A DNA stretch of 64,000 nucleotides from Epiperipatus broadwayi. Taxonomy: Eukaryota > Animalia > Onychophora. This document shows positions 1 to 64,000 of the stretch, in pieces (positions within the stretch are counted from its first letter, which is position 1; every line of letters begins with the position of its first letter). A program made the position numbers and the translations under genes. The DNA lies in NCBI GenBank assembly GCA_028023455.1, contig JAQFVV010000007.1, forward strand, positions 18,228,001 to 18,292,000. Reading direction: 5' to 3'. The notes beneath the pieces were generated by a model that saw nothing but the letters and a program-made list of their open reading frames with translations, was not told where the DNA came from and did no database searches.

Positions 1-300
1 TTGCACTGACTGCATTACTGCATGGAGAGTTGATGATATCAGTTTTAAACAGTAGCAAACTCTCCATGCGTAGTGTCATCTAGTGCAAACCATAGTAATC
101 AACGGATGCAAAAATCTTTATGCGTAAATCCCTATCAGATTCCTCACTGATGAAAACCACAAACTAGAAACTAGTCTTGGGATATTGGACAAGTAAGCAC
201 TAGATAGGGATTTTTGCAACACAACTTTTTACATCCATTGATCACCAAAGTTTGCATTGAGTGCACTAATGTATAGTGAGTTTGCTATTCTTTTAACAGA
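1..300. repeat. HHR-B family fold-back remnant; inverted segments flank a hammerhead motif
   Basis: 1-30 is the reverse complement of about 56-90, and about 100-137 is inverted relative to about 203-245. The sequence matches the HHR-B monomer at 2690-3685. Confidence 0.75.
141..182 (+). ncRNA. Hammerhead ribozyme motif, family B (stem II degenerate)
   Basis: TCCTCA-CTGATGA-AAACCACAAACTA-GAAA-CTAG-TC-TTGGGA. Core boxes and palindromic ACTAGT stem III are present; stem II pairing is largely lost relative to the 2794-2835 copy. Confidence 0.6.
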
Positions 301-1159
301 TTAGTAAGCATAGAAAATGTTGTTTGGGTGATGTTTTAGATATCAGTTTTGTAAAAGTTTTTTGTACAACCTGATTGACTAAAGTTATTGAAAATATAGC
401 CATCAAATGGCTACATCAAAGAAGATTTCTTTTGAGTCACATCCACTTCATATCTTAGAAGTTTATAGTAAGCACTTTGAACACATGATCATTAAAGATT
501 TACCTCAACTAACTCTATTTAGAATTTCCAGTGAAGTTACCCAACAATAGAAATAGAAACTTCTGTTTTCTAGTGAAATCATGCAGTGATTTGAAATTAG
601 AACTTTATGTAATAATATAGTGTTAGGTGGAATAGTTCATTATGTTTTGTGACATCTGAGCATTAAGTTCTGATTGCTACTCAATATTCTAATAATGTGG
701 ACTTAATTTGAAATGAACTATTATAAATTTAAACTATTACTGATATTGTTATGCTCAAATAAAGTTAAATTATGAATCTTGCATAGAAATCTATTCATAG
801 AACTAAGTCTGATTACATTGTTAAAAAAGACTAGAAATTTATTTGCATACTCATTTAAAATCGTTAAAATCTTGCATGTTTACATAAATAATAACCTGAT
901 CTGACTAACTACAATAATGAAAAGATAAGACATACTCTGTCTCAAGATGTTTTCTCAGTTTTTAACAATGATATTTCTCAGTTATTAACAATGACATTAT
1001 ATTATATCAATCATCATATATGCAAACAAAAAATTTCTAATGTAGCATTGTAAGGAGTAAGTCGAGATGTTTTATTTATATTAATAAAAAACATATATAT
1101 TGTATATAAATATTTGATCTACAGGCATTTTTATATATTTGGAGCTTAATTGTAAATAT

Positions 1160-1497
1160 AGGTGATTTGAACTCAGACTTTCAAGCACCCTTCAAGCTAT
1201 CCACACTATCTCATACCACTGATACACATGACCACACACATGTAGAAATGATAAATAATCACCAATACATGTATTTTGTGCTAAACCAGCACTTATCAGT
1301 TTGTCAAGATTATTAATTGAGCACTGATTATATCTATATGTGTGGGAGATGATAATCTGGACCAAATGATGAGGGCTGGTTCAGCACAAAATACATGTAT
1401 TGGTGATTATTTATGTTTTCTACATGTGTGTGGTCATGTGTATCAGTTGTATGAAATAGTAGTTGAAAGATGCTTGAAATTCTGAGTTCAAATCTCC
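1160..1497. repeat. Inverted dimer of the HHR-A (subtype A1) repeat, one degenerate hammerhead per arm
   Basis: About 1160-1310 is the reverse complement of about 1350-1497. Minus arm: CTGATAA-GTGCTGGTTTAGCAC-AAAA. Plus arm: ATGATGA-GGGCTGGTTCAGCAC-AAAA. Confidence 0.8.
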
Positions 1498-2793
1498 TAT
1501 ATATATATATTGTATATGTAATTATTTTTTTAAAGTGTTGTTTTCTTTTTCTTCATTAATTTTGGGTATCGTGAATAAAAAAATATATATATATATATAT
1601 TTTTTTAAATGTATTTAAAGGTCGAATACAAGATTTATTAATAGTGGCAAATAACATGCACACAATGATGGATCTGGGTTAAGTGTAATGGTTTACTATC
1701 AACACAGGTGCAACCTGTATACTGTTATAAATGTTAAAACTACATACCATTATAAATGGAAATCCGTCATACATTATAAATAGTGCACCAACTTAGGTTC
1801 AAACTATTAACTGTTATAATGTATATAATTAAAGAAACTCTTATTCAAATTAAATGCACTAAAAAGTAAAAAATAAATTTTCTTCCATTTTCACAGTGTT
1901 TTTGATATTATGTAACTAAAAATAAGTCATGGGATGCTTATGTTTAGAAACTGTTTAACATATATTTACAAGTTATACGTAAGTTATCATTTCATGATTT
2001 ATTCTTCTTGAGGTTATTAAAAATAAGTACTTAGAGGTTTTGCTTTAAAAAGTAAACTAATATCAAATTTATTATCATGAATATTTAAATAGAATGACTT
2101 TTATTGTTTCAAGTCTGAATTTATCACACGACTCTAACATAATTCCAACATACACATTGCTGTTTGAGGAGCAAGCTTTAGTAAATAATAGATGTCAAAT
2201 AATAGAGCTTAATAAATTTCTAAACTAGTGTCTAGTTTATGGAATTTATCAGTGAGGAGCTTTGTAACTTGGAAAAAGGCATTTGGGCCTTTAGGATCTA
2301 ATGCACATTCTTTCTGGAAGCCATAATTTACTCCTCTGTGATGTTAAGCTAAGATGAAAAGCATATGAATGTTTTCAATCTAAGCCAACATACTCATATA
2401 GTCATATAGATTTGAAACTATTTAGTATTTACATATTATAGTGTTGTTAATCTTTTAGCAACTATGGACATCTATATCCTGTGGCTTGGATTAGTATGAA
2501 ACCAATGAAGTGTCACATGACACTATCACATGACTCCAGCATACACATTAATGTTTCAGTAGCATACATTTTTTTAACTATTAGTTACTAAAGCTTCCAT
2601 TAGATGGCATAGCAGAGTTGAAAGAAAAAATGATGTTAAACCACTAAACATCATATGACCACCATCCCTTATGCTAGCACATAACTGTTATTAAACAGGC
2701 AAAACTCTCCATACAGTAGTGTCAACCAGAGTAATCAATGGATGCCAGAGGGCTTGTGCATAAAATTCCCATCTAGTGCTTACTCATCCAATA

Positions 2794-2835
2794 TCCCCAG
2801 ACTAGTTTCTGGCCTGTGGCCTTCATCAGTGAGGA
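2794..2835 (-). ncRNA. Minimal type-I hammerhead ribozyme, family B (best copy)
   Basis: Minus strand: TCCTCA CTGATGA A GGCC ACA GGCC A GAAA CTAG TC/TGGGGA. Stem I TCCTCA:TGGGGA, stem II GGCC:GGCC, palindromic stem III ACTAGT, GUC triplet with predicted cut between 2800 and 2799. Confidence 0.8.
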
Positions 2836-3529
2836 GCCTTGGATCTGAGAGCACTACATCTAGATCTTAGGATCCAATGCAACCTTCCAGCAGCCACCTT
2901 TTATTTCTAATTAACTACAAAACTATGAGAATGAAATTGAAAATACACAAATGTTTTCAATCTAAGCTAAATAGCTTATATAGTCATATGGGTCTGAACT
3001 CAATTCGGCACCCATACATTTTGCTGTCTTTGGCTCTTTAACAACCATAGCCACCACTATCCTATTAGGCAGGATTGGTGTTAAACCATTAAACATCACA
3101 TGATCACCATCTCTTATGCTAGCACATAACTGTTATTAAACAGGCAAAACTCCATACAGTAGTGGCATCCATTGATTACTCTTGTTGGCACAGGGTGATA
3201 CTACTGTATGAAGAGTTTTACATATTTAATAACAGTTATGTGCTAGCATAAGAGATGTTGATCATGTGATGTTTAGTGGTTTAACATCAATCCTGCCTAA
3301 TAGGATAGTGGTGGCTATGGTTATTAAAGAACCAAAGACACCAAAATGTATGGGTGCTGAATTGAGTTCAGACCCATATGACTATATAAGCTATTGAGCT
3401 TAGATTTAAAATATTTGTATGTTTTCAATTTCATTCTCATAGTTTTGTAGTTAAGTAGAGATAACAGATGGCTGCTGGAGGGTTGCATTGGATTTTAAGA
3501 TCTAGGTGCAGTGCTCTCAGATCCAAGGT

Positions 3530-3571
3530 TCCTCACTGACAAAGACCACATGCCAGAAACTAGTCTGGGGA
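3530..3571 (+). ncRNA. Degenerate hammerhead, family B
   Basis: TCCTCA CTGACAA AGACCACATGCCA GAAA CTAGTC TGGGGA. The CUGAUGA box is mutated, so it is probably inactive. Confidence 0.6.
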
Positions 3572-5040
3572 TATCAGATGAGTAGGCACTAGATACGGAT
3601 TTTATGCACAAGCCTTCTGGCATCCATTGATTACTCTGATTAGCACAGGGTGGCACTACTGTATGGAGAGTTTTGCCTGTTTAAAAAATAATGTCTGAAT
3701 TTGTTTTTATATATACATATAAGATTTAGTAGGTAACCCAAGAGATATTTTTTTGGTGGCAAAAAAATAATTTGGCCATTAACACTTCTGAAATTTTACC
3801 ACGCTCTTTTTGTGAAGGGTATTTTGCATGATCTGGTATTTATTAAAACTACATTATCATATGTATAATATTTATAACCTTATAATCTATCACCAGGTTT
3901 TTGGAATATTACAAGTACATATATTGCTAATATTAAACCATAAATGCACATAAATAATTGGTTATCATATGTTAATCGCATAACCCCAGCCAATGCTAAA
4001 AATTACTCAATAGAATATCATCAATCTATTATCAGAGCAACACTCAGACAAAATTTTCATTTATTATTTCTGTGTTATCATGACAATAGATTACTGATAT
4101 TCTTCAGGTTAATTTTAAGTATTGGCTGGGTGGTTTAGAGAAGCATTAATGGTGAGAGAACTGGGTTGCATTGTAAGAACCTTGATCTCTAGAGCATACC
4201 TCTGCACTAATCCATTCAAGGAATTAAAAAATAAATGCAAACTCATATCAACAAATAGCAATTATTTTAATATTAATTATATACTACATCCAAGTAGAAG
4301 TACCTGTTACTATGTTGTTTCAACCTGCATTGGAGACAAAAACTTAACACATCTTGTAAATTCAGTTTATAGTAACTCATCTTTAATTCTTGATCTTATT
4401 TGTGTTATTGCATAATCAAGAAAAAATCTATTTCAATACTTTAAATATTAGAATTTTTTTCTTTTAACTAAAAAATAGTGTATCTGTTTGTCCACATTAG
4501 TAGGTGATGCCAGTTTAAAATTGACTTCTGGCCTTTATAGAAATGACATTCACTACCTTAGTATAATCTATTATCTACTTAATTTATCAGGCTGTTCAGT
4601 ACAACAATTATTATAATGATCATAAAGCCTACCTATCTTATTGCTAGTCATAGATCAATTTTACTACTAGCCAAAGAGGCAAATCTTAAATCAAGATCTT
4701 CTTTCTGAATATTCAATCAAGGAACTTTTCAATTCACTGAAAAATAATGGCATAAAAATATGTTTTGTGTGTGGCACCAACCAAATTTCATGTCCCATAT
4801 TCAATATTAAAATTAGCTGGATTAAATCTTTCTAAACATTATTGAAGCCTAGTAAGCAAATAGAGAAAGCACTCATGGTTACTATGATATAATAAATCAA
4901 AATATAAATTGAAACAAATGTTTTTAATGAAAGAATTGATTTTTAGATGATTAGCACTGTTTTTAATTAGCTTTAAATAAATTATTTAATTCATTAAAAT
5001 CAGTTGAATTCTGTGTTTATTTTTAAATATCACTTTTGTT

Positions 5041-5180
5041 TTTTATTACTTTTTACAATGCTTTTTACAACCCCCTATTGATGATTTCGATTACTCCAGC
5101 AATCTTTTTCAGAACTTCTACTTATATTTTTAAATCTTAATTTATATTATATGGATTTGCCAATGCAGTAAGAAAGATAA
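5041..5180 (-). repeat. HHR-C family copy with degenerate hammerhead (5077-5115)
   Basis: Minus strand: GTT CTGAAAA A GATTGC TGGA GTAATC GAAA TCA TC AAT. Flanks match 44575-44810. Confidence 0.65.
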
Positions 5181-5299
5181 AGTTTTTTTTTCATTAATAA
5201 AAAAGGATGTAGCCAATAAAATATGTTTCTTTACTACCTATTAATCAATAGCTAATATAGAAATGTCAATAACTGAAACACATGCTTAATATATACCAT

Positions 5300-5490
5300 C
5301 TGAGCACTTATAGTATATATGTGTGGGAGATGATAATCTGCACCAACTGATGATTGCTGGTTTAGCATGAAATATGTATATGGTGATTATTTATCTTTTC
5401 AGCATATATGTGCTTGAGTGTATCAGTGTTATTAGATAGAGTGGAGAGTGGTGGGTCATGTGAAAGTCTGTGCTCATATACCCTATATTA
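5300..5490 (+). repeat. HHR-A1 copy with hammerhead motif at about 5325-5395
   Basis: CCAA CTGATGA TTGCTG GTT TAGCAT GAAA TATGTA; the closing pair of stem II is mismatched. Flanks match 1330-1497. Confidence 0.75.
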
Positions 5491-6800
5491 GAAATGTCAA
5501 ATGGCTTCTAGTTTATCATTTCTGATTTTGGTCTTTCTGTCTTTATTAATGTTTTAATGTCAATAAAACTCAGAGATCCAATGATTTTGTGAATAAAAAA
5601 TCATTTAGTCAATGCATATTGATAGATTTGTTTTGTTTTTGTAAAATTACAATGGTTCTAAATATATATATATAATGTAAAAATATAGAATGCCAAAACT
5701 AAACTAATCAATATAATAAACTAAGTAAACCAATTAAATCATTAGGCACAATTAATTAGTCATCTACAATACTTTCCCTGCCAAGTCAAACTTTTTAAAC
5801 CTAATATAACACAAATTTAGTTGAAATTATAGATTGGTAGGATAGTGTATATTTGTTTTGTGGTGTGCTATTTTGCATTTGAGAAGTCTCCCTTGGCAGA
5901 GAAACTATTGGTAGTGGTTTTGTAATTTAATTTTGACTAGAGGATTTAATTATGAATTGGTACATTTAGTTTATTATTATAGAAATATATACAACATGGA
6001 TCAAAAGGCAGATTTGAAAAATTATTTTTATCATGCTGATATGTGATACATTTGATAAATATATATTTAATAGTCCTTCAATGATAATAGAAAATGTATA
6101 TTGCACACAAGTGTAAGTTATTTGGAGCATGAGAAAAGATGTGTAAGTTGTTGCAAATATTTTCTACTGTCACACCAGCACTGGCATAATTTTTATACTA
6201 TGTTATTTTACTAATGCAACTTAATTGTTTTGAAGAGAGAAGATAAGCACATGTCTTTACCGATATGATTATGTATGGTTACAAATAATGGCAAAACTTA
6301 ATTAATGCTGTATGGATTTGGTTTAAATAGCTGCTTCCAAGAGACAACCAATGTGACAAACATAAAAAATTATCAGAATAACCATTCTGGAAGCTATAGA
6401 ATAAAGAAAATGAATGATTTTCTTATTTTTGTGGGGGAAAAGTTAAATATAAGTGCTTGATTTTGTCATTCTTTTAATAAAAAAAAGTTGAAAAAACTTA
6501 GGAAGCATGCATTTAAAATGCACTACTTCTACCATATCTACTTAAAAATGGAATTTTAAAAATCTAGGGTTTTGATATTATGAGCACCTGATAAACTATG
6601 AGATAAATAACTGCAAAATCTATGTTTGTAAAGAAAGAAATAAAAGTCCCCAAAAAAGTCTCTGGCGAACTTACATCCAGGTTAATAACTCAATTTATGA
6701 ATATTTGGCTATCTTAAAAAGTCCAAATGCTAACTAAAATAGGTGTATTTTTTCAACTTTTAAAAATCATCATACATATTGTCAAAGAATTAGATTCATA

Positions 6801-7021
6801 ATCATCATCATCATTATCAACCATTATCAATCCACTGCAGGATGGTCTCTCCAAGTTCAATCCATGTTCTCTGATCTTTAATTTCTCTTCCCCATATCAC
6901 CTCTGCACCCTTTCTTATTTCATCCATCCATCTCACATGTGGTTTCTTTTTGGGTCTTTTACAATCTCTTAGAATCCGGTTTAAGATTTCAATTGTCCAT
7001 ATATTATCATCTCTTCTAGAG
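6801..7021 (-). mobile_element. RTE-clade LINE 3' end fragment
   Basis: Reverse complement carries the same 3' end as 34700-34900 and 47462-47660, ending ATCCTGCAGTGGATTGATAATGGTTGATAATGATGATG. Confidence 0.8.
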
Positions 7022-7544
7022 ATTCATAATACAATCTAATAAAACAAAAGCAAACTGATTGTTTGTGCTTTAAGTCAAAGTTCAAATCCTAATTTAGTGT
7101 CCACTTCTTTTATTTTTCTTATGAAATCACTTCAGTAAAACCATCTTCAAAAATAATCAATATTTTTTATTATTTTTTATCAAAGTAAAAATACTATTTA
7201 CATTTTTCTTTTACATTAGTAATAAGATATAACATATTTTGTAATAAAGATTCAATTTTAATTACTAAGACCCTAAGACTAATCTGCCCAGCAATGTTTC
7301 CCTATAATAATTGGTGTTGTTTGCAATTAATTATGCAATTTCTTTTTTTATTATATAAAGATTGATAATCTTGAATTAAAATAATTTCACAACTACAAAT
7401 ATCTTGGTCAGATTATCAATGCAGATTAGAGTATAATGGATGAAATTAATAATAGAATTAAACCAGGATGCAGTATTTTTGGCAGTAATAACTTAGTATT
7501 TTAAGGAAATGTATTTGAATAAATTTTTTTTAATTAATAATGTG

Positions 7545-7960
7545 TTTTAACAGTTCTTACTTATGGACCTGAGACTTGGATATTCAACAGAATAGCAGTA
7601 CAGGGACTTCAGATCACTTGACAAACTATGGAGAGATGTATTAGTAGTAGTAAAAAGAGATGAAAATGAAATACATCGGTGGAAAAACAACAGGAGTTAC
7701 TGACATCATTGAAAGAATTAGGAAACTGAAATGGAATTGGGCTGAACTTATTGATAAAAAGAGAGGATAAGAACTGGACAGTTGAAGTTTAAATTGGATC
7801 TGAAGAAATTGTAGAAGAACTAAGAAAGATCAATATGTTAGATAGATGGATAAAATAAGAAAGTTCATTGGTGTGATATGGAAAGATGAATAATGCATAC
7901 AGAAACTGGATTAAACTTGGAAAAACTCATTGTGAAATGAATTGATAATTGTTGAAAATG
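7545..7960 (+). mobile_element. RTE-clade LINE RT C-terminal fragment (decayed)
   Basis: Frameshifted translation gives YGPETWIFNR...GVTDIIERIRKLKWNWA, typical of the RTE C-terminus. Confidence 0.8.
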
Positions 7961-9750
7961 ATGGTGTTATATCTTTAAGTTTCCCCCATCAACTCAAAAT
8001 GCCATGCTCTAGAAGTAACAATGTGAGCATAACAATCTCAACTGAGGTTTTATTTAATTTTCTTTAGCTGGGACTCTATCAGGATCTTCTAGTTCTTAAG
8101 TCTGTTACTCATAGGACATAGTAAAGTAATAAATGAGCTCAACATCTGGAGTTTAGTTCTCCTCCCTTATCCCTGTTGGATGCTGCAACATATTACAATC
8201 ATATTTTTGTTTTCATCATCACCAGTACTGAAATACATTCAGTTAAAGATAGCTAGATCCAATTTTAATAATAATTAGACAATAAGTTGAATTATTGACC
8301 AGTTTCCAAGAAGAAAAATTGGCTCTCACAGAAATCCCCAGCTTTTTTTAAAAAAATCCAGATTCAAACCCCTGGGTTTAGAACATTGCACAATACAGAG
8401 TATTTCAAAATGATGAATCCAATTTTAAAGTGGCATATTTTCCATTGCAACATATTACCATCACATAAAAGATTACAAATGGTTTAATGAATTTTATTAA
8501 ACATTTTATAAATTCTCTTTGTGCATTCTCTCAAACTGCATTTTTCCAATGAAGTCACAGCTTTGGAGGTCATCCAGATTAGTGGCTAATGGTGGCACAG
8601 AAATACAGTTTTCATATGGTGTAATATCTGAAGATTTTGTTGAACTGTGAAATATCTTGGGTTGCAGGGTCAGCATCTTGCAGATGACTGAGAATAGGAC
8701 TACTTATGCACTGGAAAAACATCTAATAGTAATCATTTGGAGCTCCATGCCATATCCTTTCAAATGGTAAGAGTTTCATTTGTGGATATTGCAGAAATAT
8801 AACAATTTGAAATGATTTCATCTTTTTCAAGCATCGAGTAAATAGTTTTGATAAAATAATTAAAACCTTTAAAGTTATTAGGAAAGATGCTTATATGGTG
8901 TCTTAGAGTATAAAAGCATTGTAATTAAAATGTAGTAAAGTATATGCACTTATACCAATGTTTCTTACAGGGAGAAATAACAAAATATATTAAATGTAAC
9001 CTTGATGCACTTTCAAGATCTTTGCAAATGTGCTCAGCATCTTAAAGGCATTAAGGTTATATTAAATGCCCCCCCCCCCGTCTAATAAGCATTAATATAA
9101 TTGTGTTTTAATTTAATGTTAACTTTATTCATCTTTTTAATCTGATCATATATATATATGCATGTTTGTATGTTAATAATAGATTATTAGCTTGAAAGCA
9201 AAGGAGGTCAAAAATTCTGTCTATGAGATTTAATCATTAATCCATAGTCCGGGATCTCTAGATGATGTCTAATATTACAGATCCTATATTTTTAATAATG
9301 GTGGATTATAATAGTACATTTTTTTAAAGGAAATAAAAGCAATCGTGATCAAAATTCTACTAAAAATGTGTTTAGCTTAAAAATTGTCTTTTTATTTTAT
9401 TTTTTATTATAATTGCTTTAATTATATTAATATTCATTCACTCAATAACCTCCGATGTTGTGTTATCTTGCGTGTCAAGTTAGTTCTTTGGTAATTAACA
9501 ATTTTAATTTTACTTGTTTTACCACACCGAAGATGAGGCTGCGTTAAAATGATTTATTGCTTAAGATATTAACCATTCTAACATTTGACTTTATATTGTG
9601 AATAAACATACATAACTGCGGTCGTTGACCTTGCCACGACCTTATAACTTAAGTAGTCCATGACGTTACATGCTTTCAGCATTTTAAGTAATGTACAGCA
9701 TTGTAGAAACCTTGTAATCATGTTTTTTTCTCGTTTCTTTTCTTAATTAG

Positions 9751-9917
9751 TCCTGATCCGGAAGGCAAGCGAGAGTCTCGCCTGACTGTTATCATAGACC
9801 AACTGCTACATAATAAGAAAAAAGGTCTACAGGACGAAAACAATTCATGTAAAACCATTGTTGCTCCGCTCGAAAATCCTGTCATTAAAGAAGATTTAGA
9901 TAGCCGCGATGAAAATT
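9751..9917 (+). CDS. Internal coding exon of an unidentified host gene (phase 2 in, phase 1 out)
   Basis: Acceptor TTTCTTTTCTTAATTAG|, donor |GTAAGT, 167 nt. Open reading PDPEGKRESRLTVIIDQLLHNKKKGLQDENNSCKTIVAPLENPVIKEDLDSRDEN in a CpG-retaining, non-repeat region. Confidence 0.8.
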
Positions 9918-10645
9918 GTAAGTAACTATTGTAATTATTATTATTTAGCGCTATTAAAATATTTTCTGCTTTTAATTACAAAAAAATATATCAAGGCAAC
10001 CGCCACAAACATATCTATTAAACTTTATGAGTAGTCATATATATGCACCCGCACACACATGCTGTAGACTGTGTGCATTCATATTGATCATTATATTAAA
10101 TATTCTCAAGTCAAATTAAGATTTACTTTTTTTTTGTCTTGTTTAGCTTGCAAAACATATACGGTGCATTACAGTATATATATTAAATAAATTTACGCCG
10201 CCACAGCGTATTCTCAAATGTAGTAATATGGTTCATCGCAATTTCTAGAGTATATATATATTCATTGTACGTATAATTAGTGATTTTGGAAACAAGTTTT
10301 ATGATTCCAACTAATATTATGGTAAAGAGTATGATTATCAAGCAATATCAATTGCTTGATTGTCTTTAGTAATTAATTAATGTCTTTGCCCCGGGACATA
10401 AAAATTACATATAGTAAGTTTAATTTTTATATTTATATGCCTCGTAATGATTTAAAGAATTCCTTAAAGCTGTAATTATAAGAAATAGCAAGAAATGATA
10501 AACTATCATCGGTGATGTCTATGGGTTATTACTAGCTCGTGATATTTACCTTATTGCCGAGTTAGTTCATCCGCCCTTGTGCTTTCAGGCAGAGAATTTA
10601 ATATTCATACATTATCCTATTACTATATTTTATAGTTATCGACGC

Positions 10646-10775
10646 ACTGCATAGTTTAGTGTAATGGTAAAGTAGCAGGATTTAAAAATTAAGATTAATA
10701 GGATCGACCCCCATCCCTGTTACTTTTCGGCACTCTAACTTCTTATGAACCTCCCAACAATAAAGCCATTCGTTT
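10646..10775 (+). mobile_element. tRNA-derived SINE-like element (family 2)
   Basis: A-box-like TAGTGTAATGG and B-box-like GGATCGACCCC; similar to 58255-58380. Confidence 0.5.
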
Positions 10776-10874
10776 ATTTATTTTCTTATTTATGATTTAC
10801 CTGCAAAATTAAAAAAAAATCGCACATTATATAGAAAAAGACGCATATACTTGTATACTGTTTAAATAATTAAA

Positions 10875-11108
10875 AGAGATTTGAACCCAGACTTTCAAGC
10901 TCCATTCAGTCATCCATTCCATCTTACATAACCGATACACATGACCACATCCATGTGAAAAAGATAAATGATCTTCAATAACGTATTTCGTGCTGAACCA
11001 GCACTCATCAGTCGTTTCGGATCATCATCTCACGCATATATATATAATCAGTGTAAGGTGTAGTGGATGACTGAAGGGAGCTTGAAAGTCTGGGTTCAAA
11101 CCCTCTAA
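10875..11108. repeat. HHR-A1 element with about 55-bp terminal inverted repeats enclosing a hammerhead
   Basis: GAGATTTGAACCCAGACTTTCAAGCTCC... at the left end and ...GGAGCTTGAAAGTCTGGGTTCAAACCCTC at the right end. Confidence 0.8.
10962..11032 (-). ncRNA. Type-I hammerhead ribozyme, family A, intact catalytic core
   Basis: Minus strand: AGATGATGATCCGAAACGA CTGATGA GTGCTG GTT CAGCAC GAAA TACGTTA TTGAAGATCATTTATCT. Perfect 6-bp stem II; bulged stem I (CGA:TTG plus ATGATC:GATCAT). Stem III register and cleavage triplet are ambiguous. Confidence 0.8.
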
Positions 11109-13714
11109 TTACATGTAGTTTAAGTATATATATATGCTTGTATTTAAAATATTAAAATGTTTAAATAATTGTATATTTATTTTAGGTATGAGTAATAATA
11201 GATTTACACATGAGTAATACCTAATTATAAGAGCTTCGTAGTTTAGTCATCCGCCACTATGCCCAAGATCTCAGATTTGAGCTAAGTGAACTTTGAAAGT
11301 CTACCTATAACCAGTTCAATTAGCTAAACAGTTTGTTGATCAGTGAATGAGTTTCTAGTTAAATAGATGAGGGTAAATAATTCTAAATAATCAGGGCTGG
11401 TCAGTGACGCGTCGATAGTAAAAAAAATATTATTGTAATATGATGGTTACCATCACCTCTAATTGAAAAGGTGTCGTACATATATGGGCGATGATCCTAT
11501 AATTTATGTTTTGCTTTTAATGTTGCCAATAATACAAATGTTGTTTTGAGTTATAAAACTTTCTTTTTAAAGAAAAGTGCGTTCTGTTTAAATACAATAA
11601 AACTAAAAAAATGTTTTTCTTTTTTGACATGCCCTGATTTTATTAGACAGTTAATATAAGAATCATTTACGCTGGAAAGTTGCAGAATTCATCTCTCTGT
11701 TTATACAACTATTTATTATATATGTATTTATTTTAGCCAAAGCTTCAGTTTGAAAATTTAATTATTTCCAAAATCGCTTTCGGTTGAACGTAATCAAAAT
11801 TTTAAATGAGGTTGTCGGCCGCTTTGTTTTAAAAAAATTTTTTAAAGCGCCATTAAACTTTCAACCGCTCATCTAATCTCCCCGAGGCTAATTACTCAAA
11901 ATCTCTGGAACTAGTTCTTATGACCTGTTTGAAACTTTCATTTGCCGCAGACGAGGTGACGGAAAAGCATAAGGTGAAATGGTTGTGACCTTCTGTTTGT
12001 CATACTGTCGTCAGTTAGGAAAAAAAAATATAGTACAGTAGCTTATGCTTTAAGGTGCGCGGAGTAATACTATAAGTTTTAAAAATGAAATACGCTGTTA
12101 ACATTTAATTTTATATGTATCGAGAATCTATCTCGTGTGTTTGTACGTGCGCGCGTACGGTATTTCTGTAATTATGGTATATTTTAATGCGGTTTTATAA
12201 AAAAAAAAAAAGTTGAAGAAGAACAAACACTTAATGCTATTATTCTTATATACAATGTATATTATTACTGAAAAAATTTGTAGTTTACAGCAACAATAAC
12301 TAGTTTTGAACAAAAGAAACCGTCCTTATAAGTGACTGGCGGCTATATGATTAGAAAAAGTTTAACTGAATGATAAACTTGAGCGTTTAAATTATTTTTT
12401 TATTTCAAGTATTAATTTGTTACCGTAGTTTTATTTTATTATTGATAACTTGCAATCTTTTAATTTTTTTTAACCATATTATTATTATTAATTTGGTGCC
12501 TTGTTTGATTTAACGCAGTGGCATATTGGCGCACTGATGTACAAAGTCCGTGGATCACGGCATAACTTTATTAATCGAAGTATTCAAATTTGTGATAAGC
12601 TACCCGAGTAATAAACAGTATATTTGATTACTAATTTTGCAACTGAAGAATTTAAGTTTTACTTATAATCAAAGATTTTCAGTGTAGTACTTCAGTGATT
12701 CTCCGAAAGGTATTTTGGAGAGGCCTTCGAATGAGTTTATTGCTCGGGAATTCATACAAAGTTTGAGCAAGGAACGTGTCAGGCTGACCTGTAATTCATG
12801 GGCATTGATTTGCAAAGTCTTCCACTACTATGACACTAAACCACGCACATCACATCTTATATTAGAATTTATATTTACGCTATACATCGTAGATACATTT
12901 AGTTTTTACACAGTAGAAACATGTTTACTAATCGGTACTTAAACGCATCTATGCATTTTAAACTATTTTAATTTTTGGCAATTATTGTATTCTCTTTTGT
13001 TTTTTTATGTTAATAATAATTTTTAAATTCAGAACATAAAACAATTGAGTTATTCGGTTAATAGCTTTAAGCACATTATAGGGTTTATATTTTTTAAAAA
13101 GATTGACCTTTAAAAGGAAAACGTTGCTTAAATAAGTTTTAACCATTGGCCTAATATGTTAAAAGGTAATTTACTGAATAATATTTATTTTAATTTTACA
13201 GAAGTGATTAATTTTCTACACAAATTGAGATAATTGTATGTAAAGTATGATATAAATAGTAGATCGAGGTCATATAACAATTTAATATCAATAGAGGGTA
13301 CATTAGTTATCGAAATTTCTTTTTCCTGTTTATCGGGGATATATATAACTCAGCTGTTATAAATGGACATTATATAATTAAATGTAGCATTCCAGATTAT
13401 ATAATTGTATAATTTAGTTATTATCTATACACTTTGAAAAATATATTTAATGATCAAATAACTAATTACTTGTTATATTCACTGATTAATAATTCTATTT
13501 TGAATATGTGTTATCTTGTAATTATGGTTTTTTTTTAAGAGTGAAGTTTTATAACCATATCAGTAGAATACTGCACTTTTTAATAATTAGCTATTAATGA
13601 TTTTAATCCGTTCTTTAAATGTATTTTGTATTTAAATTATAAAAAAAAAAAGATCTCATAGCTGGTAGTGATAAAAAAGTAAGTTATTGAATAAATAATA
13701 TTTTTGTAGTATAA

Positions 13715-14440
13715 TTGTCACTACACCACTCGACTGGTTTCTATTTAATTTTAACACCTAGTGGAGGATGTAATCATAAACATATTACCAAAGCCATGTG
13801 AAAATATCTATGATCCCCAAGATGTATATTTTGTGTCAGTTGGCTCAGACTTCAAGCTCTTACACATATCTTTATTACTGTTCAGTATATATATATACAA
13901 ACCATTATACAATTACAAATATCCAGTAACGCCCTCTGTTTAAAGATCTATATCTCAATAATAGCAAACCTTAAAATGATCTGCTATTATTGAGATATAG
14001 ATCTTTAAACAGAGGGCGTTACTGGATATTTGTAATTGTATAATGGTTTGTATATTTTCTATAATTATTTCAATTAGTGTTAACAGTAACTTTCTTTTCA
14101 TATATATATAGCAAATTACTACAGTTTATTTGATGTCAAACCTGCTGTCCTCACAACTTTGACACAAATCACTTAATGAAAGAATATTAACAATTTTTAT
14201 TAGTCATTCATTGGACTAGAAATTATCCAATAATGAATAATATTTCTGTAGTGTAATTTTCACTACACCTCTTTCACACAATGTAGGAACTGGTTTCTAT
14301 CCACTTTTAACACTTTGTAGAGGAATGAAATCATAAACATATGACCAAAGACGTGAAAAAAATATATGATTCCCAAGATACACCATTTGTGCTAAACCAG
14401 CACTCATCAGTTGGCCCAGACCACAATCTCTTACACATAT
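13715..14440 (-). repeat. Tandem HHR-A2 monomers (about 350-365 nt after removing an insertion)
   Basis: ACTGGTTTCTAT anchors at 13733 and 14289. The hammerhead core is deleted at about 13830 and degenerate at 14368-14430 (CTGATGA-GTGCTGGTTTAGCAC-AAA). Confidence 0.75.
13893..14055. repeat. Perfect 74-bp inverted repeat with 15-nt spacer (MITE or fold-back)
   Basis: 13893-13966 is the exact reverse complement of 13982-14055; spacer AACCTTAAAATGATC. It lies in the TA tract of an HHR-A2 monomer. Confidence 0.95.
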
Positions 14441-14944
14441 TCAATTTTTGGCAGAAGCTTTCAGTTATGTTTTCACACCCCTCCTAATTCCAGTAGATTA
14501 ATTAACAACACAAAGGACCAATTAATGCCCTCTCAAACACCGCAAGCAGTCTATAATATTATATGCCCTCACAGGAATTGCAAATCTTCATATTATGGGG
14601 AGACCAAGGCATCATTAGAAACTAGACTGCCCCAGCACAAATACTTATATACCAAGGCACAATCAAATTCCGTATATAATTCCATCTTCATGCAGCACCA
14701 AAAAAATGTGGGACATCCATGTGAACTGCAGACAATCAGCTTGGTTTGCAGGGAAGCAAATGATGTAAAACGCAAAGTGAAAGAAGCCTGCTATATCACA
14801 ATGGACTGCAGTGCCATCAACCAAAAGAATCATGTTACTCTGTATCCAAGAAATGGAATGCTTAAAAGTTGCATATATTTGCATATAATTAAACTAACAG
14901 CCATAATAAATAAGAGCTATGAATATGAAAGCCATGTCTCTTGA
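14440..14944 (+). mobile_element. Penelope-like retroelement 3' fragment, GIY-YIG (Uri) endonuclease domain
   Basis: KDQLMPSQTPQAVYNIICPHRNCKSSYYGETKASLETRLPQH...H...GH...REANDVKRKVKEACYI fits the Penelope VY-x-I-x-C...YIGET...R...EH pattern. The fragment is flanked by TTACACAT at 14431 and 14974. Confidence 0.85.
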
Positions 14945-15047
14945 AAGTGCTCAGTGTATGATTTAATAAAATATTACACATCTTTAGCTTTGCAGTTATT
15001 GCATTTTTAGCGCTATATTGATTTACCATAGTTCAATATATATATAT

Positions 15048-17319
15048 TATACCGGCTGCCCCGCTCTTCCCTTGCACCGTTTCCCTAAAAGGGATTGTGG
15101 GCTCCAAAACAAACATGATACAGCATAAAGATTTATTTATTTTTTCTTATATCAATAGTTGTTCATTATCAACACAAGAGGGCGCCAGATACGATGATTT
15201 GATTCATAATTTAATTTCTCGCATCACCTTACGTCATATCAAAACGATTTTGAAGTCTAATCCCTGCCCATAAGCTCAAACTCCCAGCATGGACCAATAG
15301 GGGTCACTCAGGGTCGCGATATGATGGCCTTCAAGACTATTATTCTGGCAAATGACACAATATTAACCAATGGATAAGAAGATCGGTTGATTGACATATC
15401 GGTCCAAGCATTGGACGGGATCATTGGTTATTTATAACTAATACGAATGTTCGGTTGAGGCATCATTAGAATAAACAACTAGACGCTTATAACATCATCC
15501 CCCTTTATCATACAATCCAATAGAATTATTTATACTAGCTCTATTGACATTTACTTATATTTATTAATAATAGGCCCTCCCAACTCTTAAACCTATGTTA
15601 ACTACATAATAAGTAAACATCGTGACTTACGGCACGATGTTTATGAATGAAATTTAAAAGAGATAAAAAAAAAAAAAAAATATAAGAAAGACAAATTTAA
15701 AAGTAAAATAATTAATTGCATGAATAAATGCTAACAATAATAATAACTTCAAAAAAAATATATATATATTTAATTATAGAAAATGATTTGAGGAATGCTC
15801 GACTAGTTTAAATCAAAAAAAAAAATTTATTGATTATAAAAAAATGAAACATTGATTAATAGCTTTATTTGCACGCACATACGCGCATTCTCGCACTCGC
15901 ACAGAAAAGAACATATTATGCATAATAAACATGGCTGATAAAATATATTTCCTCTTTTACATTTTGAAAGTAGGTGTGTGTTATAATTTATCTGCGAAAG
16001 AAAATAATAATTAGGATCAAAGTTCATAACTGGAAAAGTCCTAAGATTTAAATATGATGGACTATGTAGCATCTGATATTTTTATTTATGAAAGTTGAGA
16101 TTAAAATAATAAGATTTAATATATGAGAGATTACGGATCATTTTATATTTGTTTTACGAAAGGTCAAATTTAATTAATTATGAGATTGCCTTTTAAATTT
16201 ACGTAAAGAATGAATGGAAGTATTATAAAAAAAAATGTTTACCTAGGATTTTGCTTAGTCTTCTGCTGCTTCTAATTTGGTGAGGGTTCGAACCTGAGGG
16301 ATGATGTTTCCATAATACATGGTTATTCATTTCACATAAGTTCAGCGTAGTATGTTTGGACGATTCTTGTATATTAAACGGAACAGCGTCCTTAGACTGA
16401 TTGGAGCACTATGTTCGGACGGTATTGTTGTTGATCATTCATAGCTGTGGAGATGTTCTGGCGGCGGAGCGTCGATCAATCACTGAAGGGTTTTCTAGCC
16501 CATCATGACGATCGACGCTCTAAATGTTAATTTCACAGTGATCATATTGGATAAACCGGATAGCAAAAAAAAAAGAAAAGTTCTAGTTGTAGCTTCCGGA
16601 GGAATTTAAAAAAACTATAAGCATAAGCAAAACAAAACAAAGAATGTAAAAAGACCTTTTCTTTAGATTTAGATTCATATTTATATGGGTTGGTTATTAT
16701 CTGAGGATCGAATCTCCACCCAGAGTTCAATATTCTTTGAGTTGTCGTTGGGGTCCGTGTCCTACGTAATGTCCACTCAATCCATATGCTTGAGGCAATC
16801 TTAGGTTTATGCAATCTCATATTACAATCTCAGTTAGAAAAATTCATACTTATTCACACCTTTTATGCATACATGTGTGCGTGTTTTAAGAGAACAATTT
16901 AACTTACATTAGTTTAAAAGTCGAGCATTTAATCTGTCTCCAAATCACTTCTATAAGCTTTTAACTTTCACTACAGTTATAATCTAAAACAAAACCCTTT
17001 TTAATTACCCCCACGGCATATACAAGGAGAAATCACTTATTGAGATTTAAAATGGCATATTAGTAGTATTTTATATTTTACTTTTTCTTTCTTTTTAGAG
17101 AATATTATTATAATAGGTTGTATGAAAGCCTTAATTATTTAATCAGAAATATTAGCATTTTATTTTACAGTGTATTTTATAACGCATTGAAAGAAAACTA
17201 CATTTATTTTTTATTATTTTTTTTATCATAAGTTGAAAGTGAAAGAAGAGAAAAAATATAGCATGTTTACATTGCTCGTGTGTGTGCGTATATACCTGTA
17301 CCGACTTTGTCTCGGTACA
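15048..17319 (-). repeat. 3' LTR (2272 bp)
   Basis: Direct repeat of 19892-22162, roughly 98-99% identical by eye, mostly transitions. Minus-strand termini TGTACCG...CGGTATA. Confidence 0.92.
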
Positions 17320-17334
17320 TATCCCCGCGATCCG
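17320..17334 (-). promoter_or_regulatory. Candidate polypurine tract (plus-strand primer)
   Basis: Minus strand CGGATCGCGGGGATA directly abuts the 3' LTR start TGTACC. It is short and imperfect. Confidence 0.45.
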
Positions 17335-18314
17335 TCTAAAATTAAAATGAGAGGCTTGGCATTTTAATTTTCACCATAAAATTCCTTATTTTTGACCCCG
17401 CTTCGTGTGATTTTTAATCATTTATTTTAGCCGACTATCCTACAGTTCAACTCCCCCTCATATAAAGAAACGAAGTGGCAGGTCATGTGGTCAGGCTCGG
17501 ATTGACACTTGACGTTTGCGAACTAAACTCAAAAAAAAAAATTCTTCTCTTCTTTTTTTTTTCCTCCTTTTTTTTTCTTTACGAAGAGCGGGCGTGCCAT
17601 AATTGGAGATATCTTGCCCAGTCTGGTACAGGCACCCCGGGTGGAAGGTTGGCATGGGGATGGACCTTTCCGAAGTCCCGCGATGCAAGGTTACGAACAT
17701 ATAGGCATTCTCTTACGGTCTATCTAATGGAAGGCAGGAGGATGGTCATTTCCGAAGTCCCCTCTGCAAAATACGACAACATTTACGAGGTAGCGAATAA
17801 TCTGAGTTATAGAACCATAAGCATTCAAAATATCCGAGCTCTGTACCTCCTAGCACAATAGGAAATATTGAGGGAAGGAACAATAATAGCGCACTCTCGT
17901 GATCCGGCTTTTCTTTCTTTCTTTAGGCGGCATCCGCTTCCTTTCTCCGCGTGTTTTCGAGCAACATATATTTTAGTCGAAGGCGGCGACGTTCTCTTCT
18001 TTAACTTATTTACCTCGAATAGTTTTCTTTAGAAGAGTTATGACATTTATTCCTTTTCTTTCTTTAAATTATATTTTTTTTTTCTTTTTTTTTTTTTTTT
18101 CGTGTTTAGTTATCTGCGGTCTGCTTTGGTTTAAAATAATGTTTTATCAACCCCCCTTCCCCCCTTGTTATTGTATGATGCGATGCGATGTGTAAGTCCT
18201 TTCTGGTCCGAGGTCATTTTCCTTCAGTTACCGTTGTTTTATAAAGCGTGCTCCGGTAATCGTATTCCTGTGGCAAATCCGTGTTCGTCAACGTGTTTTT
18301 AGACTAATTTTTCA

Positions 18315-19511
18315 TCAGTATCGATCTGGTGGTAGCTTTCTTCTATATGGTTCATGTCCCGGCCTCTCTATATGCCTTTCCCGTCCTTCCGCTCGCTCGA
18401 ACTTGGCTATGGCATCCCCCATCTTGTGGATGCCCCCGTCATCCCTGCTTAGCATCATCTGCCTGATGTCTGTTGGCATGTTGTGTCTAATGGTCGAGAT
18501 GATTTGCTCCTCCATCATGTGATACGCTGGTAGCTGCTGGAGGCCGGCCACCTGCCTGTAATAGAACTGCGTTATCGTCTCGTTAGGTTTGAGCCCGTAT
18601 TTTTCATTGGTGATGTGAAAGTAGATCCCCTCTTGTCTGGTAGCATTCCAAAAGCTTCGTAGGATCTCTTCTCGATATTCTACGAACGATCTGGGCTTAA
18701 ACTCGATCGTTCGCCACCAATCTCTAGCTGGCCCTTGCAGGTATGTGCTGGCAATATTGATTTTGTCTGGCTCCGGCTTTGAGGGCTCAGAAAACAGGTT
18801 CTGGGCGCTCTCCACGTGGTCCATCGGACTCTCGTTTTCACCTGCCCTGAAGATCTCAATTTTTATTTGCCTTTCGGCCCACGACTGGCTCGGTTCCCGC
18901 AGGTTTATTCTCAGTTCAAATTTCTTTTCCAACTCCTCCAGACGTTTGGCCATAATTTCTCTCGGTACGTTTTGTTGTGGCTCGATTCCTTCTACCTTTC
19001 TATTTATCGCGTCCACCTTTTGTCTTACGTCTTCCAACTCTGCCTTTGCTGTTATCACTTCAGTCTTCGTTTCTTCTATTTCGGCTTTTGCTGCACCGAT
19101 CTCTATTTTTATTGAGGTAATCTCCGTCTTTACTTCGTCAATCTTTATTTCTTCCTCTTTGCTCTGGTCCTCCTCTGACTCTCCTGTGTTTCCCTTCAAT
19201 AATTTTCGTATCTCCCTAATGAATTCCCCTCTCTCCTCCTTTCTCTCTTTCCTTCTTTCTTCTTCTCTGTCCTCTTCTCTCTTCCTTCTTTCTTCTTCTC
19301 TGTCCTCTTCCCTTTTCCTTCTTTCTTCTTCTCTGTACTCTTCTCTCTTCCTTCTTTCTTCCCTATCTTCCCTCATCTCTATCATCATTTGGCTCATCAT
19401 TTTAAGAAGCATTTTTATTTCTGATTCAGCCTCTTCTTTAACATCTATCTTTTTGAACGTTATAGGGCTCTCCCCTGTCTCCTCCCACGCAGTATCGTTA
19501 TTGCTGTCCAT
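18315..19511 (-). CDS. gag: Gag, 398 aa: N-terminal E/R/K helix and coiled coil, then a retrotransposon (Arc-like) capsid domain; no CCHC knuckle
   Basis: Intact ORF ending in two consecutive TGA codons. KINIASTYLQGPARDWW...FVEYREEILRSFW...ETITQFYYR resembles the Ty3/Gypsy capsid major homology region. Confidence 0.88.
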   Translation of the reverse strand: MDSNNDTAWEETGESPITFKKIDVKEEAESEIKMLLKMMSQMMIEMREDREERRKREEYREEERRKREEDREEERRKREEDREEERRKERKEERGEFIREIRKLLKGNTGESEEDQSKEEEIKIDEVKTEITSIKIEIGAAKAEIEETKTEVITAKAELEDVRQKVDAINRKVEGIEPQQNVPREIMAKRLEELEKKFELRINLREPSQSWAERQIKIEIFRAGENESPMDHVESAQNLFSEPSKPEPDKINIASTYLQGPARDWWRTIEFKPRSFVEYREEILRSFWNATRQEGIYFHITNEKYGLKPNETITQFYYRQVAGLQQLPAYHMMEEQIISTIRHNMPTDIRQMMLSRDDGGIHKMGDAIAKFERAEGRERHIERPGHEPYRRKLPPDRY

Positions 19512-19867
19512 TTATGATTTTAAAAAAAAATTTTTTTCTTTTTTTTTCCCTTTTTTTCTTTTTTATGATAAGAAGTGATTAATCGACGTCCGCGCCCCCA
19601 TCTCCCGCTATGTTTTTTTTTTTTTATTTATTTCGTTCCGGCTCCAAGTGTTTTATTAAAAGATTTGCGATATTGTGAATCGCTGTATTTTGTTCCGTTT
19701 GTTATTTTCCTTTTCTCCCTTTTCCTTCCCTTTCTATTCGTCCAAACTTTCGTTTACGTGAAAAAAAAAAAATTTCCCTCCTCTTTTCAGTTTTGCGTCT
19801 TTCACGAGGTTCGGCCGCTTTTGGCTAATGTCTTGATTTGCTTCTCTCCGAAACATTATTTATATTA

Positions 19868-19888
19868 GCCTCACGTTTGGAAGCGCCA
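19868..19888 (-). promoter_or_regulatory. Primer-binding site, tRNA-Lys-like
   Basis: Minus strand TGGCGCTTCCAAACGTGAGGC, 3 nt after the 5' LTR. It resembles the complement of the tRNA-Lys(CUU) 3' end (TGGCGCCCAACGTGGGGC) with small insertions. Confidence 0.7.
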
Positions 19889-19891
19889 TTT

Positions 19892-22162
19892 TATACCGGT
19901 TGCCCCGCTCTTCCCTTGCACCGTCTCCCTAAAAGGGATTGTGAGCTCCAAAACAAACATGATACAGCGTAAAGATTTATTTATTTTTCTTATATCAATA
20001 GTTGTTCATTATCAACACAAGAGGGCGCCAGATACAATGATTTGATTCATAATTTAATTTCTCGCATCACCTTATGTCATATCAAAACGATTTTGAAGTC
20101 TAATCCCTGCCCATAAGCTCAAACTCCCAGCATGGACCAATAGGGGTCACTCAGGGTCGCGATGTGATTGCCTTCAAGACTATTATTCTGGCAAATGACA
20201 CAATATTAACCAATGGATAAGAAGGTCGGTTGATTAACAGATCGGTCCAAGCATTGGATGGGATCATTGGTTATTTATAACTAATACGAATGTTCGGTTG
20301 AGGCATCATTAGAATAAACAACTAGACGCTTATAACATCATCCCCCTTTATCATACAATCCAATAGAATTATTTATACTAGCTCTATTGACATTTCTTAT
20401 ATTTATTAAAATAGGCCCTCCCAACTCTTAAACCTATGTTAACTACATAATAAGTAAACATCGTGACTTACGGCACGATGTTTATGAATGAAATTTAAAA
20501 GAGATAAAAAAAAAAAAAAAATATAAGAAAGACAAATTTAAAAGTAAAATAATTAATTGCATGAATAAATGCTAACAATAATAATAACTTCAAAAAAATA
20601 TATATATATTTAATTATAGAAAATGATTTGAGGAATGCTCGACTAGTTTAGATAAATAAAAAAAATTTATTGATTATAAAAAAATGAAACATTGATTAAT
20701 AGTTTTATTTGCACGCACATATGCGCATTCTCGCACTCGCACAGAAAAGAACATATTATGCATAATAAACATGGCTGATAAAATATATTTCCTCTTTTAC
20801 ATTTTGAAAGTAGGTGTGTGTTATAATTTATCTGCGAAAGAAAATAATAATTAGGATCAAAGTTCATAACTGGAAAAGTCCTAAGATTTAAATATGATGG
20901 ACTATGTAGCATCTGATATTTTTATTTACGAAAGTTGAGATTAAAATAATAAGATTTAATATATGAGAGATTACGGATCATTTTATATTTGTTTTACGAA
21001 AGGTCGAATTTAATTAATTATGAGATTGCCTTTTAAATTTACGTAAAGAATGAATGGAAGTATTATAAAAAAAAATGTTTACCTAGGATTTTGCTTAGTC
21101 TTCTGCTGCTTCTAATTTGGTGAGGGTTCAAACCTGAGGGATGATGTTTCCATAATACATGGTTATTCATTTCACATAAGTTCAGCGTAGTATGTTTGGA
21201 CGATTCTTGTATATTAAACGGAACAGCGTCCTTAGACTGATTGGAGCACTATGTTCGGACGGTATTGTTGTTGATCATTCATAGCTGTGGAGATGTTCTG
21301 GTGGCGGAGCGTCGGTCAATCACTGAAGGGTTTTCTAGCCCATCATGACGATCGACGCTCTAAATGTTAATTTCACAGTGATCATATTGGATAAACCGGA
21401 TAGCAAAAAAAAAAAAGAAAAGTTCTAGTTGTAGCTTCCGGAGGAATTTAAAAAAACTATAAGCATAAGCAAAACAAAACAAAGAATGTAAAAAGATCTT
21501 TTCTTTAGATTTAGATTCATATTTATATGGGTTGGTTATTATCTGAGGATCGAATCTCCACCCAGAGTTCAATATTCTTTGAGTTGTCGTTGGGGTCCGT
21601 GTCCTACGTAATGTCCACTCAATCCATATGCTTGAGGCAATCTTAGGTTTATGCAATCTCATATTACAATCTCAGTTAGAAAAATTTCATACTTATTCAC
21701 ACCTTTTATGCATACATGTGTGCATGTTTTAAGAGAACAATTTAACTTACATTAGTTTAAAAGTCGAGCATTTAATCTGTCTCCAAATCACTTCTATAAG
21801 CTTTTAACTTTCACTACAGTTATAATCTAAAACAAAACCCCTTTTAATTACCCCCGCGGCATATACAAGGAGAAATCACTTATTGCGATTTAAAATGGCA
21901 TATTAGTAGTATTTTATATTTTACTTTTTCTTTCTTTTTAGAGAATATTATTATAATAGGTTGTATGAAAGCCTTAATTATTTAATCAGAAATATTAGCA
22001 TTTTATTTTACAGTGTATTTTATAACGCATTGAAAGAAAACTACATTTATTTTTTATTATTTTTTTTATCATAAGTTGAAAGTGAAAGAAGAGAAAAAAT
22101 ATAGCGTGTTTACATTGCGCTGGTGTGTGCGTATATACCTGTACCGACTTTGTCTCGGTACA
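19892..22162 (-). repeat. 5' LTR (2271 bp)
   Basis: Direct repeat of 15048-17319, followed on the minus strand by the PBS. Confidence 0.92.
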
Positions 22163-22310
22163 ATATATATAGCAAATTAGTAAAGCATAATAAATGTGTC
22201 AACTATGCTGCTCTCACAATTTAGAGACAAATCACTTAATGAAAGAATATTAATAATTTTTTTTATTAGTCATTCACTAGACTAGATTAAATAATTGAAT
22301 AGTTTATTTC
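22163..22310. repeat. Remainder of the HHR-A2 monomer split by the LTR element
   Basis: ATATATAGCAAATT...CAAATCACTTAATGAAAGAATATTAA...TTAGTCATTCA matches 14101-14220; the left half is at about 14974-15047. Confidence 0.75.
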
Positions 22311-22344
22311 TCAGAAGTTTGTAATGAATTTTAGCACTGGGAAT

Positions 22345-22420
22345 ATAAGTTGGAGTCACAATCCATGGGCCTTGACTTCCAGTCTGCCACTCTACTATTG
22401 TCTTAACCATACAGGGCCCC
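22345..22420 (-). mobile_element. tRNA-derived SINE-like head (family 3); other copies at about 31680-31760 (-) and 35120-35190 (+)
   Basis: The three copies share CCTGTATGGTTxxxxCAxTxxTAGAGTG...GGATTxTGxCxCAAC with degenerate A and B boxes. Confidence 0.45.
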
Positions 22421-23019
22421 AACGTAATGATTATTGCATTTATCTGCTTTGCTTACAACATGAGATTCAAATCCAAGTTGTGGCTTGACATCTTTTCAGA
22501 TGACTTAAGGATTTTTCAGGCAAACTTAAGACTTCTTCCAAGTACTATATCATCTTCAGCTAATTATTTAAATATTGGCCAGTAAATGGGTATGTAGTTT
22601 TTTTAGTTACAGGGTAAATATCACAGAATGCACTGATCATAAAATGAAACATTATTGCACTATGTAGCCATCATCAATGGTTTTTGTGATCCCTCTTTAG
22701 ATGCTCACTCTTTAAGTTTAGATTCTGAAGTCATTGGGTCAGCACTTAAAGATGATAACAGAATGGTCAAAACTTTGTGAAATTTAAGGTTGAACCCACA
22801 ATATTAATGGTGATTCAGCAGTTTAATCCAAAATAGCATATTAAATCTTATATAGAAAAAAATCCATAATTTTTCTGTTGTCTGATCGGTGAATGAATGT
22901 TTGTTTGATGATATCACAACCACTCCCTTTATATGAATGAAATAATTCCATCATTAAATAAAAAGTGTTAGAAAAAATGAGGTTATAATATATATTTCGT
23001 GGTAGAGATTCTCATCCAG

Positions 23020-24210
23020 GTGCAGAAACAGACACAAATGCTGATTTGTAATTTGATATTAAGCTGCTCTGTCCTTCCACTCATGGTCTGTCAATCATCT
23101 AATAATAATCAGATAAATGACATACTTAGCAATGCTAACCAATTTTTATAAATTAGCAATGTTTAATAAAAAAAAACATATTTACATTAGATCTTTAAAA
23201 ACAAATTTTGAATGCAACCAATTAAAAAAAAAATTACAAATATTATATTTAGTAAAAAAAATTACAAAAACGACCAGCATTTTTGTAATCCATCCCAGCT
23301 AGGCAGAAACAGCCACAAATATGGATTCCCAATTTGATTTTAAGGTGCTCCATGCTTCCATGGTTTGTAAATCCTCTAATATAATTGAGATGAATGATAT
23401 ACTTAACAATGCTAATGAACTTTTATAAATTAGCAATGTTTAATAAAAAAACATATTTACATTAAATCTTAAAAAAAAAATTGTTAAAGCAACCAATTAA
23501 ATAAAAAATATTACAAATACTATATTTAATAAAAAAGACTACAATAAGTGGTAATTATTAATAAAGCTTAAAAAAACTTACAATTATGATAGTCGTAACC
23601 AACTATTGAAAAGAAAAAATTAAAATTTTTATTCAGAGGGCACTCAGAAAGAATGAAATATAACAGGTATATTTAAAAATATAAATCTTAATTTAGCTTT
23701 ATTAAAATTCAGAAATTTATATAATATTTAAATGTTATGTTTAATTTACATTAGATCTTAAAAAGAATTGTTAAAGCAACCAATTATTACAAAAACAATT
23801 CCACAGTAATGATGGTCTAAAAAACACTGAAAAAAATGTGCTTTTAACTAGAGAGATATAGTATTTAAATTAATTCATTTTTTAAATGTGACATTTAGTG
23901 AGGGGGGAAAATAGATGCTGTTGTAATGTATTTACATTTAGTTTTAGTTACTGTATTATTACATTTATGCGAAGAATTAATAAAAAATGCTCGTCTTTCA
24001 GGTTGGCTATATTTCTCATATTTTATACATAATATTAAAATATTTGGTTCAATTTACATTAAATCTTAAAAAGTTTTGGTTAGCATATATAATTGAAGTC
24101 GAAGTGACGGCCTTCTGGCTGGCTATATTTTTTATGTTTAATATGTAATTTTAAAACCTTCACTTTACTTTAGATGTCAAAAAAAAAAACTTGGTAAAGG
24201 TGCCAATTAA
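23020..24210. repeat. Degenerate tandem array (about 280-nt unit twice, plus a recurring 40-nt motif)
   Basis: GCAGAAACAGxCACAAAT at about 23022 and 23303. TTTACATTAxATCTTAAAAA...GCAACCAATT recurs at about 23180, 23455, 23745, 24050 and 24170. Confidence 0.7.
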
Positions 24211-25779
24211 AAAAAAATACTGGGCTTTACATAGCCCAGTTGTAGTCTGGCATAAAAATAATAACTGTTTAAGCATAAATTTTTAAAAAAATGTAGGTAT
24301 TACAATTTTCAGTAATTATGAGATTATTTGCCACAAGATTAATGATAACAGGCTCAGTATTTTATATGTTGATTCTCAAGTCATTTTTACATTTAATGTC
24401 TCACCTTTGTAAATTGTATTAAAAGGAAATATATACTGCAAAGCCTTTTCTTATAATTTTGGATTTTTTTTTACTGATAAAGAATCAGAAAGGTTTTTGT
24501 TTATTTCACAATTGCTCCGATCTGTATGTGATGTTGCTGTCAATTTTCAAGGTTTAATTTCATATTATTTTTTAAACTGAGCAGATGTTCCTCTCATTGC
24601 CTTTCTAAATATGTTTATATTTTGTAAAAATCAAATGAGTTTGAATTTATCTCATGTAATTTTAATTCAGTGTACTTTTTAACCTTTCTTATGCAATTGT
24701 AATTAGGATTAAATGCTTGGAAGCATGAACTAAGAAAAGCTTGAAATGGAATTCTTAAATGAAGTGAGAAATAAAATTAGCTTAAAATGAAATTCTTATC
24801 TTAATATAGTATGCTGAATATACTTTTGGTATATCTATAATAATCATAACAATACAGCTACAAAGTATAAGAAACTGGTGTGATATAAAGAATATATCAA
24901 TAATATGTAAATGTTTACATGACCCACATTTTAGAGAGAAGGAAGCAGGATTCTTGGTTGTTTAAGGTGTTCACATTATTGTCAATCTTGCTTGGCTTTT
25001 TTAACTTACATTTTGTCATTCCATTTTAAGTATACAACATTGACTAATGTAGCTTCAAAGATATGACCAAGTTTATCTTTATGATCTACAAATATGGATT
25101 TCTGGTCAGAGTTGTTCTTGGATCTATTATACAGATATCAGTGCAGGACAAGTCATGTAGTTTTAATTTTATATCCCCTTCTTTTTCTGTTTTAGCAGTA
25201 TTTTATACCAGTTGTAATCTAGACAGCTGTAAATTTAAATTTTTTGCAAAAAAAATTGCTACAATTTTTTTTTTTTATAAGTGACATAAAACTTATTGTA
25301 ATTAATAGCAATAATAATAATATGCAAATTTATTTCATTATAATAGTTGATTATAAAAAAGCAATCAATTGATTATAAAAAGTTATCAATTAAATCCAGT
25401 TGAAATTAATTTTATTTTATTTTGTGCAATATTTTTTACATTTTTTATACTAATAATATTTTTTGTAAATAATAAATTGGTTAAAAAAAGTCAAATTTGA
25501 AATTTTATATATAAAACAAATACTATCTTAGAAGCAATATGACACGCTGATTGTAGTTGGAGTGCCACAAAACTGTATCATAAATATTGCAAGTTAAAAA
25601 CATTTCTTAATGACCCATCACAAGTCAGTTTCATAAATTTAATCTGTTTGGAAATTGTCAAATTTATTATTCCATGAATGTTTTTGCAAGCAAATCAATC
25701 TTTCTTCCAGTTCTAATAAGATTCTAGTTGAGGAAAGTATGACTCAATCTTATTTTTAAATTTTTTAAAAATTAATGCG

Positions 25780-25990
25780 AATATAAAAAAAGGTGTAAGG
25801 CAAGAGTGTCCACTATCATCCTAATTATACAATTTATTTATTGAGAACACAATAAGGATTATATAAAAAAGGAAAACTAAAGAAATTAAAATCATTTGAA
25901 TGATTAGCCTTGCATATTTTCCTATTTACATGTATGATATTTGATTGTTTACTAAGTTATTAAAATGAATATAAATTAAATCTACTTTGT
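25780..25990 (+). mobile_element. Non-LTR RT fragment (decayed)
   Basis: NIKKGVRQECPLSS*LYNL matches the GVRQGCPLSP motif. Confidence 0.6.
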
Positions 25991-28564
25991 AAATTAAAAG
26001 TCAAATTGATTCAAATGAGATTCTTTGTGAATATCTCATCTGATTTAATATGCATCCTAATAAATACTATTTTGTAATCTGTTACATATATAAAATCATG
26101 AATAATTGATCAGTTTTTTTTATTGATTATGTGATTATGTGATTTATTTTGATAATAGTTAGCGGATAGGGCATAGAAGTTTATTCTAATTATTACATAT
26201 TAATATTGTAAAACTGGTTCAATAAAGAAAATATTTATTATTTTTATATAGTTGTTTATTTCATTGAAACCATTATTAACTTCATAGAAAATCTATGGCA
26301 TTGGCATTTTAGAGTTAAAATATTAAATTTCCGAGAAAAGATAAATTAAGTATTTTTATAAATCCTGTTTAGTTTATTTTGGATACAGTGTAAATTGTAT
26401 TTTCTATAGCCACATTTAAAAAAAAAAAGAGAATAAAAAAAAAAGAATTACCTTTTGATTTCACTGTGATAAGAATGTAAATTCTTATCATTAAGCAATT
26501 ATAATTAATTAAATTGAAATTACAGTATTCTTTCAGCTGCTAATTAAAGATGGCCACTGAAGGGAGGAAAGAGATAACTTTGAAAACAAAAATAAAATAG
26601 AAATGTGTAAATTGGTAAAAGTCAAAATAGGGATAAAAATAAAATAAAAGGTGTAAACAGGATATGCACAGTGGTCTCAAATTAGGAGTGGTATAAAAGG
26701 AGGGACATTGCTGATTAGAGGTCTTTTCCTCATAGTTATGTGTGGTTACCAAGTAGCTATTTGCAATAAATTGAATTTTTTTTCAATGGAGCCATGACAA
26801 GATGCCTCATTCTCACCAGCGTATTCCGCTGTTATCAAATGTGTGAGTAGAGAATAGTTCATTCGCCAAACCTTCTTCCTAGAGCCACAATAATGCCATG
26901 ATTGAATCCCATCACCTACCTGAATATTAGAATCTTGGACTGCATACCAAAATACTGTAAGAATGGTGGATCCCACTAAGGATAAAACTATGCATGATAA
27001 CTTGCTCAGTGATAGAAATAAGCAGTTGAAATTTACTGAAAAGAAACTTTCTTCTATGTGTTATATGTGATCACATCCAGAAAATTATAAGTATTGTTAA
27101 AATGCTGTAATAAATCTGATTAAAAACTGAATTAAGATAAATCCTGAAACAGCAAGAATTGACTTTCAAGAAACAAAGTAGTTTGATATTACGCATACCA
27201 ATATTCATCGGTGCGAGTATTGAGTTCCATAGTATATTTAAAGAGTTTACATTTTTATTCTCTTACTTATTATTCCTAATAAATATGTGTTAGAATTATT
27301 AATTTAATAAATCATAAAAATATAATTTACCCTGTGTTTATTTAATTTAGTATAGTATTATTAGCTAAATTGTTATAAGTCTACCTAATATAAATGCTAA
27401 TGCCTTAAACTAAATTACAATTTTCCAGAGGGCAGCAATTAAATGCGCAATCTCGATAATGGAAGGGAAAAGCCAGTGAATTCTCATATAGAATCCTGTA
27501 ACCTATTAAATAAATTAAAAACTGGTTCTTCTCTGATTATCATTAAACTTAATTATTACAAACTGGGGTTGTTTGACCAGGAAAAATAGTTGCATTAACA
27601 AGAATATCTGACATATTCAAATAAAGGAATTCAGGTGCAGGTATAACTTGGTCAATGAATATGCTAAAATTAAAGGGATTAAACCCTGAATTACCAATAA
27701 ATGGTATAATATATAAGCATATTCTTTACTTGGGGGTAGGCAGAATAACAAAAAAGAGTACCAAAACCATATGATCCTCATCAGTATTTGTTTGCATTTG
27801 TCTGCCACAATTTTTTGTTAGATTTAAATTTCAGAACATCATATTATTCCCCATAGTTATGTTTTTTTCAGTCACACTCCTACTTTAAATAAAGAAAAGC
27901 TTGAATTTTGCAGCATATTCAAAAGATTTTCTTTATTTAAAGAATATAGTTATGATGGGACATTTAAAATATTTATATATATTTCAGCTAGTGTTATGCA
28001 TTGTTTCTATTTATTGTATCATTTATATATGTTCAATTTGCTTATTTTTTTTCTTATTTATTCTTCATCTCAACTCAACCACCTCACATTTCCATCAGAA
28101 TTAAAACCCAGAAGATTGTCTCTCACATATGCTTGCATTTAGTACTGATAAAAGACAAACATATTTGATTTATATATGATGCAGAGAAAAAAACCTTTCC
28201 AAAACTATGCAAAGTTAATTACTTCTCATTTAGAAGCCATATTTTTAGCTGAGTTAAAGAATAAATATCTGGCTAGAAATTCTTGCCATTGGTTTGATGG
28301 TTATAACATATTCTATAAATATCCTATCAAGAGGAAATTGAAAGAGAACATCATGAAAGGGTGTAAAAGAAATAGAGAATTAGGGGCAGCTATTCATAAT
28401 AGAAGTTTTATTTATTATATCAGATTCATATTTTTAAATATTGTAAAAGTTAATTATTTGTATTCATAAGTTATCTTAAGGATACAATGTTCTTGATTTA
28501 TTGTTCAAATATACATTCAGGATCAAATTTGGGATTATAAGCCTCACATTTATTATCTTCATTC

Positions 28565-28668
28565 TTTTTTTTTTTAAAGTGTCATAGCATCGGCCGGGAC
28601 GCGAACCCGCAACCCGGGCAACTGCCTGCTAGTGCAAGGCAATCGCATTGACCTCTTGACCACCAATT
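28565..28668 (-). mobile_element. tRNA-Gly-derived SINE with A-rich tail
   Basis: Minus strand GAATTGGTGGTCAAGAGG...GGGTTCGCGTCCCGGCCGATGC matches both ends of tRNA-Gly(GCC). A second copy lies at 56131-56222. Confidence 0.7.
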
Positions 28669-28869
28669 CTTTTTGAAAAAATTATTCATATCTTCAAGTT
28701 GTATATTATTATGAAGGAATGTTAAATTACAGTAAACACTTGTTTATTGAATTATTGTAACTGAAACAATTTATTATTATTATTTTGCACATTTGAAAGA
28801 ATAAAATATCTATCATTTTAAATTAATAAAAGAAATTAGTGATTACAAGCTTAAGAGACAATTTGGTAA

Positions 28870-29090
28870 TTAATAAGTTAGTTCCTGAATTGAACCCCCA
28901 TGTTAGACATCTGCAGAAATATCAATACAAGAAGTTCTTCAACATCTATGAGGGACTTTACAGGATTGAGAAAAAGGTTGGAGAGAATGCTTATATGATT
29001 GGTATACCAGATGGACTGAAAGGGACATACAGTGCTTAAAGCCTCAGGCCGATGTATCATGAAGGGCCAGCATCACTTTAACTCAAACCT
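28870..29090 (+). mobile_element. Ty3/Gypsy integrase C-terminal fragment (GPY/F module)
   Basis: KKFFNIYEGLYRIEKKVGENAYMI...GTYSA*SLRP resembles GPY-x-I...NAY-x-L...LRP. Confidence 0.65.
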
Positions 29091-30486
29091 GTCCTTATAG
29101 ATCTTCCTATTTTCATATATCTTGTTACAATATTCATAAAGGAATTAAAAGATAATGATATGAATCTAATGATATGATTTTTTTATTTATCAAAGTGAAT
29201 GAGTGACTTAGTTCACAAAAAAATTGCAAATGTTTGCATCTTATGTGCCATTTCTTTTTGGCACCGCACTATGCTTTCAAAAAAAATATTTTTTAAAGTA
29301 TTTATGTAATAATTATTGAATATCAATTTGCTAATGTCAAAACTTACTGGTCTGATTATATTTTTAATGAAGATAAAAATAATTCAATTTATATATCTAC
29401 TGTGATTTAAAGCCAGAATAGTGCTGGTTTATTCTTTATTTTGCAGCAATATTGAGTCCTTAAATTGAAGAAGGAGATCATAAAATAATTTTACTTTTGA
29501 TGTTAAAATGAATTTGTTTAAATGTTGAAGATTATTCTTAACAAGTTAGATATGAAAAGGAATGTTTAAATTAAGTGATTTATGTAGTTATTTTATTCAA
29601 AAGTTATGTTGTAACCTCCATTTGTCAATGGGGGTGATATTTTTTTTATTAGTAGTAGGAAATCATAATGATTAGAATGCTCCATTTTTTTTAGTTGATT
29701 ATGATATCAATATATATGTTGAAAAAATATACATATTAAAAGAAGGGAATGAAAGAAAACTGATTTTTTTATTATTATGCGTAAAGTTTTGAATTATTTA
29801 CTGGTAAACAATAATGGATATTTTTTGTTAATTAGGTGTATATATCTTCCTAATATAGAATTAATTATTTAATGCACATTGTGATATCTTTTAAGATTGC
29901 AATAGAAAATGTTGCATTTTTTATTTTGTTTATTATCTTCATTTGATTTTGTTATGTTTTTTTGCCGCTATTATATTTCTTGTCTTTTTCCCACTTTTGT
30001 GGTCTGTATTTGTTTATGAATTAAATTTTGGCAGTGATAATGATATATACAAAGTACATAAAGAAGCTATATGAAAATCATTTAGAAAATGCTAATAATT
30101 AAAATGTGTACAGATAAATCTATTTATTTGTTAAAAAAGAGAATTAATCATTTACAAATATGTATTTTTTTATGTGTCATGAACTTTTATATCTATTTTA
30201 CATATTTATGTTATTTATTTTTTGAAATGATTGTAAAATATTAAAAATGTTTTAAAAAAATTGAGTCATGTGAACTAACAATGGGATTTAAGTCATCAGT
30301 ATTTTTTATGAAGATGTCAAGTTAAAAATGCCATGGCAATCAATGATGAAATAAAGAAAAAGGAGATACAATATCATGTGTTTATTTTTTCTTTCTTATG
30401 ACTATTTTGTCTGGAAAAGAAATAATAACAAACTTTGTTTTTGCTAGATTTTTTTTCTTCTACCTAAATAATTAAAGGAACTTTAC

Positions 30487-31089
30487 CTGAATTAAGTATG
30501 TATCAAAGAATGAGTGGATAGAGAGGATTTGCTAGCTGGAGTTAATTCCTCTTTGCCTACCCCTCAGCTTCAATCTATAAAGGAGAGAGGAAAGTCATCA
30601 ATAAGTATGTACTTGAAAGGAGAAGACAAATTTTTTAAATGATGAGTTACCCCATGTCCTGAGGATGTAGTTAAAATTGCAATGGTAGAATTATCTCATA
30701 TAATTTCACTACTTCTGTTACTTCATCTGAGCATGACATGCAGAAGGGATACTTTAAATTTTTTTAAAAATATCAAGATTCTCATTAGACTATATTAAAT
30801 ATAAATATATGTTTTCTAAATTTCATTTCCCTCTTTTGGGGTCTCCAAATGCAGGCTTTTTAAACTAATATCTTTAATGTTACAAGTGGTCCTAAATTAT
30901 GGCAATTTTATTTTCATCCTCAGGACAGTGGGTAACTGGTCATTTAAAACAATTTCTCTTCTTTCAGGTACATAGTTGTTTATGGTGTTTCCTGCTTTTT
31001 AGGTGGTTGTTGAGGGGGATAGGCCAGAGGAATTAACTCAGCTAGCAAATTTTCTCTACCCACTCATTCTTTATACATATATAATTCAG
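30487..31089. mobile_element. Fold-back non-autonomous DNA element (about 600 bp) with bipartite inverted arms
   Basis: About 30487-30568 is inverted relative to about 31005-31089; a second inverted pair lies at about 30635-30690 and 30900-30950. Confidence 0.75.
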
Positions 31090-32935
31090 ACAAAGTTATT
31101 TTATTTATGGTTTTTCATTTTTGTTTCATTTTCTAAATAATAGTTAATATCTATTTGCTGACTATTAATTGGATGGCTAACTAGATTGGCAGCAAGATGA
31201 CCACAAAAAAAAAAAAAAAAGATTGCTAAAAAAATTTCAGTTACATAAAAAAATTTCAAATTTCACAGCTATGTTTGAACCCAAAGTTGTGAGAATTCGG
31301 GCAGATATATTGTCTATTTTATAATATCATTTGGATATATGTATACAAATAATATCAGTTTCAAGATTATGTAAACTGAGCTGATAAAAACCACCTCTAA
31401 ATTTAGAGAGAGAGAGGGAGTGATTTTATTTATTAATGTGAAAAAAAAGTATAATATATTAAATAATATCTTTCATTTTATATTTACAATGTTTTATTTT
31501 ATTATCAGTTGTTCACTTAACAGTGAGGCATTTACACCCACAAACAACAAGCAAAAGAATATGTTATATTCAAATGGTCAGAATTATTTTTTTAATTTTA
31601 TGAATGTATAAATATTAATTTTGATGTTCCAAGTGTTTTATTGTTCATGTATTCATGAGAAGTTTGATCATTGGAAATATCAGAGTTGGGCCATAATCCA
31701 TGGTGAGTCTTGAGTGCCAGATTTTGTCACTCTAGCACTGCATCAAATCATACAGGGCAAATTAGACTGCCAATAACAGTAACGCTTGATCATTGCTAGC
31801 TATGATTTGCTTATCAACACAATCCTAACCCTATTTAATATATAATAGTTAAAACTATTCTAAAATTTATAGAATTGTTTATATAAAAATAATGATTATA
31901 ATTAGTAAGTAGAATAACTCATATCTTGTGATATCTATCCTAGTATATTTTTAATGCTTTTCATTTAGTCTTATGTTTATATGTAGTTGCTATAACAACC
32001 AATCACTCAGCTTCCAAGTTCAGATACTATACAATAAAATAAGATAGCTCCTTGCTTTAGTACCATCTACTGCAATTAAATCTTCATCTTGATTCTGGTT
32101 TCTGCCTTTTGATTTTATCATTGAGGTTTTTGGGATTCAAAGCTAGAAGAAATGCAATTAGACATCCTGTCACCATCTTTAACTATTTTAGTATTTAAGC
32201 CAATAATCTGAAATTCAAGTCATCTTAAGTAGGTTGACTTGAGTTTAAAGTCATTAAGCTGATTTGAATGTTATTTTTCCTAGCTTGGAATAGTAAAAGG
32301 AGTTAAGTGAGCTTTGATAAAAATAAAAAAAATAAAATGGGTCTAGGGATTTAAATGCAATAAAGTGTAATAATCACTAATTAATTGAGCTTACAATAGA
32401 TGACACTATTGTAGGATTTTATTCTTTGATTTTGAAACCTGTACTTCTTTGAATTCTTATATAAATTTTCTAACAATAGCAGTTTTAATTACTAGATACT
32501 GGATTAAATCATGCTAAACTATTCACAATCTGCTGCAAATGTGATAAAATTTATTACTAGCTAGATTAAAGCAACTTGTTTATTAAGTGAAAATTAAAAA
32601 AAAAGAGCTAATAGCACAGTAATAATTTCATTATCTGGACCAGTACTACAACCTGGGGTTGAGTATAAGCTGATGAAACTAGAAAAAAAGTTTTGACATC
32701 ACAAGCAAGCTTATTGTTTTTTTGTTTTTTTTGCAGAAAACAATCCCAAAGGTAATCTAGTCAGCAGAAAACAAAAAGGATATTATATAATGTGGCCTCA
32801 ACCAATAAGAAGTTGTTATACTTCTATGAGAAATAATGACAAAGAGTACAGTGAAGTCTTTTAGCTATTTGTAATTAGTTTTATAATCATAAACTTTACA
32901 ATAAAATTTATAATCACCTGGATAATTCTTTAAAC

Positions 32936-33124
32936 CAGTGGCTCTTAACCTTTCTAATGCCATGACACTTTAATATAGTTTCTTATGTTGTGGCGACCCC
33001 CCCCGACCTTAAAATTATTTTTGTTGTTACTTCATAAATGTGTTTTCCAATAGTCTTAGGCAACCCCTGTGAAATGGTTGTTTGACCCTTAAAGAGATTG
33101 TGATCCACAGGTTGAGAACCACTG
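32936..33124 (-). mobile_element. hAT-superfamily MITE, SPIN/URR1-like (189 bp)
   Basis: TIRs CAGTGGCTCTTAACCT and AGGTTGAGAACCACTG; perfect 8-bp TSD CTTTAAAC at 32928-32935 and 33125-33132. The internal sequence follows the SPIN non-autonomous consensus as I recall it. Confidence 0.85.
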
Positions 33125-34399
33125 CTTTAAACAGACATTGAATGACAAACCAGATGAAGTTTTCTATGAATGCATAAGTTAAAGAAATGATCTTTTATTT
33201 GAATGAAATTGCTAGTGTATCTTTAAGCACTTTTTCTAATTTGTTTTAAAATCGTAAACTGGGCACTGAAATCTTTTTTGACAGCTATAAGTGAGTTTTT
33301 TGTTTTATAAAAACATTTCAAATAATGAAATTTAAATTATCCTGAATGACTGTTGAATCACAAAAGTTATTTTACTGGTTACTTTGTATTAGTATATCTC
33401 AGAGGTAAAAATTGCTTCATCCACGTGGATCATCTAAATATTTAAACATTTTCCCCATTTGTTTTAAAGTCACACATATCACAACAGAAATGTTTTAAAC
33501 CAGTATGAATAATTTGATATGCATAGCATTTTTATTAGTGATTTTAAATTTGAAGCCCAGAAGCCAAAATTCTAAGAAGACCCTGACATATAGAGTAATT
33601 TGTTCTGCATTTTTTTTTACATTTTTTAATTCGGATAATGTTAGTTTAGAGATCAGTTGGTCAATTTTTTAAAGTGGATCCAGAGACAATAGTCTTCTTT
33701 GATTTGTTCATCAAACCCAATGATTTTAACGCCATAAGTTTTTTAATCAATTTTTTTGTTTACTGATGATATGAAAATATTATCTGCACTTCAGTGTCTC
33801 CTTAAAGCAATCTCTTGAGTGCTGATAAGTAAATAAGATAAGAACAGTATTAAACTAAATATAGTTTAGTTGAAAAAGATAAAATAGGTTAAATAGACTA
33901 AACTTATTTTTATACACTTCAATGTTTCAATAAAATTTGAATACTAATTCCTAAAAATTTTTTTTAAGGATATACAATATTTTGAGAAACCAAGTGATTA
34001 GTCAAAACAAAATAATGCTCACATTTTATATATATTAACAGGCAATAATTTATCTGACATCATTCTAACCATATACTTGAGTGTGAGTTGGCAAATGAAT
34101 AATACATAGGCTGACTACTAGCAGTGGACTTAGCATACAGATTGGATAGTGGTAAAGAAGTGGTGAACTATAAACTCAGTAATCTCTGGGTTGGCCATAT
34201 GTGCATTCACTGCTGAATCTGCTTCAGATAAAAAACTTAACTTGTATATCATTACTATGGCAATAGATGCCTGCTGCATTCAGTGGAAGTTAAAATGTGC
34301 TGAGTGTTTTCTAGCTGATATCATCACAGCTTCCTACATTAAACATATGGATGAAATTAATCATTAGAATTAAACTTAGTTGGAGTGTTTTTGGTAGAA

Positions 34400-34905
34400 A
34401 TAACCTAATACTAAAAAGAAATATGGCTATGTGTTTGAAATGGAAGGTTTTTTAATAAATGTGTTTTACCAGTTCTTATTTATGGGTCTGAGACTTAGAC
34501 ACTTAATAGTAGAGCAATACAGAGACTTCAGTTCACTCAAAGAAATATAAAGAGATGCATGTTAGGAATAACAAGAAGATATTGAAAATGCAATATATGA
34601 GTAAGAGAACAAACAGATATTACTGGCATCGTTGAAAAAATTAAAAGACTGAAATGGAGTTGGGCTGGACATATTGCCAGAATAGATGATTGTCAGAAGA
34701 GATGATAATAGATGGACAATTGAAATCTTAAACCGGATTCCAAGAGATAGTAAAAGACTCAGAAAGAGACCACATGTGAGATGGATGGATGAAATAAGGT
34801 GTGCAGGGATGATGTGGAGAAGAGATGCTAGAGATCGGAGAAGATGGTTTGTACTTAGAGAGACCTTCATCCTGCAAAGGATTGATAATGATGACATACA
34901 AAGAT
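34400..34905 (+). mobile_element. RTE-clade LINE 3' fragment
   Basis: LTYGSET...IIEKIKRLKWSWAGHIAR...RWTIEILNRIPRDSKRLRKRPHVRWMDEI, then the TTCATCCTGCA..GGATTGATAATGATG tail. Confidence 0.85.
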
Positions 34906-36049
34906 ATGTAAGTTTAATATAATATTTATTATAACATGAATCAATGTATACATTTTTACATGTTATGAGATAGAGACAAATAAATCAAAATATCCGCAAA
35001 TGCAATAAAGTTAAATAAAATTATAGTTTATGATGAACGTGGAAGCAATAATACAAATCCAAGACTAAGATTAATTATAGATTAAAACTCATATTGGAGA
35101 TGTCAGTTCAGTTGTATGTCTGATATGGTTTAGTGCAGTGTTAGAGTAATAAATTCAAGAGCTACAGTTTGTGGATAGAAACTCAATGTCATATGACCTG
35201 CGCGGCTAATCTTCTATATACATAAAATACAACTACCTAAAAAAGTACAAGTTTATAAGTGTGTGTGTAAAAAATACGCATCGCACACATATAAGCTTAA
35301 TTTTATTTAAATAAAAATTTTAAGAATTTACGATTTAAACTAATTTTAAAATTCTCCATCGCAGTGCGTGTAGCGGAACACTGGGTATTAAATTTCATTT
35401 TCTGGCAAAAATTTACCAGTTAGTTGCAATCAAAACATGGGCGAGACAAAAACGTTTCCAGTTTTGAACAACTAATGACAAGTTTAGACAAAAAAAAAAA
35501 AGTCTTACGCCTTTTATGCTTCGGAAAGGCAAAATTAAAATTAATAAATACCTTATTTTTTGAAATATGCAAATATATGTAATGTTAATGTCATAATCAG
35601 CTCACAAAAATTAAAAATACTGCCCAACATCAAGATATTAAAATAAGTTATCTTAAGGGGGGAAAGAGAACAGATATCGGAAAACTACCGCCAGCGAAGA
35701 TCAAGTGTTATCGCTTAGTCATAGCGCTGTATCCTTTAACTCCATGTGCCTTTAGGAAGACGCTGCAAATACGCAGACTTCTATTATTTCAGCTAATATT
35801 ATTGCATTTTGTAGATTAGGTTTTTAATGGGACAGTAGTTTCTACAAGATTTTAATTTTTCTTTTCAAAGACAAGCATGATTTTTTAAAAAATATTTCAC
35901 TTAGGAAATACTGAAGCAATATACTATATCTATCTTACCCTGTTTAAACTTAGAAAGCTGTTGAAAAAAATTCAATCTTTTCTAAACGTAAAAATAAAAA
36001 GTGTACTAAAGTATGTCAAGTTCAGAAATTGTTTTAAAGTTAACGAATG

Positions 36050-36420
36050 GCTAATAAAAATTATTAATATACTTTTATCAAGTGGTTTGTGTAAAAGTTG
36101 TGAGGGCAATAAGTTTGACACATCAATTAAACTAGTAATTATCCTGCAGTGGATTGATGATGATGATGAAACTAAAGCTATGTGTAAAAGATTATGATCT
36201 AGAACAACTGATGAGTGTTGGTCCAGCATGAAATGTGTATCTTGGGGATCATACATTATTTTCACGTTTTTGGTCATATGTTTACACCTTTCCACAAAGT
36301 GTTAAAAACGAAGAGAAACCAGTCCCCTACCTTGCATGAGAGTGATGTAGTGAAAACTACATTATAGAAATATTAAGTGGATAATCTCTAATTTAATGAA
36401 TGACTAATAAAAATTATTAG
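36050..36420 (+). repeat. HHR-A2 monomer with an RTE 3'-tail insert at 36141-36169
   Basis: Reverse complement of 14101-14440 and 58810-59115. The TA tract position is occupied by ATCCTGCAGTGGATTGATGATGATGATGA. Confidence 0.8.
36194..36252 (+). ncRNA. Type-I hammerhead ribozyme, family A, intact core
   Basis: ATGATC...CAA CTGATGA GTGTTG GTC CAGCAT GAAA TGTGTA TC/TTG GG GATCAT. Stem II has wobble pairs; AUC triplet with predicted cut after 36241. Confidence 0.75.
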
Positions 36421-36659
36421 TTCAAGTTTGAGGTTTCTCTTAGATAATGAGCTTGTAGCCAACCAAATGAATGTTTGGATAATCTGAAAAGTAAAGAAGA
36501 AATGCCATGAAAATATTCTCAAAGAACATTTTTGTGTGAATGTGTTGAAAGAATTTTGCTGTTATTGAGCTGGCTAAAATTGTTACATCACCATTTACTG
36601 CTTTGTGTATAATGTGAACAGTATCATTTTCAAATATTATCTAGTTATCACACGATGAA

Positions 36660-37450
36660 GATCTTTTTTTTTTTAATACAGTTTCTCTGGTCCATAATTC
36701 TTTCTCTACAATCATTTAGCAAACTTTCTTATTTCATCCATCTCATATGTGACCTCTTTCTAATTAGTTACAGTTTTTTGGAATATAGTTTAACCATTCA
36801 ACTGTTCATCTGTTGTCATCATTTCTAGTAATGCATCTAGCTTACATTTATTTCATTTTTTAAAATTCTTTCAACGAAGTCAGCAAAATGTGTTTTTGCT
36901 CTCATCCTCATATTTTATTTTCATCCCTTGTTTCTCCTAATCTGAAATTATTGTAAGGCTCTTTTTTTAAGAGTCCAAGTCTCACATGAAACATTTTATG
37001 ATAACATCATCTATTATTATGTTTCCATCTGTATTAAAAATGTAAACAAGATATGTCTCCAATTGTTAACTTTTTAGAATTCAGGATTATCAATCTAATA
37101 ACATCAAATGCTACTTTGTTTTAGCATTTATCTTTAGACCTCTTTTCTTGCTTTTCCTCATGTAAAATTTTCAGAAGCTCTGAAACATTATTTGTAAAAT
37201 GATTACTTTACCTGCAAAATCTAAATGATTTATATAAGTTCCATATATTTTTATTCTATTAGCTTTCCTTTTTATTTCACATAATTTTTTGCAAAATTTC
37301 TGTAGTTTTAGAGATAGTAAATCACTCTGTCTCTTCCCCTCTCCATCACTGTTAATCTTGTTGTCACCATATAATCTAACCACTGCTATTGCTCTTTGAT
37401 AAATATTTTTTGGAATATGAAATATCTGTCTTATTGAATCAAAGTACTTT
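36660..37450 (-). mobile_element. RTE-like LINE fragment (decayed)
   Basis: Reverse complement gives RIKIYGTYINHLDFAGKVI (the F-A-D-D region) and the same 3' end as the other RTE copies. Confidence 0.7.
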
Positions 37451-37633
37451 TAATAATTTACAAGGTCATAGTTGAAGGGGAAATTATAATCATTGGTTTT
37501 TCTTACAACTTTTTTTTATACTTCTATGTAATCCATTATGTTAAAAGCACTTATTTAAACCCAGTTTGTTCTTTAGTTTGTTTGAGTCCGTAGTTAGATA
37601 TGAATTATGATTAACTTGATATAAAAATTTGAA

Positions 37634-37737
37634 CTACTAAACATCACATGATCACCATTCCCTAAAACTCTCTTGCCGACATTGCTTATTTATTCTGGCT
37701 TGCACCATGTGGCACTAGTATATGAAGAGTTTTACCT
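37634..37737. repeat. HHR-B fold-back remnant forming the 5' flank of the LINE insertion
   Basis: AAACATCACATGATCACCAT... and GGCACTAGTATATGAAGAGTTTTACCT match the palindrome centre at 3085-3225. Confidence 0.7.
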
Positions 37738-40700
37738 CTAGGAAGACAAGAATGGATGGTAGCTATAGTGTATATAGCTACTGGAGATAGTCAAACTATA
37801 ATGGAGTGGAACAGTAGCATATATGAATGCCTAGTTAAGGATATACAGAGTTTCAAAGAAAAGAGAAAGAGAATAATGGTTATAGGAGATATGAATGGGC
37901 ATATTGAAGAAATTGATGATGTAGGTGATAAGAATGGGCAACCTTTGAAGAATTTTTGTCAGAGTAAATTTGAGCATTGAAAATGTATCAAATATTTATG
38001 AGCAACAATACACATGATCTAGAAATAATATATTCCACACAATATATTATGTATTAGTAGAGAAAGAGGGAATGAATAAAGTACAGAAAATTAAGGGGTT
38101 TGATAATAAAGAGAGAGTATATAATAGTGATTATAACTTCTTTATAATAGAAATGGTTAGTAATGTGATGGAAAATAGAAATAAAAGTAGAAATGATAGT
38201 GAAAGATGTGGATGGAGGGTGAATGATAAGAATAAGTTAGAAGAGTATAAAATAAAAGTTGAAGAAACCATGGAAGAGTTGGTTGGGGATAAATATAAGG
38301 ACCGGTCTGGTGTAATAGAAAATGTGGCAAATATGGTTTTAGGTGAGAATATTCAGAAGAATAAAAGTAATAAAAAAGTGAGAGTTAGTAAAAGTGTAAA
38401 AGAGAGGAAAAAGCATGCAAAGAATATATGTGTGCTATTAAGAACAAAGAAAATGAAAAGGATGTTAATGTTAAATGAGAAAAGTACTTAGAAAAAAAGA
38501 AGTTGGCTAAGATAGATAATTAGAGAGAGAATGAAATTGAATAGTCAATTGTTGGAGGATATTAATAATAGTGGAAGAGATGAAAAAAATTTTTTGGAAA
38601 TACATTAAAAGAAGGAATGTATGAGAGAGAGAGAGAGAGATAGTATTACTAGATTATGATGGAGTAGAGAGTAGCTCTAGAGAAGAATTAGAGATGATAT
38701 TAAATAAGTATGTAATGGATATAGAAAAGATGTTAGATGTGAAGGACAGAGTGATAGCAAACATGAAAGCATGTAGTAATGGGAATATAGGTTTACAGAA
38801 ATTGAACTGAATGAGGCAGGGAATAAATTAAAAAGTGGAAAGGCAAGAGGTTTAGATGGATGAGCAGCAAAGATGGTAATGAATTCAGGGCATAGGGCAA
38901 AAGTAAAATTATTATTGTGTTTTAATCAACTAGCACAGAAAGAGAGTTTTTCCTGGTAGTTGGAGTAATACAAGAGTAAGGCTACTATTTAAAGGAAAGG
39001 ATCAGGATCATAGGAAGTTAAACAATTATGGACTGATAGCGGTAACATCAGTTTTATATAAAGTTTTTTTGATATGATGGCTGGAAGAGTTGCAAAATGG
39101 ATGGAATAGGAGATAGTTTATTTGTTGTTACACAACTTATGGATAGTTTATTTGTTGTTACACAACTTATGGATATGAGTAGGTATACAGGTAGATAGTT
39201 ATATATGGTTTTTATAGATATAGAAAAGGCATATGATAGAGTAAATAGAAATAGATTATGGATAAGTTTAATAAATTTGAGAATGGATGGAGCTTTAGTG
39301 GATATTATTAAGAAATTATATGAAAATAATTATTATATGTATTAATTAGTGAATATAGAATCAGTTAAAGTTAAAAATGGGTGGGACTAAGGTAAGGATA
39401 TCCTCTGTCACCTATTTTGTTTTGTTGTATTTGAGAGAAATAGAGACAGCAATAGAAAGATTAGGAAGAGGGATAGAGATACCATTAATAGGCAGCAAGG
39501 GACTATGTACATTATCTGGTCTTATTTGCAGATGATGTCTTTTTGTATGCAAAAAGAAGGGAAGATATGGAAGTTATGCTGAGGACATGCAGAAGAATAG
39601 GTAAAGAAATGGGGATTAAGTTTAGTGAAGAAAAATCAAAAGTAATGATGTTTAATTCTGGGGAAAGAGAAGACAGAGAATTTTTATTGGGGAATGTAAA
39701 GTTAAGTGCAGTGAATAGATATAACTATTTGGGAATCATCTTAATTAATCAGAAAAATTGGTTGGATACATGGGGAAAAAAAAGATAAATGAAGCAAAGA
39801 AAAGAAAGGGATTGATAAAGAAATTAACAGTGTTTTCATATAATAAATATGACGTAGCTAGAACTGTTTGGAAGGGAATGGTGGTAGCAGGGTTAATGAT
39901 ACATTATGTGCTAGTAAAGGGCTATTAGATTACTTGGAAAAAGTACAAAGAGAAGTAGGAAGACATGCACAGCAAAAGAGGCAATTCAAGGAAAAATGGG
40001 ATGGTCAAGTTTTTATATGAGGGATGTAAAAAGCAAAATGAAAATATTCGGTAGATTGCAGTTTATGAATAATAAAAGAATAGCCAAAATTGTATTTAAT
40101 TGGGTTATGAATAAAGGGCAGGTAATAAGATGGGTGAGGAAGGTAATGTGATATGCAGAAGATTTGGATAAAGAATACTTGTACAAAAGTATATTTGTAC
40201 AAAAGGTGGGATGATTGTGTTAGGAAAATTGTTCAGTGTTGTAGTGGTAAGGAATAGGATAGAAGAATAGATGCATTAATAAAGAATAGAGAGTTGGAGA
40301 GATAGAAAACTAGTATGGAGAGTAAAAGAGTTTATGGAATATTAGGTGCAAGTTAATTTATGATAATAGCAAGGAAAGTAGTTTACTGTTTAAGGCTCGA
40401 ACGGGATCTTTAGCAACAGGGGATTATACACGTAAGTGGAAAAACGTGGGTGATTTAGTCTGCAAGTTGTGTAAGGAAGGCATAGAAAATATTAGGCATT
40501 TGTTTATTAAATGTAAATGTTTGAAAGCAGAAAGGATTCAAATAATAAAGTTATGGAAGAATAAATATAAAGAAAGTGATTATACAGAAAGTGGGTTATT
40601 GATTTTTATGCTGGGTTTGGGGAAAAGGAGTTAGATATGAAGGCCATGGAGTTGACAAAGATTATGTTGTGGAAATGGAATTGAGCAGGATATGAGAAAA

Positions 40701-40810
40701 ACTTAGGGTGGAGAATGGAAAGGTAAGGTATAGTGGCTAACAGGTTTCTCTGGGCATTGTTGCTGAGAGATTCCTGACTCAGTATAAGGTGAAAGTGCAT
40801 CACATTACAT
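37738..40810 (+). mobile_element. 5'-truncated APE-RT non-LTR retrotransposon (clade uncertain, possibly RTE-X-like), decayed
   Basis: APE motif RIMVIGDMNGHI; RT motifs VRLLFKGK, FIDIEKAYDRVNR, G.PLSPILF and the (L)FADD region; C-terminal LFKARTGSL...CKLCKEGIENIRHLFIKC; ends in a CATCACATTACAT tail. Many stops and frameshifts. Confidence 0.88.
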
Positions 40811-41471
40811 CTGTTTATAAAGATTTTATTTAGAATTGTAATTTTTAATATATTTTTAAATATCTTTCTTAAATATCAATGCCAGTATGGCATTTTATCC
40901 AGTCATCTGATATTTCTTTATCAATTAGACATTTCATATATATATAGTTTTGCCAATAATTTTTGTATTTCTTCATCTACTTCTTTTAGCATATCAATAA
41001 TAATTCCATTATTTACTGGCGCTTTTTTCTTTCATTACTTTAACTGTATATCTCAGTTTTTAGATTTTTTTTTTTGGTATTTCCCAAAGTGTTGTAAATA
41101 TAAGAGTCACTGTCTTTTTATGTTCTTTATTACTATATAATTCTTTCTAGAATTCTTCCTCAATGTCATCCATTTTTTTAAATAACTTTTATATTTTCTT
41201 CTTATTGCTAAAACAATTTTCCTTCCAACACCAAATGTTCTTTATACTTTTGTTCTCTTCTATATATAATTTTTTATTCCAATTCATAGTTACATTTTCT
41301 ATATCATTATTAACCCGTTTTCAGATGTTTACCTTCAGATATCCAGTTATTTTTAATGTATCACTTAAAAATATTTTCATTTTTTTCTTCTTCATACATT
41401 ATTTTATTTCAGTTGAAGTTGAAACTTTCACCAAGTAATTTTATTTTCACCATTTTTTTTTTTTTTTTTAG

Positions 41472-41591
41472 GTAGTGAGAAGACAACCAATTGTTTTAAT
41501 AGCACCACAGAGAGCGAGGATAGCTCAAATGATATGAGTTTAAATCTTGAGTCTCCCGTAAACAAACAGACAACGGAAGATGTTAAACTAG
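41472..41591 (+). CDS. Internal coding exon of the host gene (120 nt, phase 1/1)
   Basis: Long poly-T acceptor TTTTTTTTTAG|, donor G|GTAAGC. Reads (C)SEKTTNCFNSTTESEDSSNDMSLNLESPVNKQTTEDVKL, in frame with exon 9751-9917. Confidence 0.8.
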
Positions 41592-42759
41592 GTAAGCTAT
41601 ATAATGAACAGTGTCATCTTTTTTTCGTCTCTTTCTCATTCTATAAAAAAACATTATTTCGCGTGAGAGAATTTCCACGTATAGATTTTTACAGGTCATA
41701 AGGTCTACTCCTTTTAACTTTTTATTAAAAAAAAAACATTAGCTGAAGGAAAGAATAGTGACCATGTAGTAAAAAAAAAAGAATAGAACATATTGAAGTG
41801 ATGCAATAACAGGCGACGAACAGAACTCGACTCATTAGAAATAGAAATGATTATACCTATTTCACACACACACAAAGACTTTTATATTATTAATGCAAAT
41901 CATGTCGCCACTATTTTTTTTTTAATTCAACATTTTCTCATTCCTCACTTCCTTTCTCCTTTTTCTGCAATAATTAAATAAAATGATACTGCTAGAGGAA
42001 AAAATTAATTAACAGCGAAGCATTAAAATTCATTCCTACAGCTATCACGGACACAATGCGCTGCGAGACTGCTTAAATCGGTAATTAAAGTATATTCATT
42101 AGAAACAAAACTAGTATTAAAACATGTATATATTTATATGAGTGTGTGCATATAACAGACTTAACGCAAGAATCACAAGGTCTTTATATTTACATAAACA
42201 TATAGCTTAGTTGTCCATTATCTAGATTTAAACTCTAAATACAATGGGAAATGTTCAAATAGTTAAAAATGTTCATTGTGCCTCAGGTGGCAGACCCATG
42301 GTCAACCAAATTGTTCATTCATCACCACGAGAAATATGGGCACAACCATCATCTTTCTTTAATTTTGTCCACTCCATACAATTCTTCATTTGTATTTATT
42401 TTAAAATGAAGTTCTCATTTTTACCTAGTCTTTATGAAAACAAACGTTTAGAATGATGGTTTCATTATATTTCATTTATATTTTAATTTTACCTCACAGA
42501 TTCAATTTGTTTTGAGATGATTTGCAACAGTTGTTTCTGCAGAGAAAAAACACTGCAGAAGTTACTGCTAACATATTTGTTGTTACTATAGTAACTGTAC
42601 CATCATTAAGATTCTAAATCCTTTTGTTCTTTAGAGTCCTTGGACACATCTCTTTGATCTGTCTACATTTAACTGAAAGATAAAGTAAAATAACAACAAC
42701 CCAAAACATAAACTACATTTTGTTAACCTAATCCTGAATGCAATTAGATCAGGTGAATC

Positions 42760-43130
42760 ATAGAGTTAAACCATTAAAACATCACTTGATCACTTTTTCT
42801 TGTACCTACACAAGCTGTTAAAACTATAGCAAAATTTTTCTGTATAATAGTGCCACCTAGTGCAAACTTTAGTAATTAATAAATGCTGAAAAATTGTGCA
42901 ACATAAACTTAATTCCTAGTCTTTCCATCTAATATTCCCAAATTGTTTTTACCCAATAGCATCACTTAGTGCAAGCACTAATAACCAATAGATAGTAGAA
43001 GATTGTAATCCCAATTCAGTGGAAAGATATTGGATTGGGATTATGTTTGACCTTCTAGCATCTATTGATTACTAGAGCTTGCACTAGATGGCCCTATTGT
43101 ATGGGATCATATTGCTACTAAATCATGTAG
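42760..43130. repeat. Degenerate HHR-B remnant with an internal hairpin (about 42965-43085)
   Basis: Matches HHR-B flanks (AAACCATTAAAACATCAC..., TAGTGCCACCTAGTGCAAAC...). TAGTGCAAGC...GCTTGCACTA arms are inverted. The ribozyme core is not recognisable. Confidence 0.6.
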
Positions 43131-43899
43131 TCATATAAAAGAAGCATAAGTGATTAGTAAATTACTAAATTTTGCATATTAATTTTAAAAAATGCTCCTA
43201 ACATTGGAGTCGTTCTTTTTTGCTGTGTAATATATACTACAATATTCCTCAAGCAATAATGGGCAAGTCTGTTTGCTGAAATAGACTGAACTTATTGATG
43301 CTTCTAATATAAATGTGTGAGCTTCTTTGTCAGATTTCCAGAAAACATAAAAAGTAGCCATTTACCATCTATTTTCTCAGATCTTAAAGAGATGGCAAAT
43401 CTGAAATGTGATATTATTTATGACTGTGTTAAGCTTGTCACTGAATTTGCTAAGCAATTTTTTTTATTTATAATTGCCATGTGTAGCATTATATATTAGA
43501 AATAAATTTGTTTTTAAAAAATCAGCAAACAAGAAATAACAATTTTACATGATGAATTAAAATACTATTGTTTTTTAAAAATATTTCATGATGAACTTTT
43601 AATAGAAAATATTTAACAATTTTCACAAATAGAATATTTTTGTTTTAAATTCAGAAATCAAATGTAGATACTAAACCTAAAAAAAAAAGAGAGAATATAT
43701 TTGAGAATAATATTTATAAATTTTTTTTTTTTAAAATGCTTTTATTTAATTTGAGTACTAATGCACTAAAAGCCAACATAATTTTTTTCTTGGACCACAA
43801 TTTTGGCTGTTATATATAACTTTAAATCAAAACATAAGACATTTATAAATTAATTCAAGCAGGAGTAAAGTATTATTGTAATTTATAATAGTTCGTATA

Positions 43900-44452
43900 T
43901 AGTTATAATTATTTATTAAGTGCATAGGAAGTATATGTAAATACTTTTACTACATGTAAATACTTTTATGACAGGCTTTAACATGAATCCAATGTGCCTT
44001 GAAATTTATAACAGTCAAGCAATATCATTATTTTGCTGATAGAGGGATCTCTCAAAGCATGACACAAGATAGTGACTTTTATAAAGATAAGAACGGTCGT
44101 CTTATCATTAACCTAACTTTCCACATATATAAGCCAATCTGAAGCATCTTGATTTGGGAGTGTGAAGCTGTTATTCACTCCACTGTTTAAGTCCACTATT
44201 TCCTATACAAATTAACATTCATGAAATCTTGCAATTAGTTCATATTACAATCTTTATATTGGAAATATATAAACTATTGTAGAGTTATAATTATTTATTA
44301 AGCACCAGGAAGTATATGTAACTACTTAAGACAGGCTTTGCCTGTATACAATGCGCTTTGAAATTTAAAACAGTCTAGCATTATCTTTATTTTGCTGATA
44401 GAGGAACCTCTCAAACCACTGCCCAAGATAGTGACTTTTATAAAGATAAGCA
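43900..44452. repeat. Dispersed direct repeat of about 180 bp (43900-44090 and 44281-44452)
   Basis: GTTATAATTATTTATTAAG...GGAAGTATATGTAA...TTTTGCTGATAGAGG...CAAGATAGTGACTTTTATAAAGATAAG occurs in both copies. Confidence 0.8.
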
Positions 44453-44574
44453 TATAATAAATCCAAGATTTATAAACAATGTACATGAGACTTGTTTTAT
44501 ATATAGGAATAGAGTATTTGTTTTTGATCACAAATTGTATTGCCTGAATTAATTAATTTATGGACACATAATAT

Positions 44575-44775
44575 TATCATTTATGTTCTTTATTACATTT
44601 TGCAATGCTTTTTACAACCCACTTGATGATTTCGATTGCTCTAGCAATTTTCTTCAGAATTTCTAAATATAAATATATAAATATAAAATTCTGAAGAAGA
44701 TTGTTGGGGCAATCGAAACCATCAATAGTAGATTGTAAAAAGCATTGTAAAAAGTAATAAAGAACATAAATGATA
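44575..44775. repeat. Inverted dimer of the HHR-C repeat, one hammerhead motif per strand
   Basis: About 44575-44663 is inverted relative to about 44687-44775. Minus motif at 44623-44660, plus motif at 44687-44726. Confidence 0.85.
44687..44726 (+). ncRNA. Minimal hammerhead motif, family C
   Basis: ATT CTGAAGA A GATTG TTGGGG CAATC GAAA CCA TC/AAT. Core and stem II are clear; stem I has only about 3 bp. Confidence 0.55.
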
Positions 44776-46849
44776 TTAACATTATATGGATTTGACAATG
44801 CAATAAGAATGATAAAAGTTATAATTTATGGACATTCCAATAATTTTATTTAAAGTTATTCAATTAAATTATAAGTGTTAGGAATGCTTAGATAAGTACT
44901 TATAATTTAATTGCATTACAATTTGTCTAAGAAAAGTTAACAACATATATATTAAGTTATATACAACAAGAAAAATTGTGGTTGAAAAAAAAATAATTTT
45001 TTTGCTTTTTAGTACATTAGTTTTCAAATTAAATAAAAGCATTTTTCAAAAACTATCTTTTTTGTATACTATTTTTTAGTGCTTGGCTATATAAAATTGT
45101 TTAAAATTGGCTACAAGAATTTTACTTTTATGAAGGCATCAGTTTTAAAAAGCAATGTAACATAAACACTCTGAAGGGAAATTAAGATTTCATCCTTCAT
45201 TTCTTTTTTCCTTTTTTTTTTAATTAACTGTAAATACCTCTAATTTCACCCTCTAAAGTTAAACGAAAGCATCTGCTTAAATCTGATTTGAGTGTGATTT
45301 GAAATGTGGCCTACCAATATTATTAGTCTGGACAGCTTTAAAATTATTGCATAACAAAACCAACCATACAAAATTTGAAAAAAATTAGTGTGGCAGAAAT
45401 AAATAGGCATTTAAAAATAAATCCATTTTTGATTTTGAAAATCAAGAACTATCTTGACTTGAAAATCAAATTTTGTACAGTCTTTTTTGTCTTCTGTAAT
45501 TGAAAGATTTTAATTAAAATGAAATAATTGTATTGAAAATTAAAGATGATCAAAAGAATTTTTTTTGCTGCTTGGGTCATATTGTGTTATTTAATTAAAA
45601 AACAAACAAACATAAGTTTTGAATTTACATTTTGTTTAATAAAAATACTTATTGACAAATATTTAATAAATAATTCATAGACAGTATTGTGTTGCAGTGG
45701 GATGTAACTGCTTCTTGTATGAAGTTGTCAATAACAAGTATTAGCTACTGTTAACTTAATTTTTCTAAAACCACACAGTAGAAAATTTCTAATATTTGAA
45801 TATTTTAAGTCATCTGTAATGGCATAAAACAGTAATCACAACTACTTAATTTTCCATAATTATTTCTTAATGAAAAAAATTGAATTGTTATAAAATCAGA
45901 TCAAAATATTTTAGTTTTTGTAAATACCTGTTTTATGCTATCTGAATGCAATGAGATCTGATATAGTGAAGACTTCTAGAAAAAATAACTAATAGAATTA
46001 ATATTTTTTAAAATTATGATTTATACATCAAATGCAAAATTACATTACAAATACTAGAATGGCAAATATATTGGTCACCTAAAATAATTACCAATTTCAT
46101 TTATTTATGTATTTCTAGCAATAAAAAAAATCCAAAAGTCAGTAAAAAAAAGTTTTAAAACAATAAAATTGATAAAAATGGTATAAACTGAAATAATTTT
46201 GGCTATATATTATAAAATTAGAATTTGAAAGTTGATTTATATTTGATATTAAAATTCAAAACAATAACAGAAATCTAAAATTTAATTCTCTCAACTTTTA
46301 TTTTTAGGAGTAAAAATGTTATATGCATTTTTTTAAAAAAATATCTTACTTCTGTTATAATTTATATACCATAAAAACTCAAATTTGAAGCTGATTAATA
46401 GTGATATTAAAATAAAAAACTGAAATATAATAAAATTATAGTAATTAAACTCTAAAATGGAGTCACTAAATTGAAAAATTCAAGTGCATATATTGCATGA
46501 TAGTACCCTAATAGGTCATTTACTTTTATGAAGAAGGAGATGATTTTTTTATTTAGATTTATGAAATGCTTTTGATCAGATCAAACATTTTAAAATTTTC
46601 ATGAGATATTTTAATGCTAAAACTGGAAAACAAATGAAAGATGAAAAAGTTGTGAGTAAATTTGGATACTGAAACAATCAAGAGGAAATAGATCTGTGGA
46701 ATTTGTTGAAAAAGAAAAGCTATGAGGGGATATCCAAAAATAACTGGAATCATTCCCTGGAGAATGACCAGATTATAGTGCATGCTTCTGCTCCTAGATA
46801 GATATCTTTTGCAGGGATACTCCTTAACCAGTTTGGTAGATTGCAATTT

Positions 46850-47460
46850 ATGGATAGTAAGAGAATAGCCAAAATAGTATTTAATTGAATTATGAATAAA
46901 GGGCAGGCACAAGATGGGTGAGAAAAGTAATATAATATGCAGATTTGGATAAAGACTTTATGTTAGTAGACTTGTATCAAAGGTGGGGTGATTGTGTTAG
47001 GAAAATTGTTAAGTGTTATAATGGCAAAGAATGTGATAGACGAATAGATGCATTAATTAAATTTAGAAAGATAGAGAGTTGGAGAGCTAGTATGGAGAGT
47101 AAAAAGAATTTAAATATATATAGAAGTAAACAGAATAGTGGGTGTGAGTTAATTTATGATAATAGCAAGGAAAGTAATTTGATGTTTAAGACTTGAGCAG
47201 GATAGTTAGCAACAAAGGAATACACACACAAATAAGAAATGTAGGTGACTTACTCTCTAAGGAAGGGGTGGAAAATATTAGGTGTCTGTTAATTGAATGT
47301 AAAAGGGTACAAATAGTGGAAGTTGTGGAAGAATAAATATAAACAAAGTGATTATACAGAAAGTGGGTTCTTGGTTTTTATTTCTCAGTTTGGAAAAAGA
47401 TAAAGGCAGTCTAGATATAAAGGCCATAGAGTGGATGAAGATGATGTTGTGGAAATATAT
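46850..47460 (+). mobile_element. Fragment of the same APE-RT LINE family as 37738-40810
   Basis: Aligns to 40050-40680 (RIAKIVFN..., RIDALIK..., LIYDNSKESNLMFK). Its 3' end is cut off by an RTE insertion. Confidence 0.85.
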
Positions 47461-47461
47461 C

Positions 47462-48365
47462 ATCATCAACCATTATCAGTCCACTGCAGGATGAAGATCC
47501 TCCCAAGTTCAATCCATCTTCTCTGATCTTTAGTTTTTCTTCTTTACATCACCCCTGCACACTTTCTTATTTTATCCATCCATCTCACATGTGGGTTCTT
47601 TCTGGGTCTTTTACAATCTCGTAGAATCTAGTTTAAGATTTCAATTGTCCATCTATTATGATCTCTTCTATCAATATGTCCAATCCAACTCCACTTCAGT
47701 CTTTTAATTTTTTCATTGAGGTCAGTAACACCTCTTTGTTAACTTACCCATATATTGCATTTTCGATCTCTTGTTATTCCCAACATGTATCTCTCCATAC
47801 TTCCTTGAGTGGTTTGAAGTCTTTGTATTGCTCTTCTATTAAGTATCCAAGTCTCAAATCCATAAGTAAGAACTAGTAAAATACATTTATTAAAAACTTT
47901 CCTTTTCAAATACATAGGCACATTTCCTTTTAGTATCAAGTTATTTTTACCAAAAGCACTCCAACCAAGTTTAATTCTATGATTAATTTCATCCATTATG
48001 TTCCCATCTGTATTAATAATCTGATTAAGATATTTGTAGCTGTTAACTTCTTCTAACTCATCATAATCAATCTTTATTTTTATATTTTGAGAAAATCCAT
48101 TAAACATTACTTTAGTCTTTTTAACATTTATCTTTAGTCCTACTTTCATCTGATAACTCCTGCAACATTTCCTGCAGCTCTAAAGCATTGTTTGCAAAAA
48201 CAACTACATCATCTGCAAAATCTAAATGACTTAAATAATCTCTATTTACTTTCACTCCTTTAGCTTTCTATTTTAATCCTTAAAATACTTCTTGCAGTAC
48301 TGCTGTAAAAAGTTTTGGAGATATGGAGTCACCCTGTCTTATATACCCTTCTCAATGTTGACGTT
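47462..48365 (-). mobile_element. RTE-clade LINE, RT to 3' end
   Basis: GDSISPKLF, HLDFADDVV, GLKINVKKTKVM, LTYGFETW, with a (TGA)n tail at 47462. Confidence 0.9.
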
Positions 48366-50249
48366 CACATCAAATCAAATCACTAGTCTGCCAATTTTTG
48401 ACATTGAGAGAAATCATATTAGGGAATATTAAATGTTTTTATTAAGTGCATCTCACTTATTTGATTTTTGAAACAATAGTGAAATTCTGTTTTCTGTTAG
48501 GGAAAATGGCAGGGGTAGTAATTAATAATGCATGAAACAGCTTACAATGGGGAAAACATAAGTTTATAAAAGATTAATTGAAGTGTTAAATTCACCAAGT
48601 TCCAAAAAATCATGGTTAGTGAAATCCAATAACAAGATAATGCTGATTTACTTTTTGGATCCAAACAGCATTGTTCACTCAGAATTCGTTTGTAATTATC
48701 AGGCATTTTTACAACAAGTTGTGAAATGTTTGCATGGTTTGGTGAAATGAAAGTGTCTCAATTTGTGGCCATGTGGGGAATGCAAGCTTTATCACAACAA
48801 TGGAATAGTGCACGAAGCCTTGTGTGTGGTCTAACTTTTAATTAAATTTAGCATAACCCAGCTTATCCATCAGTCATATTTACACCCTTTTACTCCATGT
48901 GATTTGTTTTTATTTCCTTGAATGAAAAAATGACTCGTGAAATAACACCTAAAAGTACACAATTTATTATTACAAAATTGTGGTTATTTTGGAATTCTCT
49001 GTCATATATATTATAAATTCTTTTTTAAAAAAGAATAAAATGAAGTAGAAATGAAATCATATGATAAAAAATGTAAGATAGAACTATATGATTTGGTCAT
49101 TATCGGTAAAATATGCAATACATGTTAATGCAAAGATAAAGAGGCAAAAGCTATTATGAAGACAAAGTTTGGTTCTGTTCTTTTTTTGAGCTCATGAAAA
49201 TATTAATCTTTATCAAAATATTTGTTTTCTTTTATTAAAAACCTTAGGGTTTTGTTTTTTAACACTGTTCTTCCTTTAATGTGAAGGATGAATTTTATTG
49301 ACACATTTAACCAAGGAATTGAAAGAGATTCAAGTTCTAATATAGAGAATCTAGAGAGAAACATGGAAGACATTTGTAAATCTAAGAAATCAAAAAAATT
49401 CTAAGGAAAAAAAGAATTATCTGTAAAACCAATAATTTCCCTGGATGAAAGATTTGATATATCCATAGACCAACCTTCGACCAACTTCATTTTCCAGAGA
49501 GATTGTTAGAGATGTAAACATTTGTTCAAGCAAGAATTATAGCTGAATAAGTGAATAATGCGATAATGCAGCAAAGGGCTCAAGATAATATTGAAAAATC
49601 AATGAAAAACATCAAAAGTTACATTGAGAATGAAGATATGAAATGGAAAATCACCTCAAAAAGACAAAATTTTGTCTGATAGAGGCAAACCAACCAGTCT
49701 GGAACATAGGTAAGAGGGCCTGAAGGTAGACCATTTTCCTGCTTTATTTTCTAAAAGTAAGAAAAATCTTAATATCTTTTTAACAAAAAAATAATCCTAC
49801 TAATCCTATAAAAGATATATATATATATAATTTTAATGCTATTTCTGATGATAACTCTAATAAGTCCACACCCTTTGTCACTCAGAGTCTTCATCAAAAT
49901 ATAGATGACAACAAAATATGATATGCTAAAACTTTACAAAATTTTAATAATAAGAGCACCTTTATTTCTTATTATGATCCACAAAATATCCCTGACATTT
50001 TCAATATATGCTAGAGGATGACTATCCAGTCATTACTCAAAATGTGTTGCCTGATATGGATACTTCTCTTCCAAGGCTGGATCAAGTGGAATTAACTAAC
50101 ATTATTGATGATTTCAACTCTACTATTTCACCACAATTATATCGATCTTTTTAAAATTATGTGAATGAAAAAACTCTAATTTGTGCCGACACCAATCAAA
50201 ATAAAGACTTATTTATGTTTCCAATTGATAAATTCTGTAGCCAAATCAC

Positions 50250-51300
50250 AACAAAAAAATTTATGGATTCATGTGTACAAAATACTACATCATCCATCCA
50301 AACAACCGTTATGTAATTGTGGAATGCCATGATCCCACTCAGAAGCAAATATTCCAAGGGGTGATGAAATTCATTGATAACAAAATTTTATGTACAATTG
50401 ACATCAATAGGCCAGTGATATTGATAAATTGTTATCTGAGTTTTAATCAATTTGATTTTCAGAAAATCCCAGACCTTATGGAGTAATATCAAACTTTAGG
50501 TATATCCTCGAGAAAAGTGCGAACATTCCTGTATTCACAAATTCTACACTCTTTTCAATTACCCTCAATAAGGGAGTATCACCTACAGTAATTCCCACAA
50601 TCCACTGTGCAAAGTCAACCCCTCTAATAATATTTTTTCAGGGCTTACCACCACAGTGCTTCCCCTGCAGGTTGAGGGATCACCTTGTCAGGGATTGTCC
50701 CTCTAGGATATGCCAAATTGTACACTTAGGAAAACTAAATTACATAACTGTATTTCTGGGTCTATACAAGAGAAGCAACACTTTTTATCAAATCAAGAAG
50801 AAAGTAAACAGTCACAACCAATTAAGCTGGAGTTATCACAGTCTTCAGAACAAATTATTCACACCATTCCACAGTCATTGGAGAAAACTCCTGGGTATCT
50901 ATAAATTCTGGCATAGACTCAGATTTTGACATGATATTAACAGAGTATGCAGTCATGACCACTGCCAAAAGTAAGAGAAAGGCCAGCAGCCAAAAAAGGA
51001 AAATTCCCTTTGCAACTCAGTAGTTCAAAAGACAGGAAAATCAAATAAGAGTTCCTTGGATGCTAATTCATCAGACAAGAATATAAAAGGGAAAAAAGTA
51101 TAAGGTCAGCAACCATGATGAAGAGACAATTGTACTCCAGCATTTACCTGTCTCTGATAGTATGGAGAATTCCACTCAGATGCTGATGTTAAAGAACAAG
51201 GAATTCATAGATCAGACAATGATCCTTTTGGAAGTTCCTGAAGCAAAAGAAACACAAAGTGATGAACATCTCCATGACAAGGATTTAGAACATTAAGAAA
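50250..51300 (+). mobile_element. L1/Tx1-like ORF1 remnant with a CCHC zinc knuckle
   Basis: PPQCFPCRLRDHLVRDCP at 50648-50701 (C-x2-C-x4-H-x4-C) within a broken, frameshifted coding stretch. Confidence 0.6.
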
Positions 51301-52389
51301 TATGAAATTGACAATTTGAATCTAGATCAGGGCAATCTAGAAACCATAGGTCTTGATAAGCTAGATGAAACAGATTTCAGTGTTTACTTTGACCAAGATC
51401 GATACCTAGTGATCGATGATAAATATAAAGGTAGATGGGGGCAGAACAGATTTGAAGTATGGTTGTGACTTGTCATCACTTTGGATATAAAAGTTGAAGA
51501 TATTAAATGTGAGTTGCAGTGGAATTATCTAAGAATTTTAATCAAGGATAGAGTAATTATGGAAGGAACACTTCAGCATGCAATTTACCCTGAGATGACT
51601 AAGTGGTCTACTGCATCTCAGAGAAGGGCCTGAACAGTGGTAATTTCACTGATGCCAGCCATGGAACATGTATGGATTTTTTTATGGACTCTTACTGTTT
51701 GGACTTGCAAGTCTTTGGGAATTTTGGCCATTGGAATCCAAATTTGAGTTAGAAATAACTCGTTTCTTGAGTTCTTTAGTGTATTGTGATATGGGTCTAT
51801 GGTCAACAGTCAATCATTGAATGGATTTGGGTGACTGATGAAAATGACTCTTATTATTTTTTATCATTTGGTTGTAACATAGTGTGCTTACTAATATCAT
51901 AAGTATATCATTGTATATCATATCATGTGAGCATGTCGGTTTAAAAATGTATTCTGAGATAATGAACTTCTATAGTGTAAAATTACATTAAAATCAAAAT
52001 ATGCATTGTGAATCATAGATAAATTTAGTTTATCACTGTATGTAAACATGTAAATTCAAAGACTGATAAACCTTTTTGAAAAAAATAATAATAAGAAAGA
52101 CATGCTAATAGTTAAAGATTCCAAGTATTAATATTTTTTTTATCAGCCTTATTTTTATTTGAAAGCTTTCAAATCTGTTTCCAATTTAAATTTTACTTAT
52201 AAAAAGAATTTATAGTACAGTATACAGATTTTTTTTTTTAGAAAAATATAAAAATGTGATGATAAGAAAATTAACATTGATAAGGGTGTAGATAGGGTGA
52301 TTTCATATTAAATTTTTTTTACAACAGTTTTACTAGAAAATATTTTGTGAATTAAACTGAGAAGCTAAGGGAACGTATCATCTAGATTT

Positions 52390-52960
52390 TACAGTTTTTG
52401 CTATTATTTTTTACAAACAATACTTCAAAACTTGAGGAAATATTAGCCAAGAGCTATAAATGAAAGCAAGAAAGTAGGACTAAAGATAAGCACTAAAAAA
52501 CTAAAAGAATGTTCAATGACTTTTTATAAAAAGAAAAATAAAGGTTAATAGAAATTAATAAGTATAAATTCTTGGAATAGATTGATTATTAAAATAAATG
52601 CTTTTGATAGAAATAATTTAATATTAAAACGAAAATAGGTCTACGTATTTGAAAATAAGTTTTTTTTAAATAGATGTGTATAACTATTTTTTAATAGAAA
52701 TCTGAGAGCAAACAGTACAGTGGTTTCAGGTCACACGATGAAATATGGAAAAATGTATGTTACTAATAACAAGAAGGGATAAAAACTTAAATATGTACAT
52801 TAGAGTAAACAACTATTAATATTTATTAAGAGTATTATAAGGATAAAATGTTACTGGAAGAGATTATTATAGAAAACCATTAAAATTTTAAACCGAATCC
52901 TAATAGATTGAAGAACACTTACGTGGGATGTATGGATAAGGAAGTTATTTAAAGAAATAT
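52390..52960 (+). mobile_element. Highly decayed RTE-like fragment
   Basis: GAAAGCAAGAAAGTAGGACTAAAGATAAG matches the GLKIN region of the other RTE copies. Confidence 0.5.
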
Positions 52961-53136
52961 GGATTGATCCATTTTAGCGTAGTATTTACTTTTATATATG
53001 TGCACACAACCACACACACATATATGACAATTAGTAAGTAATCAAATTGTACATATGTATAAGAAACCTTAAGATAAGTTGTTGTAAAAATGACACTACT
53101 TTGCAATAAATTGTACTTTTCATATGAACTTTCCCA

Positions 53137-54100
53137 ATGCACCTCTCATGTAATGCAATGAAAAGTGCTGTTCTAAATCAGCTTATCGTTTCAATAGAAT
53201 GCACCATCAATGCATTATCCAAATCATACCTTTCAATATATGTTAAGGCATCACTAATTAATATTTTAATATTTCCTAAACTTAATTATTTCTTACCCAT
53301 TATTAAATTTACTTCTTCAATCAAAAATAAAATACCATATATATTCTCTTATCACCAAACTGATCTGAAATAAAACAGCAGTATCTCTAAGCATAAGAAA
53401 TATGCAAAAAACATATGAAATTTAATTGTCTCTCATTATGACTAAATTAATTAGTTCTTCCCAAGGGTTCATAATTCCTGTTAACCCTACTGACACTCCA
53501 CCTCCCATTAACAATAATTTTATCAAAACCTTAATAATTCTCATAAGTAAACACACTACTCTCTCACATAATCTATTTCTAAATAAAATAACTATTGATA
53601 AACATACAAAACTGAAAATAATCATAGTATATGACATAATAATCAATTTTCCTGTTACGTAATAACAAATACATTATAAAAAAGTTCAGATATTGGCATC
53701 TGGGAATCCAGATATCTGGACTTCTTAATAAAAATAAACGCCAAAGCCCTTCCTACTAATTATTTTATTTTCTCCATGCACACTTCACAAACATAGATCC
53801 ATTATGTGCCCTCTGACATAAAATGAAAAAACGTTGGAACACTTTCTTATGGATTATTATCACTAACATGATTCCTTCAAACTCATAAAAAATATACAAA
53901 GTGGTTTTTTTCCCAATATAAGAATTACTACATTCATTCTTTCACACTCTGGATGCTATCTATGCTTTTAATGCCACATCTCACAATAATAAATCATTTT
54001 TTCTAAAAAAATTAAATAATATTAAGACCAGAGATCAAACCCATGCACTAACTGTTATTTTTGCAGCTACATGGAATCTTATCTCATTAACAACAATCCA
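53137..54100 (+). mobile_element. L1/Tx1-like ORF2 remnant (post-RT region)
   Basis: LSIYVKASLINILIFPKLNYFLP fits the L1/Tx1 LS-x-x-GK...IN...PKL-x-Y motif; downstream fragments such as FAATWNL. Confidence 0.6.
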
Positions 54101-54441
54101 GTGACTTGGCTGTTGAATATACTAATTAATATGCATTAGACATACACTGGTTATTGCTTTTCTATTTGAAATCTCTTTTGTTTTCACTAAAATCTTGTAA
54201 ATAATCTCCAATGTATATAGTAAACCGAATAAAGTTAATTTAAAACTAAATTGTATGAAAACATTCACGATTGCGTCATGTCCATATTGGTCAGAGTTAA
54301 AAAATATTAACCGATGACATGTTTTGATTGCAATTTGCCTAAACTGAATGGAGACTTTATACAGTATATATATATAATTACAGTAATTATTATTGTTAAT
54401 TTGCTGTATTATATTAATATACTAATTATATTTCTGTACAG

Positions 54442-54485
54442 ATGTAAGCCAAATGTTTGATACAAAAGCATACGGGAAAAATTAG
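54442..54485 (+). CDS. Probable terminal coding exon of the host gene
   Basis: Acceptor TATTTCTGTACAG|. In phase 1 it reads (D)VSQMFDTKAYGKN* with TAG at 54483-54485, inside a CpG-retaining region. An alternative acceptor lies at 54611. Confidence 0.5.
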
Positions 54486-56029
54486 CTGCTACGGAAAAAA
54501 AAATGTCTAAAAAGTGCTGTAACCCCAAGAAATCATTGAAAACTCAGATCTGCGTATCGCGGCTTCTCTCAAATTAATACCGTCGTGTAAATGGAACTTG
54601 ATAATTTTAGACGCCGAAGGAGATTTGCAGTTTATCCAAATCTTGATCTGTTACAAGTTTATTATTTAGATTACAAAGAAAAGCTCTCTTCCAGATTTTG
54701 ATTAAGTTTTAAAATATTAAAAAAAAAAAAAAACTCCGGAAAAAAAAGTGTATAGTAAAAAATTCGCAGAAATAAGGGAGTTTTGGTTTAACCGATTAAA
54801 ATATATATGTAGAATTTATAAATACTTAATTTATAATATCCCCTGGTAAAAGTTATTACCTCACATTAAACTCATTTTTATACACATTGAAAAAATAATT
54901 GTAGACAATTTGTTTACATTTGTAGTAATATATACAGTATATAAATATTACAAACACTTAAAACTAAATATTTAAACAATTAATTCTGCGTCATTAGAGT
55001 AATTAAAATATTATCGCCATTATTATGTAATTTTTCAAATTCATCATCATTTTTAAAAATGCCAGAATTTCTGGAACTGTTAACTAATTCAAAGTTCGTT
55101 GAATTTCCTTATAGAGTATTTACATATACCGTATCTTGAACAGTCACGTGTAGCGGATAATACATTCACTCGTTAACCCGTTACTTGGAAATTGGAATTC
55201 AGATGGAATTTTGTAAAGTTATTTTTTTTTTTTAAATAGCTAAAAATTTCCAAGCAAGTGTCGGAGGATTTTTTTTCTTCCAGTTAACCGACTCCCAACT
55301 TATCCAATTATTGAACGTTAATATTCATACCTGACTCTTATTTTCGATTTTATTTCTTGGGGGGGGGGGGGATCCAAGTGAAAAGCTTGTATATATAATG
55401 TCTGAGTTTTATTTTTGTATAAACAATGACAGATTTAAATCTGCATATACTGAATAAAGATAAATATGTGTAGTTTTGATTGATAATTTTTTATAAATGA
55501 CATAAGTATTAAGAAATTTTTGGAAGGCAATTAAATAATCTTATAAATTTATTTTGTATTGCCATAATCATTAATGTATTTAAATAGAAGTCATTTTGTA
55601 TAAATTTTTATTTTTATAATTATGTATTTTTAAAGACTGCATTTAAATTTAACTGTATTTAAATTGTTTATTTTTAATTTTAAATAATGCACAGAACATG
55701 CCTACTTATGTTATGTATAGAGCTCGCAAACAAGCTCCTAACAAGCTTTGCAGAATATCCCCAACCCGAGATAAGCTTATTAAATTAGGTCATGTGACAT
55801 CTGACTTGATTTTTTTTTTTTTTTTTTGTAACATGCCTACTTGAATATGTTATTGCATATAGATTGTTTCTGCATTACTTTTCTGTTAATTGTCCAGGTC
55901 TCGGATCCATAAACTAGAAATGGTAAAACATTAAAAAAACTTTTTTTTTCCCAATCACATAAGGCATATTTACTTTTAATATTAAGTTATTATTATCAAA
56001 AATACTCCATCCAAATTTATTTGTATGAT

Positions 56030-56480
56030 TAATTTTATCCATTATGTTTCCATCTGTATTAATAATCTCATCATTAGTAAAATGTTAACTTCTAATTCAT
56101 CAATCTTTATTTTTTTTCTTTTTTTCTCATGTGTCATAGCATCAGCCAGGAAGCGAACCCGCTAATCCGGGACAGCTGTTTCTGCAGCTGTCGCTGACCT
56201 CTTGACCACCAATGCTTGACAGTCTTTATTTTTTTTTTTTACTTTATTCTTTTTATTATTTATCTTTAATTCTACCTTATTACTTTTATCAGATAACTCT
56301 TGCAACATTTCCTGAAGTATTATTTATAAAAACAATTACATCATCATTTTGCAAAATCTAGATGGCTTAAATAATTTGTCTCAATTTACTTTTATTCCTT
56401 CAACTTCCCATTTCAATCCACAAAATACTTCTTGGGGGAAAATGCTGTAAAAATTGTTGGAGATCTGAAATCACCATGTC
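56030..56480 (-). mobile_element. RTE fragment interrupted by a SINE
   Basis: Matches 47990-48330. Confidence 0.75.
56131..56222 (-). mobile_element. tRNA-Gly-derived SINE, second copy
   Basis: Minus strand GCATTGGTGGTCAAGAGG...GGGTTCGCTTCCTGGCTGATGC, flanked by the TSD-like TCTTTATTTTTTTT at 56104 and 56223. Confidence 0.7.
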
Positions 56481-58254
56481 CTAAATATTAATCTTACAAT
56501 AACTACATAAACTAATCATTGTTGTTGAATTTTGATCAGTATTCTTCAGAATATGAGAATATCTTGTATACTTCAGGAATAGGTGGTTAGAAGTATATTA
56601 GTTGTCTGAAATTAGGTTGAAGATAATGTAGTACAGTCCTCCATTCTAAAGCAAATCATATCTTTTAAATAAAAGAATCGAGAACTGTGATCATTATCAC
56701 CAGTAGATGGATTTTGCTGCTTTTAATTTCAGAAGATTGGGTCTTAAAGTCCAATAAGCATGAATTAACAATATAGTAGTCTAAAATTTCTGCACTAGTG
56801 GATAGTTAAAATATAATGGAATTAATAAAAAATGCATTGCTAAAAACCTGAAAACACAAATTGTTAAAAGTGGAATAAACCTATTTTTGCAATGAAAAAT
56901 GTCAAGCTATCATTACAAGCATGGAGATTCAGGTATTTGATACCTCTCAGGCATCTGATGAGTGGCAGTTGTTTACAAAATGCAAGCATAGTAAGATGTT
57001 GGGGTAATCTGTTTTTCTGTGTTGGTGAATGGTTGCAATATGATGGGTTGATTAAAAATGCACTGGATAAAATCCCCCAAAACAGAAAAAAACTGACTTG
57101 GATGTATATATCTTTAATATACAGCCATTTGTAAATAAGTAGGCTCTTTAATAATAGTAATAGTAGCAGTATTAGTAGCAGCAACAGCAATAATATTAAG
57201 GTCATGCTGTTCAAATATTCTAGTAATGGAATGAACACTCTCAAGGTTTTTTTTAATATTGCCCAGCTAAGAAAAGACCAAAGGCATCATTAGTTTTGAG
57301 TCCATCATTGTACTACAGCATCAAAATTGCACAGGAGATAACTATTCTAATTCCCAACAAAAAAAACAACAGAAGAATTAAAGGTTAAAAGTGACTTTTG
57401 CAATGAATTATACAAACCACTGTGTAAAACATCTCTGTGAGTGTAAGTGGTGCCTTTAATTTGACATTTTGTGATACTATGGTTTTAACTTCTGCTGTTT
57501 TTCTTTCTGTAATTGTGTTTGAAGCTCTTCATTGTGTCCTATCCTGTTTTATTTTTCCAATGAAAACAGAAGTTTACTGCAGTAATAGATTGGAAAATTC
57601 AGCAGCTCAACTTTCTTATAAACTTTCAAACTGTGAACTATTTGACTTTTTTGCTATGTTTGGTTTAGGCCAGTGACAAAGTGACCCTCTGTGGAACTCA
57701 TATTCATGGATCTTGTCTCAGATCTACTACTTCTGATGCTCAAACTTCTTATGAACTCCTGAAAAGTAAATCATTCAATATTTTTTTTCAAAGCAGTCAA
57801 TAATGCATCTCTTTAGAGAAATTTGAGATGGAAGCCATACTCAAATTTATCACAAAAATTGTTTTTAGAAAGTGTTACTCATCATTAACTATTCATGTAA
57901 TCCAGTGGAGTACTATTACAATAAAAGTGTATAACATTTGGTTTTATGATCTTAGTTAGCTATTTAAGAATATGTGCATTCTCAGTTGAATTTTCTGAAT
58001 GTTATAGCCTTATTTGTCCATACATAAAGATGGGCATCCAACTTTATCACAATAAAAATGGTTGCCATGACAACAAACATTGAAATGCTTGGTATTCTTT
58101 GGTAAGGTTTAGGTGTTCACTGCGTTTATTTGTTTATATATATACACACTCCCATACACACATTGTGTCTACTTATGCACAAAAGGTATTTCACAAATTC
58201 ACTTAACATATATTTATTATAAAAAGACTGTTGTTTCTTATTAAAAAACTTGCC

Positions 58255-58380
58255 CTGCATGGTTTATAGTGTAGTGGTAGGGTGTCGGATTTTAAAGTGT
58301 TAGGTTCTTGGGTTTGATTTCAATTCTGGAACTTGCAGTGTCTGGCTGTTTTATGAACTCTTTAGCAACAAAACCATGTT
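58255..58380 (+). mobile_element. tRNA-derived SINE-like element (family 2)
   Basis: TAGTGTAGTGG A box and degenerate B box GGTTTGATTTC; tail similar to 10740-10775. Confidence 0.5.
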
Positions 58381-58809
58381 TATTTTATTGGGAAACTTAA
58401 ATTAGTATTTAGCACTATAATTTTGGTTTGTCAGTACTATGTACTTAACAATTAGCTCAGTTTATTGTAGTATTACTAATAAATGATCAAATGCTTTGCT
58501 TACTATAGGGTTCATATGAATTTTGATCATTAGAAATGACAGAGCTAGCCCACAGACATTGAATTTCAAGCACCAAATTCTTCTCTGCCACTACATCAAA
58601 CCATTATTGGCATTATAGTACATATATGTGTATATAGAGTATTTCAAAATATATCTGTATATATGTAAAGTATTAAACAGTAACTTTCTAGGTTTAGTCT
58701 AGATTATGTGCTTATGTAAATGCTGAAGTTTTGATGGACAGAAACTTATTTTTATTCAAACAATAGAAAAATACATATTTATAGTAGGTGACTATTGCTG
58801 TAGTATAAT

Positions 58810-59133
58810 TTTTACTACACCACTCTAACACAAAGGTAGATACTAATTTCTCTCCATATTTAATATCTTGTGGAGAGATATAATTATGAACATATGACCA
58901 AAGATATAAAAAAGACTTCTGATCTATAAGGTGCACATTTGGTGCTGAACCAGCTCTCATCAGTTGACCCAATCACAATCTCTTACACATAGGTTTATCA
59001 TTGTTCAGTATATATACAGATAGCAAATTATTACAGTTTGATAAGTGTCAAATTTGCTGCCCTTACTACTTTGACACAAATTTCTTAAAGAAAGTATATT
59101 TATAATTTTTATTGGTTAAACAATAGTAATTTG

Positions 59134-59219
<86 letters not shown>

Positions 59220-59550
59220 GTCTGTCTGTCTGTCTGTCTATCTGTCTGTCTATCTGTCTGTCTGTCTATCTGTCTGTCTGTCTGTCTGTCTATCTATATA
59301 TCTATATTGATCAATGATAAAGATATGTGTAAGGTCTAGCCCAACTAATGAATGCTGGTTCAATCCAAAATGTGCATTTTGGGAATCATAGATTTTTTCC
59401 ACATGTCTGTGGTCTCGTGTTCATGATTGCATCCCTCCACAAAGTGTTAAAAGCAAATAAAAACCAGTCAGAGTATTGAAGTGAAAATTACTCTACAGAA
59501 AGAGTATTCATTATTGGATAATGACTAGTCTAATGAATGACTAATAAAAT
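58810..59550. repeat. Inverted dimer of HHR-A2 with degenerate hammerheads at about 58915-58980 (-) and 59335-59392 (+)
   Basis: The two arms match 14101-14440 in opposite orientations. Confidence 0.8.
59134..59296. repeat. Compound (TATC)n(TGTC)n microsatellite
   Basis: Directly visible; sits at the TA-tract position of an HHR-A2 monomer. Confidence 0.95.
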
Positions 59551-59730
59551 TACTATTTACCTATATGTCTAAAAATACCTATTGGCTTCATTAAACAGTG
59601 TTTTTTTTCCATATCTTTTTGTAACTATTATAATCTCATTCTTTTTTTAGTTCATTGTATTTTCTCATATAGTTATGACATATTTCTTTTACTTCTCCCA
59701 TTTCATCTTAAGTAACATCTGATTAGTTAG

Positions 59731-59814
59731 TTGTAATATCATTGTAACAAATAGAATAACACATTTTGAAATTTGTAATATCATTGTAACAAATAGAATA
59801 ACACATTTTGAAAT
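59731..59814. repeat. Perfect 42-bp tandem duplication
   Basis: TTGTAATATCATTGTAACAAATAGAATAACACATTTTGAAAT occurs twice. Confidence 0.9.
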
Positions 59815-60394
59815 AAATGTAAATAAAGAAATGTCAGCTCCAAACATTGAATATAAATTTCTTTATAGGATATATGCTTTTCAGAAATAACTTCCTTCTT
59901 TAGCTGTCTTTGAGCATTGCCAATAATCTTTGCAAATATAGCAACAACATGACATAAATCAATACTGTAATGGTTATCAATGGATTTGTTGTTGTAGCAG
60001 ACCCATTTATAGGAAATGGTCATTGCATTAAATCATTGATATTAATTTATCCACTGTTACAGCATTGATCCAAAACAGCTAATGAAAGAAATTGTTTCTG
60101 AAATTGATGCATACTGCAATGTGATTGGTCAATTTTATATGTAGTATGGCAGTCACTGTGAAACATGTATTATATATGATAATAGAGCTGATATCTCTTA
60201 AAGTTTATTCAATATCATTGTAATATATTCTTCAATTTTTTTTATAAAACTTAAACTCATCTTTTTTAGTGCTATACATTTTTCTGACTTCAGGCATCAC
60301 ATTGCTCTCTAAAAAGTAATGTTCTGTATCCCCCCCCCCCAACGACATCTATTTTTATCTCTTTCTTTGCTATTGTCTTTACTACACTGTATAT

Positions 60395-60640
60395 TTAATT
60401 TTTCTCCTATAAATATGCATGTTGTGAGTAACAAGAAAAGATCAAAAACGTAATATCGGTAAACAGAACAAAGAGATATTACTGATCTCATTATAAAAAT
60501 TAAAAGACTGAAGTGGAGTTGGGCTGGACATATTGCTAGGAGAGGGAGATGATAATAGATGAGAAGTTAAAGATCGGAGATGGATTGAACTTGGAGGGAT
60601 CATCATTCAGTGGGTTGATAATGGTTGATGATGATGATTT
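60395..60640 (+). mobile_element. RTE 3' fragment with an internal deletion
   Basis: IKIKRLKWSWAGHIARRGDDN, then the ...CAGTGGGTTGATAATGGTTGATGATGATGA tail. Confidence 0.8.
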
Positions 60641-61649
60641 TTAACATATCTTTTAAACCTTTTTTTCACTTTGTACAACTACCCCTCTACCCCATCAATT
60701 TATGTATAATCTGCTGTCGTTCTACATAATTATTTACCTAATGTGTATTCCTTTCATTCCTCATGCTGTATATAAAATAATTAATGCTATATATAAAATA
60801 ATTCATAATTTACTATCTTTCTATACTATTATATCTACTTGACGTCATTTAGTTAAACACTGATTTTGCTAACCTATTGTTATTTTTCAATTGTAAGCTT
60901 CTAACTTTGTTTTTAATTTCCCTTATTACAAATAATCTTCATCTCTTTACATCCTTGAATAACATCATTTATTGTCAACAGTTCACCCCCCATCATTACA
61001 ACTACGTAAGTAGGGTATCTCCAGAGTGATTGATCATCAGTTTGATTTTTTAGTCTACTCGTCCATTCATGATTATAGTAATAAAGTCATTCCACCTTTA
61101 CTTTCTTTTATCATCATTTCCAAGTAATACTTTTTAATGAATTAGATTATCTTATGATATGAACAATATATCCATTTGATTTAAGTTTTTTAAATCTTAA
61201 TACTTTTTTATATGCAAATATAGATATGTACAAAGAAAAGTTTACATTATTGAAAGCACAACCCATCCCAGTTCTAGCAATACACTACATTATCCAATGC
61301 TGACAAAAATGAAACCAAATAGAAAGAATATAGCAGGTCATATAAGTAAATGCTTAACTAACCTATTAAAAATCTATGTGTTTGTAGAATGTTAATCTCG
61401 CTAGAATTCAAGCTATGATATTACCCAAATAGAAAAGATAGCAGACTGCTAACTTTTGTTCATGCTATTTCGGGTTGAGAATTAGTGGGAGTACATGTTA
61501 AACCATTCTTTGTTATGTTTTTCAAGTACATTGTACTTTTTATTACCAAATATAATGGAGCAACTTGAAAGCCACATGGGTCTAAGTATGTGAACAATCA
61601 CAGATGCATTATTGAGATTGCTTGAGTTTTATAGTGTGCCTATGGGAAC

Positions 61650-62310
61650 AAATGGACATTAAGATGAAAACTATGGGCATGTTTGAAAATATATATAGCA
61701 TTTCTTCTGTATAATTACTGCATAAGACCCATGTGGGTTTAAGATATAGCTTGAATCCATTAATGGAAAACATTTTAATTGGAATTTTAATCCCATCTGG
61801 TCATTTGTAATGCAGCAAAATTTCAAATCAAGTATCCACTTGATTTTAAAAGTCATCACTAGCATCAATAGTTAAAAATTACAGAAAACATGTGAACTGA
61901 ATAATTCTGATCTTCACTTTTTAAAATGTCTAGACAACTTTTCCAGATTTTTTATTGCAATTCTGCTATGTATATTATATTTTATCCAAACGTTTCAGAG
62001 CCATTTTAATATTGTGCAAACCAATATCTTTTATCAAAAGACAACTGTTATAAATTTCTGTATAAAAAGTAAATGCAGATATGTGTTATATATTAATCAG
62101 AGTAATATTAGAGTTAACAACAGTTGTTACTAATTATTAAGCAAAAGTACTTAATCATATTTGTAGAAAGACAATTAGTTAAAAAAAAACAGCTACCACA
62201 ACAATTAGAAAATCTTTTACTCGCACCATAGTTGTGCCACCAACTGTAAGTTTTACTAACCAATAAATGCCAGATAGTAATGTTTAATAAATTCCTCACC
62301 TGTGCCATCC
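61650..62310 (-). mobile_element. LTR-retrotransposon integrase remnant
   Basis: YSWWHNY...FSNCCGSC resembles the N-terminal zinc domain and CITNDQMGLKFQ resembles the I-x-x-DQG-x-x-F core. Heavily decayed. Confidence 0.45.
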
Positions 62311-62384
62311 TATCTAATGTCTCTAGACTAATTTCTAGTTATAGCTTTAATTAGCACTGGTTAAAAATTTATTAAAGTCTGGAG

Positions 62385-62973
62385 ATAATGCATGAGTAGG
62401 CACTAGATAGGGATTTTATGCACAAATCATCTTGCATCCACTGATTACTATGGCTTGCACTGGATGTCACTACTAAATGGAAAGTTTTTCACTAACAGGT
62501 TTCTCTGGGCATAGTGGCCGAGAGATTTCTGACTTCAATACAAGGAGAAGCCACAATACATCACATCATTGTTTTAACAACTTGTTTAAGCATAGAAAAT
62601 GGTGATTATGTGCTATTTAGAGGATTAATATTTCTGTCCATGGAATGATGATGACTAAGGTTATTAAAGAACCAAAGACAACAAAATGTAGATACTGAAT
62701 TGGGTTCAGATCAATATGACTTTACAAGTGAATGAGCTTGGATTGAAAACATGGTTTTTTTTTTGACTCATTTTAACTAAAAATGTGGCTACTGGAGAGT
62801 TGTATTAGATCCTAAAATCTAAGTGCTATGCTCTCACATCCAAGGCTCCTCACTAATGAAAGCTACAAGCTAGAAATTATTCAGGAGTTTTTGAAGAGTA
62901 TGCACTACATAGGGATTTTATGCACAAACCTTCTATGGCTGGCACTGGATGGCAGTATTGTATGCAGAATTTG
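62385..62973 (+). repeat. Tandem HHR-B monomers; degenerate hammerhead at about 62847-62886
   Basis: GATAGGGATTTTATGCACAA recurs at about 62407 and 62908. Motif TCCTCA CTAATGA AAGCTACAAGCTA GAAA TTATTC AGGAG. Confidence 0.8.
62490..62568 (+). mobile_element. About 80-bp 3'-terminal piece of the APE-RT LINE inserted in an HHR-B monomer
   Basis: CTAACAGGTTTCTCTGGGCAT...ACATCACATCA matches 40737-40810, with HHR-B sequence continuing on both sides. Confidence 0.8.
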
Positions 62974-62978
62974 TTTTT

Positions 62979-64000
62979 GATAAATGAAGCAAAGAAAAGA
63001 AAGGGACTGATAAAAAAATTAATAGTGTTTCATATAAAAATATGATGTAGCTAGAATTATATGGTAGCGGCAGTAGCAGGGTTAACATATGGTAAAGATA
63101 CATTATGTGTTAGTAAAGGAAGGTTAGATTACTTAGAAAAAGTACAAAAAGAAGTAAAAAGACATGCATTAGATGCAGATGTAAGGACAACAAAGGATGC
63201 AATTCAAGGAGAGATGGGATGCCAAATTTTTATATGAGATGCAAAATGAAAATGTTCAGTAGATTGCAATTTATGGATAATAAGAGAATAGCCAAAACAG
63301 TATCTAATTGGGTTATGAATAAAGGGCAGGCAACAAGATGGATGAGAAAGGTAGTATGGTATGCAAAAGATTTGGATAAAAAAATTTTGTCAGTATACTT
63401 ATACAAAAGGTGGAATGATTGTGTTAGGAGAATTGTTGGGGATTGTAGTGGCAAGGAATGTAATAGAAAAATAGATGCATTAATAAAAAATAGGGAGGTG
63501 GAGAGATGGAGAACTAGTATGGAAAGTAAAAATAGTTTAACTATACTGTATATAGAATTAAACAGAATATTGGTGCAAGTTAATTTATGATAATAGCAAT
63601 GAAAGTAGTTTACTGTTTAAGGCTCTATCAGGATCTTTAGTAACAAGGGAATATACACATAAATGTAAAAATATGGGTGATATTTAGTCTGCAAGTTATG
63701 TAGGGAAGGCATAGAAAATATTAGGCATATGTTAATTGAATGTAAATGCCTGAAAGCAGAAAGGGTACAGATAATGAAGTTGTGGAAGAATAAATATGAA
63801 CAAAGTGATTATACAGAAAGTGAGTTCTTGGTTTTTATATTGGGTTTTGGAAAAGATAAGGGTGATTTAGATATAAAGGCCATAAAATTGACAAAGATTG
63901 TTATGGAAATGGGATGGAGCAGGGTAGAGAAGAATATGGGAAAAACTTTAGAATGGGGAATGGAAAGGGAAGGTAAGGTGGCTAACAGATTTCTCTGGGC
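62979..64000 (+). mobile_element. 5'-truncated copy of the APE-RT LINE, running off the window end
   Basis: Aligns to 39785-40755, including the C-terminal CKLC...H...C region. Confidence 0.9.

What the first reader, a model, noticed from the sequence alone, without database searches (positions are those of the whole stretch)
15048..22162. Gag-only LTR retroelement with 2.27-kb LTRs in an animal genome
Seen: LTRs make up 64% of the 7115-bp element; TSD, PBS and PPT-like site are present; the gag ORF is intact; there is no trace of pol in the 1-kb 3' internal region; LTRs differ by only about 1-2%. Established: gag-only terminal-repeat retrotransposons (TR-GAG) are described from plants, and animal Gypsy LTRs are usually a few hundred bp. 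Inference: a recently mobile non-autonomous family that supplies its own capsid and borrows Pol, or a capsid-forming RNA-transfer module comparable to Arc.
Basis: partly seen in the sequence, partly recalled or inferred. Interest (0 to 1): 0.75.

Follow-up and report, generated by a model that had tools for sequence, protein, structure and literature searches.

The report
Gag-only Ty3/gypsy LTR retrotransposon copy
This is a real 7.1-kb retrotransposon copy with two 2.27-kb terminal repeats that still encodes an intact capsid (Gag) protein but no replication enzymes, so it needs another element's enzymes to move. It is a fairly ordinary kind of defective mobile element, and I could not check whether it belongs to a family.

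Summary
Two direct repeats, 15048-17319 and 19892-22162 (2272 and 2271 bp, K2P 0.0138), bracket a 2572-bp internal region, and the element lies on the minus strand. Its only gene is a 398-aa ORF (18315-19511, minus). The protein has a long N-terminal coiled coil followed by a two-lobed retroviral capsid domain of the Ty3/gypsy/Arc type. That assignment rests on a profile match to Arc (E 3e-14) and Foldseek matches to dArc, PNMA2 and Ty3 capsids. The protein has no cysteine, hence no zinc knuckle. No protease, RT, RNase H or integrase remnant was found. The 995 bp after gag carry 15-19 stops per frame and must already have been non-coding at insertion.

Caveats:
- The ATAT target-site duplication lies inside an (AT)n tract and proves little.
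- The PPT is weak.
- The PBS could not be assigned to a tRNA.
- The host was not identified; 'animal' is plausible but unproven.
- The intact ORF is not evidence of selection (chance of at least 0.12).

No other copy or helper was found in the window or in any searchable collection. The choice between a gag-only family and a one-off deletion derivative therefore stays open. There is no evidence for an Arc-like host function. Long LTRs have an animal precedent (Ulysses, 2 kb). Interest is modest.

The parts
22163..22166 (.). Upstream copy (in element orientation) of the putative ATAT target-site duplication, inside an (AT)n run
   Evidence: The flank reads ATATATAG, so 4 bp or 6 bp both fit. 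Weak evidence.
19892..22162 (-). 5' LTR, 2271 bp, 31% GC. It begins TGTACCGAGACAAAGTCGGTACA (an 8-bp palindromic stem) and ends CCGGTATA.
19868..19888 (-). PBS-like site TGGCGCTTCCAAACGTGAGGC, 3 nt after the 5' LTR on the same strand as gag; tRNA not identified
   Evidence: Sequence read. No tRNA in the window and no Rfam match.
19512..19891 (-). 380-nt A-rich untranslated leader
   Evidence: 4-8 stops per frame
18315..19511 (-). gag ORF: 398 aa plus a TGA TGA stop, no cysteine, pI 5.35
18987..19439 (-). N-terminal coiled-coil region of Gag (residues 25-175; two long helices, 25-106 and 114-175)
   Evidence: AlphaFold2 model; mixed-charge composition
19237..19361 (-). In-frame 33-bp tandem repeat, 3.8 copies, encoding the REEDREEERRK units of the coiled coil
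18369..18827 (-). Two-lobed capsid (CA) domain of Gag, residues 229-381, of the Ty3/gypsy/Arc type
   Evidence: Pfam Retrotrans_gag E 5e-4, below the family cutoff. Family profile against PDB Arc E 3.4e-14. pLDDT 90-98 over this domain. Foldseek matches to dArc1/2, Arc, PNMA2 and Ty3 capsids.
17320..18314 (-). 995-bp non-coding 3' internal region with A-rich tracts and no pol or env remnant
17321..17329 (-). Weak PPT-like GCGGGGAT(A) just upstream of the 3' LTR
   Evidence: Sequence read. Only five contiguous purines.
15048..17319 (-). 3' LTR, 2272 bp
15044..15047 (.). Downstream copy of the putative ATAT target-site duplication, at the end of an (AT)6 run

Best explanation
This is a non-autonomous derivative of a Ty3/gypsy (Metaviridae-type) LTR retrotransposon, inserted in minus orientation into an (AT)n tract. 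It keeps the cis elements for retrotransposition: two 2.27-kb LTRs, a PBS-like site and a weak PPT. It keeps one gene, gag, whose product is a coiled coil followed by a two-lobed capsid domain. That protein has no zinc-knuckle nucleocapsid and only a 17-residue basic tail. Protease, RT, RNase H and integrase are gone.

Inferred mechanism: RNA is transcribed from the 5' LTR and translated into Gag. It is then packaged into particles that also contain the Gag-Pol or Pol of a related autonomous element, reverse-transcribed there, and integrated with a short AT-rich duplication.

Shown: the anatomy, the capsid fold, the absence of pol, and that the 3' internal kilobase was already non-coding when this copy inserted.

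Inferred: that the gag-only layout predates this insertion, that a helper exists, and that this Gag takes part in particle assembly.
For: LTR pair with K2P 0.0138. TGG-initiated PBS-like site on the same strand as gag and next to the 5' LTR. Gag homology: 64 distant relatives in 1.84 billion representatives, best E 3.9e-8, among them gag-PR-RT-RH-IN polyproteins P0046 and P0051. Family profile against Arc capsid E 3.4e-14. AlphaFold2 model with mean pLDDT 81.5 and 90-98 over CA. Foldseek top hits dArc1/2, Arc, PNMA2 and Ty3 capsids. No pol by tblastn or Pfam. The 3' internal region has 15-19 stops per frame, while only about 7 substitutions per kb are expected since insertion, so it was non-coding at insertion. 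The internal region is 34-46% GC against 31% in the LTRs and 27-28% in the flanks.
Against: Only one copy is available, with no solo LTR, second copy or helper in the window or in any searchable collection. The duplication sits in a microsatellite, the PPT is weak, and the PBS is unassigned. An intact gag is compatible with chance (at least 0.12). Distant relatives carry a basic tail after CA with a median length of 76 residues, whereas this Gag has 17. The ORF may therefore be 3'-truncated by the same deletion that removed pol, which fits a one-off deletion as well as a family founder. A Gag with no nucleocapsid-like part may not package RNA.
Confidence: 0.6

Rival explanations
1. One-off internal deletion. 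An autonomous gag-pol element inserted here, and pol (plus the 3' end of gag) was lost afterwards by illegitimate recombination. On this reading the gag-only layout never transposed.
For: The Gag tail after CA is 17 aa against a median of 76 aa in relatives, as expected if a breakpoint lies at the 3' end of gag. No second gag-only copy is known. Intactness of gag carries no weight.
Against: The deletion would have to start within a few codons of a usable double stop. It would also have to leave 995 bp of sequence that was already non-coding at insertion, an unusually long 3' untranslated region for a Ty3/gypsy parent. No partial PR or IN remnant flanks a breakpoint.
Confidence: 0.25
2. Product of an aberrant template. 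This copy was made by reverse transcription of a spliced or recombinant RNA of an autonomous element (gag exon joined to the 3' end), a sporadic event rather than a propagating family.
For: The layout keeps both ends and gag only. A-rich tracts at 18074-18100 and 17553-17576 could mark junctions.
Against: No parent sequence is available for locating donor and acceptor sites, so nothing here specifically points to splicing.
Confidence: 0.08
3. Domesticated, Arc-like capsid gene that transfers RNA between cells for the host.
For: The capsid domain is closest in sequence profile and fold to Arc, dArc and PNMA2. Like Arc, it has an N-terminal coiled coil and no zinc knuckle.
Against: The gene lies between 98.6%-identical LTRs with a PBS-like site, so it is a young transposon copy. 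Coiled coil plus CA without CCHC is also the rule among its transposon relatives. There are no orthologues or close relatives at all.
Confidence: 0.03
4. Not a retroelement boundary at all: a 4.84-kb segmental tandem duplication (1.47 units) that happens to contain a gag gene.
For: LTR-internal-LTR and a partial tandem duplication look geometrically alike. The duplication, PPT and PBS are each individually weak.
Against: The repeat ends carry a TG start and a 6/7 terminal inverted repeat. The TGG site follows the upstream repeat on the gag strand. gag is oriented correctly between them.
Confidence: 0.02

Closest known systems
TR-GAG elements of plants (Chaparro et al. 2015, PMC4350172)
   Same: LTR retroelement with typical ends whose single ORF encodes Gag only, and which therefore depends on pol supplied in trans.
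   Different: TR-GAGs are defined as shorter than 4 kb, whereas this element is 7.1 kb because of its 2.27-kb LTRs (the internal part is 2.57 kb). TR-GAGs are described from plants and a brown alga, and the authors' HMM scan found none in Drosophila melanogaster. The host here is unidentified (probably an invertebrate). TR-GAGs are multi-copy families with evidence of activity; here there is a single copy.
LARD / TRIM and other ORF-less non-autonomous LTR elements of animals (Culex cqUNK families, PMC3286476; ant PbTRIM, PMC3532108)
   Same: Non-autonomous LTR elements with highly similar LTRs, PBS and PPT and no recognisable master copy.
   Different: Those elements have no coding capacity. 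This one keeps a complete capsid gene.
Ulysses of Drosophila virilis (PMC3136932)
   Same: Animal Ty3/gypsy-type element with LTRs of about 2 kb.
   Different: Ulysses is described with two ORFs (PMC3136932); its autonomy is from my own knowledge.
Arc / dArc1 / dArc2 / PNMA2 (domesticated Ty3/gypsy Gag proteins)
   Same: The same two-lobed CA fold. Arc also has an N-terminal coiled coil and lacks a zinc knuckle.
   Different: Those are LTR-less host genes conserved between species. This gene is inside a young LTR element and is under 25% identical to them.
HeT-A of Drosophila telomeres (gag-only retroelement that relies on RT from another element; own knowledge, with context in PMC6581046)
   Same: An animal retroelement that encodes Gag only and borrows reverse transcriptase.
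   Different: HeT-A is a non-LTR (LINE-like) element with a telomeric role. There is no structural relation.

Membership tests
LTR retrotransposon (structural definition) | Two long direct terminal repeats of high identity | tested here: met
   2272 and 2271 bp, 98.6% identical
LTR retrotransposon (structural definition) | TG...CA termini / short terminal inverted repeats | tested here: inconclusive
   The LTR begins TGTACCG and ends CGGTATA: TG...TA, inverted repeat 6/7
LTR retrotransposon (structural definition) | Target-site duplication of 4-6 bp | tested here: inconclusive
   ATAT on both sides, but inside an (AT)n run
LTR retrotransposon (structural definition) | PBS complementary to a host tRNA 3' end next to the 5' LTR | tested here: inconclusive
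   TGGCGCTTCCAA... lies 3 nt after the LTR. No host tRNA was available.
LTR retrotransposon (structural definition) | Polypurine tract next to the 3' LTR | tested here: inconclusive
   Only GCGGGGATA
Ty3/gypsy (Metaviridae) lineage | Gag with the retroviral-type two-lobed capsid domain related to Ty3/Arc | tested here: met
   Distant relatives include PR-RT-RH-IN polyproteins.
Ty3/gypsy (Metaviridae) lineage | pol with domain order PR-RT-RNaseH-IN and RT phylogeny | tested here: not met
   No pol is present. Assignment rests on gag alone, so it is filed as a derivative and not as a typical member.
TR-GAG | Single ORF encoding Gag between LTRs, no pol | tested here: met
TR-GAG | Short element (<4 kb) | tested here: not met
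   7115 bp. Definition from PMC4350172.
TR-GAG | Multi-copy family with signs of recent activity | not testable with these tools
Domesticated Gag gene (Arc-like) | Loss of LTRs; fixed host locus conserved between species | tested here: not met
   Flanked by 98.6%-identical LTRs. No close relatives anywhere.

The most novel reading that the evidence does not exclude
This copy represents a propagating gag-only LTR family in an invertebrate animal, a TR-GAG-type parasite of an autonomous Ty3/gypsy element. Its nucleocapsid-less Gag would be kept by selection, either to co-assemble with the helper's Gag-Pol or to compete with it. Its 2.27-kb LTRs would carry added regulatory cargo. That layout has been formally described only in plants and a brown alga.
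Probability: 0.2. Interest if true: 0.5.

Novelty: new member of a known kind. Interest (0 to 1): 0.3.

Why it matters
If gag-only LTR elements form active families in animals as they do in plants, they would be a tractable case of a parasite of a parasite. In such a case the non-autonomous partner contributes a structural protein, which raises questions about capsid co-assembly, helper specificity and interference. As it stands, this is one well-preserved defective copy. Its value is as an annotation (a divergent Ty3/gypsy-type Gag with long LTRs) and as a query for a genome-wide search.

Tried and rejected
- Word search with the CA half of Gag returned nothing, and the exact-sequence look-up returned nothing.
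- I searched for copies with the Gag protein in metagenome, viral and prokaryote-genome contigs. I also searched with exact LTR-start and LTR-end/PBS patterns. All were empty.
- Host identification through a LINE RT fragment gave only three unnamed hits of 48-64% identity. This also shows that the host's proteins are not in the big collection. The lack of close Gag relatives therefore says nothing about copy number.
- The listing of cluster members on the top ten Gag hits gave no organism names.
- Rfam found no tRNA-like match at the PBS and no hammerhead or other family in the window. A retrozyme-type element is therefore not supported.
- Pfam, NCBIfam and PDB searches on the LTR ORFs (81 and 92 aa) and on the neighbouring 177-aa ORF found nothing.
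- I looked for a continuation of Gag in other frames after the stop and found none.
- I considered using the intact ORF as evidence of selection and rejected it after the calculation.
- I do not take the window for human: it is 25-35% GC in all but one 2-kb bin, the one holding gag, with invertebrate-looking repeats.
Full report
**Observation**

Repeat finding and alignment confirm two direct repeats, 15048-17319 (2272 bp) and 19892-22162 (2271 bp).
- 2236 of 2267 aligned positions are identical: 23 transitions and 8 transversions, K2P 0.0138.
- There are 6-7 indels of 1-2 bp, several of them in or next to A/T runs.
- The element spans 15048-22162 (7115 bp), and the LTRs make up 63.9% of it.

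The only long ORF with homology is 18315-19511 on the minus strand (398 aa), so the element is minus-oriented. The 5' LTR is 19892-22162 and the 3' LTR is 15048-17319. On that strand each LTR begins TGTACCGAGACAAAGTCGGTACA and ends CCGGTATA. That is TG...TA, with a 6/7 terminal inverted repeat.

Three nucleotides after the 5' LTR comes TGGCGCTTCCAAACGTGAGGC, a PBS-like site on the same strand as gag. I could not assign it to a tRNA: the window has no tRNA gene, and Rfam sees nothing there.

The sequence before the 3' LTR is GCGGGGATA, a weak polypurine tract.

ATAT flanks both ends, but the insertion lies in an (AT)n run. The duplication is therefore compatible with a 4-bp or a 6-bp TSD and proves little on its own. 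From my own knowledge, some insect gypsy-group integrases (17.6, 297) prefer ATAT targets, so the AT-repeat target may reflect a preference. This is a lead, not a test.

**The protein**

Pfam gives only a sub-threshold Retrotrans_gag match (E 5e-4). phmmer against PDB gives Arc at E 1.4e-3.

Family scans and the word search left the protein open, and the claim concerns relatives, so I ran the full HMMER search with the C-terminal 199 residues.
- It returned 64 hits at E<=1e-3, best 3.9e-8, and none below 1e-10. Identities were 17-31% (24% for the best hit).
- Most hits are proteins of 270-560 aa with an N-terminal extension and no CCHC motif.
- Two long hits (P0046, P0051) have PR-RT-RNaseH-IN after the gag-like part, which is the Ty3/gypsy domain order.

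A profile of Gag plus 44 hits (A1) matches the mammalian Arc capsid domain across both lobes at E 3.4e-14, and dArc1 at 3.5e-4.

The AlphaFold2 model has mean pLDDT 81.5, with 90-98 over residues 220-370. It shows two long helices (25-106 and 114-175) and a nine-helix domain (229-381).

Foldseek places the model with dArc1/2, Arc, PNMA2 and Ty3 capsids (TM to target 0.44-0.66). In the viral library it matches retroviral and metaviral Gag and caulimovirid coat proteins.

Gag has no cysteine, is acidic overall (pI 5.35), and has only a 17-residue basic tail after CA. Relatives have tails with a median length of 76 residues, mostly basic. This Gag either belongs to a short-tailed lineage or lost its 3' end.

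**No pol**

- tblastn of all 68 retrieved proteins, including the two polyproteins, finds nothing in the element outside gag.
- Sense-strand ORF pieces of 17320-18314 and the small LTR ORFs have no Pfam match.
- The three sense frames of the 995-bp 3' region carry 15-19 stops, against about 22 for shuffled sequence.
- Nothing continues Gag in another frame.

Only about 0.7% divergence per copy has accumulated since insertion (half of K2P 0.0138). This kilobase was therefore already non-coding when the copy inserted.

**What it is and how it works**

The best reading is a non-autonomous derivative of a Ty3/gypsy-type LTR retrotransposon that keeps its cis signals and its capsid gene and must be reverse-transcribed and integrated by enzymes from an autonomous relative.
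- The anatomy, the capsid fold and the lack of pol are shown.
- Mobilisation in trans, the existence of a helper, and any role of this Gag in particles are inferred.

Age: K/2µ with K = 0.0138 gives roughly 0.4 Myr at the rate often used for Drosophila TEs (0.016 per site per Myr; own knowledge). At 2-3e-9 per year it gives 2-3.5 Myr. The host is unknown, so this is only a range.

**Family or one-off?**

- The window holds no other copy or solo LTR.
- Scans of metagenome, viral and prokaryote-genome contigs with the protein and with LTR/PBS patterns were empty.

A control shows how little the protein databases say here. A LINE RT fragment that is repeated within the window has no near-identical hit either; its best is 64%. 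The host genome's ORFs are therefore not in the collection.

The intact ORF is not evidence of selection. With the observed LTR substitution and indel rates, the chance that gag stayed open is about 0.12. The true chance is higher, because LTR indels tend to sit in homopolymer runs and gag has none of 6 or longer.

The short Gag tail fits a deletion breakpoint at the 3' end of gag. This fits a family founder and a one-off event equally well.

I put about 0.6 on 'transposed in the gag-only form', 0.25 on post-insertion deletion, and the rest on the minor rivals.

**Comparison with known systems**

- The layout works like plant TR-GAG elements (PMC4350172). It fails their size criterion (<4 kb), and their multi-copy criterion is untested. 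That paper's HMM scan found no TR-GAG in D. melanogaster.
- ORF-less non-autonomous LTR elements are known in animals (Culex, PMC3286476; ant TRIM, PMC3532108).
- LTRs of about 2 kb occur in Ulysses of D. virilis (PMC3136932), so the LTR length is unusual but has a precedent.
- The similarity to Arc reflects common Ty3/gypsy capsid ancestry. The flanking young LTRs argue against domestication.

**Host**

The host was not identified. The window is 25-35% GC apart from the 2-kb bin that holds gag, at 41%, and is rich in repeats. These include a LINE-like RT fragment and, by eye, a Penelope-like GIY-YIG ORF. This suggests an invertebrate animal. I do not take it for human.

**Verdict**

This is a real, well-preserved gag-only LTR element: a new member of a known kind. 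Interest is modest (0.3) unless a genome-wide search shows a propagating family.

Noticed in passing
window 14411-14944 (+): A 177-aa ORF lies about 100 bp from the element's 3' LTR. By eye it carries a GIY-YIG-like motif (VYNIIC...YYGET...R..QHKY), as in the endonuclease of Penelope-like elements. Pfam, NCBIfam and PDB phmmer find nothing.
   Followed up: partly
window 2719-3152 and 3213-3646: Large inverted repeat with 434-nt arms, 91% complementary, 60 nt apart. It may be a foldback or head-to-head transposon pair.
   Followed up: no
window 47739-48149 (-), with diverged copies at 6807-7018 and 7355-7512: A LINE-type RT C-terminal fragment, repeated in the window at 80-82% identity. The big protein collection holds only 48-64% identical unnamed relatives, which suggests the host genome is not represented there.
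   Followed up: partly
window 28896-29051 (+): A short stretch with one stop codon resembles the C-terminus (residues 1511-1563) of the Ty3/gypsy polyprotein P0051 (tblastn E 1.9e-4). It is probably a decayed fragment of a different LTR element.
   Followed up: no
window 38001-40625 and 63219-63854: A strongly purine-skewed region (GC skew 0.6). A repeat family is shared between 40024-40625 and 63232-63854 at 83-85% identity. The ORFs 38072-38491 and 63219-63590 have no significant Pfam match.
   Followed up: partly
window 15048-17319 vs 19892-22162: Eight of the 31 LTR-LTR differences touch a CpG, and transitions outnumber transversions 23:8. This is a possible sign of cytosine methylation in the host.
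   Followed up: no
window 22140-22162 (-) and 17297-17319 (-): Each LTR starts with a perfect 8-bp palindrome, TGTACCGA-(7 nt)-TCGGTACA. The same TACCG core recurs at the LTR's 3' end. It may be a repeated integrase-binding motif.
   Followed up: no

What the first reader, a model, noticed from the sequence alone, without database searches (positions are those of the whole stretch)
37634..40820. A LINE family that appears to target one site in a hammerhead-ribozyme repeat (insertion 1 of 3)
Seen: the uninterrupted HHR-B consensus is CACTACTGTATGGAGAGTTTTGCC|TGTTTAATAACAG (minus-strand read of about 2680-2725; also 3200-3245 and 3652-3685). The 3.07-kb LINE starts right after ...ATATGAAGAGTTTTACCT (37737) and its CATCACATTACAT tail is followed by CTGTTTATAA. 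The same junction recurs at 62490 and about 62973, with three different 5' truncation lengths (about 3.1 kb, 80 bp and 1.1 kb). Established: most target-specific APE LINEs are in the R1 and Tx1 clades and some Tx1 elements target other transposons. Inference: this LINE does not look like R1 or Tx1 and may use a dispersed, retrozyme-like repeat as a safe-harbour target, a parasite-on-parasite arrangement I do not recall being described. A fourth fragment (46850-47460) has no HHR-B flank, so targeting may be a preference rather than absolute.
Basis: partly seen in the sequence, partly recalled or inferred. Interest (0 to 1): 0.88.

Follow-up and report, generated by a model that had tools for sequence, protein, structure and literature searches.

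The report
LINE landing at one ribozyme-repeat site
A decayed jumping gene of the LINE type sits three times, cut to three different lengths, at the same nucleotide of a 445-bp hammerhead-ribozyme repeat, which most likely means it homes to that site in another mobile element; such homing is known, only the target is new.

Summary
A 3,073-bp LINE (37738-40810, with AP-endonuclease, reverse-transcriptase and zinc-knuckle remnants) is 5'-truncated inside its endonuclease. It follows ...GAGTTTTACCT of the 445-bp repeat "HHR-B" and is followed by CTGTTTATAA.

The same repeat position, U445|U1, carries a 78-bp LINE tail (62492-62569) with both repeat halves intact. One unit later it carries a copy of at least 1.02 kb (62979-64000+). 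All three have the same orientation. Seven other U445|U1 sites in the window are empty. A second LINE family in the window has six unrelated 3' flanks and none in HHR-B.

The two loci share no flanking homology. LINE copies differ by about 20% and their repeat flanks by 23-35%. One duplicated insertion is therefore unlikely.

Best reading (about 0.55): a site-specific or strongly site-preferring AP-endonuclease LINE.

LINEs that target other transposons are already described (Tx1L, Tx1-Mar). This is a new member of a known kind with a new type of target.

The genome-wide flank test could not be done. Contigs from public runs show both families are very abundant but do not resolve the junction. 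Unchecked notes on other windows of this genome report the same pattern (s1-174394, s1-172191).

The parts
37634..37737 (+). Short HHR-B fold-back fragment upstream of LINE copy 1. The reverse-oriented piece 37634-37665 matches about U63->U33. The forward piece, about 37680-37737, matches about U388-U445 and ends ...GAGTTTTACCT.
37738..40810 (+). LINE copy 1, 3,073 bp, decayed with many stops and frameshifts. It is 5'-truncated inside the AP endonuclease, starting at about residue 117 of the relative P0163. RT lies at about 38.8-39.9 kb, the zinc knuckle at 40326-40631 and the 3' UTR at about 40635-40810, ending CATCACATTACAT.
40811..40820 (+). CTGTTTATAA, matching HHR-B positions U445-U10 with one indel. 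Unrelated DNA follows. U10 is also a natural end of HHR-B arms at 3687 and at about 43.
62257..62491 (+). HHR-B fold-back at the start of the second locus. The reverse arm is 62257-62354 (U411->U314). The forward arm is 62376-62491 (U340-U445).
62492..62569 (+). LINE insertion 2: a 78-bp 3' tail (LINE positions about 3000-3073), 80-82% identical to copy 1.
62570..62978 (+). One complete HHR-B unit (U1 to about U445), 71% identical to the unit at 2698-3142, with its hammerhead-like motif at 62845-62893.
62979..64000 (+). LINE insertion 3: LINE positions 2047-3018, 79% identical to copy 1. It runs off the window, so the 3' junction is not visible.
46832..47456 (+). LINE fragment 4 (positions 2310-2939). 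Its 5' flank is not HHR-B. Its 3' part is replaced by the 3' end of another LINE family.
2631..3687 (.). Reference HHR-B locus: a palindromic (head-to-head) pair of arms, each longer than one 445-bp unit. It holds four empty U445|U1 sites and two hammerhead-like motifs (2837-2789 on the minus strand, 3528-3576 on the plus strand).

Best explanation
The element is an AP-endonuclease LINE whose integration is aimed at one position of the HHR-B repeat. That position lies between ...GAGTTTTGCC (U445) and TGTTTAATAACAG (U1).

Inferred mechanism, not shown. The endonuclease nicks the bottom strand at 5'-...TTATTAAACA|GGCAAAAC-3'. The freed 3'-OH primes reverse transcription at the 3' end of the LINE RNA. 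Priming may be helped by pairing with read-through target sequence, as in R1 and R2. Synthesis often stops early, which gives 5'-truncated copies of any length that all abut U445. At most 1-2 bp of target is duplicated.

HHR-B itself is a non-coding 445-bp unit with one minimal type-I hammerhead-like motif. It occurs in tandem and head-to-head arrangements and has two alternative 3' ends (about U10 and about U57-72). This is the footprint of Penelope-like or retrozyme-type elements.

Because HHR-B is very abundant, it offers many harmless landing sites, and the LINE itself has become very abundant.
For: Shown:
- Three LINE pieces start at LINE positions 1, about 3000 and 2047 directly after U445 (+/-3 nt), all in the sense orientation of HHR-B.
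- Both visible 3' ends are followed by U1 onward. At insertion 2 the repeat continues for a whole unit. At insertion 1 it continues for 10 nt, a match expected at only about 5e-4 per position.
- Insertion 2 splits the unit cleanly, with no loss of target.
- Three of ten sites in the window are occupied.
- A second LINE family in the same window serves as a control: six 3' ends, six unrelated flanks, none in HHR-B.

Independence of the events:
- The two loci share no homology outside HHR-B.
- LINE copies are 75-82% identical to each other.
- Their repeat flanks are about 65-77% identical to one another and to the reference unit.

Nature of the element:
- RVT_1 at E=8e-10, zf-RVT at 31 bits (above its cut-off), and a weak endonuclease hit.
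- The endonuclease remnant aligns to residues 117-186 of the 1,096-aa relative P0163.

Precedent: target-specific APE LINEs, including ones that target other transposons, are established (PMC4640811; PMC4494074).

Unchecked AI notes on other windows of this genome report the same kind of junction (s1-174394, s1-172191).
Against: - Only two independent loci and three junctions were seen. The genome-wide tabulation of flanks was not possible.
- Contigs of public runs show both families at very high copy number. Most LINE contigs lose alignment at 62534, before the junction, and only the top rows of the tables are returned.
- One of four LINE 5' ends (46832) is not in HHR-B.
- The site lies only 10 nt from a recurrent natural end of HHR-B arms (U10, three cases). 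One arm also ends at U441 (window 1-24). This zone may therefore be special for reasons that have nothing to do with the LINE endonuclease.
- The three occupied units share GGCT where the five empty sites in the alignment (A, D, E, F, G) have GGTT, AGTT or GATT, and the read-derived consensus has GGTT. This is a weak hint of a LINE-associated subfamily.
- No intact endonuclease is available, and no nicking was tested.
Confidence: 0.55

Rival explanations
1. Mosaic cDNAs made by template switching. During one retrotransposition event the reverse transcriptase (the LINE's own or a Penelope-like one) jumps between LINE RNA and HHR-B RNA. LINE 3' fragments of variable length are thereby built in between HHR-B units or capped with an HHR-B piece, in the way U6-L1 chimeras form. 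This would mean the LINE machinery handles retrozyme RNA.
For: - Arrays alternate HHR-B, LINE, HHR-B, LINE within one locus that begins with a fold-back.
- The junction lies in the zone where HHR-B arms naturally end, U441-U10.
- A T-run (U439-442) precedes the junction.
- The occupied units share one diagnostic base.
- An unchecked note from another window describes one short stem-loop module at three different LINE truncation points (s1-172191).
- Template switching by LINE RTs is established (PMC4494074).
- Which element mobilises animal retrozymes is an open question; LINEs and PLEs are both named as candidates (PMC7229834).
Against: - A jump lands on the 3' end of the acceptor RNA. The HHR-B ends seen here are U10 and U57-72, and the predicted ribozyme cut is after U342. 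None of these is U445.
- In insertions 1 and 2 the HHR-B part runs 2-4 nt past the T-run, so a Pol III-type terminus does not fit.
- Both visible LINE 3' ends are followed by U1 onward, which a simple chimera inserted at a random site does not predict.
- No significant target duplication flanks the composite at copy 1.
- Fold-backs next to the site occur at empty sites as well: B, C and E.
Confidence: 0.2
2. The site is a structural or compositional hot spot (a fragile, nick-prone end of the HHR-B unit). This LINE uses it opportunistically, without sequence recognition by its endonuclease. Recognition could come, for example, from pairing of a LINE RNA 3' terminus that itself ends in TGTTTAATAA.
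For: - The zone U441-U10 is a recurrent breakpoint in HHR-B copies that carry no LINE.
- LINE copy 1 and two HHR-B arms all end in TGTTTA(A/T)(A)AA next to unrelated DNA.
- The last 20 nt or so of the LINE tail resemble the antisense of HHR-B U42-U63, 18 of 22.
Against: - The second LINE family in the window does not use the site.
- The insertions have a fixed orientation and a junction precise to +/-3 nt.
Confidence: 0.12
3. Descent from one ancestral HHR-B::LINE composite. The composite would have spread by segmental duplication, array expansion or SINE-like amplification, followed by deletions.
For: - Insertions 2 and 3 lie in one array.
- The occupied units share GGCT.
- SINEs made of a target-derived head plus a LINE tail are known (PMC4494074).
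Against: - Three different LINE start points would each need a deletion ending exactly at U445.
- The loci share no homology outside HHR-B.
- The flanks of copy 1 and copy 2 are only about 65% identical.
- LINE copies are about 20% diverged from each other.
Confidence: 0.08

Closest known systems
Tx1-clade target-specific LINEs that land in other transposons (Tx1L in Tx1D; Tx1-Mar in Mariner-N4; Tx1-8_Crp and Tx1-4_AMi in LTR elements). Source: PMC4494074.
   Same: An AP-endonuclease LINE inserts in one orientation at one position of a dispersed, multicopy mobile element. 5'-truncated copies are frequent. ORF2 has a C-terminal zinc knuckle, and the RT motifs are L1/Tx1-like.
   Different: The target is a non-coding, hammerhead-bearing, Penelope-style retroelement, not a DNA transposon or LTR element. 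Membership of the Tx1 clade was not shown. The nearest relatives are unnamed proteins of about 1,100 aa, many from ticks, at 30-45% identity. Copy number here appears very high.
R1 and R2 elements in rDNA arrays
   Same: Repeated units of a tandem array are each interrupted at the same nucleotide by variably 5'-truncated copies. Expression by co-transcription with the target is possible. R2 frees its 5' end with a ribozyme.
   Different: R2 has a restriction-like endonuclease and carries its own HDV-like ribozyme. R1-type RT motifs are not seen. The solved TRAS1 and R1Bm endonucleases are not matched by the relative P0163. The target here is a selfish repeat, not a host gene.
U6-L1 and other template-switch chimeric retrocopies
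   Same: A small abundant RNA is joined at one fixed end to L1 pieces truncated at many different points.
   Different: In those chimeras the 3' flank is random and the whole unit has target-site duplications. Here the 3' flank continues the same repeat from the next nucleotide.
Animal non-LTR retrozymes and Penelope-like elements carrying minimal type-I hammerheads (PMC7229834, PMC8557442)
   Same: This comparison applies to HHR-B, the target. It is a tandem unit of about 445 bp with low GC and one type-I hammerhead-like motif per unit, whose helix III is reduced to a palindrome. It shows head-to-head fold-backs, partial tandems and an optional terminal extension.
   Different: No Rfam hammerhead model is matched. 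Positions 10.1/11.1 are an A-A mismatch. Neither circular RNA nor self-cleavage was tested.

Membership tests
APE-type non-LTR retrotransposon (LINE) | Reverse transcriptase of the non-LTR type | tested here: met
   RVT_1 at E=8.3e-10 on 39492-39785. Relatives align across 38.8-39.9 kb.
APE-type non-LTR retrotransposon (LINE) | N-terminal apurinic/apyrimidinic-like endonuclease | tested here: met
   37741-37962 aligns to endonuclease residues 117-186 of P0163 (34% identity, E=4e-8). The Pfam hit to Exo_endo_phos_2 is weak (E=0.02). The domain is truncated and decayed.
APE-type non-LTR retrotransposon (LINE) | Variable 5' truncation with a common 3' end and no terminal repeats | tested here: met
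   Four copies start at LINE positions 1, 2047, 2310 and about 3000. Two show the same tail.
Target-specific LINE | Most copies genome-wide flanked by the same target sequence on both sides | tested here: inconclusive
   In the window, 3 of 4 5' junctions and 2 of 2 visible 3' junctions are at U445|U1. Genome-wide, the contig data did not resolve the junction. Scans of other collections found no copies.
Target-specific LINE | Fixed orientation relative to the target | tested here: met
   All three insertions are in the sense orientation of the HHR strand.
Target-specific LINE | Endonuclease nicks the target sequence specifically | not testable with these tools
   This needs recombinant protein from an intact copy. 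No intact endonuclease is present in the window.
Tx1 clade | RT groups with Tx1 reference elements in a phylogeny | tested here: inconclusive
   No labelled reference set was available. zf-RVT and QGCPLSP-type motifs fit the L1/Tx1 group. Distant named relatives are L1-type. Foldseek scores TX1, L1, R1 and jockey alike.
R1 clade | RT and endonuclease group with R1, TRAS or SART | tested here: inconclusive
   R1DM is nominally the top Foldseek hit but is tied with jockey at 16-17% identity. The solved TRAS1 and R1Bm endonucleases are not matched at E<=1. From my own knowledge, the RT motifs are not of the PQGS type.
Hammerhead retrozyme / Penelope-like derivative (the target, HHR-B) | Hammerhead core with helices I and II and a GUH cleavage site | tested here: met
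   UCCUCA-CUGAUGA-(A)GGCC ACA GGCC(A)-GAAAC-UA-GUC-UGGGGA is present in four copies and in the read consensus. Helix II shows a compensatory change between copy A (G-C) and the consensus (A-U). The MFE fold gives helices I and II.
Hammerhead retrozyme / Penelope-like derivative (the target, HHR-B) | Recognised by curated hammerhead covariance models | tested here: not met
   No Rfam match at the gathering score or at E<=10.
Hammerhead retrozyme / Penelope-like derivative (the target, HHR-B) | Tandem or inverted partial copies with an optional terminal extension | tested here: met
   The locus 2631-3687 is a head-to-head pair of arms, each longer than one unit. Arms end at about U10 or about U57-72. 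This matches the description in PMC8557442.
Hammerhead retrozyme / Penelope-like derivative (the target, HHR-B) | Self-cleavage and circular RNA | not tested

The most novel reading that the evidence does not exclude
The LINE is an obligate lodger of a ribozyme-bearing retroelement and uses its host's ribozyme. It always sits in the sense orientation, 103 nt downstream of the predicted hammerhead cut (after U342). Transcripts of HHR-B arrays would therefore carry the LINE and could be trimmed by the repeat's own hammerhead into a defined LINE RNA. This would be the job that R2 does with its built-in HDV-like ribozyme, here outsourced to the target.

A related reading is also not excluded. The junctions could record the LINE's reverse transcriptase working on retrozyme RNA. 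That would name a LINE as a mobiliser of animal retrozymes, which is an open question (PMC7229834).
Probability: 0.12. Interest if true: 0.85.

Novelty: new member of a known kind. Interest (0 to 1): 0.55.

Why it matters
Site-specific LINEs show how a selfish element can multiply without harming its host, and they are studied as natural tools for targeted insertion.

Almost all known targets are host multicopy genes, microsatellites or telomeres. A few are DNA or LTR transposons. A LINE that homes to a hyper-abundant hammerhead retroelement would add a new class of target.

It would also explain how a site-specific LINE can reach very high copy number. It would place a LINE next to a self-cleaving ribozyme that it does not encode.

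The physical linkage also bears on the unanswered question of which autonomous elements interact with animal retrozymes.

Tried and rejected
- **Rfam.** Scans at the gathering score and at E<=10 found no hammerhead. The only notable hit (MIR4387-like, 3091-3277, below its cut-off) is the HHR-B palindrome itself.
- **Protein pieces.** The C-terminal 102-aa piece found no homologue in the word-indexed protein search. An exhaustive HMMER search with the 98-aa RT piece found nothing closer than 43% identity, so no intact copy of this family could be fetched with its flanks.
- **Collection scans.** A metagenome scan for the LINE-tail 18-mer gave 25 loci. All were chance matches of at most 24 nt in GC-rich or bacterial contigs. 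Scans of viral contigs and of bacterial/archaeal genome contigs for LINE-tail and HHR-B patterns found nothing.
- **Laying contigs.** Contigs of four public runs were laid on 62300-64000. Both families proved hugely abundant and gave consensus snippets. However, contigs are about 200 nt, most lose alignment at 62534, and only the top rows are returned. The share of LINE 3' ends that continue into HHR-B could not be read.
- **Clade.** PDB sequence search, cluster names, the protein atlas and Foldseek against Swiss-Prot did not resolve it.
- **Target-site duplication at copy 1.** The best match, TATAAAAAT/TATAAAGAT, is reached by 14% of random pairs of window segments, so it was rejected.
- **Second ribozyme or RNA end at U445|U1.** None was found.
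- **Missing tail of fragment 4.** A search elsewhere in the window did not find it.
- **Earlier findings by sequence.** The look-up was blank.
Full report
**What is there**

The window is AT-rich (29.7% GC). At 37738-40810 lies a decayed non-LTR retrotransposon. The pieces between stop codons give RVT_1 (E=8e-10), a zf-RVT zinc knuckle (31 bits, above its cut-off; CX2CX8HX4C) and a weak endonuclease signal. The first 225 nt align to residues 117-186 of the AP endonuclease of the best full-length relative, P0163 (1,096 aa). Copy 1 is therefore itself 5'-truncated inside the endonuclease.

blastn of this copy against the window finds three more pieces:
- 62492-62569: LINE positions about 3000-3073, 80-82% identity.
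- 62979-64000: LINE positions 2047-3018, 79% identity, running off the window.
- 46832-47456: LINE positions 2310-2939, 76% identity.

**The repeat (HHR-B)**

The reference locus 2631-3687 is a head-to-head pair of arms, each longer than one unit. The unit is 445 nt. I number it U1 (TGTTTAATAACAG...) to U445 (...GAGTTTTGCC).

Each unit has one hammerhead-like motif at U311-348: UCCUCA-CUGAUGA-(A)GGCC ACA GGCC(A)-GAAAC-UA-GUC-UGGGGA. Helix III is reduced to the palindrome ACUAGU. This is the minimal type-I form described for Penelope-like elements and, as dimers, for some animal retrozymes (PMC7229834; PMC8557442).

The consensus of thousands of contigs from public runs keeps the core and shows a compensatory change in helix II. 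No Rfam hammerhead model is matched, even at E<=10, so ribozyme activity is inferred, not shown. The predicted cut is after U342.

HHR-B arms end at two places:
- About U57-72, at 2631, about 340, 42765 and 37634.
- About U10, at 3687, 40820 and about 43.

Together with the fold-backs and partial tandems, this matches the published footprint of Penelope-type insertion with an optional terminal extension. A follow-up on another window of this genome reached the same reading for a sister family (s1-182657).

**The junctions**

- Copy 1 follows ...GAGTTTTACCT and is followed by CTGTTTATAA, then unrelated DNA.
- Insertion 2 follows ...AAGTTTTTCA(C) and is followed by TGTTTTAACAAC... The repeat then runs on for a complete unit.
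- At the next U445, insertion 3 begins.

All three are in the sense orientation of the hammerhead strand. Seven other U445|U1 sites in the window are uninterrupted. Ten sites of +/-3 nt in one orientation cover about 5e-4 of the window. The 10-nt match after copy 1 also has a per-position frequency of about 5e-4. The coincidence is not chance.

Fragment 4 is not informative at its 3' side. It is cut by the 3' end of a different LINE family with a (TGA)n-type tail. Its 5' flank is not HHR-B.

**Control and independence**

The second LINE family has at least six copies in the window whose 3' ends can be read. Their flanks are all different and none is in HHR-B. HHR-B is therefore not a general sink for LINE insertions.

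The sequences around the two occupied loci have no homology outside HHR-B. LINE copies differ by about 20%. The repeat flanks of copies 1 and 2 are only about 65% identical.

One ancestral composite spread by duplication would also need three deletions that all end at U445. I consider that unlikely (0.08).

A weak contrary hint remains. The three occupied units share GGCT where the five empty sites aligned (A, D, E, F, G) have GGTT, AGTT or GATT, and the read-derived consensus has GGTT.

**Mechanism**

The simplest account is target-primed reverse transcription at a specific nick between U445 and U1, with frequent 5' truncation. This is how R1, R2 and Tx1-type elements behave. These steps are inferred.

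The main rival is co-synthesis by template switching between LINE RNA and HHR-B RNA. Several points speak for it:
- The mosaic array at 62257-64000.
- The position of the site in the zone where HHR-B arms end.
- An unchecked note from another window about one stem-loop module at three LINE truncation points (s1-172191).

Several points speak against it:
- No HHR-B RNA end is expected at U445. The ends seen are U10 and U57-72, and the ribozyme cut is after U342.
- The junction lies 2-4 nt past the T-run.
- Both visible LINE 3' ends continue with U1.
- Fold-backs beside the site are equally present at empty sites.
- No significant target duplication flanks the composite at copy 1.

A third possibility is a structural hot spot, or pairing of a LINE RNA that itself ends in TGTTTAATAA. 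It cannot be excluded. LINE copy 1 and two LINE-free HHR-B arms all end in TGTTTA(A/T)(A)AA next to unrelated DNA.

**Clade**

No close relative exists in the protein libraries; the best match is 43% identical over 98 aa. Full-length relatives are unnamed proteins of about 1,100 aa with endonuclease, RT and a zinc knuckle, many of them from ticks.

Their alignment gives the motifs GLKQGCPLSP, YADD and CxxC...H....C. From my own knowledge these are L1/Tx1/RTE-type, not R1/I/Jockey/CR1-type. More distant named hits are plant and vertebrate L1-type proteins.

A confident model of P0163 (pLDDT 86.5) matches R1DM, jockey, TX1 and L1 ORF2 about equally. The PDB sequence search finds R2 and L1 ORF2p but not the R1-clade endonucleases. 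The clade is unresolved, and an L1/Tx1-group position is the most likely.

**Genome-wide test**

It could not be completed.
- The metagenome, viral and prokaryote-genome collections hold no copy.
- The single read-laying run used contigs of four runs, three from one sample of organism A and one from organism B. More than 100,000 contig pieces per large run match the 1.7-kb stretch, so both families are very abundant.
- That call also gave LINE and HHR-B consensus snippets. However, most LINE contigs lose alignment at 62534 because copy 2's tail is diverged, and only the best-supported rows are returned.
- No top-listed loose end lies at the 3' junction. This is no evidence either way.

Other first-stage notes on this genome describe 'a LINE joined repeatedly to one site inside the ribozyme repeat' (s1-174394) and related patterns (s1-172191, s1-177582). 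They are unchecked and I could not read those windows.

**Comparison and novelty**

Target-specific AP-endonuclease LINEs are concentrated in the R1 and Tx1 clades (PMC4640811). Tx1-clade families that land in other transposons are described: Tx1L in the piggyBac element Tx1D, Tx1-Mar in Mariner-N4, and Tx1-8_Crp and Tx1-4_AMi in LTR elements (PMC4494074). The parasite-on-parasite arrangement is therefore known.

What is new here is the target, a hammerhead-bearing, Penelope-style non-coding retroelement. My literature searches found no report of a LINE targeting such repeats.

The geometry invites a testable idea: sense orientation, 103 nt downstream of the predicted ribozyme cut. The repeat's hammerhead could trim co-transcripts into LINE RNA. 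I give that about 0.12.

**Verdict**

It is a probable new member of the known class of target-specific LINEs. The decisive genome-wide and biochemical tests are still to be done.

Noticed in passing
window 47457-48342 (-); also 34342-34904, 7355-7964, 6808-7018, 55871-56487, 60415-60637, 36621-37332, 52260-52693: A second, unrelated LINE family whose 3' end reads ...GGTTGATGATGAT(GA), a (TGA)n-type tail. It has at least seven copies in the window with heterogeneous 3' flanks. One copy truncates LINE fragment 4.
   Followed up: partly
   Followed up: no
window 3687, 40820, about 43 versus 2631, about 340, 42765, 37634: HHR-B arms have two alternative 3' ends, about U10 and about U57-72. The shorter end is only 10 nt past the LINE site. 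At 1-60 two arms meet tail to tail (U441 and U10) with an 11-nt filler.
   Followed up: partly
window 62550-62569 versus 3261-3282: The last 20 nt or so of the LINE tail (CCACAATACATCACATCAT) resemble the antisense of HHR-B U42-U63 at 18 of 22 positions. It is unclear whether this is chance or a shared origin. Another window's note speaks of a hammerhead unit built from an antisense LINE tail.
   Followed up: partly
window 39112-39171: A perfect 30-bp tandem duplication (GATAGTTTATTTGTTGTTACACAACTTATG, twice) lies inside the RT region of LINE copy 1. A (GA)n run lies at about 38625-38640.
   Followed up: no
window 3091-3277: An Rfam MIR4387-like hit (56 bits, below the gathering score of 84). 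It is simply the long hairpin formed by the head-to-head HHR-B arms, not a microRNA gene.
   Followed up: yes
L008-L011, L018, L019, L023, L025 (metagenome contigs): Eight marine metagenome contigs of about 40% GC share an identical 21-mer with the LINE tail (LINE positions 2998-3018) and nothing else. This is probably a conserved bacterial sequence that matches by chance.
   Followed up: partly

What the first reader, a model, noticed from the sequence alone, without database searches (positions are those of the whole stretch)
62385..62640. Insertion 2 of 3: an 80-bp LINE tail splits an HHR-B monomer with both target halves intact
Seen: upstream GTCACTACTAAATGGAAAGTTTTT, then LINE 3' end 62490-62568, then TTGTTTTAACAACTTGTTTAAGCATAGAAAATGGTGATTATGTG. 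Removing the insert restores the HHR-B consensus across about 60 nt. This is the cleanest empty-site reconstruction. An extreme 5' truncation with a precise 3' junction is what target-primed reverse transcription produces.
Basis: seen in the sequence. Interest (0 to 1): 0.75.

Follow-up and report, generated by a model that had tools for sequence, protein, structure and literature searches.

The report
LINE tail inside hammerhead repeat, copied along
A 79-letter end piece of a common jumping gene (a LINE) sits at that gene's favourite landing spot in a self-cutting-RNA repeat, but this copy did not land here: it was carried in as part of a 1.7-kb patchwork found at two other places in this animal genome.

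Summary
Window 62490-62568 is the extreme 3' end of an abundant, decayed LINE with an APE-type endonuclease and a reverse transcriptase. It splits a ~455-nt repeat ("HB") that carries a Penelope-type hammerhead. With the piece removed, the flanks are collinear with uninterrupted HB joints; about 3 nt are missing here and none in the oldest paralogue.

The site recurs genome-wide. About 380 exact LINE-tail/HB joints were found against 0 for the control pattern. About 10% of older HB joints are filled, and 4 of 29 sampled LINE tails abut the site. The orientation is fixed. The 3' joint is fixed, while the 5' joint scatters with microhomology, 0-4 nt duplications or small deletions. LINE pieces differ in length. 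This pattern fits target-primed reverse transcription into a preferred DNA site better than RNA template switching.

The site lies 109 nt from the predicted ribozyme cut, and Rfam does not call the hammerhead.

New point: this copy was not made in place. The mosaic 62376-64062 (HB arm, tail, HB unit, 1.1-kb LINE) recurs at two other loci with identical internal joints, and the shared sequence ends exactly at the second LINE's tail. "Insertions 2 and 3" are therefore one linked passenger.

The scan had noted this LINE/HB association before (s1-177589, s1-174394). It is a new target for a known kind of behaviour. I do not take the contig for human.

The parts
62192..62354 (-). Inverted HB arm (consensus 23 back through 450 to 312), with an uninterrupted 450/1 joint. 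Together with a direct HB arm that starts 854 nt beyond the window end, it probably forms the host HB element into which the mosaic was inserted.
   Evidence: Local alignment to the reverse-complemented HB dimer scores 89, against a maximum of 58 for 30 shuffles. The arm shares subfamily variants with the HB piece beyond the window end and not with the mosaic's own HB arm.
62376..62489 (+). HB arm, consensus 338-450. It is the left half of the split joint and the 5' end of the 1.7-kb mosaic shared with two other loci.
   Evidence: BLAST to the HB consensus gives 85% identity. Homology to C7146 and C6292 starts at 62376.
62490..62568 (+). The finding itself: a 79-nt (79-82) 3' end of the LINE, family positions ~3001-3077, ending in the (CATCA)n-type tail.
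   Evidence: up to 92% identity to genomic LINE tails that are preceded by LINE coding sequence.
62496..62531 (+). Conserved three-part stem-loop of the LINE 3' UTR (11 base pairs), retained whole in the 79-nt piece. It is the likely recognition element for the element's reverse transcriptase (inference).
   Evidence: RNAalifold on 50 tails: every pair forms a standard pair in 44-50 of 48-50 sequences. One pair changes on both sides (CG to AU) in 6 sequences, and three pairs show GC, GU and AU.
62569..62975 (+). Full HB unit (consensus ~453 round to 450), the right half of the split joint. Its hammerhead region (~62845-62888) is inactivated by core changes (CUGAUGA to CUAAUGA, GAAAC to GAAAU).
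   Evidence: with the motif definition.
62976..64000 (+). Second LINE fragment ('LINE b', family positions 2050-3077). It is joined to HB at the same consensus position 450 and runs 62 nt past the window end. Its tail is the common 3' boundary of all three mosaic copies.
37735..40811 (+). The window's longest copy of the same LINE, used as the coordinate reference. It has a weak endonuclease hit, an RVT_1 hit and a zf-RVT hit. HB consensus 407-450 lies directly upstream; only ~9 HB-like nt lie downstream.
3163..3690 (+). In-window HB copies of the younger subfamily with uninterrupted 450/1 joints (at about 3215-3235 and 3670-3690). These are empty-site references.
   Evidence: 89-95% identity to the consensus.

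Best explanation
The 79-nt segment is the 3' end of an abundant, now decayed LINE that has an APE-type endonuclease, a reverse transcriptase and a C-terminal zinc-knuckle-like motif. Its 3' UTR carries a conserved stem-loop and ends in a (CATCA)n-type tail.

The segment lies, in the same orientation, between consensus positions ~452 and ~453 of a ~455-nt non-coding repeat (HB). HB carries a Penelope-type minimal type-I hammerhead.

The LINE family strongly prefers this one HB position. Most likely its machinery nicks the bottom DNA strand 2-3 nt before TGTTT(T/A)A and primes reverse transcription there. The upstream end is then joined by microhomology within ~25 nt of the break. This gives a fixed 3' joint, a ragged 5' joint, 0-4 nt duplications or small deletions, and LINE pieces truncated at different points.

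The event recorded at 62490-62568 happened once, in an ancestral HB array that later also received a second LINE fragment at the next HB joint. A transcript running through HB, tail, HB and the second LINE was then copied as a unit by LINE machinery, using the second LINE's 3' end. This gave at least three copies. The window copy is the shortest; it lies between an inverted and a direct arm of another HB element.

Shown: the identities of the parts, the recurrence, the geometry of the joints, the orientation bias and the shared mosaic.

Inferred: the endonuclease as the source of specificity, the read-through transcript, and the order of events.
For: Identity of the parts:
- The tail matches LINE 3' ends that follow LINE coding sequence.
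- Pfam finds Exo_endo_phos_2 or Exo_endo_phos, RVT_1 and a weak zf-RVT hit.
- There are over 28,000 first-look candidates for one 139-aa fragment, and none scored has an open frame above 495 aa.
- The hammerhead motif is intact in 36 of 46 young units, with a 6-bp helix I in 30 and the palindromic CUAG loop in 30.

Site preference:
- The exact pattern tail + 0-14 nt + TGTTTTAACAG gives 484 hits (about 380 distinct) against 0 for the reversed control.
- The empty-joint pattern gives 3,274 hits against 6. That is about 10% filled, matching 2 of 20 sampled older joints.
- 4 of 29 unselected LINE tails abut HB ~453.
- The opposite orientation gives 3 hits.
- The younger HB variant is also hit (86 raw hits), and the joint there keeps the host's own C or CC.

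DNA-level insertion:
- Of 13 filled sites from the pattern sample whose LINE 5' end is visible, 11 have HB directly upstream (9 directly abutting; in L099 and L116 a short stretch between the HB BLAST hit and the LINE start was read as HB by eye).
- The HB end scatters from ~430 to ~456, with microhomologies (GTGGC, TGGA, ATGG).
- L096 has a 4-nt duplication (TACT) and L100 a 3-nt one (TAT). L007 lost ~18 nt.
- LINE start points all differ (about 2294 to 3017).

Passenger status:
- Searches show the shared mosaic and its boundaries.
- Divergence is uniform across all four segments: 89-91% to C7146 and 79-85% to C6292. The 91% for the 79-nt tail against C6292 may be an alignment to that copy's other LINE tail.
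- The downstream flanks of the three copies are unrelated.
Against: - Only about 14% of sampled LINE tails lie at the HB site. The other 3' flanks show no TGTTTTAA-like motif, so a simple sequence-specific endonuclease does not explain the whole family.
- Some copies have HB only on the 5' side: window 37735-40811, L006, and the second LINE of the mosaic. I explain these as re-mobilised chimeric transcripts, but template switching would also produce them.
- Tail-to-LINE tandems are common (L006, L013 and L030, and in the window's own continuation beyond its end), which shows that joining of RNAs or repeated insertion at tails occurs in this family.
- No clear target-site duplications could be found for non-HB insertions or for the three mosaic copies, so retrotransposition of the mosaic rests on its boundaries alone.
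- C7146 and C6292 also share at least 800 nt upstream. This could be a segmental duplication rather than a longer retrocopy.
- No intact LINE copy was found, and the LINE clade was not determined.
Confidence: 0.68

Rival explanations
1. RNA-level chimera. The LINE's reverse transcriptase, on reaching the end of a LINE RNA, jumps to the 3' end of an HB RNA, and from the 5' end of an HB RNA to a LINE tail. The HB-LINE-HB order is then assembled during one retrotransposition, as in U6/L1 chimeras. It is not an insertion into HB DNA.
For: - A T-run (consensus 447-450) sits just before the joint and could end a Pol III-type transcript.
- Copies with HB only on the 5' side exist.
- LINE-to-LINE tail joints are frequent.
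- The window locus is a chain HB-LINE-HB-LINE-LINE-HB.
Against: - Both joints fall at the same DNA position in 11 of 13 sampled cases.
- Five upstream HB ends run past the T-run into the next 2-6 nt, and two cases duplicate 3-4 nt. A fixed RNA end cannot give that.
- 5' joints as far back as consensus ~430 use microhomology.
- The joint is neither the predicted hammerhead cleavage site (341/342) nor the usual HB element end (~58-62).
- The window's own filled joint is followed by a full HB unit, not by the terminal HB piece.
- The bases retained at the 3' joint follow the host HB subfamily.
Confidence: 0.17
2. Homing guided by co-transcribed target sequence rather than by the endonuclease. LINE copies already resident in HB are transcribed with some downstream HB sequence. 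That extension pairs with nicked HB DNA elsewhere and sets the 3' joint, as has been proposed for R1, R2 and similar elements. This is a variant of DNA-level insertion that differs only in what confers specificity.
For: - It would explain why only a minority of tails are at HB and why other flanks lack a motif.
- Two tails are followed by just ~9 HB-like nt and then unrelated DNA (L002 and window 40812-40820). That fits short read-through.
- The idea is stated for other target-specific LINEs in PMC4494074.
Against: - Upstream HB ends never extend more than ~4 nt past the 3' joint. Both strand breaks therefore lie at the site itself, which a free choice of nick within the homologous stretch would not give.
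- The retained bases match the host subfamily.
Confidence: 0.2
3. The 79-nt piece is simply a fixed internal module of an HB subfamily and was never an insertion.
For: The same piece with the same joints occurs at three loci.
Against: - Those three are copies of one 1.7-kb mosaic, not of an HB subfamily.
- About 90% of comparable joints are empty.
- Filled joints carry LINE pieces of many lengths and from several LINE subfamilies.
- The piece is 88-92% identical to tails of coding LINE copies.
Confidence: 0.03

Closest known systems
Tx1-clade LINEs that insert into other transposons (Tx1L into the Tx1D piggyBac derivative in Xenopus; crocodilian 'Tx1-Mar' families into Mariner-N4_AMi), as summarised in PMC4494074
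   Same: An APE-type LINE that lands preferentially at one position of another multicopy mobile element, in a fixed orientation, with 5'-truncated copies.
   Different: The target here is a non-coding retroelement (a Penelope-type hammerhead retrozyme), not a DNA transposon. Only about 14% of sampled copies are at the target. Clade membership was not established: the endonuclease matches PF14529 best, and solved L1 endonuclease structures were not hit.
R2 and R1 in 28S rDNA; Keno and Utopia in U2 snRNA genes
   Same: A precise 3' joint with variable 5' joints carrying small deletions or duplications. Possible dependence on transcription from the target. Chimeric target-LINE transcripts that are copied again.
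   Different: Those elements are almost exclusively at their target, and their targets are host genes. R2 uses a restriction-like endonuclease.
U6/L1 and other template-switch chimeric retrocopies
   Same: A small structured RNA-derived sequence joined head-to-tail to a 5'-truncated LINE. This resembles the copies here that have HB on the 5' side only.
   Different: In most cases here HB continues on the 3' side from the same position, and the 5' joints do not sit at one RNA end.
LINE 5' transduction, and SINE birth from target-LINE read-through (SINEU; PMC4494074)
   Same: The 1.7-kb mosaic behaves like a LINE 3' end carrying upstream foreign sequence: a shared 3' boundary and different 5' extents.
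   Different: Only three copies were found. No evidence was obtained that HB supplies the promoter.
Metazoan non-LTR retrozymes and the Penelope-like element pLTR hammerhead (PMC7229834; bioRxiv 10.64898/2026.07.22.740005)
   Same: HB is a ~455-nt AT-rich tandem or dispersed repeat with a type-I hammerhead. The hammerhead has the 1-bp helix III with a palindromic loop, which I recall from memory as typical of Penelope-like elements (the source I read says only that they carry rare minimal type-I variants). Copies show 5' inverted arms and terminal redundancy.
   Different: Rfam hammerhead models do not score it. Cleavage and circular RNAs are untested here.

Membership tests
LINE (APE-type non-LTR retrotransposon), 3' end fragment | Sequence identity to the 3' end of elements that encode an APE endonuclease and a reverse transcriptase | tested here: met
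   (tails preceded by coding sequence). (PF14529 or PF03372, and PF00078).
LINE (APE-type non-LTR retrotransposon), 3' end fragment | Common 3' end with variable 5' truncation among copies | tested here: met
   start points run from about 1 to 3017 on the reference copy, and all end in the same tail.
LINE (APE-type non-LTR retrotransposon), 3' end fragment | Target-site duplications flanking insertions | tested here: inconclusive
   No clear duplications at non-HB sites. At HB sites there are 0-4 nt duplications or small deletions.
Target-site-specific LINE (R1, R2 or Tx1-like behaviour) | Independent insertions at one nucleotide position of a repeated target, in a fixed orientation | tested here: met
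   about 380 exact joints against 0 control hits; different truncation points; 3 hits in the opposite orientation.
Target-site-specific LINE (R1, R2 or Tx1-like behaviour) | The great majority of the family's copies reside in the target | tested here: not met
   4 of 29 sampled tails are at the site. The other flanks are unrelated and lack the motif.
Target-site-specific LINE (R1, R2 or Tx1-like behaviour) | Phylogenetic placement in a known target-specific clade (Tx1, R1, etc.) | not tested
   Only decayed fragments were available. PDB and Atlas look-ups did not resolve the clade.
Hammerhead ribozyme, type I, Penelope-type minimal variant (the 'HHR' in HHR-B) | Conserved core CUGANGA ... GAAA, cleavable H17, helices I and II, short helix III | tested here: met
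   Consensus 305-347. The motif is intact in 36 of 46 units, with a 6-bp helix I in 30 and the CUAG loop in 30. Helix II closes with U-A in one variant.
Hammerhead ribozyme, type I, Penelope-type minimal variant (the 'HHR' in HHR-B) | Match to a curated covariance model (Rfam hammerhead families) | tested here: not met
   No hammerhead hit at the gathering score or at E<=10, in the window copies or in young genomic copies.
Hammerhead ribozyme, type I, Penelope-type minimal variant (the 'HHR' in HHR-B) | Self-cleavage activity; circular RNA products | not testable with these tools
   Needs in vitro transcription and cleavage, plus RNA data.
Template-switch chimera (U6/L1 type) | Partner sequence ends at its RNA 3' end at the joint, and is absent 3' of the LINE | tested here: not met
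   HB ends scatter over 430-456, and HB resumes 3' of the LINE in 11 of 13 cases. A minority of 5'-only cases do exist.

The most novel reading that the evidence does not exclude
The LINE and the Penelope-derived hammerhead repeat form a working partnership. The LINE homes to one spot downstream of the repeat's transcribed or ribozyme region. Truncated, promoter-less LINE ends are then expressed from the repeat. The resulting repeat-LINE chimeras are copied again by LINE machinery. This would be cross-mobilisation between two unrelated retroelement classes, and a live example of how a ribozyme-headed SINE could arise.
Probability: 0.2. Interest if true: 0.6.

Novelty: new member of a known kind. 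Interest (0 to 1): 0.38.

Why it matters
LINEs that aim at rDNA, snRNA genes, microsatellites or DNA transposons are known. One that favours a single position in a hammerhead retrozyme has not been described in what I could search. The paper searches were general ones and were not aimed at that combination.

The data provide:
- a natural set of hundreds of independent events at one sequence, useful for studying how a LINE chooses and repairs its target;
- an occupancy figure of about 10% of older joints;
- a caution for repeat annotation: filled sites can themselves be copied as passengers, so counting "insertions" in one window overstates the number of independent events.

The finding does not touch a long-standing open question, and the scan had already noted the association twice.

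Tried and rejected
- **Rfam.** Searches of the whole window at the gathering score, two HB regions at E<=10, ten young HB loci at the gathering score, and one young copy at E<=10 gave no hammerhead. The only hits were spurious miRNA-like hairpins caused by inverted HB arms. The hammerhead therefore rests on motif analysis.
- **Joint at the ribozyme cut site or HB element end.** Rejected. Cleavage is predicted at consensus 341/342 and elements end at ~58-62, while the joint is at ~452/453.
- **Target-site duplications for 18 non-HB LINE copies.** Nothing convincing was found, and the 5' boundaries are too imprecise.
- **A short endonuclease motif (TGTTTTAA-like) in non-HB flanks.** No enrichment: mean best match 4.7 of 8, against 4.9 in control positions.
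- **Base-pairing between the LINE tail RNA and the HB site.** Marginal (z about -2.5 for one strand, 1.7% of shuffles) and not pursued. That script used a 78-nt tail consensus typed from the output.
- **LINE clade.** PDB sequence search gave only generic L1 and R2 reverse-transcriptase hits and bacterial ExoIII for the endonuclease. The protein atlas gave unnamed reverse-transcriptase clusters. I ran no further search on this.
- **A first search with the upstream flank of C7146.** It was swamped by a nested HB copy and was repeated without it.
- **A second batch of 20 filled sites.** All 12 own-genome searches are used.
- **Consensus building.** I built a consensus only for the non-coding HB repeat, plus a column consensus of the 92-nt LINE tail alignment.

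Full report
**Setting**

The window is AT-rich (about 27-35% G+C in most 2-kb bins). It belongs to a 5.6-Gb animal assembly and corresponds to G000:C7:18228001-18292000. I do not take it for human. It is full of Penelope-type hammerhead repeats, and a 2026 preprint reports such retrozymes to be absent from mammals.

**1. The observation**

The quoted sequences are at the stated coordinates. The 79 nt at 62490-62568 match the end of the window's own 3.1-kb LINE copy (40737-40811, 82%) and the start of a third tail at the window's end.

Genome-wide, the 79 nt have 942 first-look candidates. The best 39 other matches are 88-95% identical, and nearly all are preceded by LINE coding sequence.

That LINE encodes an APE-type endonuclease (PF14529 or PF03372), a reverse transcriptase (PF00078) and a weak C-terminal zf-RVT match. 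It is extremely abundant: 28,317 candidates for one 139-aa piece. Every scored copy is broken, with open frames of at most 495 aa.

**2. The repeat it splits**

From 46 young genomic units (about 92% identical to one another) I built an HB consensus of ~455 nt.

HB elements have the Penelope-style anatomy: a 5' inverted arm, one or more direct units, and an end at consensus ~58-62.

Consensus 305-347 holds a type-I hammerhead with these parts:
- a 6-bp helix I;
- the CUGAUGA core;
- a 3-4-bp helix II;
- GAAA;
- a 1-bp helix III capped by the palindromic loop CUAG;
- predicted cleavage after C341.

The motif is intact in 36 of 46 units. [quoted passage not shown] Rfam does not score the motif at any threshold I tried, so "HHR" is a motif-level call.

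In the window copies next to the finding, the core is mutated.

**3. Collinearity**

Window 62376-62488 equals consensus 338-450, and 62589-62934 equals consensus 21-394.

I aligned the window with the insert removed against ten uninterrupted joints of the older HB subfamily. The two halves meet between GAGTTT(T) and TGTTTT, and the window lacks about 3 nt of the variable 4-5-mer that lies between them.

In the most diverged paralogue (C6292) the joint reads tail-TAC-TGTTT. Together with the upstream ...GTTTGT, this leaves nothing missing and nothing duplicated. The ancestral event was therefore essentially blunt. The joint is 109 nt downstream of the predicted ribozyme cut.

**4. Recurrence across the genome**

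| Measure | Result |
|---|---|
| Unselected LINE tails followed by HB from ~453 | 4 of 29 (L007, L018, L019, L027); each also has HB up to ~443-450 directly before the LINE |
| Older HB joints, sampled by their downstream 64 nt only, that carry a LINE tail | 2 of 20 |
| Exact pattern: tail + 0-14 nt + TGTTTTAACAG | 484 hits (about 380 distinct), 0 for the reversed control |
| Exact pattern: empty joint | 3,274 hits, 6 for the control |
| Opposite orientation | 3 hits |
| Younger HB variant (…TGTTTAATAAC) | 86 raw hits |

The pattern counts imply that roughly 10% of such joints are filled. In the younger HB variant the joint keeps the host's own C or CC, so the bases retained at the joint come from the target.

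**5. Geometry of independent events**

I fetched 20 filled sites from the pattern hits. In 13 of them the LINE 5' end is visible, and 11 of those have HB directly upstream (9 directly abutting; in L099 and L116 a short stretch between the HB BLAST hit and the LINE start was read as HB by eye).

- The LINE start points all differ (about 2294, 2317, 2520, 2600, 2603, 2688, 2936, 2999, 3009, 3017 and 3017 on the reference copy).
- The two copies starting at 3017 have different HB joints.
- The HB end scatters from consensus ~430 to ~456.
- Microhomologies at the joint include GTGGC, TGGA and ATGG.
- L096 duplicates TACT and L100 duplicates TAT.
- L007 lost about 18 nt of target on the 3' side.

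A fixed 3' joint with a ragged, microhomology-mediated 5' joint close to the break, together with strict orientation, is the classical footprint of target-primed reverse transcription into DNA.

**6. Template switching as the rival**

It would need HB RNA ends at 450 and 453. It cannot explain HB ends that run past the T-run, or the small duplications. I therefore rate it the weaker model.

It is not excluded, for three reasons:
- Copies with HB only on the 5' side exist (window 37735-40811, L006, and the second LINE of the mosaic).
- LINE-to-LINE tail joints are common.
- Only about 14% of tails are at HB, and the other flanks show no shared motif.

A variant in which co-transcribed HB sequence guides homing also remains open.

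**7. This copy is a passenger (the new point)**

A query spanning the 5' joint (HB|tail) matched two other loci over its full length: C7146 at 91% and C6292 at 86%.

Homology to both runs from 62376 to 64062. This covers the HB arm, the 79-nt tail, a full HB unit, and a second LINE fragment (family positions 2050-3077) joined at the same HB position. It stops exactly at that LINE's tail.

- Divergence is uniform across the four segments: 89-91% to C7146 and 79-85% to C6292.
- The three downstream flanks are unrelated.
- C7146 and C6292 share at least 800 nt more upstream, a stretch otherwise unique in the genome.
- The window's upstream flank is different.

A shared 3' end with different 5' extents is what LINE-mediated copying of a chimeric read-through transcript would give. 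A segmental duplication for the C7146/C6292 pair cannot be excluded.

**8. How the mosaic sits in the window**

- The mosaic is followed by a third LINE fragment (positions 2297-3077), lying 63-853 nt beyond the window end. After that comes a direct HB arm starting at consensus ~362.
- Upstream of the mosaic lies an inverted HB arm at 62192-62354. Its alignment scores 89 against a shuffle maximum of 58, and it contains an uninterrupted 450/1 joint.
- The two outer arms share subfamily variants with each other and differ from the mosaic's own HB.
- The 2.5-kb block therefore probably lies inside another HB element.

Consequences:
- The companion prediction that an HB half follows the third LINE fails.

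**9. What the 79 nt contain**

Fifty aligned tails share an 11-bp, three-part stem-loop. Each of its pairs forms a standard pair in 44-50 of the 48-50 sequences with both letters (at least 88%), with one doubly compensated pair.

The stem-loop lies at 62496-62531 and is complete in the fragment. Truncations at ~2995-3017 cluster at or in this structure. This suggests that the reverse transcriptase pauses there, and it means that even these stubs keep the probable recognition element (inference).

**10. Comparison with known systems**

LINEs that prefer a site in another mobile element are known. Examples are Tx1L in Tx1D and crocodilian Tx1 families in Mariner-N4 (PMC4494074). The joint geometry resembles that of R1 and R2.

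The differences here are the target (a hammerhead retrozyme), the partial rather than exclusive preference, and the re-copying of filled sites.

The earlier follow-up s1-177589 reached the homing reading from the window alone. My genome-wide data support that reading, but they show that its three window cases are not three independent landings.

**Verdict**

The feature is real and the mechanism is ordinary. The target is new for a known behaviour, and interest is moderate to low.

Noticed in passing
window 64001+ (locus L073 1-1200 = G000:C7:18292001-18293200): The second LINE's tail is followed directly by a third LINE fragment starting at family position ~2297. After that fragment's tail comes HB from consensus ~362 to 450.
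   Followed up: yes
LINE family positions ~2292-2328 (e.g. window 63235-63260; L009, L012, L013, L030, L103, L116): Many LINE copies begin within a ~35-nt stretch around ...GCAAAATGAAAATG, and tail-to-LINE tandems start there too. This suggests a discrete ~785-nt subgenomic RNA end, an internal start, or a strong reverse-transcriptase stop. A second cluster of 5' ends lies near ~2600.
   Followed up: partly
window 40812-40820 and L002 1577-1586: Two LINE tails are followed by only ~9 nt that match the HB site (TGTTTATAA, CTGTTTTAA) and then by unrelated DNA. This would fit short 3' read-through from an HB-resident source copy.
   Followed up: no
L014 877-1291 and L015 149-1123: The reverse nesting also occurs. 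Young HB elements (93-96% identical to the consensus) are inserted into LINE copies, with ~10 nt of LINE sequence repeated on both sides. This is a target duplication typical of the HB element's own machinery.
   Followed up: no
window 3091-3277: Rfam reports a sub-threshold 'MIR4387' hairpin (56 bits, gathering score 84). It is only the long perfect hairpin formed by an inverted and a direct HB arm, so it is an artefact of the element's anatomy.
   Followed up: yes
L094 (C7146) reverse-strand coordinates 1546-1770, compared with L095 (C6292): One of the two longer mosaic copies carries a nested HB insertion that the other lacks. HB was therefore still active after the mosaic was duplicated.
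   Followed up: partly
L094:2854-2937 (positions 43-126 of the query L094:2556-2979 on the reverse strand): An ~85-nt stretch of the otherwise two-copy upstream flank matches dozens of loci at 79-94% identity. It is an unidentified short dispersed repeat.
   Followed up: no
HB consensus 451-455 (window ~3222-3226 and ~3679-3683): The 4-5 nt between GAGTTT(T) and TGTTT differ by HB subfamily (GCC, GCCTC, GCTAC, GCTAT, GTTAT) and are more variable than their surroundings. The LINE joint falls inside this small variable patch.
   Followed up: partly
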